This document shows, piece after piece, positions 1 through 64,000 of a stretch of DNA of 64,000 bases. The stretch is from contig JAOAGL010000001.1 in the NCBI GenBank assembly GCA_026415775.1, positions 414,831-478,830 of the forward strand. Reading direction: 5' to 3'. How positions within the stretch are numbered: the first letter of the stretch is position 1; each line of letters begins with the position of its first letter. The notes under the pieces are model-generated. The model was given only the letters and a program-made list of their open reading frames with translations, did no database searches and had not been told where the DNA came from. The DNA is from Patescibacteria group bacterium (lineage in GTDB: Bacteria > Patescibacteriota > Minisyncoccia > UBA6257 > JAAZHW01). Position numbers and translations under genes: made by a program.

Positions 1-911
1 TGAATAGATAATAATTTTTCATAATTCTCTGGTTTTGTTTGATAAACCAAATACAAAATTTTTTTAAGATATCGGTTTTTCAAAAAATTTTCTTTCACGA
101 CTGGATGCCAGATAAATTCCTTATTTTCTAAATTCAAAAAAATACTTTGTTGTTTGCTCTCTTTAATTTTTAACATTTGGGAGTAATCTGAAAAATGCTT
201 ATCCAAAATTTGAATATCTCTTATTAATTCATAATAATTGCCTCGCACTAATTGAGTGCTTATTTCTCTCGTTTTTTCACTTTCTAAGGCAGTCAGGTTT
301 AATGTTGGTTGATTTAATAATTGGCTTGCAATGCCAGAATGAGGCTCTTTGACTAAATCAGAAATTTTTTTTGAATACCAATGATAACGACGAGCGCTTT
401 GATTTAAAGTGTTCATCCCCTGCTGAACAATTGTCCAACTGCCATTTTTAGAAAAAAATAAAGTATGGTGGTAAATTTGGAAACCATCTTGAATAAGAGC
501 GCTATCCACTTTAGCAGTCATTCGAGAATTATAAATCAATGAATTTACATAACCATCGGGCAAACTTAAAATTTCCCCCCATCTTTCAATTTCTTCTGGG
601 GTTTTACGAGAAGTTTTCCCCTTGCCACCACAAATAAAAATTCCTAATTCTCTTTCCCGACCTCTAATTGCTTCTTTAAGGGCGGCCGTTAAAACAGTAG
701 TTAAACCAGATGCGTTCCAATCAAAGGCCAACACTGTGCCCAATGATTGAAACCAAACAGGATCGGCAATACGCTTAATAAATTCATCTGGTCCAAACTC
801 TTCAATAATAACTTTTATAATTTCCCGACTAAGTTTTGTCATCCGTTCAAAAAGCCAACGAGGACATTTTCCATCATCTAAACCAAATGTAGCTATGCCA
901 CGGTAAATCAT
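1..911 (-). CDS. Conserved hypothetical protein, possibly DUF763-like; partial, ORF runs off the window start
   Basis: Minus-strand ORF starts at ATG 911 (MIYRGIATFGLDDGKCPRWLFERM...) and has no stop before position 1, as checked by hand translation. The N-terminal motif resembles DUF763-family proteins, from memory only. Confidence 0.35.
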   Translation of the reverse strand, partial: MIYRGIATFGLDDGKCPRWLFERMTKLSREIIKVIIEEFGPDEFIKRIADPVWFQSLGTVLAFDWNASGLTTVLTAALKEAIRGRERELGIFICGGKGKTSRKTPEEIERWGEILSLPDGYVNSLIYNSRMTAKVDSALIQDGFQIYHHTLFFSKNGSWTIVQQGMNTLNQSARRYHWYSKKISDLVKEPHSGIASQLLNQPTLNLTALESEKTREISTQLVRGNYYELIRDIQILDKHFSDYSQMLKIKESKQQSIFLNLENKEFIWHPVVKENFLKNRYLKKILYLVYQTKPENYEKLLSI

Positions 912-982
912 ATTTAAATTGTATCATTTCTGCAATAAAAAATAAATTGATTTTTAAAGAAAAAGGTGTAAAATAACATTGA

Positions 983-1059
983 GGGCGGTTAGCTCAGTTG
1001 GTTAGAGCGTACGGTTCACATCCGTAAGGTCAGAGGTTCGAATCCTCTACCGCCCACCC
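983..1059 (+). tRNA. tRNA-Val (anticodon CAC)
   Basis: Cloverleaf readable: acceptor GGGCGGT/ACCGCCC, D-arm GCTCAGTTGGTTAGAGC, anticodon stem TACGG/CCGTA with loop TTCACAT, T-arm AGAGGTTCGAATCCTCT. Confidence 0.85.
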
Positions 1060-1067
1060 AAACAAAA

Positions 1068-1100
1068 AAGCACCGCTTATTTAAGCGGTGCTTTTTTGTT
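1068..1100. terminator. Bidirectional rho-independent terminator (tRNA-Val on plus, rplL on minus)
   Basis: 11-bp perfect stem aagcaccgctt/aagcggtgctt with a 4-nt loop. It is flanked by an A-run upstream and a T-run downstream. Confidence 0.7.
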
Positions 1101-1112
1101 TGAAGTAACTTT

Positions 1113-1508
1113 CTACTTAATTTCAACAATTGCACCGGCTTCTTCGAGTTGTTTTTTAATTTGTTCAGCCTCTTCTTTCTTTACTCCTTGTTTTACTGGT
1201 TTTGGAGCGCCATCAACTAAATCTTTTGCCTCTTTTAATCCTAAACCAGTGATATCTTTTACAACTTTTATCACTTGTACTTTGGCATCGCCGGCGTTTG
1301 TCAAAACAACATCAAAAGTAGTTTTTTCTTCGCCAGCAGCACCAGCAGCGCCAGATCCAGCATTACCGCCAGCAACTGCCATAATTTGCGGTGCGGCTGA
1401 AACACCAAATTTTTCTTCTAATGCTTTTACTAATTGAGACAATTCTAAAACATTTAATTTTTCAATTTCCTCAATAATATCTTGTAGTTTTTTATCCACT
1501 TCGCTCAT
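1113..1508 (-). CDS. rplL: 50S ribosomal protein L7/L12
   Basis: [36 protein letters not shown]... with an Ala/Gly hinge and C-terminal [31 protein letters not shown]. This is the canonical L7/L12. Confidence 0.95.
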
Positions 1509-1511
1509 ATA

Positions 1512-2036
1512 TTATTTTTGTTTTTTAGCAATTGCGTCTAAGGCAATTGCTAATTTTTGAATATTACCATTAAGAACTCCGACCAAAGTTCTTGGTAAAG
1601 AATTTAAAGTATAGACTAATTGTGAAAGAAGGATTTCCTTCGAAGGTAATTTGGCTAATTCAACAATTCTTTCAGTGCTAAAAAAGTTTTTATTAATAAA
1701 TCCTCCTAAAATTTTTAATTTGGGTTCTTTCTTGCCACTACTAAATTTGTAAGTTATTTTTGAAGCTTCAAGTCCCTCTTCTGGACTAAAAATTAAACCA
1801 ACCGATCCCGGAAACGAAAAAACATTAAAATTAATATCCGAATGTGATAACATTTTTTGAACTAATGTCTTTTTAGTAATTTTTAATTCAATCCCCTGCT
1901 TCCTTAATTCATTTCTTAAATTTTCCAAATCCGCCACCTTAAGACCAGTAAAATCAACCATTAATACCGCTGGGTTTTTCTCGATTTTTTCTTTTAGCTC
2001 TTCAATGATTTTGGCTTTTTGTTGTTTTGTTAGCAT
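1512..2036 (-). CDS. rplJ: 50S ribosomal protein L10
   Basis: Lies immediately upstream of rplL. The N-terminus MLTKQQKAKIIEELKEKIEKNPAVLMVDFTGLKVADLENLRNELRKQGIELKITKKTL is typical of L10. Confidence 0.9.
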   Translation of the reverse strand: MLTKQQKAKIIEELKEKIEKNPAVLMVDFTGLKVADLENLRNELRKQGIELKITKKTLVQKMLSHSDINFNVFSFPGSVGLIFSPEEGLEASKITYKFSSGKKEPKLKILGGFINKNFFSTERIVELAKLPSKEILLSQLVYTLNSLPRTLVGVLNGNIQKLAIALDAIAKKQK

Positions 2037-2160
2037 AATTAAAAATAAAAAACGACTTTTATCGAAAAGCCGCAGAAAATAAAATCTTTCTCCTTTTTGC
2101 CTCAGCAGGACTTACGCTTCTTTTTGCTCGCTGCCTACTTTCTGCGGCTAATTCTAGTTT
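2037..2160 (-). promoter_or_regulatory. Candidate rplJ (L10) leader autoregulatory RNA structure, with a possible promoter near 2160-2195
   Basis: The 5' UTR of rplJ has a long-range helix GCCGCAGAAA...UUUCUGCGGC enclosing GC-rich sub-helices, in a context that is otherwise over 75% AT. The minus strand carries TTGACA-N16-TAAACT upstream. Confidence 0.35.
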
Positions 2161-2186
2161 ACTGATTTAAACTTTTATGTCAAGAT

Positions 2187-2693
2187 TTGATAATGATAAA
2201 TTTTTTGTTTAAAATAACAAACAATATGCATTTGCAAAAATTAACAAAAGAACAAAAACAAAAAAGATTAGTTTATTTTGCTTTCAAACAATTAGGCAAG
2301 CCTTATAAGTATGCCGCCAAAAAATATGAAATCGGAAAGTTTTTTGATTGCTCTAGTTTAACTCAATACCTTTATAAACGCATTGGCATCAATATTCCTC
2401 GTTCTACCATCCTCCAAGCCGAAATCGGCAAAATTATTCCCCACAGAGAAAAACCTCCTTTTTTTAAACCCCAGGATTTACAAATTGGCGATCTTCTATT
2501 CTTTAAAGGCACAAAGGGTCATTACAATAAAAAATTTCCTAATGGTATTGGACATGTAACGATGTATCTGGGAAATAAAAAATTTATCCATGCGAGTGGG
2601 CATGGTTCAACAAAAAATCAAAAAGTAAAATTAGAAAAATTCGAAAAAATCGTTAATCGAAGGGATTTTCAAGTAGCCAAAAGAATTATTTAA
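2187..2693 (+). CDS. NlpC/P60 (C40) family peptidoglycan hydrolase; alternative start at 2226
   Basis: Catalytic Cys motif FDCSSLTQYLY, plus GDLLFF and the His region GHVTMYLGNKKFIHASGHG. Confidence 0.75.
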   Translation: MIMINFLFKITNNMHLQKLTKEQKQKRLVYFAFKQLGKPYKYAAKKYEIGKFFDCSSLTQYLYKRIGINIPRSTILQAEIGKIIPHREKPPFFKPQDLQIGDLLFFKGTKGHYNKKFPNGIGHVTMYLGNKKFIHASGHGSTKNQKVKLEKFEKIVNRRDFQVAKRII

Positions 2694-2783
2694 AAAAACA
2701 GTGGCGCGCTCCACAACACCAGCGACAAAATAAACAAAATGATTAAAATAATTTGAATAATTTTTTTCCTCCTCATAATCATA

Positions 2784-3971
2784 TTATAGTTCTTCCTGAA
2801 GGCGCTTAATTAATTGATGATTTTTTAATTTTTCTAATGCTTTGGCTTCAATTTGACGAATACGTTCACGTGTCACATTAAATTCCTTTCCTACTTCCTC
2901 CAAGGTATGGACAACCCCATCTTCTAAACCGAAACGCATGGAAAGAATTTTTTGTTCGCGTGGTGTTAAATCAACTAAAATTTCCTTTAGTTGATCTTTG
3001 ATTAAACGATGTGTTGCGGATTGATCAGGAGATAAAGTTTTTTCATCTGCAATAAATTCCCCAAGCAGAGATTCTTCATCAGAATCACCAATTGGCGTTT
3101 CTAATGAAACGGTATCTTGAGCAATTTTTATAAGGTGATGAATTTTATCAACATCGACACCCATTTCTGCAGCAATCTCCTCTGGTAACGGATCACGTCC
3201 CAAATCTTGAGCCAAACGTCGACGAGCTTGGGAATATTTTGACAACGTTTCAATCATATGAACTGGGATTCTAATAATGCGCGTCTGATCAGCCAAAGCT
3301 CTTGTAATTGCCTGCCTAATCCACCACGTTGCATAAGTTGAAAATTTAAAACCTTTACGATAATCAAATTTTTCAACAGCTCTAGCCAAACCTATATTAC
3401 CCTCCTGAATTAAATCCAATAGGGTTAGATTGTGGCTTCGATTAATATATTTTTTAGCAATTGCCACAACTAAACGTAAGTTGCTTTGAATTAATTGTTT
3501 TTTTGCTTCTTTGTCGCCATCCATTGCTCTTTTTGCTAATTCTCTTTCTTGAGCAGGCGTTAATAACGGAACCTTTCCTATCTCCCTTAAATAATTCTGA
3601 ACAGCATCAGACATTTCAAACTCGAATGAATCATCTTTTAATGAACGCTTTAAATCATGAACTGTCACCTTCTCTTCCGGCAATTCAATCATATCTTTTG
3701 CTTCAATTACTTCAATGTTGGATTTTTCACAAGCATCATAAATTTCTTCCAGCAACGAAATGTCCTCTTCTATTTGAGGAAACACGGCTAAAATCTCTGT
3801 TTCAGTAATAAATCCGCGCGTTTTTCCTTTTTGAATAAGAGCCTTTAATTTTTCATCTTTTATAGAATCTCTTTTGAGAATTTTCTCTTTAGTTTTTCTC
3901 TCTTTCTTCTCTTTTTTGCTTTTCTTGATTTTTTTGTTGTTTTTCTTGGTTTTTTTATTTTTTGGAGACAT
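2784..3971 (-). CDS. rpoD: RNA polymerase sigma-70 factor RpoD, with a Lys-rich N-terminal tail
   Basis: Regions 1.2 to 4 are recognisable: [62 protein letters not shown], and a C-terminal [26 protein letters not shown]. Confidence 0.95.
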
Positions 3972-3973
3972 AT

Positions 3974-5710
3974 TTAAAAATTAACTTCTTTTAATAATTG
4001 ATTGAGCTCTTGCAAATAACGACTAATTTCTTCAATATTATTATTTAACTCGGCAGTTTTCAATTGTCTAGTCTTCTCTTCGATTAGTTGCTTATGGTGT
4101 TCTTTTTTTAATTCTAAAACTATTTTTTCAAATTCCAAATTCCAATCAATTTCCTCATCGGAAAATTCATAATCGGCTAATAATTGGAGGTATCCGATTT
4201 TTTCCCATGATTCATTCTCAACCTCTTTTTTATTATTTAAATAATCTATTATTAAACTTGCTAATTTCTGTTGTTCTTCATTTAAAAAATCGCTTATTTC
4301 TTTTAATCTTTCCTGGATAATTTGAACTTTTAAAGCAAGCGCTAAAACTCTTTCGCTTAATAATTCTTTGCGTGTTTTTAAAAAATCTGCACCAGTAAGC
4401 AATATTTTTTCTTCTCTTCTTTCAACTGTTTTCATATCTAAATTTTTTTTAATTTTTTCCAATAATTCCTGCAAAAATTCTTCTTTAATTTGAAAATCTT
4501 CGGCAATTCTCCTTAACCACTCCGCCCGCTCAACCGGATTATCAATATAAGCTAATTTTGACAACAAAAATTCAATTGCCTGCTTTTTTTCTAATAAATT
4601 ATTCGGGTTGTATTTTGAAAGGGCTTTTTGATAATAATATTCGCCAGCATCACTAGCTTTATGGATTACTTCTTCTAATTTTTCAGGATAGTTTGAGGCG
4701 TATTCGGCAATGTCTTTGGCTTCGGGCAAAGAAACAATTTTAACTTGAAAATCAAAAAATTTTGCTAAATCAATTGCTCTTTCTGCCGCCAATCTTCCTG
4801 CCTCATCCATATCATAACCAATAACCAAATTTTTCGTTATCCTTTTCAAAATCCTTAATTGGTCTTCGGTCAAGGCTGTTCCTGAAGTGGCAACAACATT
4901 TTTAATGCCACTCTGCCAAGCCATTAGAAAATCCATTTGACCCTCAACTAATAAAACCCAATTTTTTTCTCTGATATCTTTTTTGGTTTTAGAAAATCCG
5001 TATAAAATTTGGCTTTTATTAAAAATGGGACTTTCGGGAGAATTCAAATATTTTGGTTCATTAATCGATTCACCAAAGATTCTGCCGGTAAAAGCAACGA
5101 TGCGATCCTGATGATTAAAAATTGGAAAGATAATTCGATTGCGAAAACGATCAAAATAGCTATCATTTTGCTTTTGTGATTTTATAACTAAACCCGAATC
5201 AACAATATCTTCAATTTTAAATTTATTACTCAATAAGAACCTCAGAAGAGCGTCTCTCTGATTTGGAGCAAATCCCAATTGCCAATAAGAAATCGTTTCT
5301 TTTTTAAGCCCCCTTTTCAATAAATAATCCTGAACGGCTTTATTTTTTTTCAACTCTTCCTCAAAAAATTCTGTAGCTTTTTCATAAATATCGTATAATT
5401 TTGAAATCTGATTAGCAATCAAAGGGTCTTCTTTTTTTAATTCGATTCCCGCCTTCTTCGCTAAAATTTTTAAAGCATCTGCAAAATCAAGGTTTTCGTA
5501 CTGCATTACAAATTTAAAAATGTCACCCCCTCTATGGCAACCAAAACAATGCCAAATTTGTCTTTCCGGCGAAACCATAAAAGAAGGAGTTTTTTCTTTA
5601 TGAAATGGGCAAAGAGCTTTAAAATTAGAACCAGCTTTTGTTAATTTTATATATTCTCCTATCAATTCAACAATATCTAATTTTTCTTTAATTTGATCAA
5701 TAATTCCCAT
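3974..5710 (-). CDS. dnaG: DNA primase DnaG
   Basis: CHC2 zinc finger [13 protein letters not shown]...[11 protein letters not shown] and a Toprim region [15 protein letters not shown]...[14 protein letters not shown]. The gene order dnaG-rpoD is conserved. Confidence 0.9.
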
Positions 5711-5761
5711 AAATTTAAGAAATTATTATAACGCTAATCGAATTTTTTTTCAAATAATTAA

Positions 5762-5790
5762 TAGTGCCGCCTTTAATAAAGGCGGCACTA
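5762..5790. terminator. Hairpin terminator downstream of ORF 5821-7335
   Basis: Perfect stem tagtgccgcc/ggcggcacta with an AT-rich loop, in a U-rich context. Confidence 0.4.
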
Positions 5791-5820
5791 TACTATATTT
5801 ATATTATTTTAGCCTAAAAT

Positions 5821-7335
5821 TTAGAATTCGGTTGATAGTTTTTCTTTCAATTGTTTTAGTATTTGTTCATCATCTTCTTTTATCTCTTTTGATGCATCAG
5901 TAATTATAGAATTATCTTTGTTTGTTGAAATATCCTGATAATTAATAGTTGCTGGCGGTAAATTGATAATTGTTGGGTTGCTTTGATTATTTGCTGGTAT
6001 GTTTGTATTTGCCATTCCTTCAGTTTGTGCAGTTGTTCGGTACTTCTCTAATAATTTTTTACCAATATAAACCCAGAACAACCATAATAGTAAGAGTAGA
6101 TTAAATAACAATGATAGGAAGTACCAGGAAAAATTAAAATGTCTAATTTTATCCCATAAAGCGGCTAAAGCAAAAAATTTGGTTAAATCTTTCTGCGCAT
6201 CACCGCATATTGAATCATACCAGGAAATAAATGTCGGGGTTGGTTTAGCAACAGTTATTGCTCCTAGAACCTGTTTTACAGGAAGACCCATGATACCAAA
6301 ATATCCAAAATCACTAGTGAAAATAGAAAGATTGTTGTTATTAGTATAACGAATGGTATTTCTTAAATTCCAATTGGTTGGCAAATATTTTGCTTGGACA
6401 ATAGTTAAAGAGTTTTCGTTAATGCCAGAGATTTTACTATCAAAATAATTTATTTGTAAAACAGCTAAATTTTCTAATTCAACTGATTTACAATCTTCAT
6501 TTTCAACGGCAATATGAATTATTTTGTCACCAATAAATTGATAGCTACCAATTTTTAAATTAGGATTAATTATTTTTTGCCAATCGAAAATCGCTATATT
6601 TACTCGAATATCTTCATAATAAGAGCCGGAAATAACGGATAATCTTACATTAAAACCGTCGCTGGTTGAAACCATACACAATCCGCCAGTTTTACCATTA
6701 ATCCAGCAAGTTTTTTCAATAAGAGCGGTTGGAAAATGAGTAAATTGACAAGTTGAAGTGCCTAACACCGTTGGTGTAGGCGTTAACCATTCCCAATAAC
6801 CTGGGCCACCACCCGAAGAACCTGTTGAAGTTGGTGTAGGAGTGGGAGTGGGAGTTGAAGTTGGAGTAGGAGTTGGGGTTGGGGTTACGCCGCCTGAAAC
6901 AACTTCTAAATTAGCTTCACCATAAGCTACTTTTATCCAATCATCGCCACAGATAGTTAAATCTTTAATATATACTTCAACTTTAATATTTTTAGTCCCA
7001 GTGCGTGTAAATGTTGTTGTCCATTCGCCTCTTAATTTATTACTATTAATAGAACTCACATCTCCTGACCAACGCCATTCACAAGATGCAGTGGAAGAAT
7101 TACATTCAGGAATGGCATCAGTTTTAATAGTAACTGTTTGATTAACTAAGGCTGGATTGGGAGAGATATAGACATTGGTGATATGTAGTAAAGGATAAGG
7201 ATTAACACATGCCAAAAAATAGCGCGTTTTTAAAGCACTTTGCAAATTCTCCTTAGAAATCGTTAAAACAATCAGAATAAGCGTTAAACCAGCTATAATA
7301 AAAAGAATTTTTGAGATATTTGCAATGTTTTTCAT
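5821..7335 (-). CDS. Membrane-anchored secreted protein with a Pro-Thr linker, hypothetical
   Basis: N-terminal TM/signal (ILFIIAGLTLILIVLTI), a [18 protein letters not shown] linker, and a C-terminal TM (LSLLFNLLLLLWLFWVYIG). No catalytic motif was recognised. Confidence 0.5.
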   Translation of the reverse strand: MKNIANISKILFIIAGLTLILIVLTISKENLQSALKTRYFLACVNPYPLLHITNVYISPNPALVNQTVTIKTDAIPECNSSTASCEWRWSGDVSSINSNKLRGEWTTTFTRTGTKNIKVEVYIKDLTICGDDWIKVAYGEANLEVVSGGVTPTPTPTPTSTPTPTPTPTSTGSSGGGPGYWEWLTPTPTVLGTSTCQFTHFPTALIEKTCWINGKTGGLCMVSTSDGFNVRLSVISGSYYEDIRVNIAIFDWQKIINPNLKIGSYQFIGDKIIHIAVENEDCKSVELENLAVLQINYFDSKISGINENSLTIVQAKYLPTNWNLRNTIRYTNNNNLSIFTSDFGYFGIMGLPVKQVLGAITVAKPTPTFISWYDSICGDAQKDLTKFFALAALWDKIRHFNFSWYFLSLLFNLLLLLWLFWVYIGKKLLEKYRTTAQTEGMANTNIPANNQSNPTIINLPPATINYQDISTNKDNSIITDASKEIKEDDEQILKQLKEKLSTEF

Positions 7336-7463
7336 AGTATTTATCTGGATTTAAATTGCCTCTAAATTATATCTATTTTAATTTTTTTGTCAAGAACGCC
7401 TTAAAAATTCCCCACCCAACAAAAAAAGAGGATGTAAACAAAATATATCCCTAATGGTTTTTA

Positions 7464-8462
7464 TTAATTTTCCTTTTTTATCGCCAAATCCAAAATTTTA
7501 AGAATTAATTGTTCATAATCTATTCCGGCAATTTTGGCCTCTCGCGCCAATCCCCCATCTTCTGAAATATCTGGGTTAGGATTAACTTCCAATACATATA
7601 TTTTATTCTCTTTTTCATCATAGCGGATATCTAATCGCGCATAACCACTACAACCAAAAATTTTATAGCATTTTTTGGCAATTTCTTCTAACTGATTTTT
7701 TAATTCATCGTTTATTTGAGCAGGACAAATAACTGGTGTCTTTTTAAAAGCGATACTTTGTTTAACCCATTTGGCTTTATAGCTAACTACTCGTGGGATA
7801 TTTGTTGGCAATTCACTAAAATCTATCTCGGCAATTGGCAAAACAGTCAATTTTTTATTACCAATAATTCCTACATTAAATTCCCGCCCGTCAATGAATT
7901 CTTCAACCAGCGCCTCTTGTTGGTAAACATCTAAAATATGTTCCACTTGTTCTTTTAACTCTTCTTCATTTTTAACTACTGAACGCTCTTTAATTCCAAC
8001 ACTTCCATCTTCTCTAATTGGTTTAACAATCAAAGGAAATTTTAGGTTGGGATTTAATTTGCGATTACTACTTGAAAACACTTGCCATTTGGGAGTTAAA
8101 ATACCATGGTAAGTTAAAATTTCTTTGGTTCTAGCTTTATTTTGACATAAAGCCAATGTGAAATAATTATTACCAGTATATGGAATTTTCAGAATATCAA
8201 AAATCGCCGCAACATGGGGTTCTAATCGCGGATCATCATAAAAACCGTCATCGGCCAAATTAAAAATTACATCTGGTTTTTCGCTTTTTAATTTTTCAAA
8301 TAAATCAACATCAACTTCTAATACTCTAACTTCGTGGCTATTCTGTAATAAAACTTTTTTGATGGCAAACGCGTCTGACAAATTGGCACGCCCATAAATA
8401 TCAACCTGATTTTCATTATCATTAAAATTTTTAACATTTCTTGCAACAATAACAATTTTCAT
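7464..8462 (-). CDS. ddl: D-alanine--D-alanine ligase family ATP-grasp enzyme (paralog 1)
   Basis: PLIVKPIREDGSVGI, EFNVGIIGNKK, and VLEVNPNPDIS...LAREAKIAGIDYEQLILKILDLA. These align with the Ddl motifs PVIVKPSREGSSVG, EFTVAILG and LLEANTSPGMT. Confidence 0.75.
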   Translation of the reverse strand: MKIVIVARNVKNFNDNENQVDIYGRANLSDAFAIKKVLLQNSHEVRVLEVDVDLFEKLKSEKPDVIFNLADDGFYDDPRLEPHVAAIFDILKIPYTGNNYFTLALCQNKARTKEILTYHGILTPKWQVFSSSNRKLNPNLKFPLIVKPIREDGSVGIKERSVVKNEEELKEQVEHILDVYQQEALVEEFIDGREFNVGIIGNKKLTVLPIAEIDFSELPTNIPRVVSYKAKWVKQSIAFKKTPVICPAQINDELKNQLEEIAKKCYKIFGCSGYARLDIRYDEKENKIYVLEVNPNPDISEDGGLAREAKIAGIDYEQLILKILDLAIKKEN

Positions 8463-8466
8463 AAGC

Positions 8467-9093
8467 TTATTTCAAACTTTTATAATACATTACTATTATA
8501 GCATGAATTTTTTGATACAATGTAAATTTTTTTGGCAATAAATTCATAAAAAAGTTCTGAATGTTAGCATAAGAATTTTTTTTGATTGGTAATTTAAACT
8601 CCTTCACCCATCTTTTTGTATAAGCATCAACAACAAAAATCGGCTTATGGAAAGCATATAATAAAATTGAATCCGCCGTCTCTGGTCCAACGCCTTTAAT
8701 TTTTAATAATGCCTTGCGTAAATCTTTTAATTTTTTCTTTTCTAAATTTTTAATACCGCCGTTTTTAATAAAAAATTTACAAATGTTTTTAAGGTATCTG
8801 GTTTTGGTTTTATAAAATCCTGCTGGTCTAATAAGTTTTTCTATTTGATTTGAGGGTGTAAAATAAATCGCTCTTAAATTGTCTTTATTGACCTCTTCCA
8901 AATTAGCCATTGCCTTTTCTACATTATTCCAATTTGTCTGCTGAGTTAAAATTGCCTCGATAATTACTTTTTCTCTTTCTTTTATAGATTTGTTCTTTTT
9001 GCACCAAAAAGCCCATTGGGAATTAACAATAGGATATTTTTTAGAAAATTTTTTATAAAAAACTAATATTTGTTTTTGCCAATCAATAAACAT
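8467..9093 (-). CDS. HhH-GPD superfamily DNA glycosylase (endonuclease III-like, no Fe-S cysteines)
   Basis: Helix-hairpin-helix GPD motif LLKIKGVGPETADSILLYAFHKPIFVVDAYTKR. It lacks the C-terminal Cys cluster. Confidence 0.6.
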   Translation of the reverse strand: MFIDWQKQILVFYKKFSKKYPIVNSQWAFWCKKNKSIKEREKVIIEAILTQQTNWNNVEKAMANLEEVNKDNLRAIYFTPSNQIEKLIRPAGFYKTKTRYLKNICKFFIKNGGIKNLEKKKLKDLRKALLKIKGVGPETADSILLYAFHKPIFVVDAYTKRWVKEFKLPIKKNSYANIQNFFMNLLPKKFTLYQKIHAIIVMYYKSLK

Positions 9094-9099
9094 GAGAAA

Positions 9100-9231
9100 T
9101 TACTTTCTCTTGTTTCGTAAGTTCGATTTGTGTACTTCGCTTTTTAAACGAGATGGTCTTAGTACAGGTAAATTCTTTTTGATAATTTTTTCCTTTGCAA
9201 CTTTTAAATAATTTTTGCTTTTTTTACTCAT
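9100..9231 (-). CDS. Small, very basic 43-aa protein (possible ribosomal or nucleic-acid-binding protein); trimmed to internal Met to avoid overlap
   Basis: MSKKSKNYLKVAKEKIIKKNLPVLRPSRLKSEVHKSNLRNKRK. The longer 61-aa ORF overlaps the upstream gene by 50 nt. Confidence 0.3.
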   Translation of the reverse strand: MSKKSKNYLKVAKEKIIKKNLPVLRPSRLKSEVHKSNLRNKRK

Positions 9232-9235
9232 ATAT

Positions 9236-10054
9236 TTATGGTTGTAAAATGTCTTCTGTTCGACCATTAATAGAAATAATAACATTCTTAATGCTTTCGA
9301 ATTGCTTTAACGTTTCCGATATTTGCGCTCTTATGGCCGCTACCCGACAAGAACCGCCAACTTGAAATTCTAATTGTTCGTTAAAATCAACAAAGGCCGT
9401 ACCATCTTTTATATTTATCGATTGAATTTTTATATCCTTATTTAAACTAGTAAAAAATCCTTGCTTCTTTTCTGTTTCGGTCGGCCCTTTTAATAATTCT
9501 TCTAACGCCGCTTTTGCTACCGCCTGGGTTTTTATAATTCTTCTTTCAACTGGAAAAACCTTATTACAAGAAAATTCAGGGTCTAAATTGCTATTATTAA
9601 AATAGATTCTAACTATCATTGTCTCCGGAATTTTAAAATTTAAAGGAATTAAATGATATACATCCTTTTCTGGTAAGCCCGAGGGGTTGTCATTTTTTAA
9701 AAGCAAATATCCCCTTTCCGTTTCAGGAATAAAATTTATCTCTACTTCTTTATAAAATGGAACGAATTCTTCTGTCATCCAATCTCCTTTGGCTTCGATA
9801 AAACCAGAAGTCAAAGTGGCAAAATTTGAAGATAAAATATAAAATGGCGCTGTCGCTTCAAAAAACCATTTACCTCTCGCCTCCCCCTCAATAATTAATT
9901 TATCTGCGATAAAATCATTGGCCTGAGGACGAAAGACATGAATTAAATCATCGGTTTTTGATTTTTCTTCATCATTTTTTTTCCAGCCTAAAAAATACAA
10001 CCCCACCAATAATATAATTGCTATTACTAAAATAAAAATTATTTTTTTATTCAT
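9236..10054 (-). CDS. GerMN domain-containing membrane-anchored protein
   Basis: N-terminal TM, then a C-terminal GerMN-like segment AVAKAALEELLKGPTETEKKQGFFTSL...DGTAFVDFNEQ...GGSCRVAAIRAQISETL...VIISINGR. Confidence 0.55.
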   Translation of the reverse strand: MNKKIIFILVIAIILLVGLYFLGWKKNDEEKSKTDDLIHVFRPQANDFIADKLIIEGEARGKWFFEATAPFYILSSNFATLTSGFIEAKGDWMTEEFVPFYKEVEINFIPETERGYLLLKNDNPSGLPEKDVYHLIPLNFKIPETMIVRIYFNNSNLDPEFSCNKVFPVERRIIKTQAVAKAALEELLKGPTETEKKQGFFTSLNKDIKIQSINIKDGTAFVDFNEQLEFQVGGSCRVAAIRAQISETLKQFESIKNVIISINGRTEDILQP

Positions 10055-10069
10055 ATAATTACATTATAG

Positions 10070-11230
10070 CTATTTTTTAATAATTCTTCTAATTTGGGGG
10101 CTCAATCTAATTAATATCTCATAAGGAATAGTTTCTCCCATTTTGGCTATCTGATAACATGAATTTGCTTTATTCTGCTCTGGGGAAATTACTTCAACCT
10201 CATCTTCTATTTTTAAGCCATCAATCTCTGACACATCAACTATTGTTAAATTCATGCTTACTCGTCCTATAATTTTTAAAGGGGTATTATTAAAATAAAA
10301 ATAGCCTCGATTACTCAAAAATCTTGGCACGCCTTCATAATAACCACAAGCTACCACAGCAATGCGAGTATCTTTATCAGCAATCCAAGTAAATCCATAT
10401 CCAACACCTTCTCCCTTTTTAATGACTTTTATGTTCACTATCTTTGCATAAAATGACAGAATTGGTTTAATTTTTAAATTTTGTTCCGCCGAATTATCAA
10501 TGCCATAAATACCTCCCCCAATCCGCGCTGAATTATTTTCTATATTTGGGAAATTATTTATTGTTGGAGTGGCTAAAAGATGGAAAAAGTGATTTTGATA
10601 ATTTAAAATTTTCTTTTTATAAATTCCGATGGCCTTATTCCAATTTTCAAAATGCTGTTTGTTAAGATGTTGATTCTCGCTAGGCAAGGCCAAATGCGAC
10701 ATTATTCCTTCAATTTTTAAATGACGATTTCTTTGTAAAACTTCTATGGTTTTCTCTAAATCTTCAATAAAAATTCCATGGCGATGCAAACCAGTATCAA
10801 CTTTAATATGAATAGTTAAAGGAAAATTAATCTGATTTTTTAAATCATTTGCTTGATCTAACGAATTAACCACCAGAATAGCATTTAATTTTTTTAAATC
10901 CTTTAAGATTAATCGCGGCACATAACCAACAATAATAACTGGTTTTTTAATATTATTATTTCTTAAAATTTTTGTCTCCATTATACTATCTACCACAAAA
11001 TGGGAAATATTTTTATTCCCATCCAAAAAACCGCCTATTTCTTTAAGGCCGTGTCCATACGCATTACTTTTTAAAACTGCGGCTAAATAAGGTATTTTGA
11101 AATGGTTTTTGAAAAAAATTATATTTTCTTCTAATTGCTTACCATCAATTTCTATTCTCAGCAAATTTCTTTGCGAATCATATTTTTTAAATGAATCCCT
11201 TATTTCTCGCAATAAATTTATTAAGCGCAT
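10070..11230 (-). CDS. alr: Alanine racemase
   Basis: PLP-lysine motif AAVLKSNAYGHGL, overall length ~380 aa, and adjacency to ddl. Confidence 0.8.
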   Translation of the reverse strand: MRLINLLREIRDSFKKYDSQRNLLRIEIDGKQLEENIIFFKNHFKIPYLAAVLKSNAYGHGLKEIGGFLDGNKNISHFVVDSIMETKILRNNNIKKPVIIVGYVPRLILKDLKKLNAILVVNSLDQANDLKNQINFPLTIHIKVDTGLHRHGIFIEDLEKTIEVLQRNRHLKIEGIMSHLALPSENQHLNKQHFENWNKAIGIYKKKILNYQNHFFHLLATPTINNFPNIENNSARIGGGIYGIDNSAEQNLKIKPILSFYAKIVNIKVIKKGEGVGYGFTWIADKDTRIAVVACGYYEGVPRFLSNRGYFYFNNTPLKIIGRVSMNLTIVDVSEIDGLKIEDEVEVISPEQNKANSCYQIAKMGETIPYEILIRLSPQIRRIIKK

Positions 11231-11266
11231 ATTTCAATTTAATTATAAAAAATAATGAATAAAATA

Positions 11267-11296
11267 AAAGCCGACTTCTCGTCGGCTTTTATTTTA
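11267..11296. terminator. Bidirectional rho-independent terminator
   Basis: aaagccgac-ttctc-gtcggcttt followed by ttttatttta; there is an A-run on the other side. Confidence 0.65.
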
Positions 11297-11309
11297 TCTT
11301 TACCTTCTA

Positions 11310-12296
11310 TTAAAATAACTGCATTTTCATCTGTTCTTTCAACTCTTTAATTCTATCCTGCAAATTTTTTATTTGATTCTTAATTTCCTCTCTTAAACTA
11401 TTATCTTTTTGTTGATTTTGTATTTTTAATTCTTTTTTGAAAAATGGCCTGCCATCATTTCCAACCAAAATTTGCTCTGCAGTTAATTGATTAGCGACTT
11501 TATCATACTCGCCTCTTACAATAACTTTATCGCCATTTTTTAAATCAGCAAATGTGATTGTAGTTGAGGTGCTCATCGGACAATTAATTGGCGGGTAGAT
11601 TTGGATGCAAGCCACGCCTTCAGTTTTGATAATCCGTGTATCATTGGTTACTGCAACATTGATAAGTTCATTTTGTTCGGTTAATAAAGAAAAACTGAAA
11701 TTTCCAAGATTTTGAATTAGGCCTTTAAAAATAGTCAAATGTTTTTGCAAGGATAGGTTCCGCACTGTTTGAGCATAGATGATAAGTGGGGCCTCTTCGG
11801 TAATAAAACCGTAAACATTTACAATATCACCCACCACAAAATCATCCACGTCGCCGCTAATCCATTGGGATTTTAATATTTTTGCCTTGCTTAAATTAAC
11901 CTTGTATTCGATTCCAAAAATTTTAATGGAAATTTCATTCGAACCTACAGCTGTTACTTGCGCGGCCTTAATCAAAACCTCCACTTCTCCTTTGTTTTCC
12001 ACATTAGGACAACCTCCTACTAATCTACAAATAATTCTTCCTTTAATTTCGTTAATGGACAACGATTGTTTAAGATCCTTCTCGGAAATATTTTTTATAT
12101 TAGGTATAATAGAAGGAGTAGGTGTGATGGTGGAGGTAGTAGTTGGTGTTGGCGTAGGAGTTAATGTTGGAGTGGGACTAGGGGTAACAGAGGGTGTGGC
12201 GGTTGGAGTTGGAGTTGACTCTTGCGCAAAAACAACATTAAAAACTAAAATAGATAGAATTGTTACGGATAGGAAAATACTTGTTTTTTTAGTCAT
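11310..12296 (-). CDS. Secreted protein with signal peptide and Pro-Thr linker, hypothetical
   Basis: Signal peptide MTKKTSIFLSVTILSILVFNVVFAQES, a PT-rich run ([35 protein letters not shown]), and a C-terminal coiled-coil. Confidence 0.5.
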   Translation of the reverse strand: MTKKTSIFLSVTILSILVFNVVFAQESTPTPTATPSVTPSPTPTLTPTPTPTTTSTITPTPSIIPNIKNISEKDLKQSLSINEIKGRIICRLVGGCPNVENKGEVEVLIKAAQVTAVGSNEISIKIFGIEYKVNLSKAKILKSQWISGDVDDFVVGDIVNVYGFITEEAPLIIYAQTVRNLSLQKHLTIFKGLIQNLGNFSFSLLTEQNELINVAVTNDTRIIKTEGVACIQIYPPINCPMSTSTTITFADLKNGDKVIVRGEYDKVANQLTAEQILVGNDGRPFFKKELKIQNQQKDNSLREEIKNQIKNLQDRIKELKEQMKMQLF

Positions 12297-12373
12297 ATAA
12301 TATCATTTTATTTCGCCCTTTTATATTATTCTATTATAATTATTTATTTATTATTTACAAATATTTTTAGATA

Positions 12374-12402
12374 TTGCCAAAAAACTTAAAATGTGATATA
12401 AT
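12374..12402 (+). promoter_or_regulatory. Sigma-70 promoter with extended -10 (TTGCCA-N17-TGaTATAAT) driving a probably leaderless CAP-domain gene
   Basis: TTGCCA at 12374-12379, TG at 12394-12395, TATAAT at 12397-12402. The first ATG is 8 nt downstream at 12410 with no SD. Confidence 0.5.
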
Positions 12403-12409
12403 TAAATAT

Positions 12410-13429
12410 ATGGGTAATAAACTCCAAAAACAAATATCAAATTACCTCATTCCACAAGTGGATAATGAATTTCAACCTCATTCTTTAAGAACAAAGTCGG
12501 TGTTTTGGATTTTTATTGCCATTCTACTTTTAGAAAATTTCTTCTTTTTATTAGCTTATTATTTAATTCCTTCTTCTGATTTTCTCGCCTCGCTTATTTC
12601 TACCAGCATTGTTCAATATACCAATCAATATCGCCTAACTTCAAATGCACCCCAGTTAGTTATTAATCCTTTGCTTAACGAAGCAGCACGTCTTAAAGCC
12701 GAAGATATGGCCCAACGAGGATATTTTAGCCATAATAGTCCGGATAATATTACGCCTTGGGAATGGTTAAAAAAAGTTGGATATGATTACCTTTATGCCG
12801 GCGAGAATTTAGCTCTTAATTTTACCGATTCCCAAGAAGTAGTTGAGGCTTGGCTTAATTCAGAATCACATCGTCAAAATTTATTAAATCCTAATTTTAA
12901 AGAGATTGGCATAGGCATTGCAAAAGGCACTTATAAAAATCAACCAGCAATTTTCATTGTTCAATTTTTTGGCACACCAAAATTATTAGCACAACAAACA
13001 CCAGCAACTCCATCTAATTCTAATAATTTAGTTTCATCTCCCACCCCAGCAATAAAAATTCAACCCTCACCAAAATTAACCCCTTCACCAATTGTTACTC
13101 CAACACCAGAACAAAAATTTATTACAACAACCCCTCAAGTTTTGGCTATTTCCCCCATCGCAACAACATCTGCGATGCCTAGTATTAACCCCACATCCTT
13201 CTGGGCATTAATCCTTCAAAAAGTAGTTGCCAATCCAAAAAGTTCTCTTAATTCCTTATTGGAATTCTTCGCTATCTTTATTATCATTGCTCTTTGTCTA
13301 AAAATATTTATTAAAATTGATATTCAATATCCGACACTCATTATTAATGGTGTCTTAATCTTAATCGTTATTATTTTCGCCTGTTGGTTAAATAATTATA
13401 TCTTTAATCTCTGGCCGCAAATAATTTAA
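12410..13429 (+). CDS. CAP/SCP/PR-1 (YkwD-like) domain protein with N- and C-terminal TM segments and a PT-rich region
   Basis: CAP motifs: HR(Q)NLLNPNFKEIGIGIA, GYFSHNSPD, YAGENLA. The ORF-finder start at 12374 is TTG inside the promoter, so the ATG at 12410 is preferred. Confidence 0.65.
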   Translation: MGNKLQKQISNYLIPQVDNEFQPHSLRTKSVFWIFIAILLLENFFFLLAYYLIPSSDFLASLISTSIVQYTNQYRLTSNAPQLVINPLLNEAARLKAEDMAQRGYFSHNSPDNITPWEWLKKVGYDYLYAGENLALNFTDSQEVVEAWLNSESHRQNLLNPNFKEIGIGIAKGTYKNQPAIFIVQFFGTPKLLAQQTPATPSNSNNLVSSPTPAIKIQPSPKLTPSPIVTPTPEQKFITTTPQVLAISPIATTSAMPSINPTSFWALILQKVVANPKSSLNSLLEFFAIFIIIALCLKIFIKIDIQYPTLIINGVLILIVIIFACWLNNYIFNLWPQII

Positions 13430-16164
13430 TTGATTAGTTTTTGTTTTATAAAATAGTATTTTGACACTTCAATCATTGTTAAATTAAGAACGCCAAACAT
13501 TATCAAAATTATCCATTCAATATAATTTAACGGCGTTGTTTTAAGCAACCAATTGAAAAATGGTAAATATACAGCCGAAACTAAAACCAAAAAACAACTT
13601 AATACTGTTATTATTAAATATTTGTTATTAAAAATGCTGTATTGCCAAATATTTTTGCGTAAATTTTTACAACTAAAGATAAAAAAGAAGGAATCAATAG
13701 CTAAACCCACAAACATTATAGTTCTAATTCTTTCCAGTGGATAATCAATTTTCAATAAATAATAAAATAAAAAGAAAAGAACTAAATTCGTCAACATTCC
13801 TACTATAAAAATTATAAACTTCATCTCTTTGTTCAACAATGGCAAAACAGGACTTTCTGGTTTTCTTCTCATAATGTTTTCTTCTTTTGGTTCAAAAGTC
13901 AAAGATAAAGATGGAGGAGTTGATTCAATTAAATTTTTCCAAAGAATTTGAGCTGATAAAACTGGTAGCGGCAAACCAAAAATTACTGATAAACCAATTA
14001 AAACCAACTCGGTAAAGCCACCCGTCAATAGATAAGTTAGAGTTTTTCTAATATTATCAATTATATGCCGCCCTTCTTCTACGGCTAAAATAATAATGGA
14101 AAAGCTATCATCTAGTAAAATTAAATCAGCTGATTCTTTAGCAATAGCAGTTCCCGAACCCAAAGCAACTCCAATATTTGCTTTTTTTAAAGCCAAGGCA
14201 TCATTAACTCCATCACCTGTCATTGCCACAATCTCTCCTTTTTGTTGAAGAGCTTCAATAATTTTTAATTTTTGTTGCGGTTCAACGCGAGCATATAAAT
14301 TAATACTTCCCACTTTCTTTAAAAAATCTTCTTCTTCCATTGTTGCCAATTCCTTGCCTTCGATGATTGCTGAATCTTTAATTTCTAATCCTATTTCTTT
14401 GGCTACTGACAAAGCTGTATTTTTATGATCACCAGTAACCAAAATTACTCTCATACCTGCCTCTTTACATTTTTTAATTGCCTCAACCACATCTTCTCTA
14501 ATAGGGTCTTTAAGTGCTATGAAACCCAGAAAAATTCCTGATTTTAATAGTTGTTCTTTAAAATACGATTCGGAATTTTCTGTTTTTTGTTTTTGAAAAT
14601 TTTCTAAATATTTATTTTTGTTTATTTTACAAAAAGCAACACCAACCAATCTTAAACCCTCCATCATTAAATCTTCTATTAATTTATTAATTTTTTTACG
14701 CTCACTTTCGTTTATTTTTTTAATCTGTCCATCATAAAATAAATTTTGTGAAAATTCTAATAAACGTTCTGGAGCTCCTAAATAACTAATGGCAATTTCA
14801 TTTTTATCTATTTCATTAATTGCTGCTGAATATTTATATTGGGGACTAAAAGCTAATTCATCTATTCGTGGATATTTCTTCTCTAATTCATGCTTTTTTA
14901 TCCCCATTTGATATCCCAACTCTACAACTGCTCTTTCTGTAGGACGACCCCTGCTTATCCATTGATGAATAGGATCATCAGGATTTTCTATAAAAGCGTC
15001 ACAAGCAAGAATGGCAGTTTTTAAAATAATTAATTCAGAAGCTTCTCCATCAATATTTAAAAATTTATGCTTTTTTAGTGTATCTCCTATTAAACTCCTA
15101 GTTGGTGTGTAAATGCCCGAAACTTGCATAGTTGCTTTTGTTAAAGTTCCAGTTTTGTCTGTACAAATTACAGAGGTAGAACCCAAAACTTCAGCAGCAA
15201 CAATTTTCTTAACCAATCCTCTCTTTTTAAAAATTTCCCGCATTCCAAAAGTAAAAATAACAGTCACCACCAAAGGCAAACCCTCTGGAATAGCTGCTAC
15301 TGCTGTTGCAACAGAAACCGTCAACATTTCAATAAATGGTCGATTATTTATAATGCCTAAAATAAAGATGCTTAAAACAAAAATAGAAATTATTAATCCT
15401 AAAAATTTACTAAAATATTCTACTTTTCGCTGAAAAGGTGTTTTATCTTTTTCAATATCTTGAAGAATAAAACCTAAATTTCCAAATTCTGTATCTTTTC
15501 CTATAGTAGTAACAACCATTACCCCTCTGCCTTCTTCTACCAATGTTCCCATATAAGCCATATTATCTCTGTCCGCTAATGGTGTATCTTCTGGCAAACT
15601 TTCTGTAGTGCACGATTTTGCCAGCCATTCTCCAGTTAAAATAGATTCATTAATTTTCAAATTATTTGCTTCAATAATTCTACCATCAGCAGGAACGCGC
15701 TGTCCCATTTCTAAAATCACAATATCTCCTGGTACCACTTCTTCTGCTGTAATTTCTTTAATTAATCCTTCTCGTTTAACTTTAGCACTATTTTTTAAAT
15801 ATTTTTGCAATTGTTGAAAAATCTGATTTGTTTTTTTCTCTTGAAAAAATCCAATAAAAGAGTTGATGATTATTGTTCCAAAAATAACAATGCTATCTGT
15901 AAAATCTTTTAAAAATATAGTAATAATCCCACCAATTAATAATATATAAATTAAAGGGCTTTTAAATTGTTTCAAAAAAAGTCTTAATAAATTAGTTTTT
16001 CTATATTCTTCCAATTTATTCAAACCATAAACATCCTGTCTTTTAGCTGCTTCTTTGTCATTTAATCCCGAATTTCTTGTTTGCAAAATAGAAAAAATTT
16101 TTTCACTTTCTAGAGCATGCCAATTTATAGTTTTATTTTTGTTTTTTGTATTATTTAATAACAT
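13426..16164 (-). CDS. P-type cation-transporting ATPase (P2-type, Ca2+/Mg2+-like)
   Basis: Phosphorylation motif ICTDKTGTLT, hinge VAMTGDGVNDALALKKANIGVALG, M4 motif IPEGLP, and about 10 TM segments. Confidence 0.85.
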   Translation of the reverse strand: MLLNNTKNKNKTINWHALESEKIFSILQTRNSGLNDKEAAKRQDVYGLNKLEEYRKTNLLRLFLKQFKSPLIYILLIGGIITIFLKDFTDSIVIFGTIIINSFIGFFQEKKTNQIFQQLQKYLKNSAKVKREGLIKEITAEEVVPGDIVILEMGQRVPADGRIIEANNLKINESILTGEWLAKSCTTESLPEDTPLADRDNMAYMGTLVEEGRGVMVVTTIGKDTEFGNLGFILQDIEKDKTPFQRKVEYFSKFLGLIISIFVLSIFILGIINNRPFIEMLTVSVATAVAAIPEGLPLVVTVIFTFGMREIFKKRGLVKKIVAAEVLGSTSVICTDKTGTLTKATMQVSGIYTPTRSLIGDTLKKHKFLNIDGEASELIILKTAILACDAFIENPDDPIHQWISRGRPTERAVVELGYQMGIKKHELEKKYPRIDELAFSPQYKYSAAINEIDKNEIAISYLGAPERLLEFSQNLFYDGQIKKINESERKKINKLIEDLMMEGLRLVGVAFCKINKNKYLENFQKQKTENSESYFKEQLLKSGIFLGFIALKDPIREDVVEAIKKCKEAGMRVILVTGDHKNTALSVAKEIGLEIKDSAIIEGKELATMEEEDFLKKVGSINLYARVEPQQKLKIIEALQQKGEIVAMTGDGVNDALALKKANIGVALGSGTAIAKESADLILLDDSFSIIILAVEEGRHIIDNIRKTLTYLLTGGFTELVLIGLSVIFGLPLPVLSAQILWKNLIESTPPSLSLTFEPKEENIMRRKPESPVLPLLNKEMKFIIFIVGMLTNLVLFFLFYYLLKIDYPLERIRTIMFVGLAIDSFFFIFSCKNLRKNIWQYSIFNNKYLIITVLSCFLVLVSAVYLPFFNWLLKTTPLNYIEWIILIMFGVLNLTMIEVSKYYFIKQKLIN

Positions 16165-16411
16165 ATTTTTATAAAATTTATTATCGCCATCATCCTCTCT
16201 TGAAAAACACTATTAAAAGACGACTGAAGAAATAAATGAAAATTTGTATTAATTCAGCATAACATTTGTTTTTCATTTCTTATTATAATTATAACAAAAT
16301 AATTTCTAATTAACGAAAAACCAAAAAAATCACCCAAAAGCCACAAATTTTTCATTTGCGTTTGTATTCTAAGAGATTTTATCAAAATTTATCTAAACAA
16401 TAAAAAATTGA

Positions 16412-17185
16412 TTAGTTAATATTTTTACAAAATTTAATTTGAGAAGTAATAAACAAAAAACCAACGATTAAAAGAATTGAATTGATTAATTCCCAAATAT
16501 AACTTATAGAATAACCAGCTACCGGCAAAAACCAAAATGCTGGTGGCACGCTTAACATTACAGAATAATTAAAATAATTTAAAAGCGCTCCTAATAAATT
16601 ATTTACAATTAATATTATCGGGCCTATTTTTTGTATTTTTAATAAGTTTGTTTGTTTGTCGAATAAAAGACGCAGGGCAACTAATAAAATAAAAATTCTT
16701 GCTGGAAAAATGAAAATATAATACAATGTCTTCACTGGTATATAATCAGAAAATAATCCTTTGTAGGCAACAAAATAATAAAACATCACAATAAAAGCAA
16801 CTACTGCCCAAGCATGCAAAAAAATAAACACACGTTTTTGACAGAGTTCGGAACATAAAGTTCTTAATACCAAAATAATAAGTATTAAAGCAATAAGATA
16901 TAATGGTAAAGCAACAGCAAAAACCCAATATATTCGTTCCACAACAAATGTGAATCCCAGCAAATTAAGAGCGAAAGGCAATCGTGTCCAATAAACAAAA
17001 AACAAAACTAAAGATATGTATAAAAAAATCCTTTGTTGTTTTTGACTTTTAAGATATTTTATAAAAAAATAAACAGAAAAAGTTAAATCTAAAACAAAAG
17101 CAAGCAAAGAAAAAACAGCTAAAATTGGTTTTGCTTGTAATCCTAATAGCTGAATATTTTTTATAGCAGAAAATATTTTATACAT
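16412..17185 (-). CDS. Polytopic membrane protein, hypothetical
   Basis: Six to eight hydrophobic segments. No recognisable family. Confidence 0.45.
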   Translation of the reverse strand: MYKIFSAIKNIQLLGLQAKPILAVFSLLAFVLDLTFSVYFFIKYLKSQKQQRIFLYISLVLFFVYWTRLPFALNLLGFTFVVERIYWVFAVALPLYLIALILIILVLRTLCSELCQKRVFIFLHAWAVVAFIVMFYYFVAYKGLFSDYIPVKTLYYIFIFPARIFILLVALRLLFDKQTNLLKIQKIGPIILIVNNLLGALLNYFNYSVMLSVPPAFWFLPVAGYSISYIWELINSILLIVGFLFITSQIKFCKNIN

Positions 17186-17202
17186 TTTTATTATAACAGA
17201 CC

Positions 17203-17347
17203 AATTAAAAATAAAAAATAGACCTAGGAGGTCGCTATTTGCTTAGGCCGGTTACGCCACTAGCTCCACATGGCCCAGGCGTCCATATTACAGGCCATGT
17301 TTCATCGCCTCCTTATTTAATTATATATTTTTCTAAACAAATTTCAA
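17203..17347 (-). promoter_or_regulatory. Promoter (TTGAAA-N16-TATAAT) plus a structured ~110-nt leader with a GC hairpin and a terminator/anti-terminator pair; candidate riboswitch or attenuator
   Basis: -35 at 17342-17347 and -10 at 17320-17325 on the minus strand. The leader has a catggcc-N17-ggccatg hairpin (17269-17299). A terminator gacctcctaggtc with a T-run (17203-17233) sits 17 nt before the ATG, and the 5' AGGAGG can alternatively pair with its CCUCCU. Confidence 0.4.
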
Positions 17348-17371
17348 AGAGTTATCCACAGCCCTAATTTT

Positions 17372-19939
17372 CTACTTCTGATGATTTAAATCCAATTGAT
17401 GTTTTTTATAGTATTTTAATTTAACACCCTCGCTAATAATAAAGTATATTGTAACCAACAAAATTACAATGATTACAAATTGAATGGGAACTTTTTGAAA
17501 ATGTAAGATATCAATTCCAAAACTTGTAAAAGGTAAGAAAATAGTAACCAATGTAGCTATCAATCCTAAAAAGATTAATGGATATGATGGCTTGATTGTC
17601 TGATAAAATTTTTGCGTTGTTCGAACAGCAAAGATTAATACCAATTCCGTTAAAATGCTTTCAATAAACCATAAAGTTTGAAGGTTTTTTTCTCCCATAC
17701 GATAAAAAATAGCAAAAAAAATGAAATCAAAAATGGTGCTCACAATAGCCAATCTAATAATTAAAGGTAGCGTTTTTTGCATTTGATAGCTTTTGGGTCT
17801 TTTTAATTCCTTTGTTTCTACATTATCAGTAGCAATAGCAATCATTGGAAAATCGGATAATAAATTAACTACTAAAATTTGAACGGGAAGCATCGGCAAA
17901 AAAGGAATAAATAAAGAAATAAGGGCAATGGAATAAAAATTGCCGAAATTAGAAGCTAATGTTGTTTTGATGTATTTATCTAAATTATTAAAAATTTTCC
18001 GACCATAAGAAATTCCCTCAATAATTACATTAAGATCGTTTTCCAAAAGAATAATATCAGCTATTTCACGAGAAATATCAGCAGCAGTGTTAACGGCAAT
18101 AGCCACATTGGCAAGTTTTAAAGCAGGCGCATCATTAATTCCCTCCCCCAAAAATCCAACTTCATACTTTTTCTGAAGCGATTCAATAATCTTATATTTC
18201 ATTTCTGGCGAAATACGAGCAAAAACATCAATCTCTTCGCAAGTTTTATCAAATTCTTCCGGAGATAATTGTTCCAATTCTTTACCAGTTCTAACCTCAT
18301 TCTTATTAGAGATTAATCCAATTTGATATCCTATATATCCAGCCACCTCTCGACTATCGCCAGTAATCAGCTTAACTCTAACTCCTAATTTTTCTGCTTT
18401 AGTAATTGTTTCTTTAGCTGTCTTTTTTAACGGATCAGCAAAAATTAATAGTCCAAGTAGATTAAAATTATCCTCTGCTTCATTTATGTTTTTAAAAAAT
18501 TCCCCTTCTTTTATTTCCCGATAGGCAACCGCCAAAACACGCCTTCCCTCTTCACCAGCCTCCTTAATCTTTCTTTCAAAAATTGTAAAATCAAATTTAC
18601 CTTCTACAATTTTAGCGGCCTCTATTTTTACTGTTTTTTCAAAAATCTTTTCTGGAGCACCTTTTGCAATAAGAAATCGTCTGCCATCACTACTCTCAAC
18701 CACAATACTGTTAATCAATCTTTTTAAATCAAAGGGGTTTTCGGCAATTAACTTAAATTCTTTCAATTGCGAAGTAAAATTGCTTGCGTGTTTTTCAACA
18801 ATGGCTTTATCAAAAGCATTTTCAATATTTTTTTGTTTTTTTAATAACTCTGTAGAAAGCAATGAAAAAAGAATTGTTTTTTCTATATTATTAGCAAAAA
18901 TTTCATCTAGAGTCATTTTGTTCTCCGTTAATGTCCCTGTTTTATCAGAACATAAAATTTTAATATTGCCTAAATCTTCAATGGCATTCAATCTTTTGAC
19001 TACTACCTTTCGTTTTGCTAATTTTAATGCTCCCTGAGACAACGAAAAAACTACCACCGTCGGTAATGCTTCGGGGAGAATGCTAACAATTAAAGCAATA
19101 CAAAAAATGAGATAATCAAATATATTTTCACAGTTAATAAAAAGACGCAAGATAAAAACAGCTGTAATAAAAAAAACGACCATTTTAATGATTAATCTTG
19201 AAAATCCTAATAATTCTTTTTCATAGAAACTTTTTTTACCAATCTCTTCCACAAGCTTAGAAATTTTTCCTACTGCTGATTCTCTAATATTATTTATAAC
19301 AACCCCCTTTGCTTCCCCATTTATTATTGAAGTACCAGAGAATATAATATTTTTTGCCTCAAAAATTTCTTTTGTAGCAGAAGTCAGTGGTTTTTCGTCT
19401 TTTTCAACAGCTTTGGATTCACCTGTTAAAATACTTTCATCAATAATTAAATTTTTAGCTTCAATAATTCTTAAATCAGCCGGCGCAATATCGCCAGCAG
19501 ATAAAACCACAATATCACCAGGCACCAAATATTTTTTATTAACAATCACCCTTTCCCCCTCTCTAATTACTTTAACATCATTAGGCAAAAAACTTTTTAA
19601 AACTTCTATTACTTTCTCAGCGCGATATTCTTGAACAAAACCCAAAACGACATTAATCACAACAAAAAGAAAAATAAATAAAGAATCTATTATTTCGCCA
19701 ATAATTAACGAGATAGCGCCAGCAATGAATAAAAGATAAGTGAATGGCGATTTAAATTGAGAAAATAAAATATGAAACCATCTTCTTTTTTTGAAAGGAA
19801 GCTCATTAAAACCAAATTTTAATAAACGTTCGGTTACTTGTTTTTCTGTTAATCCATTAACCGAGCTCTCCAATAATCTCAAGGATTCTTCTATATTTTT
19901 ATCGGTAAAATCAACAAAATTTAAATTTTTTTTCTCCAT
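17372..19939 (-). CDS. P-type cation-transporting ATPase (MgtA/P2-like)
   Basis: ILCSDKTGTLTENKM, GEGINDAPALKLANVAIAV, PEALP in M4. Confidence 0.8.
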   Translation of the reverse strand: MEKKNLNFVDFTDKNIEESLRLLESSVNGLTEKQVTERLLKFGFNELPFKKRRWFHILFSQFKSPFTYLLFIAGAISLIIGEIIDSLFIFLFVVINVVLGFVQEYRAEKVIEVLKSFLPNDVKVIREGERVIVNKKYLVPGDIVVLSAGDIAPADLRIIEAKNLIIDESILTGESKAVEKDEKPLTSATKEIFEAKNIIFSGTSIINGEAKGVVINNIRESAVGKISKLVEEIGKKSFYEKELLGFSRLIIKMVVFFITAVFILRLFINCENIFDYLIFCIALIVSILPEALPTVVVFSLSQGALKLAKRKVVVKRLNAIEDLGNIKILCSDKTGTLTENKMTLDEIFANNIEKTILFSLLSTELLKKQKNIENAFDKAIVEKHASNFTSQLKEFKLIAENPFDLKRLINSIVVESSDGRRFLIAKGAPEKIFEKTVKIEAAKIVEGKFDFTIFERKIKEAGEEGRRVLAVAYREIKEGEFFKNINEAEDNFNLLGLLIFADPLKKTAKETITKAEKLGVRVKLITGDSREVAGYIGYQIGLISNKNEVRTGKELEQLSPEEFDKTCEEIDVFARISPEMKYKIIESLQKKYEVGFLGEGINDAPALKLANVAIAVNTAADISREIADIILLENDLNVIIEGISYGRKIFNNLDKYIKTTLASNFGNFYSIALISLFIPFLPMLPVQILVVNLLSDFPMIAIATDNVETKELKRPKSYQMQKTLPLIIRLAIVSTIFDFIFFAIFYRMGEKNLQTLWFIESILTELVLIFAVRTTQKFYQTIKPSYPLIFLGLIATLVTIFLPFTSFGIDILHFQKVPIQFVIIVILLVTIYFIISEGVKLKYYKKHQLDLNHQK

Positions 19940-19944
19940 GTTGC

Positions 19945-20493
19945 TTACTGTCTTCTATACAGACCAACTAAATAACTTTCAGCTAAAATATGATTTCTTA
20001 TTGCTGCCAAAACCTCTTCGCGCGACACGCCTTCTGGTAAATCTAAAGTTGTATCAAGCGCAAAAAGTCTAAAATAATAACGGTGAATACCATAAGGTGG
20101 ACATGGACCACCATAACTTAATTTTCCAAAATCATTTTTGCCTAATTTTGCGTCAACAGGCACTGAATTTTCCTCAATTAATTTTGTTTCAGCAGGAATA
20201 TTAAAAACCAACCAATGAAGAAAATTTCCCATTGGCGCATCTGGATCATCAACAATTAAAACCAAACTTTTTGTCTCTGGAGGAATTTCTTCAAAATAAA
20301 GCGGTGGATTAATATTTTCTCCATCACAAGTGTATCGCGATGGTATCGTTTCATTATTTTGAAAAGCTGGACTAAAAATTTTCATATTGGTTTGATTAAC
20401 AACTTTTTGATTATTATTTTTGAAATTATAAAAAATTATCAAAATAATTCCCACCAATAAAATAATTGGCACTACAAACCAAATTTTTTTCAT
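19945..20493 (-). CDS. YbhB/YbcL family phosphatidylethanolamine-binding (PEBP) protein
   Basis: DPDAP, HWLVFNIP, GKLSYGGPCPPYGIHRYYFRLFALD. Confidence 0.75.
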   Translation of the reverse strand: MKKIWFVVPIILLVGIILIIFYNFKNNNQKVVNQTNMKIFSPAFQNNETIPSRYTCDGENINPPLYFEEIPPETKSLVLIVDDPDAPMGNFLHWLVFNIPAETKLIEENSVPVDAKLGKNDFGKLSYGGPCPPYGIHRYYFRLFALDTTLDLPEGVSREEVLAAIRNHILAESYLVGLYRRQ

Positions 20494-20510
20494 ATTTATT
20501 TAAAAATTTT

Positions 20511-20798
20511 TTATCCTTTCTGATTTTCCTTTGCTTCATCAAATTTTCGCCAAGCTTCAGCTACCGCTGGTTCAACTACATCTAACTCTGCCAAAATTCT
20601 TTCTTTAATTTCAAAACTATTAACTTCATTTCTATCTACAACCGAATCAATAACAATTTTTGCTACCCTACCCACAATTTCATCAATTCTTTCTGGCGTT
20701 AAACCCGCATCAATAGCAGCTGCTCGAATAGAATTTTCAATTTTCATCGGATCAAACGGCTCTCTCTCACCTGATTTTTTAATAACAAAATTGGTCAT
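20511..20798 (-). CDS. Stand-alone ATP-cone domain protein
   Basis: VIKKSGEREPFDPMKIENSIRAAAIDAGL matches the ATP-cone consensus (VIKRDGRxEpFdxeKI). Confidence 0.6.
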   Translation of the reverse strand: MTNFVIKKSGEREPFDPMKIENSIRAAAIDAGLTPERIDEIVGRVAKIVIDSVVDRNEVNSFEIKERILAELDVVEPAVAEAWRKFDEAKENQKG

Positions 20799-20888
20799 AT
20801 TTCCTTATATAAATCGACCTTTATTTTTATTATAAATCTAATAAATTGAAAATTAAAATAACATGGTTTAACGTTTTTAAACTCAAAA

Positions 20889-20917
20889 AATAAGCCCTCT
20901 GCGATTTTTGATTGGGG
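20889..20917 (-). terminator. Rho-independent terminator after the SRPBCC gene
   Basis: Minus strand: aagccccaatcaaaaatcgcagagggctt followed by attttttgagttt. Confidence 0.45.
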
Positions 20918-20959
20918 CTTTTAAATATTTTTCTTCGCCACATTCACCATCAAAAAATT

Positions 20960-21406
20960 TTATTTTTCAAGTCTTTTTCTTAATTGATTTATAACGGCTT
21001 TCTCCCAATATTTAAACAAAAATCTTCCAATTAATGGTTTTGCAATAATCCGAAGCCAAAATTTATGAATAAAAATTTGGTAATTATAATTAATCAAAGT
21101 TCCTTCTGGATGTTCAGAAAGCAAAAACTCTTCATGACCAGAAGTTCCAAATTTAAAACTTTCATTATCTGAAATAAATCCTCTTCCTGGCAAAATTTGA
21201 ATTTTCATTTTTATTGGAAATTCTCGGCCGAGGGATTTAACTATTGCGTTAATCTCCAAATTATTTCCTTCTCGTTTTATAATTCTTACAGACGCTGCTA
21301 CTTTCGGAAAATACTCTGGCCATTTTTCAAAATCGGTTATTAAATTAAAAACTTCTTCTATTGGAGCTTTAATCAGCCAGGCGGAGTGAAGGGTGAGGGT
21401 TTTCAT
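20960..21406 (-). CDS. SRPBCC (polyketide cyclase/START-like) family protein
   Basis: WLIKAPIEEVFNLITDFEKWPEYFP... matches the Polyketide_cyc2-like N-terminal signature. Confidence 0.5.
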   Translation of the reverse strand: MKTLTLHSAWLIKAPIEEVFNLITDFEKWPEYFPKVAASVRIIKREGNNLEINAIVKSLGREFPIKMKIQILPGRGFISDNESFKFGTSGHEEFLLSEHPEGTLINYNYQIFIHKFWLRIIAKPLIGRFLFKYWEKAVINQLRKRLEK

Positions 21407-21595
21407 ATATGAAAATTATAATAAAAAAGTTAAACATTCACAATTTAAATTAAGATAATTCGATTTATTAACCTATTTTATTATTAGCTTAAGATCTATA
21501 AACATAATATTACATCAATAAGTGAACCCTTAAAATTAGTTGATTAAATAAACAAAAATTTTTATGAGTTTTCATTTAAGCAAATGGAATACAAA

Positions 21596-21622
21596 AAACG
21601 GCCATAGGGGCCGTTTTTGATT
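21596..21622 (-). terminator. Rho-independent terminator of the GHKL-ATPase operon
   Basis: Minus strand: aaaaacggccctatggccgtttttt with a 6-7 bp GC stem followed by TTTTTTG. Confidence 0.65.
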
Positions 21623-21689
21623 GATGCTCCGTATATTGAACGAAATCCGAACTTATTTTAAAGAAAATCCCGACGTCGAATTCTGAATG

Positions 21690-21808
21690 CCAGTCCGCCG
21701 AGGGCGGGCTGGCGAACCAAATCCGTCGGCTCGCGGGCAAAAAATTTCCTTCCCTAAAATCCCTCCATTTTTGCTCACTCGCCGGAAGAAAAGAAATTTA
21801 GTTATATA
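21690..21808 (-). repeat. Inverted-repeat copy A (structured ~115-nt element) in the 3' UTR of the GHKL operon
   Basis: Its reverse complement matches 24487-24570 at about 80 of 84 nt. The terminal GC hairpin ccagtccgcc-gag-ggcgggctgg differs in sequence from copy B but keeps the pairing. Confidence 0.7.
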
Positions 21809-24166
21809 TTAATCAAGCTCTAAATCTCCTAAAGAAGCGATCATTGGGAGCAAAATCGGCGAAATTGCTCTGCTGACAGAAAATATCTCGTCATAAACTG
21901 ATAATCCATTTTTTTGTATTTCAGTCTCATTCTCTGTCTTTTTTTCGAAATGTTCGAGCAACGATATTCCTAATAATACCATCCCATATTTGAATCTTGC
22001 TTCTAATAATCGTGGGTTAATTTTAGTATTTCCTTTTATTTCTGTTCGTAAAAATACATTATCCATATTTATATAAAAATCATAACTTTTCTCCCCCGTG
22101 TCTTTAACTGCCAAAGCGTCTTCATCTTCTTTAAAGTGTCTTGACCAGTTTTCATCTTTTTTTGTTAATTCAATTATATTAGGTAAGGATAACCCAGAAG
22201 GTAGTTTTCTTGTTTCTTCCGCCTCTTCTTCTCCAGGGGGTAATCTTCTTTTCCCCTGTCCTCCGGCAGAAGGTTTTTCGGGCCCAGCTACTTTTACATA
22301 AAATTCGTTATAAAAAGGTTCAACTCTTGAATTATCTGTTGTCTCTGTTTTGAAATGCAAAATATTACCGATTTCAACATTTTCTGGAAGCGCAACTGTT
22401 AAAGTTGCTAATCCATTCCACAAATTTAAAGAAAAATCTCTTATTGTATGGTGATTAAATGAGATTGAAAATTGTCCTGGTTCTCTGTCTCGGTTAAAAT
22501 ATTCATTTTCTGCATCGGTTTCAAATTGAACTCTAAATCGCCTATTTATAGGAGCATTTTTTGGTTTATCCTCGGAATATTCCTTAGAAAGCTTAAAATA
22601 AGTTGGAAATCTTTTTCCCTTGAATTCTTTTTTGATTTTAGCATCTGTTAAATTAAAAGGATTACGAATCCTTACGCCTTCTAGGAACAACTTAGAAAGG
22701 GAGGGAGATTTTTTTATAATATCTTCCAGAATTTCGGCTAATGGTTTTGAATCTTTTAATTTATCCTCTATTTCTTCTCTTCTTCTTTGCTCCCTCAATG
22801 CTCTTAGACCATCATGATTTCTTATTAAATCTTCTAATTGGTTTTCTATTTCATATCTAATTGGTGTATCCCGTAACCTATCCCTGCTATTCATAAAAAG
22901 ATCTTCTTGTATTCTTCTTTCAAATTTAGAGCAATCAACAATTACTAAAATACTATCAGCGAGATAGGACATACCCACAGATTTCCTATCAAAAAATGTT
23001 TGAGACAAAAAAGCATGAGCTTGACCATTTACTATAAAAACAACGCCTTCATTTCTTGTGTATTTTTCTCTTTTATCTTTTTTAAAAGCATAAACAAGTA
23101 CTTTCATTTCCTGACCCTTTATTTTCATTTCGCTAGAACTAGGGAAATTCGGTTCTAGATTCTCACTTTTATCTTCATCAAGCCTCACGCCTAAACCGGA
23201 CATAACAATATGGTATGAATCTGCCCGATAACCTTTTCTCCTTTCGTACATTATTATCGGTAAAGCTATATTAGGCAGCAATAAAGAGAGTCTGTAATAT
23301 AAATCAAATTTAACTATAGTTTTCAATCCACCATGAAGTTGATATTCGTACAATTTAATAAAAGTGCCGTAATCAAATCTCTCGGCGTATGGTTCAGGAT
23401 ATTCTCCGGGTAAAAGTGGTAAATATTCGCTATCAAACATAAGAATTTCTCCATTAGGTGCTAAATATCTAAAACTCGAGCTTCTCATACCTTCTCTTGG
23501 GTCTTCTCTCCTAACAATCGTAAATCCCCATTTATTTTTTGTTTCGTCATTTTCATTTTTGGCTATTTCTGGGTCTCGTTTTGAAATGATTAATTGTAAA
23601 TTATATTTTCGACTGCAAAACTGAAGCGCACCTGTCCCGCCCATATTAAATTTTCCTTGGACGAATGGTACATTGAGTTTATTCTTTTTATTCAAAGATA
23701 AAAATGTATCCGGCATTCGTTTAGGAGTTTGACCTTCTCCAAAGTCAATAATTGAATAACAGGGATTTGATTTTTCTCCCGTAGCAACCAATAGTATATT
23801 CTTTGCGAGTTCAGCTCTTTGACTTGCATCAATATTAGATAACTTTCCATCATAGATACCAAAATATTCTTTTAATGCTTCTTGAATACTTTTAGGCGCT
23901 TCAGAGCTATCCGGCTTAATACCTCGCCGTTGACACTCTCTCATTAAGACTGCGTCTACTGAATTGATTATTTTCTCTACTAATGCGGCGTCTGGACTAC
24001 TTTGTTGATTTCCTATTGTAGAAAAATTATTAGGGTTTCGGTCATAATCTACCCATACATTTGGATCATTCCAAAAACCAGCTTTTTTCAGAATATTAAC
24101 AACGGCTTCCTCACTTTCGGCCATTGCAAGATCAATACAAAGTTCCTTTATTTTTTGATTGGTCAT
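21809..24166 (-). CDS. 785-aa protein with an N-terminal GHKL/Bergerat-fold ATPase domain (MORC/Hsp90/MutL-like motif set); remainder unknown
   Basis: N-box EKIINSVDAVLMRE, G1 IIDFGEGQ (DxGxG), G2 GKFNMGGTGALQF, G3 WGFTIV. The C-terminal ~550 aa have no recognisable motifs. The start is 3 nt after the upstream ORF's stop and has no SD. Confidence 0.6.
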   Translation of the reverse strand: MTNQKIKELCIDLAMAESEEAVVNILKKAGFWNDPNVWVDYDRNPNNFSTIGNQQSSPDAALVEKIINSVDAVLMRECQRRGIKPDSSEAPKSIQEALKEYFGIYDGKLSNIDASQRAELAKNILLVATGEKSNPCYSIIDFGEGQTPKRMPDTFLSLNKKNKLNVPFVQGKFNMGGTGALQFCSRKYNLQLIISKRDPEIAKNENDETKNKWGFTIVRREDPREGMRSSSFRYLAPNGEILMFDSEYLPLLPGEYPEPYAERFDYGTFIKLYEYQLHGGLKTIVKFDLYYRLSLLLPNIALPIIMYERRKGYRADSYHIVMSGLGVRLDEDKSENLEPNFPSSSEMKIKGQEMKVLVYAFKKDKREKYTRNEGVVFIVNGQAHAFLSQTFFDRKSVGMSYLADSILVIVDCSKFERRIQEDLFMNSRDRLRDTPIRYEIENQLEDLIRNHDGLRALREQRRREEIEDKLKDSKPLAEILEDIIKKSPSLSKLFLEGVRIRNPFNLTDAKIKKEFKGKRFPTYFKLSKEYSEDKPKNAPINRRFRVQFETDAENEYFNRDREPGQFSISFNHHTIRDFSLNLWNGLATLTVALPENVEIGNILHFKTETTDNSRVEPFYNEFYVKVAGPEKPSAGGQGKRRLPPGEEEAEETRKLPSGLSLPNIIELTKKDENWSRHFKEDEDALAVKDTGEKSYDFYINMDNVFLRTEIKGNTKINPRLLEARFKYGMVLLGISLLEHFEKKTENETEIQKNGLSVYDEIFSVSRAISPILLPMIASLGDLELD

Positions 24167-24169
24167 ATT

Positions 24170-24394
24170 TTATAATTTAAATTCCTTATTTTTGTTAGGA
24201 AAATGGAATTTAGCTTTTATTTCTCGTACTTTTCTCTCAATCTCTAAAAAAATTTTATTAACTTCTTCTTCCGTATAATCATAAGCACTACGATTAGCAC
24301 AATTACCTAATATTTTAAGCCGTTTCAAAACCTCATTTGTTCTATAAACAGCTAATTTTTTAAATCGCTCTCTTTTTTCGGTTGGTGATGCCAT
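24170..24394 (-). CDS. 74-aa basic helical protein, hypothetical; first gene of the GHKL operon and a possible regulator
   Basis: MASPTEKRERFKKLAVYRTNEVLKRLKILGNCANRSAYDYTEEEVNKIFLEIERKVREIKAKF. It is tightly coupled to the downstream gene. Confidence 0.45.
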   Translation of the reverse strand: MASPTEKRERFKKLAVYRTNEVLKRLKILGNCANRSAYDYTEEEVNKIFLEIERKVREIKAKFHFPNKNKEFKL

Positions 24395-24440
24395 ATTTTT
24401 CCTAATATTTTTTACTATTATTTAATTTATTATTTCTATA

Positions 24441-24472
24441 ATAAGGATAGCAAATCCTTATCTTATTGTCAA
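24441..24472 (-). promoter_or_regulatory. Putative promoter (TTGACA ... TATCCT) with an embedded perfect palindromic operator ATAAGGAT-N5-ATCCTTAT
   Basis: The palindrome at 24441-24461 lies between the -35 (24467-24472, minus strand) and the -10 hexamer, about 50 nt upstream of the 74-aa ORF. Confidence 0.45.
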
Positions 24473-24486
24473 TACCCTTATCTGTG

Positions 24487-24605
24487 TATAACTAAATTTC
24501 TTTTCTTCCGGCGAGTGAGCAAAAATGGAGGGATTTTAGGGAAGGAATTTTTTTGCTCGCGAGCCGAACGGGTTTTCCTGCCCGCCGCCTGTGGCGGCGG
24601 GCAAA
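24487..24605 (+). repeat. Inverted-repeat copy B (structured ~115-nt element) upstream of the GHKL operon, reading away from it
   Basis: tataactaaatttcttttcttccggcgagtgagcaaaaatggagggattttagggaaggaatttttttgctcgcgagccgaacgg... followed by the hairpin tgcccgccgcc-tgt-ggcggcgggca. There is also an internal long hairpin gagcaaaaa/tttttgctc. Confidence 0.7.
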
Positions 24606-24688
24606 TTATCGGCTCAGACTTCGTTTCTTAGATTTGTGGATTAAATTTGGTAAATAATATAAAAAATTTAAGCAGGTGTTAATTAGTG

Positions 24689-24760
24689 CTCCGGTGGTAG
24701 GATTCGAACCTACAACCGTCTCCTTAACAGGGAGCCGCTCTACCGTTGAGCTACACCGGA
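24689..24760 (-). tRNA. tRNA-Asn (anticodon GTT)
   Basis: Minus-strand cloverleaf: acceptor TCCGGTG/CACCGGA, D-arm GCTCAACGGTAGAGC, anticodon arm GCTCC-CTGTTAA-GGAGA, T-arm GTAGGTTCGAATCCTAC, discriminator G. Confidence 0.8.
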
Positions 24761-24820
24761 ATGCTAATTTATTTTAAAAAATAAAAACTAAAAAATCAAG
24801 AATGCGCTGACTTTCTTTTT

Positions 24821-26401
24821 TTGTTAAAAAGGTTTATAATGGAATTTAATATGTTCCGCTCATTATTGCAAAAAATCAAAAAACCAAAAATTTTTATTCC
24901 CCTAATCATTATCTTGATTTTTCTTGCGCTAATCGTCTATCAAATAGCGATTTCTAAAAATAAAAACAATTTTCAATTTGCCTCAGTTGAAAAAGGAAGT
25001 CTTAAAGAAATTGTTAGCACCACTGGTCGCGTGGTTTCTTCACAAAACGTTGATTTGTCATTTAAAAAATCTGGGCGAGTTGTTTATTTGAATGCGGATG
25101 TTGGAAAAAAAGTAAAAGCCTACTCCACTCTGGCCAAAATTGATTGTGCTGATTTAGAGCAAAATCTCAGGAATGCTGAAATACTTTTAGCTACCGCCCA
25201 AAATAATTTAGAAAAATTAAAATCACAATATCAACAATTACTTCGTGAAGACGCTCTTAATAAAAGCTATGAGGATGCTTTGATTATTTTAGCCAGTTTT
25301 TATCAACAAGCGCCAACAATTTTAGAAAATATCCGCGCTATTTATTTTGAAAATGATTTATCAGACGGAAGCAAAAATAATATTACATATTACTCAGATT
25401 ATAATTCCAGTTTTATTTTAACGCCGGCAAAAGCTGAAACTCTTTATAATGAAATTAAAAATTTACTTACCCAAGCTATTGATAAATATCAAATCGCTCA
25501 ACGTGGCAGCGGTGAAGAACGCTTCAACGCTATTGAAATCGGCTATTCGCTTTTAGTTAAAATAGCTGATTTAATTAAAACCGGACGCGATCCTATTATT
25601 TATCTTAATAATTTTCTCATTCAGAATAATTTAACACATAACAAAACTTCAACAATTACCAATCATCTCCAACAACTCACTACTTATTCTCAAACCATTG
25701 ATTCTTATCTTCAAAATCTTTTAATTATTCGCAATCAAATCAACACCCAAAAAGATTTGCTTAATAATTATCCTTTTGATATCAAAAGCCAAGAATTAAC
25801 TGTTAAACAATATCAAAATAATTTAGAAGATGCCCGCAATAAAGTGGCGGATTGTTATTTAACTGCTCCGTTTGATGGTGTTATTACTAAATTTGATTTG
25901 CAAATTGGTCAAATGGTTACTGCCAATATTCCTGTTGCTTCTTTAATTGCTGATAATCAATACGAGATTGAAACGCTTATTTCTGAAATTGATATTGCTA
26001 AAATTAAAGTTGGGAATAAAGCCAAAATAACTCTTGATGCTTATGGTCCCAATAAAATTTTTGAAGCGCAAGTTATTCATCTTGACCCTGCAGCAACATT
26101 AGTAGAAGGCGTGCCGACTTACAAAGCAAAATTACAATTTATTAATGTAAACAATGATGAAATAAAAGCAGGCATGTCGGCTAATATTGATATTATTACC
26201 CAAGAAAAAGAAAATGTTTTAATGATTCCCCGAAGAGCGGTAATTAGTTCAAATGGCACAAAAATGGTTCGTGTTTGGTATAAAGATGCAAAAACCATTG
26301 AAGAAAGAAAAGTAGAAACGGGTATTACCGGTGAGAATGCGATGGTTGAAATTTTAAACGGCCTCAATGAAGGCGAAATGATTATTGTTTCTGGTAAATA
26401 A
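24821..26401 (+). CDS. HlyD/MacA-family periplasmic adaptor (membrane fusion protein) of an ABC exporter; alternative leaderless start at 24851
   Basis: N-terminal TM, long coiled-coil, and C-terminal beta-barrel motifs (YLTAPFDGVITKFDLQIGQMV, VVETGITGENAMVEILNGLNEGEMIIVSG). A TATAAT lies 10 nt upstream of the ATG at 24851. Confidence 0.75.
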   Translation: MLKRFIMEFNMFRSLLQKIKKPKIFIPLIIILIFLALIVYQIAISKNKNNFQFASVEKGSLKEIVSTTGRVVSSQNVDLSFKKSGRVVYLNADVGKKVKAYSTLAKIDCADLEQNLRNAEILLATAQNNLEKLKSQYQQLLREDALNKSYEDALIILASFYQQAPTILENIRAIYFENDLSDGSKNNITYYSDYNSSFILTPAKAETLYNEIKNLLTQAIDKYQIAQRGSGEERFNAIEIGYSLLVKIADLIKTGRDPIIYLNNFLIQNNLTHNKTSTITNHLQQLTTYSQTIDSYLQNLLIIRNQINTQKDLLNNYPFDIKSQELTVKQYQNNLEDARNKVADCYLTAPFDGVITKFDLQIGQMVTANIPVASLIADNQYEIETLISEIDIAKIKVGNKAKITLDAYGPNKIFEAQVIHLDPAATLVEGVPTYKAKLQFINVNNDEIKAGMSANIDIITQEKENVLMIPRRAVISSNGTKMVRVWYKDAKTIEERKVETGITGENAMVEILNGLNEGEMIIVSGK

Positions 26402-26404
26402 ATT

Positions 26405-27118
26405 ATGATTTTAATAAAAGTTAATAATTTAGAGAAAAAATACTGTGATGATGGCACGGAAACAATTGCTTTAAAAAACATTTCTTTGGAAATAAAAAAT
26501 GGTGAATTTGTCGCTATAACAGGTCCCTCTGGTTCGGGTAAATCTACCCTACTCCATATTTTAGGGTTTTTAGATAAGCCAACCGCTGGAGAATATTTGT
26601 TTGAGAATCGCTCCATTTATGATTATTCCGAAGAAGAAATGGCAAAAATTCGCAACAAAAAAATGGGGTTTGTTTTTCAGCAATTTAATCTTTTGGCTAA
26701 AACCAGCGTACTGGAAAATGTAAAATTACCTCTCGTTTACTCTGATATTCCTGAAAAAGAATGGAATAAATTGGCTTATGAGGCTTTGAGTAAGGTTGGA
26801 TTAACACATCGCATTAATCATTTACCAAATCAATTATCCGGCGGCGAACAGCAAAGAGTGGCTATTGCTCGCGCCTTGGTTACCAATCCATTAGTTATTT
26901 TCGCTGATGAACCAACAGGCAATTTAGATAGTAAAGCAGGTCAACAGATTATGGCTACACTTCAACAATTAAATAATGAAGGTCATACAATTATTTTAAT
27001 CACTCACGAAACCTATACCGCCAAATGCGCTGAACGAATTATTAAATTATTTGATGGAGAAATTCAATCAGACACAATTAATAACGAACGCTTTGACGCG
27101 CTTCAATTTATTAAATAA
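26405..27118 (+). CDS. ABC transporter ATP-binding protein (MacB/LolD-like)
   Basis: Walker [12 protein letters not shown], signature [15 protein letters not shown], Walker [13 protein letters not shown]. Confidence 0.9.
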
Positions 27119-27123
27119 ACATT

Positions 27124-28362
27124 ATGAAATTAAAAACCCTTTCGAAAATTGCTCTTGGTGGATTAAAAACGAATCGTTCTCGTTCTCTTTTAACTATTTT
27201 AGGAATTGTTATTGGCATTACCGCCATTATGATGGTGATGTCTATTGGTCAAGGAGCGCAAAATTTAATTTTAGCTCAGATGCAGGGATTGGGTGCTAAA
27301 GTAATTGCTGTTTTGCCCGGCCGCCAACCAAAAGGCTTTATGGATATTCTTTCTATTTTTTCTGATTCATTGAAAATCAAAGATGTTGAAGCATTAAAAA
27401 ATAAGAACAATGTTCCTCATTTAAATCGCATTATGCCTATTGTTTTTGGTAATGAATTGGTTTCTTTTGGTAGTCAAACCTATCGCGCTACTATTTTGGG
27501 AGTTTCTGAATATTTTAATGAAATTTATAATATCACTCTTGAAAAAGGCGAACCATTCACCGAAGATGATGTTAAAGCTTATGCGAATGTAGCAGTTATT
27601 GGTCACAAAGTTAAAGAACAATTATTTGGCGAAGATGAAACAATTGGCCAGAAGATTAAAATTAAAAATCAAGTGTTTAAAGTAGTGGGAGTAATTGGAC
27701 AAAAAGGTCAGGGTACTTTCGTTAATTTTGATGATTTAATTATTATCCCCTACACCGCTGCTCAACAAAATCTTTTTGGAATTAAATATTACCATCGTAT
27801 TGCTATTGAAGTAGACAAAGAAGAAAACGTTGATATTACCGTTGAAGACATAAAACAAACATTGAGAGAATCACATAATATTCTTGATCCAGAGAAAGAT
27901 GATTTTTATATTCAAACCCAAAAAGAAGCCATCAAACAAACGCAAACAGTTACCAATACTTTAAAATACTTTCTAGCGGCAGTGGCAGCTATTTCTTTAA
28001 TTGTCGGCGGCGTTGGTATTATGAATATAATGCTCGTTTCGGTAACGGAAAGGACCAGAGAAATTGGATTAAGAAAAGCTCTGGGTGCCACACCAAAAGA
28101 AATTCTTCTTCAATTTTTATTGGAAGCAGTATTTTTAACAATGGCTGGCGGAATTATCGGGATTATTTTTGGCGCAGCCAATTCTTTAATTTCATCTATA
28201 GTTTTAAGTAAATTACTAGCAGTTAATTGGCAATTCACTTTTCCGATTGGCGCAATGTTTTTGGGATTAATCACTTCGGCTTTGATAGGTTTAATTTTTG
28301 GTTTATATCCAGCACGAAAAGCAGCTAAAAAATCTCCGATTGAGGCCCTGCGCTACGAATAA
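27124..28362 (+). CDS. ABC transporter permease (MacB periplasmic core plus FtsX domain)
   Basis: N-terminal TM, a large periplasmic domain, and a C-terminal FtsX-like 3-TM bundle (LVGGVGIMNIMLVSVTERTREIGLRKALGA). Confidence 0.85.
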   Translation: MKLKTLSKIALGGLKTNRSRSLLTILGIVIGITAIMMVMSIGQGAQNLILAQMQGLGAKVIAVLPGRQPKGFMDILSIFSDSLKIKDVEALKNKNNVPHLNRIMPIVFGNELVSFGSQTYRATILGVSEYFNEIYNITLEKGEPFTEDDVKAYANVAVIGHKVKEQLFGEDETIGQKIKIKNQVFKVVGVIGQKGQGTFVNFDDLIIIPYTAAQQNLFGIKYYHRIAIEVDKEENVDITVEDIKQTLRESHNILDPEKDDFYIQTQKEAIKQTQTVTNTLKYFLAAVAAISLIVGGVGIMNIMLVSVTERTREIGLRKALGATPKEILLQFLLEAVFLTMAGGIIGIIFGAANSLISSIVLSKLLAVNWQFTFPIGAMFLGLITSALIGLIFGLYPARKAAKKSPIEALRYE

Positions 28363-28445
28363 AAATTCTTGACAAAATTATTATAAAAATTAATCTCCAA
28401 TTTAGAGCCGTATGGCTTTAAAAATTTTTAATAAGGAGGTTTTTA

Positions 28446-28658
28446 ATGAAAAAAACGAGAAAAAAAAGAATTTATTTGGAGACGGAAATGAAATGCCCAA
28501 ATTGTTTAAATTTGTTACTGGAAATTGTTGATTTGCCCGTAGAAACCTGCAAAGAATCAGAAAATGACGAGCTGTTAATTGCAAAGAGAAGGGGTTATTA
28601 CTGCCCCGAATGCGGATCAAAATTTAGCAAAAGCCTATTCCCCGAAGACTCCCTTTAA
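28446..28658 (+). CDS. Small zinc-ribbon protein (CPxC...CPxC), hypothetical
   Basis: CPNC and CPEC pairs. Strong SD aaggagg 6 nt upstream, and its own terminator. Confidence 0.55.
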   Translation: MKKTRKKRIYLETEMKCPNCLNLLLEIVDLPVETCKESENDELLIAKRRGYYCPECGSKFSKSLFPEDSL

Positions 28659-28672
28659 GGGAGTCTTTTTAT
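28646..28672 (+). terminator. Rho-independent terminator overlapping the stop codon of the zinc-ribbon ORF
   Basis: agactccc-tttaa-gggagtct followed by ttttatt. Confidence 0.65.
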
Positions 28673-28755
28673 TAAAAATTTTTAGAAAATTTTTCTTAAA
28701 AAAATTTTTCTTTCTAATTTTTTTGTGTTAAAATTGAATAAAGAAATTTTTTAGT

Positions 28756-31700
28756 ATGAAAAAGTTTACTCATTTACATGTTCATAGTCATTATTCTTTG
28801 CTTGATGGCTTGGCAAAAATTGATGAACTGGTTTTGTATGCCAAAGAATTAGGATATGATGCTTTGGCTTTGACCGATCATGGTGCAATGTATGGCATTC
28901 CCGAGTTTTATAAAACCGCCACCGCAAATGGAATTAAACCAATTTTAGGTGTTGAGGTTTATGTTGCGTTGGAAAATCGTTTTCAAAAAAGAGCAAAAAT
29001 TGACAGCAAAAGCTATCATCTAACACTTTTAGCCAAAAATTATCAGGGTTATAAAAATTTAATGAAATTAATTACCCGCGCGCATTTGGAAGGTTTTTAT
29101 TACAAACCGCGCGTTGATAAAGAATTATTGGAAGAGTATAAAGAAGGTGTTATTGCTTTATCAGGCTGTTTGGCTGGCGAAATTCCAAGAAAAATCTTGG
29201 CTAATCGTTTAGATGAAGCTGAAGAAAAAATTAAAGAATATCAAAAAATTTTTGGTGAAGATTTTTATTTAGAAATTAATTATCATCCCAAAATCGAAGA
29301 ATCAAGAATTATTAAAGAGCAACTCATTAAATTGAGCAAAAAATTTAATATCCCAGCGGTTGCTACTTATGACACTCATTATTTAAAACCTGAGGATGCC
29401 GAAGCACATGATATTTTGCTAGCGGTTCAAACAGGTAATAAAGTTTTTGAAGAAGACCGACTTACTTTAAGCGCTGATGATTTTTCATTGTGCTCTCAGC
29501 AAACAATTGGAGAATTATTTTATGATTTCCCAGAAGCAATTGAAAATACGCAATTAATTGTTGATAAATGCGATGTTCAATTGGAGTTTGGCAAAACGCT
29601 TCTCCCCTATTTTGAAGTGCCGCTTGGTGAAACGCCAGAATCTTATTTAAAAAAATTGTGCGAAGAAAATTTACCAAAAAGATATAAAAATATAACACCT
29701 GAAATTCTTCAGCGATTTAATTATGAATTGGAAATTATTCAAAAAACTGGTTTTGCTTCTTATTTCTTAATTGTTCAGGATTTTGTTAATTGGGCAAAAT
29801 CGAATGGTATTGTTGTAGGCCCAGGTCGCGGTTCAGCTGCTGGCTCAATTGTTTCGTATTTGCTCAATATTACCGATATTGATCCAATAAAATATAACCT
29901 TCTTTTTGAGCGCTTTTTAAATCCCGAAAGAATTCAGATGCCTGATATTGATATGGATTTTGCTGATACGCGCCGCGATGAGGTTGTTCAATATTTAAGA
30001 AATAAATACGGCGAAAATCGCGTGGCGCAAATTATTACTTTTGGAACAATGGCAGCTAGAGCGGCTGTGCGCGATGCTGGAAGAGCGTTAGGATTAAGCT
30101 ATAGCTTCTGCGACACTATTGCTAAACTCATTCCATTTAACGCAACTTTAGATGAAGCTTTAAACAATGTTATTGAACTAAAAAATTTATATGAACGCGA
30201 CCAAGATGTAAAAAAATTAATTGACTCGGCTAAAAAATTGGAGGGTGTTGCTCGTCATGCTTCTATCCATGCTTGTGGCATTGTCATTACTCGCGAAGAA
30301 ATCACTAATTACACTCCACTGCAACGCGCTCCGCAAGATGAAAATTCCATCATCACGCAGTATGACATGTACTCTTTGGAATCGTTAGGTCTTTTAAAAA
30401 TGGATTTATTGGGTTTGCGTAATTTAACAATTATTGAAGACGCATTGAATTTAATCGAAAAAATTAATAATGTAAAGGTTGATTTTAATAACATTGACGA
30501 AAAAGATAAAAAAACTTTTGAGTTGCTTCAAAAAGGAGAAACAATTGGTGTTTTTCAATTAGAAAGTGCGGGCATGCGACGGTATCTTAAAGAATTAAAA
30601 CCGAACGATATGGAAGATTTAATTGCTATGATTTCACTTTATCGTCCTGGTCCGATGGATCTTATTCCGCAATATATCGCTCGAAAATATGGCCGTGAAA
30701 AAATAACTTATTTACATCCCAAACTTGAACCAATTCTTAAACCAACCCATGGTATTGCTATTTACCAGGAGCAATTATTACAGATTGCCCGCGATTTAGC
30801 AGGATTTACATTGGGCGAAGCTGATATTTTAAGACGCGCTATTGGCAAAAAAATAAAATCTCTTTTGGATGCGCAGAAACAAAAATTAATTCAAGGAATG
30901 GTGGAACGCGGAATTTCACAAGAAATCGCCGAGAAAATTTGGAATTTTATTGAACCCTTTGCTGAATATGGATTTAATCGAAGTCATAGCGCTTCTTATG
31001 CTCAAATTGCTTTTCGCACCGCCTATTTAAAAACGCATTATCCTTTGGAATTTATGGCGGCTTTAATGAATAATGAAGCAGTAGAGACAGAACGCACTGC
31101 TGAATTAGTTAATGAATGCCGCAGGATGAAAATTGAAATTTTGCCGCCAGATATTAATGAAAGCTTTGAAAAATTTTCCGTTGTAAAAGAAAAAGGCGCT
31201 ATTCGTTTTGGGTTATTAGCAATTAAAAATGTGGGCGCGGCAATTGTGGCAGATATTATTAGAGAAAGAAAAAATAATGGAACTTTTAAAGATATAAAAG
31301 ATTTTTTGCAGCGCATCTGTCATAAAGATTTAAATAAAAAGTCATTGGAAAGTTTAATTAAAGCCGGTGTTTTTGATTCATTGGCTGAGCGAGGAGAATT
31401 GCTTGACAATTTAGATAATTTGCTTGAATATAACCAAGAAGTGAAAAAAATCTCTATTAGTCCGCAAGTTAATCTTTTTAGCAAAGAAATGTCATTTCCT
31501 GCCCTGCGCTTGAAAAAATCTGATTATATGTCATTAGAACAAAAATTAAAATACGAAAAGGAATTGATGGGTATTTATATTTCTGACCATCCTGTAAAAA
31601 AATATGAGGAAAAGTTTAGAAAAATTGGCATTTATCCTTTGTCTCAAATTTCTGAAAAATTAATAAATAAAAAGGTTAAAATTGGAGGTGTTATCACTGA

Positions 31701-31914
31701 TATTAAAAAAATTTTAACCAAAAATGGCCGTTCAATGTTAACTGTTATAATAGAAGATACCAGCAGCAATGGAGAAATTACTGTTTTCCCTGATACACTC
31801 GAAAAAACCTTAACTTTCTGGAAAAAAGATAGTATAATCATCCTTGAAGGTCGGGTAAATAAAAATAACGATCATTTAAATATCGTTTGCGAAAAAATTT
31901 TAGCTTATAAATAA
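28756..31914 (+). CDS. dnaE: DNA polymerase III alpha subunit
   Basis: PHP domain HLHVHSHYSLLDG, and polymerase core motifs GFASYFLIVQDFVNWAK, PGRGSAAGS, PDIDMDF. Length 1052 aa. Confidence 0.95.
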   Translation: MKKFTHLHVHSHYSLLDGLAKIDELVLYAKELGYDALALTDHGAMYGIPEFYKTATANGIKPILGVEVYVALENRFQKRAKIDSKSYHLTLLAKNYQGYKNLMKLITRAHLEGFYYKPRVDKELLEEYKEGVIALSGCLAGEIPRKILANRLDEAEEKIKEYQKIFGEDFYLEINYHPKIEESRIIKEQLIKLSKKFNIPAVATYDTHYLKPEDAEAHDILLAVQTGNKVFEEDRLTLSADDFSLCSQQTIGELFYDFPEAIENTQLIVDKCDVQLEFGKTLLPYFEVPLGETPESYLKKLCEENLPKRYKNITPEILQRFNYELEIIQKTGFASYFLIVQDFVNWAKSNGIVVGPGRGSAAGSIVSYLLNITDIDPIKYNLLFERFLNPERIQMPDIDMDFADTRRDEVVQYLRNKYGENRVAQIITFGTMAARAAVRDAGRALGLSYSFCDTIAKLIPFNATLDEALNNVIELKNLYERDQDVKKLIDSAKKLEGVARHASIHACGIVITREEITNYTPLQRAPQDENSIITQYDMYSLESLGLLKMDLLGLRNLTIIEDALNLIEKINNVKVDFNNIDEKDKKTFELLQKGETIGVFQLESAGMRRYLKELKPNDMEDLIAMISLYRPGPMDLIPQYIARKYGREKITYLHPKLEPILKPTHGIAIYQEQLLQIARDLAGFTLGEADILRRAIGKKIKSLLDAQKQKLIQGMVERGISQEIAEKIWNFIEPFAEYGFNRSHSASYAQIAFRTAYLKTHYPLEFMAALMNNEAVETERTAELVNECRRMKIEILPPDINESFEKFSVVKEKGAIRFGLLAIKNVGAAIVADIIRERKNNGTFKDIKDFLQRICHKDLNKKSLESLIKAGVFDSLAERGELLDNLDNLLEYNQEVKKISISPQVNLFSKEMSFPALRLKKSDYMSLEQKLKYEKELMGIYISDHPVKKYEEKFRKIGIYPLSQISEKLINKKVKIGGVITDIKKILTKNGRSMLTVIIEDTSSNGEITVFPDTLEKTLTFWKKDSIIILEGRVNKNNDHLNIVCEKILAYK

Positions 31915-31918
31915 TTTT

Positions 31919-33679
31919 ATGAACAAAAATGAAAAAAATTTAGAAAAAATTCGACATTCTTTGAGTCATATAATGGCTGCGGCTGTTTCTCAACTTTATC
32001 CCAATGTTAAATTTGGAATAGGGCCGATTATTGAAAATGGTTTTTATTATGATTTTGATTTTGGTAAAGAAAAAATTGATGAATCGATTCTTTTAAAGTT
32101 AGAAAAAATGATAAGAGATTTATTAAATAACGACCTAAAATTCAAAAAGGAATTGGTTACTTATGCAAAGGCTAAAAAAATATTTCAAAATCAACCTTAT
32201 AAATTAGAATTAATAGAAGAATTAAAAAAACAAAAGAAACCCATCTCTATTTATAGAACTCTTAATGGCAAACAAGAAATTTTTGTAGATTTATGCGCTG
32301 GCCCGCATGTTGCCTCAACAAAAGTTATTAAAAAAGACGCTTTTAAATTAGAACGATTAGCTGGCGCTTACTGGCGCGGAGACGAAAAAAATCCAATGCT
32401 TATTCGTATTTATGGATTGGCTTTTAACACTAAAACAGAATTAGAAAATTATTTAAAAACATTAGAAGAAGCCAAAAAACGCGACCATCGAATTTTAGGA
32501 CAACAACTGGATTTATTTAGTTTTCATGAAGAATTCGGCCCAGGATTGGTCTATTGGCACCCTAAAGGAGGATTGATTCGAGTAATTATGGAGAACTTCT
32601 GGCGAGAAGCCCATTTAAAAAATGGGTATGATATTGTTTTTACTCCGCACGTTGGTAAATCAGATTTATGGAAAATCAGCGGGCACCTAAATTTTTATCG
32701 AGAAAATATGTACTCGCCAATGAAAATTGATGAGGATGAATATTTCATTAAACCAATGAATTGTCCTTTTCATATTCAAATATACAAAACGAAAATTCGC
32801 TCTTACAAAGATTTACCGTTGCGCTGGGCTGAATTAGGAACTGTTTATCGTTATGAAAAAGCTGGTGTTCTCCATGGATTATTACGCGTGCGTGGCTTTA
32901 CGCAGGATGATGCACACTTGATTTGTACGCCGGAACAAATGCCAAGTGAAATTAAAAAAGTTTTGGATTTTTCTATTTATATATTGCGGAGTTTTGGTTT
33001 TAATGACTTCGCAATTTATCTTTCAACAAAACCAAAAGATGCTATCGGCAATAATAAAAAATGGGATGACGCAACCAAAGCATTAGAAAAAGCCATTAAA
33101 AGTTCGAAGTTGCCTTATAAAGTTGATAAAGGAGGTGGTGCTTTTTATGGCCCCAAAATTGACATTAAAGTCAAAGATGCATTGGGACGCGAATGGCAAT
33201 GTTCAACAATTCAATTTGATTTTAATATGCCAGAAAAATTTGAAATGCGCTATATTGATAAAAACGGCAAACCTCAGCAACCTTATATGATTCATCGAGC
33301 ACTAATGGGTTCTTTGGAAAGATTTTTTGGCGCTCTCCTCGAACATTACGCCGGTGCCCTACCCTTCTGGCTTGCGCCTATCCAAATTAAAATCTTACCC
33401 GTGAGCGATAAATTTAATCATTTCGCCTATCAATTAAAAGAAAAGTTTGAAGAAAATAATTTTCGTGTTGAAATTGATGACAGTAATGAAACCATTAGCA
33501 AACGCATCAGAAACGCCGAAATAGAAAAAATTCCTTATATTCTTGTTGTTGGTCAGAAAGAAATGGATTCTGGTCAGTTGCCAATCCGCGAACGCTCTAA
33601 TCCAGAAATAAAATTGATGAATATTGAAAACTTTATTGAAATTTGTAAACAACAAATACCCAAACCAAAAAAACTTTAA
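31919..33679 (+). CDS. thrS: Threonyl-tRNA synthetase (lacks N-terminal TGS/editing extension)
   Basis: Class II motifs: HRALMGSLERFFGALLEHYAG, and a zinc-binding region CPFHIQ...H. C-terminal anticodon-binding domain. Confidence 0.85.
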   Translation: MNKNEKNLEKIRHSLSHIMAAAVSQLYPNVKFGIGPIIENGFYYDFDFGKEKIDESILLKLEKMIRDLLNNDLKFKKELVTYAKAKKIFQNQPYKLELIEELKKQKKPISIYRTLNGKQEIFVDLCAGPHVASTKVIKKDAFKLERLAGAYWRGDEKNPMLIRIYGLAFNTKTELENYLKTLEEAKKRDHRILGQQLDLFSFHEEFGPGLVYWHPKGGLIRVIMENFWREAHLKNGYDIVFTPHVGKSDLWKISGHLNFYRENMYSPMKIDEDEYFIKPMNCPFHIQIYKTKIRSYKDLPLRWAELGTVYRYEKAGVLHGLLRVRGFTQDDAHLICTPEQMPSEIKKVLDFSIYILRSFGFNDFAIYLSTKPKDAIGNNKKWDDATKALEKAIKSSKLPYKVDKGGGAFYGPKIDIKVKDALGREWQCSTIQFDFNMPEKFEMRYIDKNGKPQQPYMIHRALMGSLERFFGALLEHYAGALPFWLAPIQIKILPVSDKFNHFAYQLKEKFEENNFRVEIDDSNETISKRIRNAEIEKIPYILVVGQKEMDSGQLPIRERSNPEIKLMNIENFIEICKQQIPKPKKL

Positions 33680-33687
33680 TCTCCCAA

Positions 33688-34632
33688 ATGTCTAATCAAC
33701 AAAAAATAAAAAATAAAAATGGTTTAAAAAAGAAACCAAAAATTGTAGTTATTTTAGGCCCTAATGCTTCAGGAAAATCGGATCTAGCTGTAGCTTTAGC
33801 AAAAAAATTTAACGGTGAAATTATATCGGCTGATTCGCGGCAAGTTTATAAGGAAATGGATATTGGAACTGGCAAAGTGCCATTACAGAAGAAAAAAGAT
33901 GGTCTTTTTTATAAAGGTATAGAACATTATCTTATTGACGTTGTTTCCCCTAAAAAAATTTTTACTGTAACTGATTATCAAAAATTGGGAAAAGAAGCTA
34001 TTAAAGAAATTTTAAATAAAAATAAATTACCAATTATTTGTGGAGGCACAGGTTTTTATATTGATGCTTTAATTTATGAATATCAATTTCCCAACGTCAA
34101 ACCAAATCCTCAATTAAGAAAAAAGTTGGATAAATTAACAACCGAGAAATTATTTCAAAAACTCAAAAAATTAGACCCAAAATATGCTAAAAAAATGGAT
34201 CCATTTAATCGTCGACGTCTTATTAGAGCTTTAGAAATTATTTTAACACTTAAAAAACCCATGCCGCCGCTTAAAAAATCATCGCCATATGAAGTTTTAA
34301 AAATTGGTGTTTATCGTTCAGCGCAAGAATTAAAAAAACGAATTGAAAAACGTTTAATTAAAAGATTAGAGGAAGGGATGATTGAAGAAATAAAAAAAAT
34401 CCGTCAAAAAGGAGTTTCATGGAAAAGATTATATGATTTTGGATTAGAATACCGCTATATCAGTTTATATTTACAAAAGAAATTAACTTATTCAGAAATG
34501 TTTGAACAATTAAAAACCAAAATCTGGCAGTATGCTCGCCGCCAGATGATTTGGTTTAGGAAAGATAGTGAAATTAGATGGATATCAAATATCAAAACAG
34601 CAGAAAGGCTAATTAAAAAATTTCTAGAATAA
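33688..34632 (+). CDS. miaA: tRNA dimethylallyltransferase MiaA
   Basis: P-loop ILGPNASGKSDLAVALA, ISADSRQVYKEMDIGTGK. Confidence 0.9.
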   Translation: MSNQQKIKNKNGLKKKPKIVVILGPNASGKSDLAVALAKKFNGEIISADSRQVYKEMDIGTGKVPLQKKKDGLFYKGIEHYLIDVVSPKKIFTVTDYQKLGKEAIKEILNKNKLPIICGGTGFYIDALIYEYQFPNVKPNPQLRKKLDKLTTEKLFQKLKKLDPKYAKKMDPFNRRRLIRALEIILTLKKPMPPLKKSSPYEVLKIGVYRSAQELKKRIEKRLIKRLEEGMIEEIKKIRQKGVSWKRLYDFGLEYRYISLYLQKKLTYSEMFEQLKTKIWQYARRQMIWFRKDSEIRWISNIKTAERLIKKFLE

Positions 34633-34639
34633 TATCCGC

Positions 34640-35011
34640 TTATAACCTTTTTAATTCTTCCAATCTTTGCTCTATTTCTTTTAATTCTTTTTCTCTTTCT
34701 TTAATTTTTTCAATTAATTCCTTAGCCTCCTCTGCCATTTTTTCTAATTCCACAGCCTTTCTCAATCTCTCTTCTTGTTCCTCCATTTCAGCTAAAACTT
34801 TTTGATGGCGCTCGTTTAATTCCCGCCATTCTCTATCGAACTCTTCTTGTAAGATTCTTTTTTTTATATCTGTATCCGGCTCAATTCTTTTTAATTGCCC
34901 TTCTTCTTCCTCAAATTCAACAAAATCAGCCGCAGTTCGTTGTTCCATTCTCTTTTTTTCCTCTTCTCTCTTTTTTAATTTTTCCAAAATATCTTTGCGA
35001 AATTCTTCCAT
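34640..35011 (-). CDS. Highly charged coiled-coil protein (E/K/R-rich), hypothetical
   Basis: 123 aa with heptad-like EEKKR repeats. No motif. Confidence 0.4.
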   Translation of the reverse strand: MEEFRKDILEKLKKREEEKKRMEQRTAADFVEFEEEEGQLKRIEPDTDIKKRILQEEFDREWRELNERHQKVLAEMEEQEERLRKAVELEKMAEEAKELIEKIKEREKELKEIEQRLEELKRL

Positions 35012-35030
35012 ATATTTATATTATACCAAA

Positions 35031-36524
35031 TTATTCTTTAGTTGTCAATAACGATTTTAATCGCTCTTGGACAATATTAGGATTATATCGACCTTTGGTT
35101 TCTCGCATTACTTGACCAACTAGAAATTGTAAGGCATTAGCTTTTCCTTTTTGGAAATCCGCTACAGGATTAGGATTTTCAGCAATAATCTTTTTAACTA
35201 TTTCATCAATTTCTGAAGTATCAGAAATTTGAAAAAGATTTTTTTCTTTAATTATCACTTCGGGATTGGCACCGCTCTCAAATATTTCTGCTAATACTGA
35301 TTTAGCCGCAGCTGATGAAATTTTATTTTCATCAATAAAATTAATTAATAAAGCGAAGTGATTGGTTGGAATTTTTAAATCGCTAATTTTATAGTTATTT
35401 TGAAACATTAAAGCTCTTAAATCAGTAATAAGATAGTTATAGGCCAACTTTATTCTTTTTTCGCGTCGCTCTCCTTCTAAGGGTTTTAGAGCATCCAATT
35501 CCATTACAACTTTTTCAAAATAATCAGCTAATTCGAAATCATAAACCAATTCTTCTATTTCTTTTGGTTTAAATCCAAACTCTTTCATAAATCTTAAACG
35601 TTTTTCATTGGGTAATTCTGGCACTTCACGTTTAATTTCTTCTAAATCAAACTCTTCATTAACTTTTATAGGTTTTAAATCTGGCTCTGGGAAATAACGA
35701 TAATCATGCGCTTCTTCTTTTTTTCGTTGCGATATTGTTTTTTGCGTTTTCTCATCCCAACCGCGCGTTTCCTGAATAATCTTCTCGCTTTTTTCTAATA
35801 AATCAATTTGTCTTTCCATTTCATACTTTATCGCCTCTTCTACTGCCTTAAATGAATTGAGATTTTTAATTTCTACTTTTGTCCCCAATCCTTCTTCATC
35901 TTCTTTTTTCACAGAAATATTAACCTCGCAACGCATCTCCCCTTTTTCCATGTCGGCATTAGCAATTTTTAAATATCTAATAATTAATTGTAATTCTTCG
36001 CAAAATTTTTTGGCCTCTTCCGCTGAATGAATGTCGGGCTCAGTTACCAATTCAGCCAAAGGTACACCTGCTCGATTAAAATCAACGTAAGTTTTATTAT
36101 TTTCATGAATTAATCGTCCTGTGTCTTCTTCTAAATGAATACGGCGAATGCGAATTTTTTTAAATTCAAAAAGGTTGGTTTGCGGATTTATAAAAGGAAT
36201 TTCTAAATAACCATTTTCACAAAATGGCATATCGTATTGCGAAATTTGATATCCCTTTGGTAAATCCGGATAAAAATAATTTTTTCTATCAAATTTTGAA
36301 ATTTCTCGCAAATGACAATTTAAAGCGCTTCCTAATTTTAAAACACTTCTTATTGCTTCTTTGTTTGGTTTAGGTAAGGTGCCTGGATGCCCCAAACAAA
36401 TCGGACAAACATTTAAATTAGGATGTTTTTCCTCTGAATCATTCAAACAATCACAAAACATCTTATTTTTTGTTTTTAACTCAATATGGATTTCTAAACC
36501 AATAGTTGCTAAATAATTGGACAT
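35031..36524 (-). CDS. gatB: Asp-tRNA(Asn)/Glu-tRNA(Gln) amidotransferase subunit B
   Basis: N-terminus MSNYLATIGLEIHIELKTKNKMFCDC..., 497 aa, C-terminal YqeY-like tail. Confidence 0.9.
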   Translation of the reverse strand: MSNYLATIGLEIHIELKTKNKMFCDCLNDSEEKHPNLNVCPICLGHPGTLPKPNKEAIRSVLKLGSALNCHLREISKFDRKNYFYPDLPKGYQISQYDMPFCENGYLEIPFINPQTNLFEFKKIRIRRIHLEEDTGRLIHENNKTYVDFNRAGVPLAELVTEPDIHSAEEAKKFCEELQLIIRYLKIANADMEKGEMRCEVNISVKKEDEEGLGTKVEIKNLNSFKAVEEAIKYEMERQIDLLEKSEKIIQETRGWDEKTQKTISQRKKEEAHDYRYFPEPDLKPIKVNEEFDLEEIKREVPELPNEKRLRFMKEFGFKPKEIEELVYDFELADYFEKVVMELDALKPLEGERREKRIKLAYNYLITDLRALMFQNNYKISDLKIPTNHFALLINFIDENKISSAAAKSVLAEIFESGANPEVIIKEKNLFQISDTSEIDEIVKKIIAENPNPVADFQKGKANALQFLVGQVMRETKGRYNPNIVQERLKSLLTTKE

Positions 36525-36538
36525 ATTTTTTATTATAA

Positions 36539-37036
36539 CTATTTTTTAAAATCTTTGCAGATTTTTTCAAAAAATATTTGAGGCGTTGGTGCCACATCCC
36601 AAATTAAAAAAGAAACAAATGGTTCTTCGTATAAATCATCGGGATAATGACCCATCATCACTTTTTTTTCTAAAGCATAAATTTTTTTATCCAACACCGA
36701 AGCAGCAAATAATTCTCCACTGGTATTCACGCCGACATAGCCGTTTTTATTGAAAATAAAAACGATATCGGCAATTTTTACTCTTTGAAATAAATGATTT
36801 GAGGCGTCCCAAATTAATTGTTTGCGATATTCTTCTTTTTTTAATCTTTCCTTCTCAGACGCTTCTAAAAATTCTTTCGGCAGTTCATCAAAATCAGGTT
36901 CTAAAATCATAAATGGTTTTTGATTTTTTCGAACAAGTTCTCTAAATTCTTTAATAAATTCTAAAAGTTCTGGACGAAATCTTTGGCTTGAACAAAAAAC
37001 AATTTTCTTGACCGGCTCTTTAAAAAACAGCATCAT
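36539..37036 (-). CDS. Hypothetical protein, possibly a nucleoside 2-deoxyribosyltransferase-like Rossmann fold
   Basis: KIVFCSS...ADIVFIFNKNGYVGVNTSGELFAA is a weak resemblance. It lies in a nucleotide-metabolism neighbourhood (NUDIX, tmk). Confidence 0.25.
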   Translation of the reverse strand: MMLFFKEPVKKIVFCSSQRFRPELLEFIKEFRELVRKNQKPFMILEPDFDELPKEFLEASEKERLKKEEYRKQLIWDASNHLFQRVKIADIVFIFNKNGYVGVNTSGELFAASVLDKKIYALEKKVMMGHYPDDLYEEPFVSFLIWDVAPTPQIFFEKICKDFKK

Positions 37037-37086
37037 ACTTTATTATTTTAGCAAAAATTTATTAATAAATCTATTATTAAAAATTA

Positions 37087-37122
37087 AAAAGGTCCTGTTT
37101 TATTTCAGGACCTTTATTATTT
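37087..37122. terminator. Bidirectional rho-independent terminator
   Basis: aaaggtcctg-ttttattt-caggaccttt, 10-bp perfect stem, flanked by A and T runs. Confidence 0.7.
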
Positions 37123-37519
37123 TAAAAATTTTTATCCACACTGGCTCCAATTTTTCACTCTCAGCTAACTTTTTAATTTCTTCTGGAGTAAACCACCTAT
37201 ACCTTTTAACTTCTTCCTTTCGCACCCTAACACTTCCCGTAAAACCTGCTTTAAAAACCCACCAGTAATGCGATTTAGAACCTCGGCGGCAATGATTTTT
37301 ATAAAATTTTCTTTTCTTTATCAATAATTTTAACTTTCTAACTTTCAGGCCAACTTCTTCTCTCGCTTCTTTGATAGCAGCGTTTTTTGGTGTTTCTCTG
37401 CTCTCAATATGACCCGCTACCCCAGCCCAATAAAAAGGAAATCTTTTTCTATCAATCAACAAGAATTTTCCGCCTTTCTCTATAACAACTCCGACACTCT
37501 TTTTGCTACATTTTTTCAT
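37100..37519 (-). CDS. NUDIX hydrolase
   Basis: Nudix box GHIESRETPKNAAIKEAREEVGL (GX5EX7REUXEEXGU). Confidence 0.8.
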   Translation of the reverse strand: MKKCSKKSVGVVIEKGGKFLLIDRKRFPFYWAGVAGHIESRETPKNAAIKEAREEVGLKVRKLKLLIKKRKFYKNHCRRGSKSHYWWVFKAGFTGSVRVRKEEVKRYRWFTPEEIKKLAESEKLEPVWIKIFKIIKVLK

Positions 37520-38357
37520 ATTTTTTTCTTAACTCTTCTATATATTTCCACGACTCTTCGAACACGTCCTCAATCGGCGGTTCAGCATTGATAATAACAA
37601 CTTTCATTTTTTGATTTCCTTTTTTCAACTTTCTCATTAATGGTTTATTCGGCTTGGGGGTTTTAAACCGAAAAGAAAACAACCACCGCGCGGCCTTTTC
37701 AATCTCTTCTAGAGTTTTCTTATTTTCATAAACATCTATAACTTTACCAGATTCTTTCAGACGCTCCAATGCGACTTCAACTGGCGCCCAGTAAAAAAGG
37801 AGGAGATTCGGTCCAATATAATTTTCCCTAAGAATCCGTAAATGACGGTATGATAGATACGGAAACGACAATCCTTTAGCCATTCCGTGAAGATAACAAG
37901 AAATATCATACCTGTCTTGAATAACAACTCCTCCCCGTTTGAGCGCTGGTAAAATATTTTCTTTGACATCGAGCAGCCGATCTGTCATAAACAAAAATTG
38001 CCTTTTAGCCTCTTCGTTGTTACGAATATAGCCGCTACCAAATTCTTCAATAATTGATTTGGCTATTTCTAATCGTGAATCATCGGGTGGAAAAATTTTT
38101 TTTAAAATATTCATTATCTGCTCTTTCGACAGGTTTGGCGCCTTTTTCTCAATAACCTGTCGAATAAACAATCCGAGGTCCGTCGATGTAGGTTCATGGT
38201 TATACTTCACCATTACTCCCTCTTCTGCCAAGCTTTCCTCAATCATTTTTGCCTGTGTAGTCTTACCAGAGCCATTCAGCCCCTCAATTAAAATGAATTT
38301 CCCTTTTAAATCATTAATCTTGACATAAGGGATGTGCTTCATAGATTTTCTAAACAT
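37506..38357 (-). CDS. tmk: Thymidylate kinase with ~70-aa C-terminal extension
   Basis: P-loop ILIEGLNGSGKTTQ, DRY motif VIQDRYDISCY. It is 283 aa versus a typical ~210. Confidence 0.8.
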   Translation of the reverse strand: MFRKSMKHIPYVKINDLKGKFILIEGLNGSGKTTQAKMIEESLAEEGVMVKYNHEPTSTDLGLFIRQVIEKKAPNLSKEQIMNILKKIFPPDDSRLEIAKSIIEEFGSGYIRNNEEAKRQFLFMTDRLLDVKENILPALKRGGVVIQDRYDISCYLHGMAKGLSFPYLSYRHLRILRENYIGPNLLLFYWAPVEVALERLKESGKVIDVYENKKTLEEIEKAARWLFSFRFKTPKPNKPLMRKLKKGNQKMKVVIINAEPPIEDVFEESWKYIEELRKKYEKM

Positions 38358-38430
38358 TTAACACCTCCTTTAAAAATTTTAAATTTCTGCCTTTATTATG
38401 AATAAAATTCTATTTTTGTCAAATCTAAAT

Positions 38431-40494
38431 TTATTCCTCTTTAATTTCAATATCTTTAACCTCTTTCCCAATTTTCTGTTTAACCCATTCCAAATCCTTT
38501 AAAAGTTTTAATTCTAATCCCTCTTCTTCTTCTTTTATTTCACCTTTAAGTTTAAGGCTTTCGATAAATTCTAGTTGTTTTTCAATATCGCGTTTCAACA
38601 GTAAAAATCCATAACGAACTGCCTCTTCAGCTTCTTTAATTTCTTTCATTACTAGGCGATGTTTCTTTCTCCCCTGATAAAAATGATAGGAGGTATAAAT
38701 CAAAGCAATAATCAAAATAATAAACAAAACAAGAGAAACCACAAAATAAATTGCCTCATAACTTAACTGCGAAACTCCAAATTGAAAAGCAACGGGTTTC
38801 ACGGTTAACTTAAACTGCGGCGACGGCGGACTTAATTCATTATTAACTCTCATCTGTGTCCAAATTAAATAATTACCGCTAATCAAAAACTTCGGATGCG
38901 AATAAAACCAATCGCCTTTGTTGTCAGATAAAGCAGCAAGAGAAGTGACCTCTCCAGTTTCTAAATTCTGAAGATAAATAATTACTTCGGCATTTGCCAC
39001 TTGAGTTTTCCCACCAATATAAAATATTTCTCTGTTTGTAATATTCTCTGAAAATTCTAAAACAATCGGCGGTGATAACTTAGCAGTTTGAGCTTTAATA
39101 GTTGAAAGAGTCAACAAACAAGATAATCCCACAATCAAAATAATAACTGCGATTTTCCCATATTCTTTTCTTTTATTTTTTAATTCTTCGATGCGTTGTT
39201 TAATAACCGGATCTTTTTCAATGCCGCCTAACAAAATTTTATTCTTTTGATAATGCCATTTTCTGGCTTTGTAAGCGAAAAAACCAATTAAAGCAATTAG
39301 ACAGATAAGTATTAACCATAGGCCAATCCATGGGATAGAAATAATTTCGCTGATTTTTAAGCCTTCCCCTTGAACAAATTGAAATATAGGTGTCACGATT
39401 TTAACTCGTTTTTTACTCTCAATAAAATTTCCGGCTCTATCGTAAGCCCTAACATATAAATCATAATCGCCTAAATCTAACTGAAGGATGTGCGGCAAAT
39501 CTGCTTCTGTAAATAAAATTTGGGGTGTTTCTTGCTGAGCCTGAACTGATTTGTTTAATTTCAACGGAATGACTTTAATTTCATAATGGTCTATACCTGA
39601 AGTAGTGTCCGTAGTTAAAAATTCCAAAATAATTGTTTTTTGACTAGTATGCGTTGAAGGAGAAACTTTTATTGGAAATTGAGCTGGCGGACTTGTGTCA
39701 ATTTTAACCGCATAATGACTTACACCACCCCAAAAACCACTTCTTTTAGCTTTTAAATGAAAATACCAGACACCATCAGCAAGATTATTATAATTTACAT
39801 AGTTTTCTTTTTCATCAAGAATATCGTCTGGAATAGTTAAAGGATTATTATCTAAAACATAACTGTATCCTTCAATCCCTTTTCCCTCTTCAACCAGCCA
39901 TTGAAAATTAACATTATCATTGTTGTACCATTTTGTGGAGTCTGGATGCGTTGAAGAAATAATCTCTGGGCCGGCAGGAGGAGGAAGTACTAATTCATAA
40001 ACGCCACCCTTTGTTTGTCCTAAAACATCTGTTCCTTTTCCATCAGCTAAAAGAACTTTTGATTTTGCAGTATCGAATCTGAGTGACGCTGTGCCAATTT
40101 CTTTAGCGCGGAAAGTAACTGTCAGCAACAAACATGAATCAGTGTTAATGCCCGGCGCGCTAATCCCTCCAGATAATTCTAACCATCCTTCAGAATTAGA
40201 ATATGTTGGTTGTTTCAACCAAATTTCCAAACATGATTTTCCTGTTGAAGGAGAAACAATTTGTAATTTTTCTGATGGAAATAAAATTTTTGTTTGAACG
40301 GCATTAATAAAATTGCCATTAGTATTAACATAAAAAGAAACTGTAAAAGTATTACCAATAGGAATTGTTCCTGAATTCGGAGAAACATATAAAACAGCCT
40401 CTTTAATTTCTGCCTTCAAAGGGTATATTAAAGGGGCGACAACGAACAAAACAATGATTAAATTAACAATTAGAAAATTCGGGAATTTTTTCAT
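38431..40494 (-). CDS. Large multi-TM surface protein with an N-terminal cohesin-like domain
   Basis: Signal/TM at the N-terminus. Residues ~30-150 (AVLYVSPNSGTIPIGNTFTVSFYVNT...ILFPSEKLQIV...LLADGKGT) resemble cohesin modules. It has three internal TM helices and a charged coiled-coil C-terminus. Confidence 0.4.
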   Translation of the reverse strand: MKKFPNFLIVNLIIVLFVVAPLIYPLKAEIKEAVLYVSPNSGTIPIGNTFTVSFYVNTNGNFINAVQTKILFPSEKLQIVSPSTGKSCLEIWLKQPTYSNSEGWLELSGGISAPGINTDSCLLLTVTFRAKEIGTASLRFDTAKSKVLLADGKGTDVLGQTKGGVYELVLPPPAGPEIISSTHPDSTKWYNNDNVNFQWLVEEGKGIEGYSYVLDNNPLTIPDDILDEKENYVNYNNLADGVWYFHLKAKRSGFWGGVSHYAVKIDTSPPAQFPIKVSPSTHTSQKTIILEFLTTDTTSGIDHYEIKVIPLKLNKSVQAQQETPQILFTEADLPHILQLDLGDYDLYVRAYDRAGNFIESKKRVKIVTPIFQFVQGEGLKISEIISIPWIGLWLILICLIALIGFFAYKARKWHYQKNKILLGGIEKDPVIKQRIEELKNKRKEYGKIAVIILIVGLSCLLTLSTIKAQTAKLSPPIVLEFSENITNREIFYIGGKTQVANAEVIIYLQNLETGEVTSLAALSDNKGDWFYSHPKFLISGNYLIWTQMRVNNELSPPSPQFKLTVKPVAFQFGVSQLSYEAIYFVVSLVLFIILIIALIYTSYHFYQGRKKHRLVMKEIKEAEEAVRYGFLLLKRDIEKQLEFIESLKLKGEIKEEEEGLELKLLKDLEWVKQKIGKEVKDIEIKEE

Positions 40495-40504
40495 TTTATT
40501 TCCA

Positions 40505-41392
40505 CTACCTTCTTTTATTATAAAATAATTTTACTAATAAACCAATTACTAAAATTGCTATAATAATTAAAATCAATTTTTCAAATAAAACTCTATAAAA
40601 ATAAACTGTTCGTTGATTACTATTACCAAAATTATCCACAGCCAAAAATTGAATAGCCCAAATATTTTTAGAAAAACCAAAGGGATTAGTTATTTCATAC
40701 CAATCACTCCATTGAAACCATTTTTTTACTCTAGCAAAATCTTTAACCATTCCAGAGTTATCTTTTGTTTCAAAAATTAAAAACTTCTCTTTGCTGTTGA
40801 AAGGATTATCAGCTATTCTAAACAATAAAATTTCTGGCTGAATTTTATCTTCCTTAACTATCACTGGTCCTTGTTTAACAACCAAACCAGAATTTTCTTG
40901 ATTATCACCTTCTATCTTGATTTGTGAAATATACAAAGGGATATTTTTAATTTCTATTTCATCAGCCATTGTCCCTTTGCCATCAGCCAAATAAGCAGCT
41001 GCTTTTTTAAAAACAAAATTTTCTTGTCCAGCTTTTAGCGCTTCAAAAATTAACGCAATAATTTGTCCATTTTCACCAACAAATGGTTGAATGGAGCCTC
41101 CTTGTAAAATAATTTCATTTTGATTATTCACTTCGATTTTTTTCCAAATATTTATAATGGAATTATCTTTATCAAATTGCTTAAATTTTATTAATTCGGA
41201 AGGATATTGAACAATTAAATCATATGCATTAAGCGGTTTATCAGAATCAACGCGAACATAAACAATAAATTCCAAAGATTTATTATCGGGTTGAATTCCA
41301 TCAAAATAAAAAACTGTTTTAGCGTCCACGCGCAAACTCAAGAAAAAAGAACAACAAATAAAGATTAAAAATAATATTCTGGTTTTTTTCAT
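40505..41392 (-). CDS. Secreted/anchored protein with a cohesin-like domain (paralogous to the N-terminus of 38431-40494)
   Basis: LNAYDLIVQYPSELIKF... and AAAYLADGKGT share the LADGKGT motif with its neighbour. Signal peptide and C-terminal TM (LILIIIAILVIGLLVKLF). Confidence 0.4.
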   Translation of the reverse strand: MKKTRILFLIFICCSFFLSLRVDAKTVFYFDGIQPDNKSLEFIVYVRVDSDKPLNAYDLIVQYPSELIKFKQFDKDNSIINIWKKIEVNNQNEIILQGGSIQPFVGENGQIIALIFEALKAGQENFVFKKAAAYLADGKGTMADEIEIKNIPLYISQIKIEGDNQENSGLVVKQGPVIVKEDKIQPEILLFRIADNPFNSKEKFLIFETKDNSGMVKDFARVKKWFQWSDWYEITNPFGFSKNIWAIQFLAVDNFGNSNQRTVYFYRVLFEKLILIIIAILVIGLLVKLFYNKRR

Positions 41393-41393
41393 A

Positions 41394-41912
41394 TTAGCCA
41401 GTCCAATAATAAAGAATTATTGATAAATCGACAATATCTAAAACACCATCGTCATTTAAATCTTGCCAATAAAAATCTTCATTTGGATTCCCCCAGTAAT
41501 AAAGAAATATTGAAAGGTCGACAATATCAACTCTTCTATCTTTATTAAAATCTGGCGATTTTTTTCTTAAATAAATATCAGGTGGTAAAGTAGGACCAAA
41601 AGGTGGCGAAGGTAAAATAGGAGAAACAATAAAACCGCCACCGGGATGAGGCGTTAGCGTCGGTGTTGGAGTAAAGGTTATAGTTGGTGTCGGGGTTGGA
41701 GTCGGAGTGGGGGTTAAAGTTGGTGTGGGCGTTGGTGTTTCGGTTGGTGTTGGTGTAGGAGTAGGAGTGGTTGTGGGAGTTGGTGTTTCTCCGGGAATAA
41801 CTACTTCAATTATTAAATTTTGACTAGCAGAAAAAATCTCTTTTGTCAAAAAAAAAGAAAAGAACAAAAAAACAATAACAAAACAAAAAAACCACTTGCG
41901 ATAATCCAACAT
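41394..41912 (-). CDS. Secreted protein: signal peptide, Pro-Thr linker, C-terminal dockerin-like duplicated Ca-binding repeats
   Basis: Two tandem segments [20 protein letters not shown] and [20 protein letters not shown] fit the dockerin pattern D-x-N-x-D-G-x-x-D-x-x-D-hydrophobic helix. Confidence 0.5.
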
Positions 41913-41946
41913 ATTGGTGTTTTAAATGGATACTACTCTTTTCTTC

Positions 41947-42879
41947 TTATTCTTGATTTTCTTTTGGTTTTTCTTCTACCTTAACAATCTTGAATTTTTT
42001 CTTAAAAAGTTTAATTCCCCAGACAATCAAAAGAATAATTACAACAATAAGAATCGCCTCTTGGTAGGGAAATGCCCAAATTACTATCTTAGCCGGTTCA
42101 ATAGCCGGGCCGTTAGGAATATAAGTATTAATAACGACATTTAAAGGGCCAAAGAAGTATTTGCGGTCCCATTTAACAGCAAAAGTGCGGTCAAAACCCG
42201 GAAAAACAACGCGTGAATCAATTGCTAATTCTTGTTTTTGGAAAAGACCAGAAATAACCACCTTGCCTTCGGGCGCAATATAGGTATTGCCTTCGTTTAA
42301 AATTTTAAAAGCAGTTGTTAACGGCCCATGATCAATAAATTTAGGCGCTTGAATGCTGCTGATTTTAGCTTGTTTTACCACATCGCCAGTGACTTCCACC
42401 AAAATTACTGTGCCAGTTCGTCCCGAAATACCAATACCACTCGCCTCTTCTGCTGGTTTGCCTTTAAACAAAACAGCGGCGTAATGTCCGCCGGGCGGCG
42501 CATTCTCCGGAATTTTAATTTTATAATGAAACTCTCGACTCTGTTTTGGTTGAAGCTCAAATTCTTCAACATCATAACTAATCCACTTTGCCAAACCATA
42601 TTGATTAAGATCTTCGGAAGTTAAAGAAATACTTCCCTCAGCGCCACCCCTAATATTTTCCTTTTCCACAATTACCTTTAAAACAAAATCATTCGGATTA
42701 ACAATTGTTGTCATTCCCTCCCATTCTTGTCCCGGACTTAAAACAATTTTATAAGAAAGCGGGTAAACGGTGATTCCGATATCCGCTTTCGCTTGATTAA
42801 TAAGAAAAAGAAAAATTATTAAACAAAAAGCAAACAAAAATCCGTGAATTAAATTTTTTGTTGTTTTAGTTAACAACAT
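41947..42879 (-). CDS. Surface protein with N-terminal signal and C-terminal TM anchor (CscA/DUF916-like architecture)
   Basis: MLLTK...FCLIIFLFLINQAKA signal, C-terminal ILIVVIILLIVWGIKLF anchor. It lies immediately upstream of the WxL-like genes. The family assignment is inferred from architecture only. Confidence 0.35.
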   Translation of the reverse strand: MLLTKTTKNLIHGFLFAFCLIIFLFLINQAKADIGITVYPLSYKIVLSPGQEWEGMTTIVNPNDFVLKVIVEKENIRGGAEGSISLTSEDLNQYGLAKWISYDVEEFELQPKQSREFHYKIKIPENAPPGGHYAAVLFKGKPAEEASGIGISGRTGTVILVEVTGDVVKQAKISSIQAPKFIDHGPLTTAFKILNEGNTYIAPEGKVVISGLFQKQELAIDSRVVFPGFDRTFAVKWDRKYFFGPLNVVINTYIPNGPAIEPAKIVIWAFPYQEAILIVVIILLIVWGIKLFKKKFKIVKVEEKPKENQE

Positions 42880-42912
42880 ATTTTTTCTTTCTGCTATAAA
42901 AATCTGCTCTAA

Positions 42913-43524
42913 TTAAATCGCCAATGCTGTTAAGGTAATAGTACCGCTATAAACGCCGCTGGGTTGAGATATTGGTGCATCAATTCTAAACCCATAAACC
43001 ACTGTTTGCTCGCTTGATTGATAAGTACTAATTGTAGCTATTTCTTGAGAACTAGCTGGAAAACCAGCCCATTTTGGCGAAGAATCATTTGTGCCCCAAT
43101 AAGTAGAATTATATAAACCAGCTGGTGTCGTACCGGTTTGATAAACACGGAAGGATAAATTGGAACCGGGGGTATCTGTTGAATTGCTTCCATTCCAAGC
43201 TGTTTCATCGGGAAAATCAACTGTTTGATTGCTATCCAAATCTAAAGTAGAATTAGCATCATCTCTTTTTGCTGACAATTGCCAACCACTATTTGAGTTA
43301 GTCGTTACACTGCAAGAAGTAGTAGCGATAATTGGTGTCCCAGGAGTAAGAACTCCTAATGCTACAGTATTGGTGGCCAAGCTAAAAGTTAAAGTGGTCG
43401 TGACTGTCACTTGAATTGTCTGACTTTGATCACTGGCTTGAGCAATTTTGTAAAATTGATTAACTAAAGCCGAGCTTAAAACCACAAGACCGACCAAAAT
43501 AAAAATTTTTACATCGTTTTTCAT
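42913..43524 (-). CDS. Small secreted protein with a WxL-like C-terminal domain (homologous to the C-terminus of the giant protein)
   Basis: Signal peptide, GWQLSAK motif, and C-terminal FRIDAPISQPSGVYSGTITLTALAI. These align with YRADAPISQPIGVYTGDITITALGNL of ORF 43737-48338. Confidence 0.4.
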   Translation of the reverse strand: MKNDVKIFILVGLVVLSSALVNQFYKIAQASDQSQTIQVTVTTTLTFSLATNTVALGVLTPGTPIIATTSCSVTTNSNSGWQLSAKRDDANSTLDLDSNQTVDFPDETAWNGSNSTDTPGSNLSFRVYQTGTTPAGLYNSTYWGTNDSSPKWAGFPASSQEIATISTYQSSEQTVVYGFRIDAPISQPSGVYSGTITLTALAI

Positions 43525-43620
43525 TTTTTATTTTATTAATTAAAAATCGACCTTATTTTGATTCTTTAATCTTATTATAAAATTTTTTAATTCAATCAAC
43601 AAGTGAATTATCCACAACAA

Positions 43621-43736
43621 GTCTAGAAGCTAGAAAATAGAATCTAGAAGCTAGAATCTTGATTTTTAAGAACCTCTCCTTTCTTTCTTCTATTTTCTAT
43701 TTTCTATTTTCTAGATTCTATTTTCTAGCTTCTAAC
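43621..43736. repeat. Complex palindromic/tandem repeat: 26-bp perfect inverted repeat (43624-43649 vs 43709-43734) with internal direct repeats (tctagaagctagaa x2; ttctatt x3)
   Basis: Read directly from the sequence. It is unusually rich in CTAG. It sits 3 nt downstream of the stop of the giant gene and upstream of ORF 42913-43524. Confidence 0.7.
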
Positions 43737-46700
43737 TTACAAATTCCCCAACGCTGTAATCGTAATATCGCCGGTATAAACGCCGATAGGTTGAGAGATG
43801 GGCGCATCGGCTCGGTATAAAATCATATTAGTTGTCGTACCGTTTTGACAAGACGGACTAGAGCAGGTCATTATTGTTTGAGATGTTTCTGGCATACCGG
43901 CAAATTTTGCCGTGCCTTCATTATCATTTAATCCCCACCAAGTGGAATTATAGTTTGAATCGGTGCCGCTACTCATTAAACGGAAAGAAAAAGTTGAGCC
44001 AGGCGTGGTCGTGGCATTACCGTTGCCGCCGTTAGCTGTTGGGTCCCAAACCGGCGTATAATCGGGAAAGGTAATTGATGGATTACTTTGAAGCGCTAAA
44101 GTAGAAGTGCTACTTGCGCGTTTGATTGCTAAATAATAACCGTTGTCGTAACCGCTTACAACGACCGTTGCCGTTGTTGTTGCCGAAACCGGAATTTGAG
44201 GCGCTAAAATACCAAGATTAATATAATTACTTGAAAGATTAAGAGTTAAACTTTGTTGTAATGGAGCCGTAGTAATTTCAGGATAGACATTATAAAAAAT
44301 TGTTTCGTAATCGGGATTGCTAATATTGGCTTTTACCACTTGGAAACAATAAGGAGTTAACGGAGACGCTCCGTTGTCCTGTAAAGAGAAATCCCACATT
44401 CCATCTTCTCCAATATTAACCATTGAAATAGCATTAATAAAATTGTTTGATTCAACATAAGTTTGACGTTTAATCGTATGGCCATTATGTGTCGGGTCAT
44501 TATCATTAGCTATTAAAGCATCTCCGTCATTAACATTACTGTTATCATAAAAAGCAATGGTTGAAGTTGAAGTAACATCAGTGAAAGTTTCATCGTCTCC
44601 ACAAACTGAACCGCTTTTAGGAGCGTATTGCAATTTTAGATATTTCCCATTTTGTAATAATTCATTGGTATCAATATGGAGCAGTAATCTTAAGCGGAAT
44701 GGCTGATTGGTAACGTTTAAACTGGCCGGCGTATTAGTGTTTGCTAATGGATTGCCCACATTAGCAGAGTTTTGATTTTCAAAAAAGCGATAAGCTGATT
44801 GGGTGATTTTAACACCGCCTGTTTCATAATAACTTTGACGAATCAATTGTTCAATCCCATCCCAAGAACTAGTGACTATACCCCATTGCCAAAAAGTTAA
44901 AGAAACCGTCTGATTGGGAGCAACGTTATTCCATACAGAATCAAAGAAAATATTATCAGTTTCACCACTGGCATCGCTCTGTTGATCATCTACTCTCCAT
45001 TCGGAAGTATAATTAACCCATTCCGCCCACGGAGAAGAGTTGGTTATGGCAGCGGAGGTTAAGAAATATCCGTAACGAGGGGGATTATTTTCATTAAAAA
45101 TTACACCCATAGCTGCATAAACACCAACATCATAAGTAGTAAACCAATTTTCCGGCAGAGTAGAAGTACTCATTAAAATATGCGTCTCGGGAATAACATT
45201 AGAAGTATAACCGGCATAACGACCTCTATCGTTTACATTTCTATCTGTACCCAACCACTGTTCTCTTCCCCATACCATCGGGTAAATATGAGAAGTGCTA
45301 TCATTATTTTTAAATTCATAGGTATTTTTTAAATATGGTTTATTAGCATAAAATTCTTGAGTTCGCGTAGCGGAAATATAATTATTTAATTGTTGTGCCC
45401 ACCCAGTTGATGCTGTATCATCGGAAACAACTCGCCAAACAATTTTTGTATTATCTTCACTAACAATCCAATTAGTACATTGATTGGGTTTCCATTTAAT
45501 ATCAGCAGAATAATAGTTAGAAGTATCTGCTCTTATAGTATTATCAACATGCACCGCTACTCTTTCCATACAATCTAAATTAACATCATCATTGTTAACA
45601 AAATTACGCCCAGTTAACTCTATTTGTTCACCTTCTCCCTCATGTCCACAACCAAAAATAACAGTATTAATGTAATTATTACCAAAAAGTATACCATTCG
45701 AAAAAAGCCTTTCACCCATATTATATGTTTGCACTCTATCAACGCGCGTCATAAATAAATCAGTATCGGATCTAAAATTTAAATTAACTGTGTAATAGGT
45801 ATTAGCAGCAACTGAAGCCTTTTGAATATACAATGTGTGTTTATTATTATCCCACCACCAACAATCTGTTGTTGAAGCGGGCGATCCTTGAGGGATAGAA
45901 GAACTGTTTATAGTTACAGAAATATTGCTAATATTTGCTGTTATTGGATGAAAAGGAATAGCAAATGCGACATTTGTTCTCGCGCTTGCACTACCGCCAA
46001 TAGAAAAATCTTCGATTGAATAGTCCCAATAACTGCCGCTTGAATTCCAAGTAGGATTAAATTCTGTGCCGTAACCCATCTGAGTGGTACTAATTGCATT
46101 CCAACGACGCACAACATAAGTTGAAAAACTTCCGGCTGAAGCTGAATAATCAATAGAACTAAAATTGGAATCGTTATCTAATTGAACTGTAACATTATAG
46201 GTTCCGGTATTGGGATCAGCGCAACCATTACAATACCACGAACCAACATAAATAATACCTTCAAATTGACTAGTTGAAGAATTCCAAGTTAATTGAGTAT
46301 AATAAGTTTCTGAAGCTGGTGTATCAACTTTTGCACGGGCATGGGGATAATTATTTGGTGACAAAGATCCATGAAGTTGCAAATAAACAGGAATAGCCCC
46401 ATACCAACTATCAGAAGTTTTACCTAATGATCCGGTAATATAATCGGTAATAGCACTCATGGTAATTTGAGGAATAACTGAATAAGTATTAAGTAAACTA
46501 CCATCGTTTTTAACAATTCGAAAACAATAAGTAGTTGAAGTGGGGGTAGAATTATTATCAAAAAGAGCAAAATCCCATTTGCCGTCTTGGCCTGCAGAGA
46601 TTGCAGCGACTGAGTTGGTAAAAGGATTAAGCTCTTCGTAAGTTTGGTTAACAATAGTATCAGAACCATGTGTCGGATCATTGGTATTGGCAGTTAAATT

Positions 46701-48338
46701 CGCACCATCAGAAGGAGTAGAATTATTATAAAAAGCAATAACCGTACTAGTTGTAACATCACTATAGGTTTCGCCGGAAAAAGAAGTATCGCATACTCCA
46801 TCAGTACCACGCTGGGCAAATTGGAGTTTGAAACTGCCTTCGTTCGTAAATAAATCAGAAACGCCGACATGCAAAAGCATACGCAATCTAAATGCCGCGC
46901 CGGTTAAGCCAAGCGTTGCCGCCGTATCCTGCGCGGCAAGCGCGGTTCCCACATCGGTTGAATCAGTATTATTGAAAAACCGATACGCGGCCTGTGTATA
47001 GGTCTTTGGCGCGATGGGTCGGCCGAAAAGGTCATCGGGCGTAGCGGCATACCAGGTGGCGTAGATGCGTTGAGTTGACGCAGACATCAAGCTTAACCTG
47101 CCGCCGTAGATATCGTCGTTTGAAGAATACACCGGACCAAATTCAGAACTCCAGGTAGAACCGCCGTCTGTAGAATATTTCCAGTAGAGGTTGCCGGTTG
47201 AAGCGGTGCCGGGGGTTGATCGGGCGGAATAGAGAACGTATAGATAGCCCGTGTTCTGGTCCCTTGCGATTTTTGCTCCGGTGATACCGCAGTTTGAGAC
47301 GCCCGCGCAGACGCTGTCGGTGACGACATCGGTCAGAGCGGTCCAGCTCGTTCCAGAAAACTTGCGGACTCTGATATCGTCATCGGTTCCCAATGTGGCC
47401 GCGCTTGCCGCGTATGCCAGATACACATCGCCATTTGAAGTGTCAACCGCTGCGCCGAAGGATGCGTCGTAGGTGGTATTATCAAGCGCGGTGTCAATAT
47501 TCGCAAATGCAGACCAAGTTCCGGTGTATCGTGAGTATTTAAGGTCGTTCGTTGTTGCCGAAATATCCCACCAAATAAACATCATCTCGCCCGAGAGCCG
47601 CGGGATCAGAAGCATAAAGTCGTCTCCATTTGTCCACGAAGCCGGTTCGGAAACCGCCCAGTTAGTAGCGGTGGTGCAGGTTGTGGTACAGCGAACCATC
47701 ATATTGTCGGTTGTGTCGGCAACCGCGGCATAGAGCGCGCCGTCAGTTGCTTTGGAAATGGCGACGTGGTTTGTGCCGGCAGTTAAAGTACCTGTATAAC
47801 CGAGACCGCTTGTAATGTTGACCGGGCCGGTTGAGAGTGTATCGGTTGAAGTGTCAAGAGTTCTGTACCAGATATCATCGTTTGTTACATCGGTGGTTGC
47901 GATATGAATTAAATTGCCGGTTGTGTCGCCCGGAGTCCAGCGGTCATACCATACAGCGATTTGGATGATGTCGGTCTTTGCATCAACCGTAACCGGCGCG
48001 CCCCAGGTTGCGCCGCCATCCGTAGTTTTACTGTAGACGGCAGTGCCCGCGGAATCTACGTAAAACGCATAGCCGGTTGTCTGGGAAGTAAACACAGTGG
48101 TTGGCGAGCCGCCGAGGTGTTCCGCGGGGGCGGTACTCACCGTCGAGTCAATCGTTACCTGCGCCGCGAGTGCTTTTTGAATTTCCGGCGGAATTCGCGG
48201 ATTTTGCCAAATGGTTGGCCAGCCGGAAAAAATCCAAAGAAAAATTACTAAAAATACTAACAAGTTTCTAACAAAACTTTTTACAAATTTTTTTGTTTTA
48301 ATATTCGCTATCCTCATAAATTCAACTTTTTTCATCAT
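43737..48338 (-). CDS. Giant (1533 aa) surface protein: N-terminal TM, BNR/Asp-box repeat (sialidase-like propeller) domain, two ~185-aa internal repeats, WxL-like C-terminal domain
   Basis: BNR motifs SKTTDGGATWGAP, YSTDGGSTWSSEF. There is an internal duplication starting AYRFFNN...FRLRMLLH... / AYRFFENQ...FRLRLLLH... The C-terminus is homologous to ORF 42913-43524. Confidence 0.6.
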   Translation of the reverse strand: MMKKVEFMRIANIKTKKFVKSFVRNLLVFLVIFLWIFSGWPTIWQNPRIPPEIQKALAAQVTIDSTVSTAPAEHLGGSPTTVFTSQTTGYAFYVDSAGTAVYSKTTDGGATWGAPVTVDAKTDIIQIAVWYDRWTPGDTTGNLIHIATTDVTNDDIWYRTLDTSTDTLSTGPVNITSGLGYTGTLTAGTNHVAISKATDGALYAAVADTTDNMMVRCTTTCTTATNWAVSEPASWTNGDDFMLLIPRLSGEMMFIWWDISATTNDLKYSRYTGTWSAFANIDTALDNTTYDASFGAAVDTSNGDVYLAYAASAATLGTDDDIRVRKFSGTSWTALTDVVTDSVCAGVSNCGITGAKIARDQNTGYLYVLYSARSTPGTASTGNLYWKYSTDGGSTWSSEFGPVYSSNDDIYGGRLSLMSASTQRIYATWYAATPDDLFGRPIAPKTYTQAAYRFFNNTDSTDVGTALAAQDTAATLGLTGAAFRLRMLLHVGVSDLFTNEGSFKLQFAQRGTDGVCDTSFSGETYSDVTTSTVIAFYNNSTPSDGANLTANTNDPTHGSDTIVNQTYEELNPFTNSVAAISAGQDGKWDFALFDNNSTPTSTTYCFRIVKNDGSLLNTYSVIPQITMSAITDYITGSLGKTSDSWYGAIPVYLQLHGSLSPNNYPHARAKVDTPASETYYTQLTWNSSTSQFEGIIYVGSWYCNGCADPNTGTYNVTVQLDNDSNFSSIDYSASAGSFSTYVVRRWNAISTTQMGYGTEFNPTWNSSGSYWDYSIEDFSIGGSASARTNVAFAIPFHPITANISNISVTINSSSIPQGSPASTTDCWWWDNNKHTLYIQKASVAANTYYTVNLNFRSDTDLFMTRVDRVQTYNMGERLFSNGILFGNNYINTVIFGCGHEGEGEQIELTGRNFVNNDDVNLDCMERVAVHVDNTIRADTSNYYSADIKWKPNQCTNWIVSEDNTKIVWRVVSDDTASTGWAQQLNNYISATRTQEFYANKPYLKNTYEFKNNDSTSHIYPMVWGREQWLGTDRNVNDRGRYAGYTSNVIPETHILMSTSTLPENWFTTYDVGVYAAMGVIFNENNPPRYGYFLTSAAITNSSPWAEWVNYTSEWRVDDQQSDASGETDNIFFDSVWNNVAPNQTVSLTFWQWGIVTSSWDGIEQLIRQSYYETGGVKITQSAYRFFENQNSANVGNPLANTNTPASLNVTNQPFRLRLLLHIDTNELLQNGKYLKLQYAPKSGSVCGDDETFTDVTSTSTIAFYDNSNVNDGDALIANDNDPTHNGHTIKRQTYVESNNFINAISMVNIGEDGMWDFSLQDNGASPLTPYCFQVVKANISNPDYETIFYNVYPEITTAPLQQSLTLNLSSNYINLGILAPQIPVSATTTATVVVSGYDNGYYLAIKRASSTSTLALQSNPSITFPDYTPVWDPTANGGNGNATTTPGSTFSFRLMSSGTDSNYNSTWWGLNDNEGTAKFAGMPETSQTIMTCSSPSCQNGTTTNMILYRADAPISQPIGVYTGDITITALGNL

Positions 48339-48490
48339 TAATAAAATTGCACTAATTACTTTTAATATTTCTTCTCTTTTTTTAAAATTTATTTGTTTCT
48401 TTATTAATTGCTATGGTACTTTTTAAAATTCCAGTTTTGAACGTGCGTAAGATTGTTTTAAAAATTCCATCATCCAAAATTGATTCAAAA

Positions 48491-50260
48491 TCAAAAATTA
48501 ACAACATTAATCTGACACATCGTTACTAAATTATCCGTTTGATAAATAATCGGGATACTAAAATTGCCTTTCTGAGAATTAGGCAAAGCAATTATTTTTA
48601 ATACTAATTCTTTATCATCTTTGTCTGGAGTAATAACATAGTCGATATTTTTAGCAAAAAATATTTCAAGACCCTGAGGTAAATTGCCGATAGTTATCTT
48701 TTGAAACAACGCATTTGGGTTTTTGTTCAAACGCACATTAACTTCTTTTACATCACCTTCTTTAATTTGGATATTAAATGGTTCTACCGAACAAGAAAAC
48801 GATGAATTGCTTTCGATATTTAAATTTTTAATCTCTGTTAATTCCTTTGTTTTCATTTTTAAACTATCCAGTATTTGTTGAACTTCAAAAGGAAATTGGA
48901 TTGGTGTGGGCGTCGGCGTTATTGTTATTGGTTCGGTAATTTCGGGTGTTTCTTCTATTGCTTCATATTCAATTTCCAACTGCGCGCCATCCAAAAAAGC
49001 AATTAAATTATCCTCTAAATTGGTGTTTAAAGTTGATTCGATACTGATTTGTAAATTATTGATTTCTAACCAGTTGGTAAGCGTTAATTCAAATTCTGTT
49101 TGATAATTTTCTTTATTATCAATGATTGTCAAAACTTGCCAATTTTCGCCATCCAAAGTGTATTTAATGATAAACAAAGGCGCTAAAGTCGGCGTTGGCA
49201 AAGTAGTGGATGTTATTTCTGCTGAAGGAGTAATTTCTAAAGCGGGGCTTTCGCTTGTTTCAGGAGTAGAAGTTTCGATTGTCGCCATGGGTGTTTCGAC
49301 TGGCGTGAAAGAATCTTCTGTTTCAAGAGGCATTTCGATTGGAGAAGCTGATGGTTCTGAAGAAGGTGTTGGCTCTAAAGTGGAAGCGGGAGTGGAAATG
49401 TAAGTTGGTTCTGGTGTTGGGGTATTTTTTAAAGTGGGCACAGCAGTTGGGTTGTTTTCTAGCGACGATTCGGTTGGAGATGCTTCTTGAGCCAAAACTT
49501 TTTTCAAAAATATTTTTAACAAAGAAAGTGGCGTTGGCGTTGGTCCTTCGGATTGAGTCGGTGTAGGTGTTGATGTTGGTTGTTCTAATGGAGTTGGTGT
49601 TTGTTTTAAAATTGGAGTTTGTTCAGTTGTTGGTGTTAATTCAATTTCTGGGCTTGATTCGATAGTTTCAGTTGAGGTGGAATTGGTAGATTCAATATTT
49701 GTTTCTGTGGGTGAAAACATAAGTGTATTTTCTTCACTCGGGGAAGGAATTTCTTCCGGTGGAACAATTATCATTGTTGGTGTTGGTTCAATTAAGTTTA
49801 AATCATTAAGTTCTTGTTGTGTTATTAACCATTCATTTTTATTTCCGATTCTAAAATTAAGTTTTAATGTTGCGCCGGTAATTTGTTTGTCGTCGGTTTC
49901 AATAAGGGATGGATTTTGAAAACCGCCAAAAAAAATCTGTTTTATTCCTCCGCCATCAAAAATAGCTGAATTATTTTCATTAAAATATTTTAGCTCAGCA
50001 TCAAAATCTAAATCCGGTTGATCAATGGCTTTATCAACATTATTCCAATTTCCCAAAGCTGAACTAGGGTAAAAATAAATAATATCAGCTTTTAAAACAG
50101 CGCTATAAAAAAGCCAGCCAGTAATAATTAAAACAATAAAAATCATTAACCAATTAATAATTTGGCTTCTCTTTCTTAAATCCAAAATTTCTGTTTCTTT
50201 AGCTTTTTGAATATCGGTAAAATAAGCTAATGTTTTCTTTTTTGCCTTAGCCCTCATCAA
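48491..50260 (-). CDS. Membrane-anchored protein with long Pro/Thr/Ser/Glu-rich low-complexity region, hypothetical
   Basis: N-terminal TM (IINWLMIFIVLIITGWLFY) and a PT/ST-rich middle section. Confidence 0.45.
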   Translation of the reverse strand: MMRAKAKKKTLAYFTDIQKAKETEILDLRKRSQIINWLMIFIVLIITGWLFYSAVLKADIIYFYPSSALGNWNNVDKAIDQPDLDFDAELKYFNENNSAIFDGGGIKQIFFGGFQNPSLIETDDKQITGATLKLNFRIGNKNEWLITQQELNDLNLIEPTPTMIIVPPEEIPSPSEENTLMFSPTETNIESTNSTSTETIESSPEIELTPTTEQTPILKQTPTPLEQPTSTPTPTQSEGPTPTPLSLLKIFLKKVLAQEASPTESSLENNPTAVPTLKNTPTPEPTYISTPASTLEPTPSSEPSASPIEMPLETEDSFTPVETPMATIETSTPETSESPALEITPSAEITSTTLPTPTLAPLFIIKYTLDGENWQVLTIIDNKENYQTEFELTLTNWLEINNLQISIESTLNTNLEDNLIAFLDGAQLEIEYEAIEETPEITEPITITPTPTPIQFPFEVQQILDSLKMKTKELTEIKNLNIESNSSFSCSVEPFNIQIKEGDVKEVNVRLNKNPNALFQKITIGNLPQGLEIFFAKNIDYVITPDKDDKELVLKIIALPNSQKGNFSIPIIYQTDNLVTMCQINVVNF

Positions 50261-50310
50261 TAATATTATAACACTTTTATTTTGAATGTTTTTATTAAGT
50301 TATCCACACA

Positions 50311-50350
50311 AAAACAAAAAACCCGATTAACAATTGCTAATCGGGTTAAA
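50311..50350 (-). terminator. Rho-independent terminator of rplK
   Basis: Minus strand: aacccgatta-gcaattgt-taatcgggtt followed by ttttttgtttttg. Confidence 0.75.
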
Positions 50351-50368
50351 AGGAAACTGTTTTTAATC

Positions 50369-50791
50369 TTAATCAACAATTTCTATACCCATATTCCGCG
50401 CTGTTCCCTCAATCATTCTCATTGCTGCCTCTAAATCATTTGTGTTTAAATCTGGCATTTTAATCTCGGCAATTTCTTTAATTTGTGCCCGTGTTACCTT
50501 CCCTACTTTCTTTCTGTTTGGTTCGCCTGAACCTTTTTCAATACCAGCAGCTTTTCTTAAAAGATCAGAAGCTGGTGGAGTTTTTAATTTAAACTCATAA
50601 CTTCTATCTTCGTAAATGGTAATTTCAACAGGAATAAGACTGTCGCCTTTATCTTTAGTTGCTTCATTAAAGCGCTGACAAAATTCACCAATATTGATAC
50701 CTTGAGGACCTAAAGCAGTACCAACTGGTGGTGCTGGGTTGGCTTTTCCTGCTGGTATTTGAAGTTTAATAATAGCTTTTACTTTTTTCAT
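50369..50791 (-). CDS. rplK: 50S ribosomal protein L11
   Basis: [34 protein letters not shown]... Confidence 0.95.
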
Positions 50792-50793
50792 AT

Positions 50794-51339
50794 TTAAATT
50801 TTTTTAACTTGTAAAAAGTCTAGTTCGACTGGGGTTTCACGACCAAAAATAGAAACTAAAACTTTCACTTTAGCCGTTGCCTCGTCAATTTCTTTAATCT
50901 TCCCATCAAAATCTTTAAATGGCCCATCGGTAATTTTTACCGTGTCCCCTATTTGAAAATCAACCTTATATTTCGGCTCTTCTACATTCATTCGTTTTAA
51001 AAGTGATTGCACCTCTTCGTCGGATAATGGAGATGGCTTGGTGGCATCGGCACCAATAAATCCGGACACACGCGGTGTATTGCGCACGACATACCATGAA
51101 TCATCAGTCAAAATCATTTCTACCAAAACATAACCGGGATAAATTTTTTCTTCCACAACATAACGTTTTCCTCCTTTAATTTTTATTTTCTTTTCTTTGG
51201 GAACAATCACATTAAAAATTTTATCGTGCATATCCAATGTTTCAATTCTTTGCTTCAAATAACGCGCCACGGCGTCTTCGTATCCTGCATAAGTATGGAT
51301 GGCATACCACCCTCTTTCATTAGATTGTTGTTTTGGCAT
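50794..51339 (-). CDS. nusG: Transcription termination/antitermination factor NusG
   Basis: NGN domain [11 protein letters not shown]... and KOW motif [25 protein letters not shown]. Confidence 0.9.
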
Positions 51340-51340
51340 A

Positions 51341-51532
51341 TTAAGATTTTAAAATAAATCGGCTAAGTAATCCTGTAAAAAGAAAGTCCCAAAGACCCAA
51401 AAATATCGCCATAATCAAAGAAAGACCAATGACAATTAAAGTATATTTTATCGCTTGGTTTTTAGTTAACCAATTAACGTGTTTAAATTCATTTTTTACT
51501 TCTTTAATATAAGTTTTAAATTTAGCCAACAT
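51341..51532 (-). CDS. secE: Preprotein translocase subunit SecE
   Basis: 63 aa with a single TM. KEVKNEFKHVNWLTKNQAIKYTLIVIGLSLIMAIFLG. Lies upstream of nusG. Confidence 0.8.
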   Translation of the reverse strand: MLAKFKTYIKEVKNEFKHVNWLTKNQAIKYTLIVIGLSLIMAIFLGLWDFLFTGLLSRFILKS

Positions 51533-51561
51533 ACTTATTGTTAAATATTAAAATTTAAAGA

Positions 51562-53571
<2,010 letters not shown>

Positions 53572-53655
53572 TTAACAAATTTTTTCGAAAAAATAAAGAG
53601 CTCAAAAAGAAAAAAGTTGAGTTTTTTTCAAGAATTATTCTTGTTTTTTAATTAA

Positions 53656-55062
53656 CTACTTTTTAATTTCTATTCCCAATTCCTTCAATTGAGTTTTATC
53701 AATTTCAGAAGGCGCATTCATCATTAAATCTCTGCCGTCTCCCGTTTTGGGGAAAGCAATAACCTCACGAATGCTTGGCTCATTCATTAGAATCATTACC
53801 AACCTATCAATGCCCATTGCAATACCGCCATGTGGCGGAACGCCATATTCAAAAGCCTCTAAAATATGACCAAATTTTTCCTTAATTTCCTCTGGTTTAT
53901 TGCCCATTATTTCAAAAACTTTTTGAAGGATAAAAGGATTATGTTCTCTAATCGAACCGCCGCCAATTTCATAACCATTTAAAACTACATCGTATTGATG
54001 AGCTAGTGCCTCACCTGGATTTTTTTCTAAATATTTTACAAATTCATCAGGAGGTAAATTATTCGGGTTTTGTGTTTTAGTAAATGGATGATGAACAGCA
54101 TCCCACCTTTTTTCCGTTTCTTTCCACTCAAACATCGGGAAATTAACTACAAAAGCAAAAGCCAATTCATTAGGATTATTTTTATCTTTTCTTAAATCTG
54201 GTTTATCGCTGTTATATTTTTCCATTACTTCTTGATAGGAAAGACGTGGAAAGTTGGAAAAAGTTAGGATTTTTTCAGGGAATAATTCTTTAACAATTTT
54301 CAAATATAAATCTTCGATTAAACCTAAAATTTCTTCCTGGGTAGGAAAACTCATTTCTATATCTAATTGAGTAAATTCGGGTTGGCGATCGCCGCGCGTG
54401 TCTTCATCGCGAAAACATCTGGCAATCTGAAAGTATCTTTCAAAACCAGCAACCATTAATAATTGTTTATACTGTTGGGGTGATTGCGGCAAAGCATAAA
54501 ATTTCCCGTGATGCAATCGGGATGGCACTACATAATCGCGGGCCCCCTCGGGAGTTGATTTTGTTAAAATTGGAGTTTCAATCTCAACAAAACCTTTTTC
54601 GTGTAAGTAATTGCGCATTAACAAAATAATATCATGCCTTGCTCTTAAATTTTTTTGTAATCGTTGTCGTCTTAAATCCAAATAGCGATATTTCAACCGA
54701 TGTTCCTCCCCTATTTCAAACCCTTCCTTATCGATGGCGATTGGCAGAGTTTTGCTTTGATTAAGAATATTTAAACCTTTGGCCTCAATCTCAATATAAC
54801 CCGTCTCGATTTTAGGATTTTCCATTCCTTTTGGCCGTTGATTAACCTTTCCAATAATTTCTACCACCCATTCGCTTCTTAATTCTTTAGCCTGATTATA
54901 AATTTCGCTATTGGGCAAAAAAACTACTTGAACAAAACCTGTTTTATCACGCAAATCAATAAAAATTAATTTGCCGTGATCGCGACGAGTATCAACCCAT
55001 CCCTTAATTAAAACTTCTTGACCAATTTTTTGCGTTAAATTCTTAATAAATGTTCTCTCCAT
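53656..55062 (-). CDS. aspS: Aspartyl-tRNA synthetase (probably non-discriminating, given gatB); start trimmed to MERTF
   Basis: OB-fold N-terminus, class II motifs FYALPQSPQQYKQLLMV, FRDEDTRGDRQPEFTQLDIEMSF, GGIAMGIDRLVMIL. Confidence 0.85.
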   Translation of the reverse strand: MERTFIKNLTQKIGQEVLIKGWVDTRRDHGKLIFIDLRDKTGFVQVVFLPNSEIYNQAKELRSEWVVEIIGKVNQRPKGMENPKIETGYIEIEAKGLNILNQSKTLPIAIDKEGFEIGEEHRLKYRYLDLRRQRLQKNLRARHDIILLMRNYLHEKGFVEIETPILTKSTPEGARDYVVPSRLHHGKFYALPQSPQQYKQLLMVAGFERYFQIARCFRDEDTRGDRQPEFTQLDIEMSFPTQEEILGLIEDLYLKIVKELFPEKILTFSNFPRLSYQEVMEKYNSDKPDLRKDKNNPNELAFAFVVNFPMFEWKETEKRWDAVHHPFTKTQNPNNLPPDEFVKYLEKNPGEALAHQYDVVLNGYEIGGGSIREHNPFILQKVFEIMGNKPEEIKEKFGHILEAFEYGVPPHGGIAMGIDRLVMILMNEPSIREVIAFPKTGDGRDLMMNAPSEIDKTQLKELGIEIKK

Positions 55063-55066
55063 ATTT

Positions 55067-56137
55067 TTATTTTTCTTCAATTTCGGGCGGAGCAATAACT
55101 TGAATATCATTTTTTAAAAATCCTTCGCCCGAAATTTTTAAAATATCTCTATCAATTTTATTAAATTCTTTGTAAGCAGTGGAATATGTGTTAACGGTCG
55201 TGGAAAGATTATTCCCTAATTTTTGCATATATAATTCATAATTTGCCAGATGTTTTCTAAGCTCTTCGACTTTTTTGATAATTTCCCGCGCTGATTCTTC
55301 AATTTGAAAAGCTCTTAAACCCTGAAGTACTGTTTGTAAATAAGCGGCAAATGTAGTAGCTGAAACAATAATAACCTTTTTCTCCCGAGCCGCATATTCA
55401 ATTAAATCACGAGTATTGGAATCTAAGCTGCCTACTTTATTTATAAGCAAATCATAATAAAGCGCTTCAGAAGGAATAAACATAAAGGCAAAGTCCGTTG
55501 TGCCTTTTTTTGGTTGAATATATTTTGCTGTTTCATTAATCCTTGTTTTTAAATCATTACAGACTGCTTTTTCCAATTCTTCGCGCCTTTGCGGATTGGT
55601 TTCAGAAATAAGCCGATTGTAGTTCTCTAAAGAAAATTTGGAATCAACTGGAATAATTTTGTCTTTAACAAAAATAGCGGCATCAACAATCAATTTTTTA
55701 TTTTCCTCATCTTTCCCTAACTGATATTGAAGCTGATAGGCTGTTGGTGGTAAAAAGTTTTTTAAAGTAACTTCCAAATAGTATTCTCCTAAAATGCCAC
55801 GTTGTTTTGGATTTTTCAAAATATCTTGAAGTTGTTCTAATTGCTTTGCCAAATCAAAAACTTGTTTTTGCCCCTCGCCCACCCTCGTCAATTCCTGTGT
55901 AATTTCTTTTATTAATTTAGCGCTTTCGCTAAATTGCCTTTGAAGTACTTGACCAGATTCGGAAAGCTTTAAATCTAATGTTTCATTGATTTTATTAATT
56001 TGGTTTTGAAGTAAAATAAGTGCTGTATCTGTTTCTTTTCCTTTATTTAGGCGCCGAAACAAAATAATTAAAGCTGTAACAATAGCTCCCAACCCTAAAA
56101 TTAAAAGAATAAAATTAATGACTAATAAAGTTGTCAT
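55067..56137 (-). CDS. rmuC: DNA recombination protein RmuC
   Basis: N-terminal TM, coiled-coil, C-terminal RmuC-like region TDFAFMFIPSEALYYDLL. Confidence 0.65.
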   Translation of the reverse strand: MTTLLVINFILLILGLGAIVTALIILFRRLNKGKETDTALILLQNQINKINETLDLKLSESGQVLQRQFSESAKLIKEITQELTRVGEGQKQVFDLAKQLEQLQDILKNPKQRGILGEYYLEVTLKNFLPPTAYQLQYQLGKDEENKKLIVDAAIFVKDKIIPVDSKFSLENYNRLISETNPQRREELEKAVCNDLKTRINETAKYIQPKKGTTDFAFMFIPSEALYYDLLINKVGSLDSNTRDLIEYAAREKKVIIVSATTFAAYLQTVLQGLRAFQIEESAREIIKKVEELRKHLANYELYMQKLGNNLSTTVNTYSTAYKEFNKIDRDILKISGEGFLKNDIQVIAPPEIEEK

Positions 56138-56179
56138 ATTTATATCATAATCAAAAAAATAAAAAAAGAAAGATTAAAT

Positions 56180-57205
56180 CTATTTTTTTAATTTAATTTT
56201 TAATCGTTTAACAGCTGATTTTATTATCCCATTTAATAATTGAGAAAAGTTTAAACCAGCCACTCGAGCAGCACGAGGGAAACGAGAATTTTCTTTTGGA
56301 TCTGGGTTTAATCCTGCTGGACAATTAACTTCTAAAATATTGGGGGTATTATTTTTATCTAACCGGATATCAAAGCGCGCCCAATCTGCCAACTCTAAAA
56401 CATCAAAAGCCCTTAAAACAATTTTTTCAATTTCTTTTTGAAGTTTTTGACTAATCGGCGCAGGACAAATTAAAGGGTCAGCTTTAAATTTTGGATTATC
56501 GTAAAGCCATTTTGCTTCAAAATGGTCAAATTTCGGCACACCTCTTGGAAGCTCATCAAATCTAACCTCAATAATGGGTAAAATTTTTGGTGGACAACCC
56601 AAAACGCCTACGGTAAATTCGCGACCATTTAAAAATTCTTCTACCAAAACAGGTTGTTTAAATTTTTTTAATAATTCTCTAACAATTTTTCTTAATTCTT
56701 TTTCATTATTCACCAAATTCTTAGCAAAAATCCCCTTACTTGAACCCTCAGACTGCGGCTTGGCTAAAAGCGGAAATTTTAATTTTTTATCTAATTGTTC
56801 ATTATTGTTTTTAAAAACTTGCCATTTTGGCGTTGGAATTTGATGATAAGCTAAAATTTCTTTTGTTTTTACTTTATTTAATCCTATTGCATAACTCAAT
56901 GGTGAGCCGCCTGTATAAGGAATTTGAAGCATCTCCAGCATTGCTGGAATCTGCGCTTCTCTGTCTTTACCATAAAGTCCTTCACTATAATTAAAAACTA
57001 AGTCAATCTTTTTTCTTAAACGATAAAATTTAAAATATGCTTTTTCATCAGCTTCAATTAAAAAAACTTTATACCCCAATTGCTGGAGAGCTTTTTTAAT
57101 TCCTAAAATCGTTTTGGGGTCATCAAAATCGATATTTTCAATAACTTTTTTATTTTTGGTAATTTTTTTTGTTTTGCGTAAATTATATGTTAGAGCTATT
57201 TTCAT
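56180..57205 (-). CDS. ddl: D-alanine--D-alanine ligase family ATP-grasp enzyme (paralog 2)
   Basis: IPYTGGSPLSYAIGLNKVKTKEILAYHQIPTPKWQVF, PLLAKPQSEGSSKGI, EFTVGVLG. About 45% identical by eye to ORF 7464-8462. Confidence 0.7.
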   Translation of the reverse strand: MKIALTYNLRKTKKITKNKKVIENIDFDDPKTILGIKKALQQLGYKVFLIEADEKAYFKFYRLRKKIDLVFNYSEGLYGKDREAQIPAMLEMLQIPYTGGSPLSYAIGLNKVKTKEILAYHQIPTPKWQVFKNNNEQLDKKLKFPLLAKPQSEGSSKGIFAKNLVNNEKELRKIVRELLKKFKQPVLVEEFLNGREFTVGVLGCPPKILPIIEVRFDELPRGVPKFDHFEAKWLYDNPKFKADPLICPAPISQKLQKEIEKIVLRAFDVLELADWARFDIRLDKNNTPNILEVNCPAGLNPDPKENSRFPRAARVAGLNFSQLLNGIIKSAVKRLKIKLKK

Positions 57206-57211
57206 TATTTA

Positions 57212-58309
57212 TTATTCTAATTCGCTTTTTAACTCGTCTAATAATTTTTTGGCTTTGGCGGAAAGCTTCTTCGGTATTTTTATTTTAACACGAATTAACA
57301 AATCGCCATAGCCATGCCGACCAAAATACGGCAAACCTTTGTTGCGAACTCTTAAAATTTTACCATGCTCAATGCCAGCAGGAATTTTTACTAATAATTT
57401 TTTTCCATAAATTGTTGGGACTTCAATTTCTTTACCCAAAATCGCATCAATAACAGAAATGGTTGTTTCATAAATTAAATCCGCGCCCTCGCGTTTGAAA
57501 AGTGGGTGGGGATGAATTTGAATTTCAACATATAAATCACCCGCCGGACCATTTTTCTCGCCATCTTCTCCAGCGCCAGCTACTCGAATAATCTGACCAT
57601 TATTAATGCCTGGTTCAATATTTAAAATGACTTTTTTCATTCCTTTAAGACGTCCGTGACCCTGACAAATAGGACAACTTTTTTCTGCTATTTTTCCTTC
57701 GCCTAAACATTCTGGACAAACTTTAATGCGAGAAAAGGAACCAAAAAAACTTTGTTTTACTTCTTTAATTTCGCCTTTACCATTACAAGTGGGACAGGTC
57801 TTAAAACCAGAACCAGGTTCATAACCTAATCCTTTACAATGTTCACATTTAACAAGCGTCTGATACTCAATTTCTTTTTTTAATCCCTTTGCCGCTTCTT
57901 CTAAAGAAATCTCTATAACCAGACGGATATCCGAACCATATTGAACTTTTTTTCTTTTTTTAGGATTAAATCCGCCGAAAATATTACTAAAAAAATCTCC
58001 TAAATCATCGTCAAAATCGAAAGCCGAAAAATCAAAATTTACACCCGGGCCAAATCCCTGAGCAAAATCAAAACCCCAAGGCCCTTGAGCGCCAGCACCT
58101 TCAAAAACTCGCCCAAACTGATCATATTGTTTTCTCTTATTTTCATCAGATAAAACTTGGTAGGCTTCATTAATTTCTTTAAATTTCTGCTCATCGCCCC
58201 CAGCTTTATCGGGGTGATATTTATGAGCGAGTTTGCGATAAGCTTTTTTAATTTCCTCTTGAGAAGCGTTTTTATCAACGCCTAAAATTTTATAATAGTC
58301 TTTTTCCAT
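57212..58309 (-). CDS. dnaJ: Molecular chaperone DnaJ
   Basis: J-domain with HPDK, a G/F region, and four CxxCxGxG zinc-finger repeats. Confidence 0.95.
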
Positions 58310-58328
58310 AAAATTAAACGATTAAATT

Positions 58329-59375
58329 TTAATAAAGAATGATGTTTTCTTTGATTTTATTTTCGGTGGCAATCGCTACAAATCCCGAAGATAATAAAAT
58401 TTCATAAATTAACCAACCAAAAATTCTCGTCCACCAATTGATAAAAACAGATAGAAATCTTAGAATGGCAAACATAAAAGCGAAAATAATTAAAATAATT
58501 ATCTGCTTTATTTGTAATTCTGCTGCTCGATATTTATTGTATAAAAATTGGTATGCTACCATATTTAATGACTCGGTTCCTTGTAATTTAAAACCCGCCA
58601 ATTCGCTTAATTGGTCTTTCATTGCTTTTGAATTTTGTTCAATTATTGTTTTCTTTTGTTGTTCAACATAACTTGTTGGAAGGTTTTTTAACTGCTCTTT
58701 ATTTTGCTCAAATAATTTTTCTGTTTGATCTGTAATTACCGCTTTTATAAAATCATCGGCCATCATGCTCCAATCAAAATTAGTAAAATATTTTTTTAAA
58801 ATAGGTGTTGATGGTTTAAGGGCAATATTTATTGTCTTTGGAGTAAATAAAGTGTCTAATTGGGTAATGACGCCACCCAGCCATTGAAGACAAATAAACA
58901 AATTGATTCCGATTAACGCCAAAACTAAACCGCGTTTGGTAATTTCATTCCAGCGTAATTTTATTAAATCATTCATCCTGCGACGCATCAAAAAAGTTCC
59001 TCCCCAAAAACATAAAAGCATTACCAACCAAACACCAGCACTCCACAACAAAGACATCGGCACAATTTTGCCACTATTCCGACTTAAATAAAAAGCAAGA
59101 ACGAAAACAAAAGTTTCTAATAAAAGAGTTCCGAATCTGACCGAACGAGCAAATAATGATTCAAAGAGGTAAAAAATAAGAAAAAGAGTTAAAAATAAAA
59201 GAAAAGTAATCCAAGCTGAATTAAAAATAAACTTCTGAAATAAAAATGCTTTACCGAGACTCCAACCGCTTAAAAAGGCAAAAATTAAAACGAGACCGCT
59301 TAGAATAGAAATCTTCAATAAATATTTTGTTTGCGCATGATTACTTCCTGTCGTAAGAATATTGGAAATATCCAT
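58329..59375 (-). CDS. Polytopic membrane protein, hypothetical (start trimmed to avoid overlap with dnaK)
   Basis: Multiple TM helices and no motif. The longer ORF overlaps the dnaK 3' end by ~100 nt. Confidence 0.4.
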   Translation of the reverse strand: MDISNILTTGSNHAQTKYLLKISILSGLVLIFAFLSGWSLGKAFLFQKFIFNSAWITFLLFLTLFLIFYLFESLFARSVRFGTLLLETFVFVLAFYLSRNSGKIVPMSLLWSAGVWLVMLLCFWGGTFLMRRRMNDLIKLRWNEITKRGLVLALIGINLFICLQWLGGVITQLDTLFTPKTINIALKPSTPILKKYFTNFDWSMMADDFIKAVITDQTEKLFEQNKEQLKNLPTSYVEQQKKTIIEQNSKAMKDQLSELAGFKLQGTESLNMVAYQFLYNKYRAAELQIKQIIILIIFAFMFAILRFLSVFINWWTRIFGWLIYEILLSSGFVAIATENKIKENIILY

Positions 59376-59379
59376 ATTT

Positions 59380-61254
59380 TTATTGTTCTTTAAATTCGGC
59401 GTCTTGGGGATTATCATTATTTTGCTGGTTGCTGGATTGATTATCCCCCTGACCTCCTTGATACATTTTAGCACCAATTTTTTGAATTGCCAAAGAAAGA
59501 TTTTGAGTAGCAGTTTTTATACGATTAATATCATCGTTTTTAATGGCATCTTTCAAATCATTAATTTTCTCTTCGATTTCTTTTCTTTCTTCACTACTAA
59601 CTTTATCACCCCCTTCTCGCAAAGTTTTTTCAGAAACATAAATCAAGTTTTCTGCCTGATTTTTTGCTTCGGCCAATTCTTTCTTTTTCCTGTCTTCCTC
59701 TAAATGCATTTCTGCCTCTTTTTTCATTCGTTCAATCTCCTCTTTACTTAAACCAGTCGAGGCTTCAATACGAACAGATTGTTCTTTGCCTGTTGCCTTA
59801 TCGCGAGCAATTACCTTTAAAATACCATTAGCATCAATATCAAAAGTTACTTCAATTTGAGGCACGCCACGCGGCGCTGGAGGAATGCCGTCTAAAATGA
59901 AACGCGCTAAAGTTTTATTATCTGCCGCCATTTCTCTTTCTCCCTGCAGCACATGAATTTCAACTGATGTTTGATTATCAGTGGCGGTAGAAAAAATTTG
60001 GGTTTTGGCAACCGGCACTGTTGTATTTTTCTCAATTATTTTAGTAAAGACACCGCCTAATGTTTCAATACCCAAAGATAGAGGCGTAACATCCAAAAGT
60101 AAAATATCCCTCACCTCGCCTTGGAGTACTCCTGCTTCAACAGCTGCACCCATCGCCACTACTTCATCAGGATTAATTCCTTTGTGCGGTTCTTTGCCGA
60201 ATAAATTTTTCACCGCTTCCTGCATTGCTGGCATTCTTGTCTGACCACCAACTAAAATTACTTCATCAATATCTGTTACTTTTAAATTTTTTTCAGCTAA
60301 AGTTTTTTTAACTAATTCTATTGAACGATCAATATAATCTTTAACTAATTCTTCTAATTTGGCCCGAGTTAATTTCATTTCAAAATGTTTGGGCCCAGAA
60401 GCGTCTGAAGTAATAAACGGCAAATTAACTTCTGTTTCTAAAACTGTTGATAATTCGTGTTTGGCACGTTCGGCAGCTTCTTTTAATCGTTGGAGCGCCA
60501 AAGAATCTTTTGATAAATCAATTCCTTCTTTCTTCTTAAATTCATCAACAAAATAATTAATAATTCTTTGATCAAAATCATCGCCGCCTAAATGTGTATC
60601 ACCACCCGTCACCAATACTTCAATAGTATCTTCTGACACCTCCAAAACAGAAATATCAAAAGTGCCTCCGCCAAAATCATAGACCACTACTCTTTCATTC
60701 TTTTTCTTATTTAATCCGTACGCCAAAGCAGCGGCTGTTGGTTCGTTTAAAATTCTTCTTACTTTAAAGCCAGCAATTTCACCTGCATTTTTTGTCGCCT
60801 GTCTCTGACTGTCATCAAAATAAGCTGGAACAGTAATAATTGCTTCCTCTATTTTTTCACCCAATTTTTCTTCAGCATCTAACTTAAGTTTTTGTAAAAT
60901 CATGGCAGAAATTTCTTCTGGACGATGCCATTTGTCGCCCATTTTTACCTCAACACCGCCGCTTGCTGATTCGCGAATTTCGTATGGCAACCATTTCTTA
61001 TCTCTTTGTACCTCTGGATCAGTATATTTGCGACCAATTAATCTTTTAATTGAAAAAATGGTGTTTTGCGGATTAGTAATAGCTTGGCGTTTGGCCAAAA
61101 CTCCAACCAATCTTTCACCATTTTTAGCAATAGCAACTATTGAAGGGGTTGTCCGCATCCCCTCTTTATTTTCGATAATTTTTGGTTGGCCAGCTTCAAT
61201 AATAGCCATTGCGGAGTTGGTTGTGCCCAAATCAATTCCTAAAATTTTCCCCAT
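59380..61254 (-). CDS. dnaK: Molecular chaperone DnaK (Hsp70)
   Basis: [17 protein letters not shown], and the full Hsp70 architecture. Confidence 0.97.
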
Positions 61255-61294
61255 ATCTTTTAAATTTATTTATTTATTCGAACCTTTATAGAAA

Positions 61295-61843
61295 TTAATT
61301 ACTTACTTTTTTAAAAATTTTGACTTTTGCCGGTCTAATTAATTTGCCGTTCAACTTATAGCCCTTAATAATTTCCTCTGCTATTTTGCCATCCTCCTCT
61401 CCATTCACTATCTCCATTGCCTCGTGAATGGTCGGATTAAAATCATCGCCAGGTTTAACAGAAATTTGTTCTAATCCTTTAAGTTTCAGAATGTTTAATA
61501 ATTGTGCCTGAATCAGTTCTAATCCGCGAACAATTTTTTGCTCATTTTCGGTTAGACCTTCAATATTTAATGAATTAATGGAGATATCAAAACTATCTAA
61601 AACATTTAACAACTCAATTATTAATTCTTCATTGGCGAATCGTACAATTTCCTCCATTTTTTTGTTTATCTCTTTCTGATAATTAAGAAAATTTGCTCTT
61701 TCTCTTTGCCAACCGTTTAAATATTCTTCCTTCAATTTTTCGCATTCTCCTAATTTTTCTTTTATTGATTCTAGCTCTTTTTCCAAATCGGCCTTTTCTG
61801 TTTGTTCAATTTCTTTTTTATTTTTATCTTTTTCTTCTGGCAT
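61295..61843 (-). CDS. grpE: Nucleotide exchange factor GrpE
   Basis: Coiled-coil N-terminus and a C-terminal GrpE beta domain. Its position lies between hrcA and dnaK. Confidence 0.85.
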   Translation of the reverse strand: MPEEKDKNKKEIEQTEKADLEKELESIKEKLGECEKLKEEYLNGWQRERANFLNYQKEINKKMEEIVRFANEELIIELLNVLDSFDISINSLNIEGLTENEQKIVRGLELIQAQLLNILKLKGLEQISVKPGDDFNPTIHEAMEIVNGEEDGKIAEEIIKGYKLNGKLIRPAKVKIFKKVSN

Positions 61844-61850
61844 ATTTTTA

Positions 61851-62552
61851 TTATTGATTTAAAATTTTATGCGCTGCTTCCAAAATTGAAATATTTCGAC
61901 GACAAATCATATTTTTTGGACCAATTAAAATTAAAAGGTTTTTATGGGTTTTTTGAGGAATGGCATAAGAGACAACACTTAAATGTTTATCTTTGGTAAT
62001 GGGACTTTCATCGCCAATAAAAATTTGCATATCCTCTTGAATCAAATCTCGAACAGATTTTTTTAATCTATCATCTAAATAATCCAGGTCTTCCCATATT
62101 GTTTCCCAACGCATCAATGATAATTCTTTTAATTGTTCAAATAATTTTTTCAAACCAAATTTAAAAATCATTTCTTCTGGTGGTAAATAACCAACCGTTA
62201 AACTCTCGCATAAATTAGCAATTTGCTTCGTCATTTCAAAAAACGGCAAATCATGCAATTTTTCAAGCTTCTTTTCCCAATAAGCCACATCGTTTTCCAA
62301 TAGAAACGGATTGAGAATATTTGTTTCTACAAACCACTGATAAGCTTTATCTGTTGGAATGCGACCAGCCGACCAATAAGGTTGCGCCAAATATTTTTGT
62401 TTGGTTAGAAAATTAAATTCTCTGCGGATTGTTGCCGAACTCAGCTCTTTAAAATATTTCCTTGCAAACCATTTAGAACCAATCGGTTTTCTAAACCGAT
62501 TATATTCTTCAATAATTAAATTTAAAATTTTTTCTTGGCGTTCGGTTAGCAT
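61851..62552 (-). CDS. hrcA: Heat-inducible transcription repressor HrcA (short form, 233 aa)
   Basis: N-terminal wHTH MLTERQEKILNLIIEEYNRFRKPIGSKWF. A CIRCE operator lies 25 nt upstream. Confidence 0.75.
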   Translation of the reverse strand: MLTERQEKILNLIIEEYNRFRKPIGSKWFARKYFKELSSATIRREFNFLTKQKYLAQPYWSAGRIPTDKAYQWFVETNILNPFLLENDVAYWEKKLEKLHDLPFFEMTKQIANLCESLTVGYLPPEEMIFKFGLKKLFEQLKELSLMRWETIWEDLDYLDDRLKKSVRDLIQEDMQIFIGDESPITKDKHLSVVSYAIPQKTHKNLLILIGPKNMICRRNISILEAAHKILNQ

Positions 62553-62574
62553 ATTATAGGTTATTATATATAAA

Positions 62575-62601
62575 TTAGCACTCTCCTGTCAAGAGTGCTA
62601 A
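62575..62601. promoter_or_regulatory. CIRCE operator (TTAGCACTC-N9-GAGTGCTAA), perfect consensus
   Basis: ttagcactc tcctgtcaa gagtgctaa, read directly, immediately upstream of hrcA-grpE-dnaK-dnaJ. Confidence 0.9.
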
Positions 62602-62618
62602 TTTATTAATTTTATATT

Positions 62619-63320
62619 TTATCGCAATTTACATTCTTCAAAAAACTTTTTAATTTTCTCAATTAAAATTTTAATTTCTTCTTCTGAAAAACCTCTGATT
62701 TGAAGCATTTGAGGATTAATTGTTTTTTCAGCTTTAAAATTTTGAAGATAATATCGCTTAGCAGGAGCAATGTTTTTGGCAATTTCGATAATATCATCAA
62801 AAGTATGAATAGTTGGCACAATGGTTGTTCTAAACTCGTAATCAATTCCTGATGCCTTAATTAAATTAATACTCTCTCTAATGGCTTCAAGATTAACTTT
62901 ACAACCTGCCGCCAAATTATATTTTTCTTCTCGTAAAGGAGCTTTAATATCCATTGCTATATAATCAATTAATTTTTTATCAATTATTTTTTTTAATACC
63001 TCCGGCTGACTGCCATTGGTATCAATTTTTATCAAAAAATTCATCTTTTTTATTTTTTTCAGAAATTGTTCTAAATCTGGTTGTATTGTTGGTTCGCCTC
63101 CGCAAATCACCACTCCATCAAGATATCCCCTTTTTTCTTTTAAAAAACTAAAAAACTCTTCCTCTTTAATCCGCGGCTGTTGTTTAATTTTTTCTGGCAA
63201 AACTAATTCTGACGAATAGCAAAAGGGGCAACGAAAATTGCAACCAATCAAAAAAACCGTGGCTGCAATTTTGCCTGGATAATCAATTAATGTTGTTTTT
63301 TGCAATCCTCCAATTTCCAT
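62619..63320 (-). CDS. nrdG: Anaerobic ribonucleoside-triphosphate reductase activating protein (radical SAM)
   Basis: CNFRCPFC (CxxxCxxC) near the N-terminus, and the glycine-rich SAM motif VVICGGEPT. Confidence 0.8.
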   Translation of the reverse strand: MEIGGLQKTTLIDYPGKIAATVFLIGCNFRCPFCYSSELVLPEKIKQQPRIKEEEFFSFLKEKRGYLDGVVICGGEPTIQPDLEQFLKKIKKMNFLIKIDTNGSQPEVLKKIIDKKLIDYIAMDIKAPLREEKYNLAAGCKVNLEAIRESINLIKASGIDYEFRTTIVPTIHTFDDIIEIAKNIAPAKRYYLQNFKAEKTINPQMLQIRGFSEEEIKILIEKIKKFFEECKLR

Positions 63321-63325
63321 TTCAA

Positions 63326-64000
63326 TTATCTCTTTATATGCTCAATTTTTAATTCCGAAAGCTTCACTTTAAACTCTTTTCGCTCTTTAAATTCCTGACG
63401 TTTACCATAATTCCACTGCTGAACAGGCCGCAAATACCCAACCACTCGCGAATAAACTTCACAAGGTTGTTTGATTGTACATAGAGGACAATCGAAATGT
63501 TCTCCAGAAATATAACCATGAACCGGACAAATAGAAAATGTTGGAGTAATAGTAATATAAGGTAATTTAAACTTGGTGAAGACTTTCTTTACCAAAGCCT
63601 TTACCGCATTACCATCTGGTAATCGTTCACCCAAAAAAAGATGCATAACGCTTCCGCCTGTATATTTGCAAGTTAAATCATCTTGTAATTTTAATGCTTC
63701 AAAAATATCGTCAGTATAATTTGCCGGCAATTGAGTTGAATTAGTATAATAAGGAACTTCTTTCGTGCCAGCTGTAATAATATCTGAATATTTTTGTTTG
63801 TCTTTTAAGGCTAACCTGTAAGCGGTTGATTCGGAAGGAGTTTGTTCTAAATTATAAAGATTTCCGGTTTCTTCTTGATATTTAACCAGTCGATCGCGCA
63901 TAAAATCTAAAACCTCCAAAGCAAATTTTTGTCCTTTTTTCGAAGAAATATTTTCACCAATAAAATTTAAAAGAGCTTCATTCATGCCGACAAGTCCAAT
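63326..64000 (-). CDS. nrdD: Anaerobic ribonucleoside-triphosphate reductase NrdD; C-terminal part only, gene continues beyond window end
   Basis: C-terminal zinc ribbon CPVHGYISGEHFDCPLC and glycyl-radical motif YSRVVGYLRPV. The ORF is open to position 64000. Confidence 0.8.
   Translation of the reverse strand: MGLVGMNEALLNFIGENISSKKGQKFALEVLDFMRDRLVKYQEETGNLYNLEQTPSESTAYRLALKDKQKYSDIITAGTKEVPYYTNSTQLPANYTDDIFEALKLQDDLTCKYTGGSVMHLFLGERLPDGNAVKALVKKVFTKFKLPYITITPTFSICPVHGYISGEHFDCPLCTIKQPCEVYSRVVGYLRPVQQWNYGKRQEFKERKEFKVKLSELKIEHIKR

Follow-up and report, generated by a model that had tools for sequence, protein, structure and literature searches.

The GC-rich leader that lies between an 855-aa ORF (stop at 17372) and a 257-aa ORF (ATG at 17185) on the minus strand is a class II cyclic-di-GMP (c-di-GMP) riboswitch, for which binding of c-di-GMP is predicted. 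Riboswitches of this class are RNA sensors of the bacterial second messenger c-di-GMP. The explanation of the whole element that we favor, and that we consider likely, has three components: the class II aptamer; a sigma-70-type promoter of its own; and an antiterminator/terminator OFF switch acting on the gene for the 257-aa membrane protein. The riboswitch class is already well described, and routine Rfam annotation would find this member. What is new is limited to the following: the host, a member of the CPR (ultrasmall bacteria) without Shine-Dalgarno use; the expression platform, which is probably of the OFF type and uses the 5' strand of the aptamer; and the target, an uncharacterised 7TM protein. 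A first-pass annotation made from the letters had described a riboswitch-like leader with its own promoter, upstream of a membrane-protein gene and richer in GC than its surroundings. The riboswitch is borne out by a match to the Rfam family RF01786 at 71.8 bits, and the leader is indeed a GC-rich segment within a window (the whole 64-kb stretch of DNA analysed) of 33% GC.

The aptamer and its conservation

An Rfam scan of positions 16900-17700, run with permissive filters and listing matches to E<=10, recovers one significant match: the c-di-GMP-II riboswitch aptamer, RF01786, at 17321..17237 on the minus strand (score 71.8 bits, gathering threshold 53.5 bits; E-value 4.5e-16), with the model covered completely (positions 1-84 of 84; cmscan). 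The Rfam scan that the first-pass annotation had set beforehand as a check on the leader was in this way answered by a strong match. When the whole window is scanned the E-value is 3.6e-14, and RF01786 is the sole non-tRNA family above threshold in the 64 kb. Identity, conservation and covariation of the aptamer, like the alternative pairings and energies given further below, are in silico results.

The aptamer proper (17245..17313, minus strand) comprises P1 (AGG/CCU), P2 (GGC/GCU), the kink-turn (GAUGA / GGA), P3 and a pseudoknot. The P3 hairpin (17268..17300, minus strand) is formed by ACAUGGCC (17300-17293) and GGCCAUGU (17275-17268), which close a 17-nt loop; the hairpin catggcc/ggccatg picked out at first pass is real, its extent being 8 bp and not the 7 bp given there. 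Within the P3 loop lies the 5' arm of the pseudoknot, ACGCC (17278..17282, minus strand), which pairs at 5/5 positions with the 3' arm GGCGU in the 3' tail (17254..17258, minus strand). Compared with the Rfam consensus GCAC:GUGC, this amounts to two compensatory changes. In the cmscan alignment the highly conserved core positions all agree with the consensus (GGAGGCGAUGAA, GGAGC-AGUGG, AACCGGCC), and the nucleotides of the kink-turn and core (GA..C.AUGAA / GGAGC.AGU / AACCGGCC) are identical at the upper-case consensus positions, an agreement at the level of sequence only. P2, P3 and the three inner pairs of P1 are standard pairs, while the window has mismatches where the Rfam model extends P1 outwards; these outer pairs would be absent because the promoter is predicted to set the start of the RNA at ~17313, the first base of the 3-bp P1 (AGG/CCU).

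The pseudoknot can be placed among other members by means of 139 pattern hits drawn from GTDB genomes and metagenomes. Its arms are paired 5/5 in 116 of these, against ~52 expected from shuffled partners, and 21 covarying arm combinations are seen, of which ACGCC/GGCGU is the second most common; this variant is frequent in ordinary family members of several phyla. Given the 5/5 pairing and the common arm combination, the aptamer is an ordinary and intact member of class II. These observations also bear on the proposal that a class II fold senses some other ligand here, be it another cyclic dinucleotide or the ligand of a clan variant motif. The Rfam clan concerned, CL00127, includes c-di-GMP-II-GAG and c-di-GMP-II-GCG, and two overlapping clan matches of lower score were suppressed at the site; further, the selectivity of class II aptamers is reportedly lower than that of class I aptamers (PMC11477304), and no diguanylate cyclase is seen in the 84 kb examined. 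RF01786 is, however, the top-scoring member of its clan at this site, 18 bits over its gathering score, the core positions match its consensus and the pseudoknot arms are those of ordinary members, which makes a different ligand very unlikely.

Another set of ligands had been put forward at first pass: ions, fluoride or guanidine, with the flanking P-type ATPases as the clue. A riboswitch for ions (Mg2+, Mn2+, fluoride) or for guanidine, or attenuation by a leader peptide, in connection with cation ATPases would suit an element located between genes for an MgtA-like and a Ca-type P-type ATPase and containing short ORFs. Yet no M-box, yybP-ykoY, crcB/fluoride, NiCo or ykkC/guanidine family matches at E<=10 over 16900-17700, the aptamer being of the c-di-GMP class II type, and the ATPases gave no information on the ligand. 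In the orthologous locus L007 the gene downstream of the ortholog codes for a sigma factor and not for an ATPase; hence, association with the second ATPase is not a constant feature. The tiny ORFs (MKHGL etc.) do exist but are incidental, being situated inside the invariant nucleotides of the aptamer core; this, together with the lack of Shine-Dalgarno use in the genome (motifs in 2/49 genes), led us to reject attenuation by a leader peptide. The ion, guanidine and attenuator readings are refuted by the Rfam scan in conjunction with the orthologous leaders, and their residual probability is negligible.

RF01786 is found directly upstream of each close ortholog of the 257-aa protein: in L001/L002 (67.1 bits; protein identity 77%), in L008 (64.0 bits; 70%) and in L007 (61.0 bits; 73%). 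The conservation of the leader that the first-pass annotation had wanted checked is thus observed, at 61.0-67.1 bits. The four leaders (window, L001, L007, L008) have the aptamer, the promoter and the terminator in common, and in their alignment the -10 box, the aptamer core, the terminator and the start region are invariant despite protein identities of 70-77%, a degree of divergence at which conservation of a leader is meaningful. When base pairs are counted at positions anchored on invariant motifs, compensatory changes are observed within this clade of four at several positions: P1.3 (A-U or G-C), P3.1 (A-U, G-C or G-U), P3.3 (A-U or G-C) and P3.6 (G-C, G-U or A-U). Several pair types per helix position also occur across 136 distinct pattern-matched sequences, not all of them verified family members, from the collection scans and the present loci.

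Outside this clade the association fades. A fifth ortholog (L003-L006; 61% identity) lacks an Rfam match even at E<=1; a decayed aptamer remnant is recognisable there in the alignment (L003 5835-6000 / L006 1170-1333), with one pseudoknot arm 2 nt shorter, the invariant C-G pair of P2 gone and no terminator. The distant 7TM homologs (P0008, P0009, P0021; loci L136-L139) have no riboswitch upstream. Therefore, the riboswitch link appears to be limited to a narrow clade and to have been lost once. A metagenome scan with a pattern for the pseudoknot type of the window returned 7 loci, all from GC-rich organisms, with no new orthologous leader among them.

Promoter, terminator and the predicted direction of the switch

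The promoter reported at first pass, TTGAAA-N16-TATAAT, is present at 17347..17320 on the minus strand. Its -35 hexamer (TTGAAA, 17342..17347) and -10 hexamer (TATAAT, 17320..17325), both on the minus strand, match at 11/12 positions in a consensus scan, in which promoter-like hits overall are no commoner than in shuffles (10 found against 8.7 expected). The -10 is invariant across the orthologous loci and a TTG at the -35 distance is roughly retained. A spacing of 7 nt after the -10 would place the transcription start at ~17313, the first base of P1. The same 7 nt is the most frequent distance from -10 to ATG among the leaderless-looking genes of this genome, and in L008 the predicted start likewise coincides with the beginning of P1, which has 4 bp there.

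Just upstream of the -35 there is a perfect DnaA-box 9-mer, TTATCCACA (17352..17360, plus strand), of which the window holds five copies against 0.6 expected, a count reached in 0/100 shuffles. The other copies (37132-37140, 40632-40640, 43608-43616 and 50300-50308) are all on the plus strand in the same orientation; three copies end 26-29 nt upstream of a minus-strand TATAAT, i.e. just upstream of the -35 position, and the copy at the riboswitch promoter is retained in L001, L007 and L003. TTATCCACA may be a promoter-proximal regulatory site that is part of promoter control.

The aptamer is followed by a predicted intrinsic terminator (17207..17233, minus strand) made up of the hairpin GACCU-CCU-AGGUC (17233-17221) and the U run UAUUUUUUAUUUUU (17220-17207). 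The first-pass annotation had this hairpin and U run right and erred in their distance to the ATG at 17185, which is 21 nt and not 17 nt. In the window the terminator has a 5-bp stem followed by UAUUUUUU, the hairpin alone amounts to a weak -5.5 kcal/mol, and a simple automatic terminator search missed it; the counterparts in L001, L007 and L008 have a 7-bp stem (AUCGACC/GGUCGAU, -9.8 kcal/mol) and then a U run. The terminator starts 18 nt past AACCG and 12 nt past the 3' strand of P1, and has no nucleotide in common with the aptamer.

The 5' arm and loop of this terminator are overlapped by a further segment, CG-A-CCUCCU (17226..17234, minus strand), that can pair with the 5' strand of the aptamer, AGGAGGCG (17313-17306). 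This is the AGGAGG:CCUCCU alternative pairing that had been proposed as a terminator/antiterminator arrangement, and it stands: in the window the duplex has -12.9 kcal/mol, and only 16/2000 shuffles are as strong. Across the four leaders the AAGGAGGCG : CG-A-CCUCCU duplex ranges from -12.9 to -16.5 kcal/mol, energies that are matched by 16, 0, 5 and 68 per 2000 shuffles of the downstream segment. The helix is within the MFE fold of 3/4 leaders, and a fold forced to contain it is more stable than the aptamer secondary structure plus terminator by 7.9, 8.0, 7.1 and 2.6 kcal/mol. As AGGAGGCG supplies the 5' half of P1, the bulged A and the 5' half of P2, neither the aptamer nor the terminator can form together with the long-range helix, and so we take this helix to be an antiterminator. 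Its variation among the leaders is exclusively wobble-compatible (C to U), with no true compensatory change, since the aptamer leaves its 5' strand no freedom to vary.

From these parts we infer ligand binding, the start and termination of transcription, and the direction of switching, along the following lines. Starting from its own sigma-70-type promoter, the RNA would begin at the first base of the short P1. When the ligand is absent, AGGAGGCG would pair with CG-A-CCUCCU ~80 nt downstream; with the terminator's 5' arm occupied by this antiterminator helix, RNA polymerase would read through, and the 257-aa 7TM protein would be made. With c-di-GMP bound, P1, P2, the kink-turn and the pseudoknot would hold the 5' strand inside the aptamer, and the released GACCU would pair with AGGUC before the U run, terminating transcription. 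As locking of the aptamer by its ligand would release the terminator arm, OFF logic is predicted, and OFF is the most likely direction. It is weakened by three features: the wobble-only variation of the antiterminator; the weak terminator of the window; and the MFE fold of L008, which is the terminator state, the energy gap in that leader being only 2.6 kcal/mol.

The characterised class II switches act as ON switches (PMC11477304, PMC9495366), and the same aptamer could in principle operate in that manner here, with c-di-GMP preventing termination as in the Clostridioides difficile examples. A rough census of the family offers a precedent: 57/110 members with an intact pseudoknot have a detectable terminator, and 41/57 of these terminators overlap the 3' end of the aptamer, which is the ON design, clearly displayed by GC-rich metagenome examples; 16/57 start downstream of the aptamer, though some of these 16 are probably spurious. 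The terminator hairpin at 17233-17221, however, belongs with the latter: as it shares no nucleotides with the aptamer, the folded aptamer would be unable to block it, and the sole strong alternative partner of its 5' arm is the 5' strand of the aptamer, which is free only when the aptamer is unfolded. Further, in two Saccharibacteria loci discussed below (L071, L010) the terminator is likewise well separated from the aptamer on its downstream side, and both read as OFF-type from their sequence. An ON switch is accordingly unlikely in our estimate.

The relationship of the switch to known c-di-GMP riboswitches is as follows. With c-di-GMP-II (RF01786) it shares, at full length, P1, P2, the kink-turn, P3, the pseudoknot and the core nucleotides, as well as a position in the 5' leader with an intrinsic-terminator platform. 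It differs in four respects: the logic is apparently inverted relative to the C. difficile class II switches (OFF and not ON), because the antiterminator uses the 5' strand of the aptamer; P1 is short (3-4 bp), its first base coinciding with the predicted transcription start; the host, one of the Patescibacteria, lacks Shine-Dalgarno use; and the target is an uncharacterised 7TM protein and no pilin, adhesin or signalling operon. The characterised examples include the C. difficile switches in front of the pilin operon, CD2831, CD3246 and cmrRST. The c-di-GMP-I (GEMM-I) OFF switches, such as that upstream of flgB in C. difficile, have the same proposed outcome, in that c-di-GMP promotes premature termination, but their aptamer fold is unrelated and the leader has no GEMM-I match.

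Within the same superphylum, three Candidatus Saccharibacteria MAGs pass the same Rfam threshold with RF01786 at 59.5-69.5 bits (L071 3027-3110; L010 1870-1953, minus strand; L022 2994-3078). As in the window, the terminators of L010 and L071 do not overlap the aptamer; the candidate antiterminators in these genomes, in contrast, appear from the sequence to use the 3' strand of P1 and not the 5' strand. L071 and L010 look OFF-type and L022 looks ON-type. The targets differ too, being secreted or surface proteins and no 7TM protein: the next gene in L071 codes for a 970-aa secreted amidase-like protein, and TasA/camelysin-like secreted proteins are encoded ~470 nt and farther downstream in L022. 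With the 16/57 non-overlapping terminators and the OFF-like L071 and L010, the OFF design would be a minority in the family and not unique to this lineage. Elsewhere in the collection, tandem class II c-di-GMP aptamers occur in two uncultured-bacterium MAGs (L050 1803-1886 and 1981-2064; L114 1395-1479 and 1584-1665), and another MAG carries a c-di-GMP-II-GAG variant, RF03169 (L109 3226-3315; 53.9 bits).

The manner of translation initiation constrains what the leader can do. A Shine-Dalgarno-like motif precedes just 2/49 genes of the window (ORFs >=120 aa), and many genes have a TATAAT 7-8 nt before the ATG (e.g. 35031-36524, 48491-50257, 34640-35011 and 12410-13429), which suggests that leaderless mRNAs are widespread in this Patescibacteria genome. 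As Shine-Dalgarno sites are almost never used, the AAGGAGG of the leader is best taken as part of the aptamer core (consensus GGAggCgaUGAa) and not as a ribosome site; for the same reason translational control by sequestration of a ribosome site is implausible and was rejected.

The same habit of the genome lends some appeal to a second promoter. A conserved extended -10-like element, TGTTATAAT (17190..17198, minus strand), which may possibly be a second promoter or a piece of the initiation region, is located 4 nt before the ATG. It could drive the gene, leaving the riboswitch to tune additional read-through, from the upstream promoter or the ATPase gene, or to make a short terminated RNA. 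As an extended -10, TGTTATAAT is perfect, and it does not vary between the window, L001, L007 and L008; the genome often puts TATAAT a few nt before the ATG; and in C. difficile the stronger promoter of some riboswitch-linked genes is located past the riboswitch (PMC11477304). The geometry, however, is awkward: the element ends 4 nt before the ATG against the 7-8 nt of leaderless-looking genes, so that a start 7 nt downstream would hit the start codon, and there is no second ATG nearby (MYKI...). Conservation of the aptamer with compensatory changes would also be hard to explain if it had no effect on the gene. We therefore regard a second promoter as doubtful, and prefer control of the 257-aa gene by the riboswitch and its own promoter. 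The segment between the terminator and the ATG, AAUUGGUCUGUUAUAAU (17190-17206), is as a whole invariant in the four orthologous leaders, and also holds a second UUGGUC, a repeat of the 3' arm of the terminator.

The 7TM protein and its gene neighbourhood

The product of the regulated gene (16412..17185, minus strand) is a membrane protein of 257 aa for which a 7TM GPCR-like fold is predicted. It belongs to no described family, and neither Pfam nor NCBIfam yields a match. At 90% identity, just five clusters of this protein exist in a set of 5.8 billion, and a profile search of 1.84 billion representatives recovers only 41 relatives at E<1e-3, most of which are stand-alone proteins of ~250 aa. 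An AF2 model built from 5 sequences is poor (pLDDT 56.8) and a second model is good (pLDDT 88); a Foldseek search against the PDB reveals generic 7TM similarity only (best E 0.034). We predict, on the strength of the model, that the protein represents a tiny uncharacterised family with a GPCR-like 7TM fold. One distant relative, P0021 (944 aa; L139 599-3433), joins the 7TM region to a further ~700 aa in which Pfam detects nothing and a single additional hydrophobic segment is present. This fusion hints that the 7TM module might be able to anchor, or sense for, a larger surface protein.

The upstream gene, i.e. the 855-aa ORF, codes for an MgtA-like P-type ATPase (TIGR01524 at 583.8 bits, just under the cut-off of 610.75), and the gene following the 257-aa ORF for a Ca-type (PMR1-like) P-type ATPase. 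The latter begins 38 nt after the 7TM gene in L001, a gap short enough that co-regulation of the Ca-ATPase may occur there; the corresponding gap in the window is 247 nt and includes promoter-like boxes. At the L003-L006 ortholog locus two extra genes (DUF3175 and a 249-aa ORF) are inserted before the second ATPase. On the other side, a stand-alone 95-aa ATP-cone protein and a PEBP-family protein (19945-20798) precede the MgtA-like ATPase, an order that is kept in L001, L003 and L004. The flanks encode ribosomal L10/L12, sigma-70, DnaG, DnaK/DnaJ, GyrB and NrdD, and the presence of these housekeeping genes indicates that the locus is part of the chromosome.

c-di-GMP in the Patescibacteria

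The genomes of Patescibacteria are very small, few of their regulators are known and hardly any of their signalling has been characterised; c-di-GMP is the second messenger of the decision to attach or swim. A motif scan found no GG[DE]EF in the 64-kb window, and the GGDEF, EAL and HD-GYP Pfam families have no match in ~20 kb of added flanks (two of 10 kb); the contig is at least 492 kb long, and this search for a cyclase covered ~84 kb of it. Within the literature covered, no paper describes a c-di-GMP riboswitch occurring naturally in Patescibacteria. Diguanylate cyclases are reportedly encoded by MAGs of the CPR (PMC9938205), and, given this and the RF01786 aptamers of the Saccharibacteria, c-di-GMP is plausible as the ligand.

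Should the complete genome have no diguanylate cyclase, the c-di-GMP would not be self-made and could be, for example, host-derived. It is a long shot, but one can picture an ultrasmall and probably epibiotic cell that controls a lineage-restricted GPCR-like 7TM receptor through an OFF-type class II switch, reading c-di-GMP that is not its own; if true, this would mean that a nucleotide signal passes from one cell to another.

Knowledge of the riboswitch class itself is unchanged by this member, whose apparent OFF logic represents a less common platform design in a class described mostly as ON. As a natural ligand-controlled leader in a genome without Shine-Dalgarno use, it may help towards the inducible-expression tools that the field lacks. 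For the biology of these bacteria it means that at least this lineage and some Saccharibacteria would wire c-di-GMP directly to RNA, and that the riboswitch offers a regulatory handle on an otherwise anonymous family of 7TM membrane proteins.

Follow-up and report, generated by a model that had tools for sequence, protein, structure and literature searches.

The best-described counterparts of the locus analysed here are the Pam pili of CPR bacteria, reported for Candidatus Mycosynbacter amalyticus in a preprint (Troman et al., bioRxiv 2026, doi 10.64898/2026.03.03.709456) that presents cryo-EM structures of PamA and PamB together with an assembly model, and that makes no mention of cohesin, dockerin or WxL. 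Pam pili are CPR-specific, use pilins with a truncated Ig-like C-terminal domain resembling that of chaperone-usher pilins, and depend on PapD/FimC-like chaperones whose C-terminal helix sits in the membrane; they have no usher, a tip subunit devoid of a donor strand and a terminator that gives an N-terminal strand, and the present locus appears to be alike on each of these points. Chaperone-usher pili (type 1/P, CFA/I, archaic Csu/CupE) share with it the pilin and chaperone folds and, on our reading, a tip adhesin combining a receptor-binding part with a pilin domain, a donor-strand shaft pilin and a terminator, while TasA/TapA-type and archaeal donor-strand fibres, which have no sequence relation to the locus, are likewise usher-less and found on monoderm cells. 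In Firmicutes, WxL/Csc clusters (Siezen 2006, PMC1534035; Hassan et al. 2023, PMC10599100) also combine a small protein made up of one domain, a large protein that ends in that domain and a homologous DUF916-type anchor with two Ig domains and a C-terminal TM helix. Finally, the anchoring of cellulosomes (SdbA, ScaB) involves a duplicated Ca-binding dockerin and a cohesin, a pair that would here attach an extracellular structure to the cell through a distant cohesin-like domain.

The locus occupies the minus strand at 38431-48338 of the window, by which we mean the whole 64,000-nucleotide stretch of DNA that was analysed, and consists of six co-directional ORFs:

43737-48338, minus strand: G1, a 1533-aa giant protein and proposed tip adhesin (signal/anchor, passenger, C-terminal pilin-type domain)
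42913-43524, minus strand: G2, a 203-aa putative minimal shaft pilin (a signal peptide followed by a short N-terminal strand and a single pilin domain)
41947-42879, minus strand: G3, a 310-aa predicted chaperone with a membrane anchor (TM helix 272-295) behind a signal peptide and two beta-sandwich domains
41394-41912, minus strand: G4, a 172-aa putative secreted adaptor in which a signal peptide and a hydrophobic strand are joined through a Pro/Thr linker to a dockerin
40505-41392, minus strand: G5, 295 aa (signal peptide, cohesin-like domain at aa 22-158 (40919-41329), second beta domain, TM)
38431-40494, minus strand: G6, 687 aa (signal peptide, cohesin-like domain at aa 28-161 (40012-40413), Ig-like region)

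Genes G2 through G6 are separated by 1-34 bp only, and all six products start with an N-terminal hydrophobic signal segment (at aa 18-44 in G1). Further TM segments are found in G3 and G5 (one C-terminal helix each) and in G6 (381-410, 445-468 and 576-606, followed by a charged C-terminal tail), so that the original prediction of six co-directional genes with secreted or membrane-anchored products was correct, as was its CPR assignment. The lineage is Parcubacteria/Minisyncoccia-like, whereas Pam pili belong to Saccharimonadia or Microgenomatia. The window's own proteins score below the curated cut-offs of every family, including those of NCBI for Pam (NCBIfam NF058581/NF058579), while relatives of the relevant proteins do match dockerin PF00404, cohesin PF00963 and DUF916 PF06030 in Pfam. 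Taken as a whole, we propose that the locus probably specifies a donor-strand pilus of the CPR 'Pam' type that assembles with a chaperone and without an usher, has fewer parts and is anchored in a different way.

The pilin part of this proposal is based on a domain common to G2 and to the C-terminus of G1 and on a short strand located upstream of it in G2:

43740-44255, minus strand: C-terminal pilin-type (Pam CTD-like) domain of G1, 45% identical to G2; A2 HMM match, E=7e-63
43393-43425, minus strand: G2 aa 34-44, SQTIQVTVTTT, candidate donor strand

The common domain, already noticed for its GVYxGxIT(L/I)TAL end and upstream GWxL/GYYL motif (here GWQL/GYYL), extends over 171 aa (E=2e-36). 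It had been described as WxL-like, and local motifs (GW.L.VK and a C-terminal Y..T.T.T...P strand) do recur in WxL proteins, but this assignment is not supported: no match to PF13731 was found in Pfam, hhalign comparisons with 11 genuine WxL proteins gave probabilities of 1.7-4.9%, barely above unrelated controls, and there is one WxL tripeptide rather than two. Moreover, no LPXTG partner protein and no DUF3324 match were found at the locus, and the phylum differs. Instead, relatives match the NCBI models CPR_Pam_pilin_C (best E=1e-8) and PamT (best E=1.7e-12), the former being matched weakly by the window's own protein (20.6, cut-off 55), and the high-confidence model of the G2 monomer has donor-strand pilins as fold neighbours, with TasA and the TasA-like TLP-2 among its best matches. 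From sequence and model, the domain is best regarded as donor-strand pilin-like. It is carried by 589 cluster representatives; among the 150 listed, all full-length matches are C-terminal, some making up the protein by themselves and others preceded by passengers of up to 3.7k aa, and in the representative library the proteins that end in this domain measure about 200 to 3773 aa. The SQTIQVTVTTT strand of G2 is strongly conserved across the family, adopts no secondary structure in the monomer model (where the first modelled strand is 45-49) and is found at the position of the linker strand DDQVxVSATVP of two-domain pilins from related loci. Inspection of the corresponding segments of large and small members showed that the G1 domain is preceded by the end of internal repeat copy 2 (YNVYPEITTAPLQQS) and not by a donor-type strand.

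The anchor protein of the original prediction, G3, does prove to be a DUF916/WxLIP relative. PF06030 is matched by 31/40 members of its family (G3 itself reaches 18.1 bits, cut-off 27.3), the family profile matches EfmWxLIP1 (E=1.6e-4), and Foldseek searches with the AF2 model (pLDDT 90.4; two sandwich domains and a TM helix) returned WxLIP structures 9i1y/9i25 at the top (E~1e-10), followed by FimC, CfaA, Caf1M, CsuC, DraB and SafB, which represent the classical, alternative and archaic pilus chaperones. A C-terminal TM helix is present in 92/94 family members. The family HMM also matches the chaperones of locus L055 (E from 3e-68 to 7e-55), where a 367-aa pilin exceeds the cut-off of the NCBI Pam-pilin model (58.3 vs 55 bits). 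As judged from sequence and model, G3 is a two-domain, membrane-anchored protein that is related to WxLIP/DUF916, resembles PapD/FimC in structure and belongs to one family with the chaperones of Pam pilus loci; its fold and family suggest that it acts as a chaperone. Such a tethered protein differs from the chaperones of chaperone-usher pili, to which identity is about 10-15% and which work with an outer membrane and an usher that the locus does not have. We know of no dedicated two-domain chaperone of the G3 family in TasA/TapA-type or archaeal fibres.

Pilus assembly may then proceed as follows, a part of the model that we hold with good confidence. Every component would be exported by Sec, and G3, tethered to the membrane by its C-terminal helix, would hold subunits by their incomplete Ig-like domain just after export. 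Since G1 has an acceptor domain and no donor-type strand, it would start the fibre and sit at its tip, where its 1360-aa passenger may serve as a host- or surface-binding adhesin. Copies of G2 would then join, the N-terminal strand of each filling the groove of the subunit before it, as we infer from the fold, from conservation and from the PamA/PamB structures. Compared with Pam, this pilus would have one chaperone rather than two and a 1533-aa adhesin at its tip rather than the small PamT. A point against it is that G2 is minimal and lacks the nine-strand N-terminal sandwich domain that stabilises PamA/PamB filaments.

This missing inter-subunit domain would fit an alternative that we consider unlikely, in which G3 permanently holds single copies of G1 and G2, with its own strand inserted into their C-terminal domain, in a static complex of the Csc/WxL type. 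The giant adhesin would then be exposed on the cell surface itself and no fibre would polymerise. Not only does G3 belong to the WxLIP/DUF916 superfamily, but the crystal structure 9i25 is that of a stable complex between WxLIP and a long WxL protein, showing that a chaperone homologue can be a permanent holder, and the layout of one small, one large and one anchor protein, correctly recognised in the original prediction, is that of the commonest WxL cluster (PMC10599100). The domain of G2 is nevertheless closest to polymerising pilins and Pam models, and not to WxL proteins, which are described as peptidoglycan-bound monomers; pilins with a domain that G2 weakly matches do form filaments by cryo-EM (doi 10.64898/2026.03.03.709456). 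G2 also retains a conserved N-terminal strand that is left free in the monomer model, and a static complex would give no role to the donor-like strand of the dockerin protein.

The donor-strand pilus reading extends to this protein, which has two segments of interest:

41793-41825, minus strand: G4 aa 30-40, isolated strand adjoining the signal peptide, which may act as a donor strand and cap the last pilin
41397-41552, minus strand: G4 aa 121-172, dockerin module with two Ca-loop/helix repeats, at 121 and 151

G4 had been predicted to comprise a signal peptide, a PT linker (roughly 60 aa) and two dockerin-type repeats, to which only the short strand has to be added. Its own match to PF00404 is sub-threshold (E=0.0033, 18.0 bits, cut-off 22.9), and the dockerin call is borne out at the family level, with 20/21 orthologues matching (best E=1.5e-9). 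Beyond the signal peptide, no TM segment was detected in G4 or in 20 orthologues. The two downstream proteins share, as predicted, an N-terminal domain (about 145 aa, 23% identity, E=3e-7) with a LADGKGT motif. Neither G5 nor G6 matches Pfam Cohesin, and the cohesin similarity of their own sequences is marginal; 17/38 homologues do match PF00963 (best E=9.6e-8), 11/15 PDB matches of a profile of 37 N-domains are cellulosomal cohesins, ScaB and SdbA among them, and NCBI names G5 a 'cohesin domain-containing protein', in keeping with the cohesin-like modules first proposed.

The original prediction had called for comparative genomics across Patescibacteria, and the order pilin, chaperone, dockerin, cohesin (usually two cohesin genes, range 1-3) does recur in about 21 loci, from many Patescibacteria; it is also seen in L081/L082. 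A cohesin gene is found 3' of the dockerin gene wherever the contig continues, and the cohesin proteins are almost all TM-anchored, the dockerin proteins soluble. Past the signal peptide, nearly all 21 of the latter begin with an isolated hydrophobic strand that leads into a Pro-rich stretch (that of L006 is ambiguous). When loci are compared, this strand is similar to the donor strand of the pilin and co-varies with it: the best 11-mer match of the dockerin strand region is exactly the pilin donor strand in 8/17 loci, and same-locus pairs scored 18.5 compared to 12.8 +/- 1.5 for shuffled pairs (p~1.5e-4, with hand-set registers and related loci). For the window's own pair, the similarity of the G4 strand to the G2 strand is not significant: it scored 12, equal to shuffled pairings, and the 11-mer comparison gave a shuffle p=0.97, a value on which the PT linker has a confounding effect. 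The dockerin protein of L067 even carries a pilin N-domain and linker strand, the acceptor domain being replaced by Ig spacers and a dockerin.

Cohesin-dockerin pairs are general surface-assembly modules outside cellulosomes too, and many chaperone loci have no dockerin/cohesin genes, so that these genes might instead form a separate neighbouring scaffold, unrelated to the pilin and chaperone, that recruits dockerin-bearing proteins. This we find rather improbable, considering their fixed place immediately 3' of the chaperone gene in about 21 loci, the 1-34 bp gaps in the window, the single dockerin protein per locus, never with a catalytic domain, the tracking of pilin donor strands seen above and the pilin N-domain of the L067 dockerin protein. 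Among the loci sampled, those with three chaperone/PamR-like paralogues have no dockerin/cohesin genes, and those with dockerin/cohesin genes have only one or two such paralogues.

In the pilus reading, G4 would end the chain because it has a donor-like strand and no acceptor domain, and its long Pro/Thr linker would lead to a dockerin binding the cohesins of G5 and/or G6, thereby fastening the fibre to the cell. We give this anchoring part an about even chance at best. G4 with G5/G6 would form a two-piece counterpart of the role proposed for PamR in Mycosynbacter, a soluble adaptor and two cohesin membrane proteins replacing the RbmA-like PamR. The arrangement differs from chaperone-usher pili in that the proposed terminator lacks any pilin domain, and from cellulosomes in that there are no enzymes or carbohydrate-binding modules, the cohesins are on TM-anchored rather than SLH- or sortase-anchored proteins and one protein unites the dockerin with a pilin-type strand. 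The claim that such a system had not been described is outdated for its core, since the Pam preprint reports the same pilin domain and membrane-anchored chaperones; the dockerin adaptor and cohesin membrane anchor are new relative to it, and no description of a Pam-type fibre combined with a cohesin-dockerin anchor was found in the literature. That generic beta-sandwiches or mis-called ORFs without a common operon function created these resemblances by chance, as sub-threshold matches might suggest, is already contradicted by the strong G1/G2 and G5/G6 similarities, by hundreds of homologues keeping architecture and synteny and by high-confidence models with consistent fold neighbours, leaving it a negligible probability.

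The long passenger of G1, rich in Thr/Ser/Ala/Asn and without sequence match in the PDB, has three recognisable regions:

47019-48161, minus strand: aa ~60-440, possible BNR/sialidase-like propeller region (weak)
46542-46997, minus strand: aa 448-599, internal repeat domain, copy 1
44361-44804, minus strand: aa 1179-1326, internal repeat copy 2, 47% identical to copy 1

The giant had been announced as a BNR-repeat protein: its 1533-aa ORF stands, while the BNR label comes down to two Asp-boxes (TTDGGATW at 105, STDGGSTW at 389) and a BNR_2 match below the Pfam cut-off (E=7e-4, 19.4 bits, cut-off 31.4). The 150-aa repeat (E=2e-47 between copies) was not part of that prediction; its domain also occurs at L004, within the large pilin, and at L006, within the dockerin protein. 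Just upstream of G1, we also observed a seventh co-directional surface gene that had not been reported:

48491-50260, minus strand: G0, a surface protein of 589 aa, rich in Pro/Thr and starting with a signal anchor (TM 32-58)

G0 is a tentative member of the system; among the related loci compared, only L004 has a homologue at the equivalent position, and a terminator-like hairpin (50347-50320) lies between G0 and rplK.

ORF calling showed that positions 38431-50260 are filled by seven co-directional ORFs on the minus strand, six of which (G1 to G6) made up the original prediction, while the seventh (G0) lies directly upstream of G1:

48491-50260, minus strand: G0, 589 aa, surface protein rich in Pro/Thr and carrying a signal anchor at its N-terminus
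43737-48338, minus strand: G1, 1533 aa, giant protein and proposed tip adhesin
42913-43524, minus strand: G2, 203 aa, putative minimal pilin
41947-42879, minus strand: G3, 310 aa, membrane-anchored chaperone
41394-41912, minus strand: G4, 172 aa, dockerin protein
40505-41392, minus strand: G5, 295 aa, cohesin-like membrane protein
38431-40494, minus strand: G6, 687 aa, cohesin-like membrane protein

The intergenic gaps from G2 to G6 are only 1-34 bp long and a terminator-like hairpin (50347-50320) separates the G0-G6 block from rplK and nusG. An N-terminal hydrophobic signal segment was found in all the products of the block, together with a C-terminal transmembrane (TM) helix in G3 and G5 and three additional TM segments in G6, confirming that the six originally noticed genes all encode secreted or anchored products. 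The G1-G6 locus is a real and conserved operon for surface assembly. Exact public matches carry the locus tags N2692_02465 and N2692_02470 from a "Patescibacteria group bacterium" MAG, and the closest relatives of the locus proteins are labelled Minisyncoccia or Parcubacteria. Scanning for sigma-70 promoters was not informative, with 54 sites where 43 +/- 7 would be expected. A G0 homologue was found in the equivalent position in only one of the homologous loci (L004). The 5' third of G1 (46001-48000) has a G+C content of 0.46, compared with 0.30-0.37 across the rest of the window, which could reflect either a Thr/Ala/Gly-rich protein composition or a foreign origin.

The AF2 model of G3 (pLDDT 90.4) displays two beta-sandwich domains followed by a C-terminal TM helix (272-295), and its top Foldseek matches were the WxLIP structures 9i1y and 9i25 ("bound to long WxL"), followed by FimC, CfaA, Caf1M, CsuC, DraB and SafB, as would be expected for a PapD/FimC-like chaperone that a C-terminal TM helix keeps in the membrane. 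By fold and family, G3 is a chaperone of the pilus type. Classical chaperone-usher pili combine an outer-membrane usher pore with a soluble periplasmic chaperone, whereas the chaperone is TM-anchored here and the operon contains no usher-like gene. A genome scan uncovered 116 chaperone loci across Patescibacteria and in Chloroflexota, 80 of which were retained for analysis; the TM helix is kept in 92 of the 94 full-length chaperone copies, and none of the NCBIfam models recognized the chaperone. The Pfam model PF06030 (WxLIP_PGBD/DUF916) matched 31 of 40 G3-family sequences, with G3 itself scoring 18.1 bits for a cut-off of 27.3, and the G3 family profile matched the solved WxLIP1 of E. faecium (EfmWxLIP1, E=1.6e-4). 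WxLIP proteins of WxL/Csc clusters combine DUF916 with DUF3324 and a C-terminal TM helix; G3 has the TM helix and a second Ig-like domain, but gave no DUF3324 match. Altogether, the relationship of G3 to WxLIP amounts to homology at the superfamily level.

As originally claimed, G2 and the C-terminus of G1 share a domain (171 aa, 45% identity, E=2e-36), and G2 consists of nothing else than a signal peptide, a strand and this one domain. Fold comparison using the predicted structure showed that G2 has a pilin-like fold, in which the conserved strand SQTIQVTVTTT stays unstructured in the monomer model, a feature that may indirectly point to donor-strand exchange and filament formation. The NCBIfam model CPR_Pam_pilin_C, which originates from a 2026 preprint on Pam pili (doi 10.64898/2026.03.03.709456), aligned with G2 from end to end (3-146 of 148), with a score (20.6 bits, E=3.6e-4) below the cut-off of 55; it also matched 13 of 31 close G2 relatives and 23 of 59 representatives of the wider family (best 1e-8), and nine of the 59 matched the model of the tip protein PamT (best 1.7e-12). 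The G3 family is directly linked to Pam by one locus (L055) encoding a 367-aa pilin that exceeds the Pam cut-off (58.3 bits for a cut-off of 55) and is surrounded by three chaperones matching the G3-family HMM (3e-68 to 7e-55). Overall, the pilin-type domain was found in 589 cluster representatives; among the 150 of these that were listed, full-length matches were always C-terminal, the domain being either alone (~200 aa) or preceded by passengers of up to 3.7k aa. Two-domain pilins also exist in related loci that contain a dockerin. In G1 and its closest large relatives, the region upstream of the acceptor domain is the tail of the preceding repeat (YNVYPEITT...), which lacks a donor-type strand. 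G1 contains an internal repeat of 150 aa (47% identity), and its size was as first described, while the accompanying "BNR-repeat" label was downgraded to a weak one, resting on two Asp-boxes and a BNR_2 match below threshold. PDB sequence searches using G1, G2, the G2 family profile or a G5 family profile (9 sequences) returned nothing useful. The C-terminal domain of G1 and G2 is, according to these models, predicted to be a Pam-type donor-strand pilin domain and is not demonstrably a WxL domain.

The original prediction had instead proposed a Csc-like set, consisting of an anchor protein and two WxL-like proteins. We evaluated the WxL assignment in three ways: Pfam searches on 90 relatives, hhalign runs of two profiles against a set of 11 WxL proteins annotated on Firmicute plasmids, and global hhalign. 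PF13731 (WxL) matched neither G1 nor G2, nor any of 31 relatives at E<=0.1, and for another 59 relatives it did not appear among the listed families (25 of 36). The hhalign probabilities were 1.7-4.9% with the 11 genuine WxL proteins, close to the 0.7-1.6% obtained with unrelated controls, and the alignments were limited to the GW.L.VK motif and the strand at the C-terminus; WxL membership of the domain was rejected as unproven. WxL/Csc clusters typically encode at least two PF13731 proteins with a dual WxL motif and a small LPXTG protein (CscD), whereas G2 displays a single WxL tripeptide, with none at the C-terminus, and no [LIV]PxTG-like motif was detected across G0-G6. On the side of the chaperone, one copy per bona fide Pam-type locus exceeds the Pfam DUF916 cut-off (43.6, 39.1 and 38.8 bits for 27.3), and tblastn and the G3-family HMM linked the chaperones of such loci with DUF916 proteins from Deinococcus, Streptomyces, Clavibacter and Melissococcus. 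Therefore, the "Csc-like" description fits the gene layout and the anchor protein, while the WxL domain is unproven. A locus bridging the two systems, with a G3-like chaperone and Pfam-WxL neighbours, was sought starting from one protein (P0046), which proved to belong to another dockerin-cohesin-type locus. On the Melissococcus plutonius plasmid pMEPL_178 (L083:5303-5962), a 219-aa WxL-domain gene lies between an LPXTG gene and a DUF916/DUF3324 gene; it is absent from the gene table of this plasmid and annotated in the sister plasmid NZ_AP018525.1.

We then considered the dockerin and cohesin-like proteins. G4 carries the two tandem dockerin-type Ca-binding loop-helix repeats that had been noticed, 30 residues apart, in agreement with the two tandem ~22-residue segments that define type I dockerins; PF00404 (Dockerin_1) matched G4 itself under the cut-off (E=0.0033) and 20 of 21 G4 orthologues (best 1.5e-9). 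G5 and G6 do share an N-terminal domain (~145 aa, 23% identity, E=3e-7) with the LADGKGT motif in both. The cohesin profile PF00963, which describes a nine-strand beta-sandwich of ~140 aa, did not match G5 or G6 themselves, but matched 17 of 38 homologues (E<=0.01, best 9.6e-8). Cohesins, mostly cellulosomal, also made up 11 of the 15 best PDB matches (best E=0.0028) of a family profile from 37 N-domains, and G5 is annotated by NCBI as a cohesin-domain protein. The sequence comparisons indicate that the dockerin assignment holds at the family level and that the cohesin one probably does. A cellulosome-like or carbohydrate-utilisation reading was ruled out because Pfam searches found enzyme and CBM domains to be absent from the operon. 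Beyond the signal peptide, TM segments never occur in the dockerin proteins and almost always occur in the cohesin proteins; this complementary topology and the strict adjacency of the genes suggest that the G4 dockerin may bind the G5/G6 cohesins in a Ca-dependent manner. In a Minisyncoccia relative (L002:1748-3037), the G5 orthologue is annotated as a single 429-aa protein (P0088) whose N-terminal ~130 aa match Avd-like four-helix-bundle or "23S rRNA intervening sequence protein" families (PF22296, PF05635). Either two genes are fused here or a stop codon was overlooked, and the match hints that the operon may neighbour an accessory gene of a diversity-generating retroelement.

HMM scans of the 80 retained loci revealed a conserved gene order: pilin(s), one or two chaperones, a dockerin protein, a cohesin membrane protein and a second cohesin membrane protein. 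This pilin-chaperone-dockerin-cohesin order was found in ~21 of the 80 loci and again in two homologous loci (L081 and L082). Nearly every dockerin protein, including G4, displays an isolated hydrophobic strand after the signal peptide and then a Pro-rich stretch (such strands in other loci include QQVIITATVPTSPP, DTLTVTVTATVPSDAPP and IDVSVSATVPSDPP), and the linker of two-domain pilins from the same loci reads ...DDQVxVSATVPPSITF.... Since shuffle tests comparing the dockerin N-terminus with the pilin of each locus are weak because of the Thr/Val/Pro-rich composition, they were replaced by a positional observation and a pairing-permutation test. When the dockerin N-terminus is compared with the pilin in 11-mers, the best match falls on the pilin donor strand or linker in 8 of 17 loci, and dockerin and pilin strands scored 18.5 within loci compared with 12.8 +/- 1.5 for shuffled pairings (p~1.5e-4, with hand-set registers and related loci). 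The similarity between the G4 and G2 strands of the window was not significant alone (shuffle p=0.97, the PT linker dominating). One dockerin protein (in L067) even consists of a pilin N-domain and linker strand, followed by Ig spacers and the dockerin. Across the 80 loci, the types of anchor showed a complementary distribution: loci with three chaperone/PamR-like paralogues had neither dockerin nor cohesin.

A life attached to host cells is assumed for CPR/Patescibacteria, and we know of very few attachment structures in these bacteria. Pam pili came to light as recently as 2026, when cryo-EM of a single cultured species, Ca. [quoted passage not shown] The operon described here most likely represents a variant of this newly described kind of pilus, in which a minimal pilin and a giant protein at the tip occur together with a cohesin-dockerin coupling. 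It differs from the Pam system by the absence of the RbmA-like PamR (N-terminal strand, C-terminal TM helix) and by a single chaperone-family gene with no second paralogue. The original prediction considered the system as undescribed: its core is most likely of the Pam kind, but the Pam preprint does not describe the cohesin-dockerin coupling and mentions neither WxL nor DUF916 (doi 10.64898/2026.03.03.709456), and our literature search for cohesins or dockerins in CPR gave no report of such a pilus coupling.

Considering the fold assignments, family links and synteny established here, we infer strand exchange, polymerisation and cohesin-dockerin binding, with the following as the most likely mechanism. 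G3 would chaperone the subunits at the membrane; G1, with an acceptor only, would become the tip adhesin; G2, with both a donor and an acceptor, would polymerise; and G4, with a donor only, would end the chain and dock via its dockerin on the G5/G6 cohesins, so that G4 and G5/G6 would together functionally replace PamR. More broadly, we tentatively propose, as a joint reading that we hold to be possible rather than probable, that (1) this donor-strand pilus is capped by a bare donor strand-dockerin fusion and held on the cell by membrane-embedded cohesins, and that (2) CPR Pam pili, the DUF916 loci of Chloroflexota/Actinomycetota and the Firmicutes WxL/Csc clusters are branches of one ancient usher-less system of chaperones and strand complementation in single-membrane bacteria. 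If true, this would represent a new mode of pilus anchoring and a new task for cohesin-dockerin pairs, and WxL "cell-wall binding" domains may in fact be strand-acceptor domains. The locus also suggests that the Pam system reaches Parcubacteria-like lineages in a stripped-down form, that the membrane anchor was swapped for a cohesin-dockerin coupling in many genomes and that the giant variable adhesins mounted on the system are candidates for host specificity, while the chaperone suggests a tie to the WxL/Csc clusters that have long been a puzzle in lactobacilli, enterococci and Listeria. The coupling is a simple, testable pair of small domains and a possible modular handle for engineered surface display in single-membrane bacteria.

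The Pam preprint calls its pilins CPR-exclusive (doi 10.64898/2026.03.03.709456). On the Clavibacter phaseoli plasmid pCCh (L084:5101-6915), a DUF916 protein (G3-family HMM E=2e-31) adjoins a 208-aa hypothetical protein in which the signal is followed by the strand DVDVTVGIAP and which also has a GWYVLG motif and AGDYSSTITLSLFE at the C-terminus, the pair being next to GH43 hydrolases. The chaperone is also carried by Chloroflexota/Dehalococcoidia loci. Therefore, a chaperone-pilin-type system may, judging from these gene neighbourhoods, extend beyond CPR. Three Microgenomates-type loci encode a PamT-like protein, a chaperone, a 470-aa pilin and a chaperone, without dockerin or cohesin; they share a divergently oriented gene (~294-347 aa; L007:10980-11864, L017:11563-12555 and L037:11085-12128, minus strand in locus coordinates) that ends with ...KKLHHSWF(M/V/L)GY and is placed between a chaperone and a ~2500-2800-aa protein; this shared gene could encode another anchor or assembly factor.

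Elsewhere in the window, a full-length c-di-GMP-II riboswitch aptamer (Rfam RF01786, 71.8 bits for a gathering score of 53.5) was detected at 17237-17321 on the minus strand, directly upstream of a gene (16412-17185) whose 257-aa product is a multi-pass membrane protein. A P-type ATPase gene lies on either side (13426-16164 and 17372-19939), and such a regulatory element is unusual in a reduced CPR genome.

Follow-up and report, generated by a model that had tools for sequence, protein, structure and literature searches.

The classic mosaic genes formed by inter-species transformation are pneumococcal pbp2x, pbp2b and pbp1a and the penA gene of Neisseria, and modular swapping at junctions is known for phage receptor-binding proteins and for the polymorphic toxins (CdiA-CT, Rhs). 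Most CPR bacteria, or Patescibacteria, are uncultivated; their genomes are tiny and their presumed way of life is attachment to other cells. The determinants of their partner specificity are, to our knowledge, not known. Strain-variable surface islands and hypervariable regions have been described in Haloquadratum walsbyi, where the island concerns the cell wall (PMC4535781), and in SAR11 (PMC2217521).

The locus compared with these systems is a single gene in a 64-kb window, this being the whole stretch of Patescibacteria DNA that was analysed (64,000 nt). By exact-sequence look-up its 1533-aa product is NCBI MCX8016143.1, annotated as 'MAG: hypothetical protein, Patescibacteria group bacterium'; it is a membrane-anchored giant surface protein. 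In pairwise comparisons WIN denotes the gene or DNA of this window, L027 is a sister strain (NCBI GCA_020049655.1), and L001 is the gene of a distant Parcubacteria lineage whose DnaE and L7/L12 proteins are 62% and 52% identical to those of the window.

43737..48338, minus strand: giant surface protein gene, 1533 aa (ORF list, translation, exact-sequence look-up)
46887..48236, minus strand: replaced GC-rich cassette, codons 35-484, 1.35 kb (composition; limits from the WIN/L001 and WIN/L027 alignments)
48216..48236, minus strand: 5' crossover zone TGGATTTTTTCCGGCTGGCCA, coding for WIFSGWP (WIN/L001 and WIN/L027 alignments)
46869..46892, minus strand: 3' crossover zone, codons ~483-490, in the AYRFF...FRLR-coding stretch (WIN/L027 alignment)
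47829..48236, minus strand: L001-like sub-tract, codons 34-170 (87-93% DNA identity to the L001 gene)

Like the pbp and penA mosaics, the gene has in-frame blocks that are ~15-25% divergent within a sequence otherwise near-identical between close strains, the blocks can be traced to other lineages, its alleles have a patchwork structure and no mobile element takes part. However, the cassette has exchange partners at a much greater distance (DnaE ~62% identical in protein) than the commensal sister species of those cases, it is a whole folded surface domain lying more than 30 GC3 points off its host, and the selective agent acting on it is no antibiotic. The interpretation favoured here, to which a probability of about 0.8 is given, is that the head cassette has been replaced in frame, repeatedly, through homologous recombination with a GC-rich pool of alleles that divergent CPR lineages have in common.

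The cassette has a GC content of 54.1%, against 36.8% in the rest of the gene and 32.6% in the rest of the window. In windows of 200 nt, GC is 50-60% between 46,800 and 48,200 and 22-41% in the neighbouring sequence, and all 1-kb bins outside the cassette region, over the whole window, are at or below 39%. A likelihood change-point in GC3 falls at codons 38-509 (0.572 inside, 0.253 outside; LLR 71.5), where 150-codon windows of the 47 other ORFs have a mean of 0.238 (sd 0.043, maximum 0.387). Ala, Thr, Gly and Asp are over-represented in the cassette protein, and Asn is scarce. Its amino acids, combined with the codon usage of the window, predict a GC3 of 0.29 where 0.57 is observed, so that amino-acid composition is rejected as the sole cause and the shift involves codon usage as well as amino-acid content. 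Translational selection was also considered as a cause of the high GC3 and is rejected, since the elevated GC3 is confined to the first third of the gene. The preliminary description had located a GC-rich segment at 46,880-48,240, rich in Ala, Thr, Gly and Asp and with two BNR/Asp-box motifs, in a gene whose frame stays open across both compositional boundaries. All of this agrees with the present analysis: its coordinates fall within ~10 nt of the limits given by strain comparison, the motifs are at aa 105 and aa 389, the ORF at 43,737-48,338 is uninterrupted through both boundaries, and sliding GC and codon usage, which it had recommended plotting, show a sharp step (GC3 0.57 vs 0.25).

The mosaic structure is clearest against the sister strain. 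WIN and L027 differ at 2 of 105 aligned nucleotides over codons 8-42, at 24.8% over codons 43-484 and at 3.4% over codons 485-1533 (chi2 499, p 1e-110 for the contrast), which is a block of high divergence flanked on both sides by near-identical sequence. The allele that L027 carries in the cassette slot is different but GC-rich as well, with a GC3 of 0.67 vs 0.27. On the upstream side of TGGATTTTTTCCGGCTGGCCA, WIN follows L027 rather than L001; on the downstream side it is identical to L001 for 108 nt. Past the 3' crossover WIN and L027 return to ~97-100% identity and an AT-rich composition, and the homology of the first AYRFF domain to its family continues beyond the GC step. Specially conserved recombination 'handles' at the crossovers are unsupported: identity at codons 31-50 and 480-500 is 0.61-0.75, the module mean being 0.69 (sd 0.07), and pairwise DNA identity is ~69% throughout the 630-codon module, the crossover stretches forming no peaks of conservation. 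Since these stretches are no better conserved than the module as a whole, the breakpoints may lie simply where they happened to fall.

The incoming alleles are of CPR origin. From the 5' boundary, where the 108-nt exact run begins, WIN and L001 share 87-93% DNA identity over codons 34-170 and ~72% beyond, while the flanks of the two genes give no alignment; this block of the gene is nearer to the distant lineage than is the rest of the genome. At identical residues, WIN and L001 use identical codons at a frequency of 0.585, where 0.373 is expected. The L027 allele matches this L001 gene too, with 80-91% identity, but in another part of it, codons 326-475, and the cassette alleles are themselves patchworks. 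Trees conflict within the gene, in that the propeller groups with P0002/L001 (72% bootstrap) and residues 510-650 with the full-length ortholog L012 (93.5%). The close homologues (69-83% aa identity) all belong to Parcubacteria, Paceibacterota or Patescibacteria and have CPR-type gene neighbourhoods. The best matches indeed include proteins of low-GC CPR with a similar local composition (L027, L021, L004), an outcome that the preliminary description had set against lateral transfer. Lateral transfer still stands, and the donor is therefore placed in a CPR-wide allele pool.

No donor was found whose DNA is near-identical throughout the cassette; protein identity over the full segment is 83% at best, and codons 170-484 reach at most 75-82% DNA identity to any sampled locus. 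Scans with peptide patterns of the cassette gave 5 loci in the set of one genome per species and 7 in the JGI metagenomes, none of them closer than ~79% aa identity. The scan of viral contigs found nothing, and there is therefore no evidence for a phage vehicle. A literature search on accession CP055307 found nothing.

Replacement at this slot has occurred elsewhere. L012 is a full-length ortholog of conserved gene length (1533 aa), with a low-GC propeller in the same position; the conserved length, together with the lack of mobile-element genes in the window, indicates homologous in-frame replacement and no insertion. In the related pair L012/L026, DNA identity is ~90% on both sides and codons ~55-447 are non-homologous, the head slot being occupied by the propeller in one and by a three-repeat domain in the other (single-sequence AlphaFold2 pLDDT 30 for the L026 head). 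Loci L019 and L020 have only the 1.7-kb module in common (90% identity, up to 99%). Internal GC3 steps are significant in L004 and L021 (LLR 19 and 27; null maxima 7.5 and 6.2). L004 is a single-contig genome record of 901,682 bp, and its CP accession prefix suggests a finished genome. The occupation of one slot by non-homologous domains (L012 vs L026), as an exchangeable module on a constant scaffold, may resemble CdiA-CT, Rhs and phage receptor-binding proteins. Unlike in those systems, the variable module is N-terminal and distal, adjoining the membrane anchor; there is no immunity gene or toxin signature, and the junction stretches are not exceptionally conserved.

The preliminary description had allowed for a chimeric assembly. 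In such a chimera, sequences of two Parcubacteria that occur together would have been joined where the gene is conserved. The family is widespread and several of its members can co-occur in one sample, as L019 and L020, both from the same sample, demonstrate. Nevertheless, such an error is extremely unlikely, given that a GC-rich cassette with an open frame is present in this slot in three assemblies from three sources (the NCBI MAG, JGI 3300038743 and NCBI GCA_020049655.1), with identical junctions in two of them. The JGI 322-kb contig L022 has the same junctions as the window, with 1 nt difference in 19 kb, and is essentially the same strain, that is to say an independent assembly of the same lineage. 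Any k-mer bridge would be short, because at the 5' junction the WIN/L001 match breaks off sharply upstream of the TGGATTTTTTCC... stretch and the longest aligned exact run between WIN and the low-GC ortholog L012 is at most 15 nt; the single-contig L004 record, moreover, shows the same kind of mosaic. Local GC anomalies within CPR genes need not mean binning or assembly errors. No more probable is a one-off domain fusion whose donor was a high-GC non-CPR organism, for example one of the Actinobacteria; such a fusion would fit the high GC and the Ala/Gly-rich, Asn-poor composition. Homologues above 40% identity are all CPR and share the same anchor-propeller-AYRFF architecture, and in the scan of one genome per species no non-CPR relative exceeds 29% over the propeller, the nearest being an Elusimicrobia MAG (query aa 204-461). 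In the low-GC ortholog L012 a propeller is already in place; what happened, and happened repeatedly, is therefore the exchange of one allele of a homologous module for another, and not the domain fusion originally proposed. Of that proposal, the mosaic gene arising by in-frame lateral exchange, with no random insertion, stands, and the Actinobacterial or other non-CPR donor does not.

The exchange would be just as real if GC-biased gene conversion at a recombination hot spot were driving the synonymous sites of the module GC-ward in all lineages, an explanation that is improbable here. In its favour, the locus is demonstrably recombination-prone and GC3 of the module is above the host expectation in 9 of the 9 loci tested, with no sampled host having a background that reaches the 0.6-0.67 of the richest alleles; for this last reason import from a GC-richer lineage is something that we infer and was not observed. 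The rise in the window is nonetheless abrupt, taking ~20 codons from 0.25 to 0.57, and falls where the nearest relative changes, which has the look of import. In the low-GC hosts L006, L013 and L012 the modules are nearly host-like in composition, as amelioration predicts, and among the polarised substitutions of the window branch W>S changes are not in excess (4 vs 4 and 34 vs 28, these being small counts with 8 informative sites in the young tract). The module exceeds its host in GC at each of the loci examined, which provides a test case for donor composition against GC-biased gene conversion in bacteria. It is very unlikely that the variation is programmed within the genome, with the cassette copied from silent propeller copies in the manner of pilE/pilS or vlsE. 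The different alleles in the same slot of sister strains, and their patchwork nature, could be so explained; however, blastn and tblastn found no second copy of the cassette, whole or in part, within the 64-kb window, any silent copies in a genome of 33% GC should be AT-rich, and tracts are held in common with very distant lineages. With no cassette repeat and no reverse transcriptase among the window ORFs scanned, there is no sign there of a diversity-generating retroelement, and the same ORFs include no transposase, integrase or phage genes.

Under recurrent replacement from a CPR allele pool, the tract encodes the outermost ('head') beta-propeller of a membrane-anchored Parcubacteria/Paceibacterota surface protein, and homologous recombination has put foreign alleles of this module in the place of the native AT-rich one, with the reading frame kept. 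Both crossovers lie in stretches conserved in the family, coding for WIFSGWP at the 5' end and AYRFF...FRLR at the 3' end, and the donors are a pool of GC-rich patchwork propeller alleles common to deeply divergent Parcubacteria. In this lineage the slot has been filled anew several times, and in a related one an unrelated domain occupies it. What the data show is that the gene is mosaic, where its breakpoints lie, that the alleles come from CPR, that the exchange recurs and that the head has a propeller fold. The DNA may have entered by natural transformation; experiments on Saccharibacteria, which belong to the Patescibacteria, have demonstrated natural competence and homologous recombination (PMC10633639). 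A possible driver is diversifying selection on an exposed, ligand-binding head, acting either on attachment to a host cell or glycan or on escape from phages that use the head as receptor. The incoming alleles circulate among lineages as far apart as 62% DnaE identity, and the locus also shows that homologous recombination in these organisms can span very large evolutionary distances if the module is conserved enough. A distal head that is repeatedly overwritten or swapped is a strong candidate for the interface of partner specificity. It is a tentative and rather unlikely extension that the head-cassette pool, common to Parcubacteria across family- or order-level distances, has a GC-rich composition of its own, unlike that of any sampled host. 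If true, this would imply a dedicated reservoir or vehicle, whether a lineage not yet sampled, a mobile carrier so far unrecognised or a programmed recombination slot with strong GC-biased conversion, and the pool would be a mechanism of inter-lineage variation in host range or phage evasion in epibiotic bacteria.

The remaining parts of the protein and its neighbours are as follows.

48219..48266, minus strand: N-terminal hydrophobic anchor NLLVFLVIFLWIFSGW, aa 25-40 (translation, alignment)
47004..48176, minus strand: beta-propeller head domain, aa ~55-445 (AlphaFold2, Foldseek; limits from domain matches elsewhere and the L012/L026 swap)
48003..48026, minus strand: Asp-box 1, TTDGGATW, aa 105-112 (motif search)
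47151..47174, minus strand: Asp-box 2, STDGGSTW, aa 389-396 (motif search; weak Pfam BNR/BNR_2 matches)
46449..47000, minus strand: first 'AYRFF' beta-rich domain, aa 447-630, straddling the 3' boundary
44259..44837, minus strand: second AYRFF domain copy, aa ~1168-1360, 44% identical to the first
43746..44243, minus strand: C-terminal domain, aa 1366-1531, paralogous to the downstream 203-aa ORF
38431..43524, minus strand: downstream surface-cluster genes of 203, 310, 172, 295 and 687 aa
48491..50260, minus strand: upstream cluster gene, 589 aa, with a membrane anchor and a P/T/S/E-rich linker

The AT-rich segment NLLVFLVIFLWIFSGW at aa 25-40 is a putative transmembrane anchor and is native. 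The head that follows is a beta-propeller (AlphaFold2, pLDDT 90.4) with two Asp-boxes of the form S/T-x-D-x-G-x-T-W. Its Foldseek matches in the PDB are GH33/GH145-type propellers, sialidases and seven-bladed PLL/PHL lectins (E 1e-10 to 1e-7, TM 0.45-0.55). The confident model, the Asp-boxes and these matches would liken it to GH33 sialidases, GH145 and PLL/PHL lectins; unlike them, its sequence is only 9-16% identical, and it misses the Pfam gathering thresholds of BNR_2 (19.4 vs 31.4 bits) and BNR (11.8 vs 27). The modelled fold is consistent with a sialidase/BNR-like or a lectin-like propeller, and either binding or hydrolysis would be possible. Sialidases have a catalytic set of an Arg triad with the F/Y-R-I-P motif, a nucleophilic Tyr/Glu pair and an acid/base Asp. 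The sequence 'NPRIPPEI' at aa 46-53 is rejected as such a RIP motif, because it lies outside the propeller, in a low-confidence linker before it, and is retained in P0123, which has no propeller. Pfam gave no family for the AYRFF domain or for the middle and C-terminal regions of the protein, and none for its 203-aa neighbour or the alternative L026 head.

The downstream cluster proteins have signal peptides or anchors, with weak matches to dockerin, WxL-interacting-protein and Big_13 domains. Genes of the 23S_rRNA_IVP/bAvd-like type are seen near homologues in other loci only. Among close strains the cluster is absent in L024 and L023, with conserved core genes on either side, and in L025 the flanks are 94% identical to the window and the giant gene 76%. 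In this it is like the islands of Haloquadratum and SAR11, being a secreted or surface cluster between conserved core genes that varies sharply among near-identical strains, through presence or absence (L023, L024) and through divergent alleles (L025, L027, L022). Unlike in those islands, replacement here can be traced to one domain in one gene, and the alleles span deep lineages instead of a single species. Strain-variable stretches are found in the downstream cluster genes as well, at 38.5-41.5 kb and 42.7-43.3 kb, and L022 is the same as the window except at 40.4-41.6 kb.

The compositional anomaly is real and marks a genuine mosaic gene, with the features below.

43,737-48,338, minus strand: giant surface protein gene, 1533 aa, frame open throughout
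46,887-48,236, minus strand: cassette (codons 35-484), limits from alignments with related loci
46449-47000, minus strand: first copy of the AYRFF domain (named from its residues), aa 447-630
44259-44837, minus strand: second copy of the AYRFF domain, aa ~1168-1360, 44% identical to the first, an internal duplication
43746-44243, minus strand: C-terminal domain, 45% identical and paralogous to the downstream 203-aa ORF (42913-43524)

In 200-nt steps, ~46,850-48,230 is 50-60% GC, against 22-41% in both flanks and a ceiling of 39% for all other 1-kb bins across the 64-kb window. GC at third codon positions (GC3) along the gene rises from ~0.2 to ~0.57 and falls again, and a likelihood change-point analysis delimits the segment to codons 38-509 (0.572 inside versus 0.253 outside; LLR 71.5). 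In 150-codon windows of the 47 other ORFs, mean GC3 is 0.238 (sd 0.043, maximum 0.387). The residues are biased towards Ala, Thr, Gly and Asp and away from Asn, and under the window's own codon usage the segment's amino acids would give a GC3 of 0.29; codon choice is shifted beyond amino-acid content. The GC anomaly of the preliminary description is thus borne out by these steps in GC and GC3. Its two Asp-box motifs are present, at aa 105 and aa 389, and the frame is open across both boundaries, the 1533-aa ORF being uninterrupted; its cassette coordinates fall within 10 nt of the alignment-based limits.

The decisive comparator is the sister strain L027 (NCBI GCA_020049655.1), which differs from the window at 2 of 105 nt in codons 8-42, by 24.8% in codons 43-484 and by 3.4% in codons 485-1533 (chi2 499, p 1e-110). 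The L027 allele is GC-rich too, with a GC3 of 0.67 versus 0.27 in the rest of its gene, and at codons 326-475 it is 80-91% identical to L001, a distant Parcubacteria lineage represented by two Logan assemblies with flanks of 42% GC; the alleles are therefore patchworks out of a common pool. The window and L001 are unrelated upstream of the 5' boundary, share 108 identical nt starting exactly at it (TGGATTTTTTCCGG...), and are 87-93% identical in DNA to codon ~170 and about 72% beyond. At identical residues 58.5% use the same codon, where composition predicts 37.3%; there is no such excess relative to L012, a full-length ortholog. The genomes are themselves distant, with protein identities of 62% for DnaE, 52% for L7/L12 and 30% for L10, and outside the module they are alignable only at DnaE and rplL (~66%). 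By neighbour-joining the propeller groups with P0002, a homologous protein, and L001 (72% bootstrap), while residues 510-650 group with L012 (93.5% bootstrap), so that the trees conflict. The L001 and L027 comparisons, together with this conflict, confirm the mosaic gene of the preliminary description.

The L012 ortholog is also 1533 aa and has a propeller of low GC3 (0.34) at the same place, and the genes around it are those most closely related to the window gene's own neighbours (50-68% aa identity). The propeller therefore already belonged to the gene, and what changed is which allele fills the slot. Against 5.8 billion proteins, the 465-aa segment has matches of ~750-800 aa at up to 83% identity, without exception from sources named Parcubacteria, Liptonbacteria or Yanofskybacteria or from unnamed metagenome, to which the full-length query adds Paceibacterota and Patescibacteria proteins. 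Family homology spans aa 4-650 and so extends beyond the 3' GC boundary, and many CPR surface-protein architectures carry the module in 1-3 copies. In a scan of one genome per species, no non-CPR relative exceeds 29% identity over the propeller. The preliminary description had proposed BLASTP of the segment alone; its top matches, of Parcubacteria type, contradict the suggested actinobacterial donor, since all close homologues are CPR-named or from unnamed metagenome, and they place the donor among CPR without removing lateral exchange. With the propeller already present in L012 and a slot refilled repeatedly, one fusion event out of a high-GC phylum fails likewise and has to give way to a recurrent exchange of alleles or cassettes inside a pool that spans the CPR.

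Such turnover is seen at other loci. L012 and L026 have flanks of about 90% identity on both sides of non-homologous codons ~55-447, which encode a propeller in L012 but a three-fold 'ASLTSFDxxGFT' repeat domain in L026. This ~390-aa domain (L026 2172-3379 versus L012 2432-3609; three 'ASLTSFDxxGFT(I/L)' repeats) has no Pfam match, and its single-sequence AlphaFold2 pLDDT is 30. L019 and L020 share only a 1.7-kb module (90%, locally 99%) between unalignable flanks. Significant internal GC3 steps are present in L004 (codons 291-610, 0.55 versus 0.32, LLR 19, null maximum 7.5) and L021 (codons 16-490, 0.36 versus 0.13, LLR 27, null maximum 6.2). The genome record of L004 (CP055307.1) consists of one contig of 901,682 bp, the CP prefix suggesting a finished genome; an rve-family integrase gene (12321-13391) lies directly downstream of its propeller gene.

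A misassembled cassette is unlikely, with a small residual doubt. In L022, a 322-kb JGI contig (sample 3300038743), the gene differs at one nucleotide only and its junctions are identical, and in L027, a third assembly, the slot is likewise filled by a GC-rich cassette. The match to L001 at the 5' junction ends abruptly upstream of the TGGATTTTTTCC... stretch, and aligned exact runs with low-GC L012 are at most 15 nt.

The comparisons show that a homologous module has been replaced in frame; the crossovers lie in sequence conserved across the family, and mobile-element genes are absent nearby; no transposase, integrase, reverse transcriptase or phage genes were found in the window. Natural transformation may have brought in the DNA; Saccharibacteria have been shown to be competent and to carry out homologous recombination (PMC10633639). 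Diversifying selection might act on an exposed binding head, through host or glycan attachment or escape from phages using it as receptor. Dedicated conserved 'handles' steering the exchange are not supported, since conservation at the crossover stretches does not exceed the average for the module. Module GC3 exceeds the expectation from host codon usage in all 9 loci with usable flanks (0.22 against 0.18 in L006, 0.60 against 0.46 in L020 and 0.57 against 0.29 in the window), with the same excess in the L027 module, and the gradient across loci fits import followed by amelioration. In GC the richest alleles exceed the background of every sampled host. The excess could possibly come from an unsampled GC-richer reservoir, from an unseen vehicle or from GC-biased gene conversion at a recombination hot spot, although polarised substitutions on the window branch, at few sites, show no bias, which argues weakly against the last. 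Mosaic surface genes and flexible islands are already known; particular to this case are the unusual setting, the unusually large phylogenetic distances and a compositional signature that is unexplained.

The gene belongs to a seven-gene cluster for anchored or secreted proteins between rplK and tmk, with weak signals (dockerin, WxL-interacting-protein, Big_13) and homologous clusters in many Parcubacteria contigs. L022, which is essentially the same strain, differs from the window by 1 nt in 19 kb, but divergence reaches about 30% across 40.4-41.6 kb; this tract (40371-41600; the 295-aa gene at 40505-41392 and the adjoining end of a 687-aa gene) is a second allelic replacement in the cluster. 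L027 also diverges around 40.4-41.6 kb and along the 687-aa gene (60-75% identity), and again at the 203-aa gene. In L025 (Logan SRR31392928) the flanks are 94% identical in DNA and the giant gene, a 1576-aa allele, 76% over its C-terminal 954 codons (1-2862). The related strains L024 (Logan SRR31366472) and L023 (Logan SRR28062283) lack the whole cluster, including the giant gene, between rplK and tmk, with different end points (39489-49750 and 41774-49525, respectively, in window coordinates); two blast matches overlap by ~60 nt at the L023 join, which hints either that repeats mediated the deletion or that a short contig produced an artefact. Such presence or absence and divergent alleles between close strains are those of a flexible cell-surface island, and the locus as a whole is a hot spot.

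In NCBI the identical protein is MCX8016143.1, annotated as hypothetical, from a 492-kb contig of a 'Patescibacteria group bacterium' MAG. Its N-terminal end is a hydrophobic anchor, next to which a domain is modelled with high confidence as a beta-propeller (AlphaFold2 pLDDT 90.4, pTM 0.88), with Foldseek matches to GH33 sialidases, GH145-type hydrolases and seven-bladed PLL/PHL lectins (TM about 0.5, 9-16% identity). Pfam gives only BNR matches, all sub-threshold, and the middle region carries no annotation. Locally, the AYRFF domain matches proteins labelled MshQ/DUF6701 at 60-66%. Plus-strand GC skew is strongly positive (0.44-0.56) at 49200-49800, because the upstream protein of 589 aa, encoded on the minus strand, has a low-complexity linker rich in P/T/S/E.

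The window's genes are those of the ordinary core chromosome of a CPR bacterium (~33% GC), including L7/L12, L10, sigma-70, primase, Ddl, Alr, DnaE, ThrRS, MiaA, GatB, Tmk, L11, NusG, GyrB, RmuC and a class II (D/K/N-type) aminoacyl-tRNA synthetase; the L022 counterparts of two further ORFs are called DnaJ and DnaK. Genes with matches to 23S_rRNA_IVP / bAvd-type four-helix bundles adjoin homologous clusters elsewhere in Parcubacteria (L001 3906-4253, L006 9447-9821, L003 5949-6191, L020 6772-8889); neither such a gene nor a reverse transcriptase was seen near the window's gene. The surface cluster (38431-50791) lies after nusG-rplK, with rplJ-rplL (1113-2036) 47 kb distant, and in L001 rplJ-rplL come immediately after the homologous cluster (4292-13815). 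The cluster therefore seems to be sited at the conserved rplKAJL region in Parcubacteria, and may have split it.
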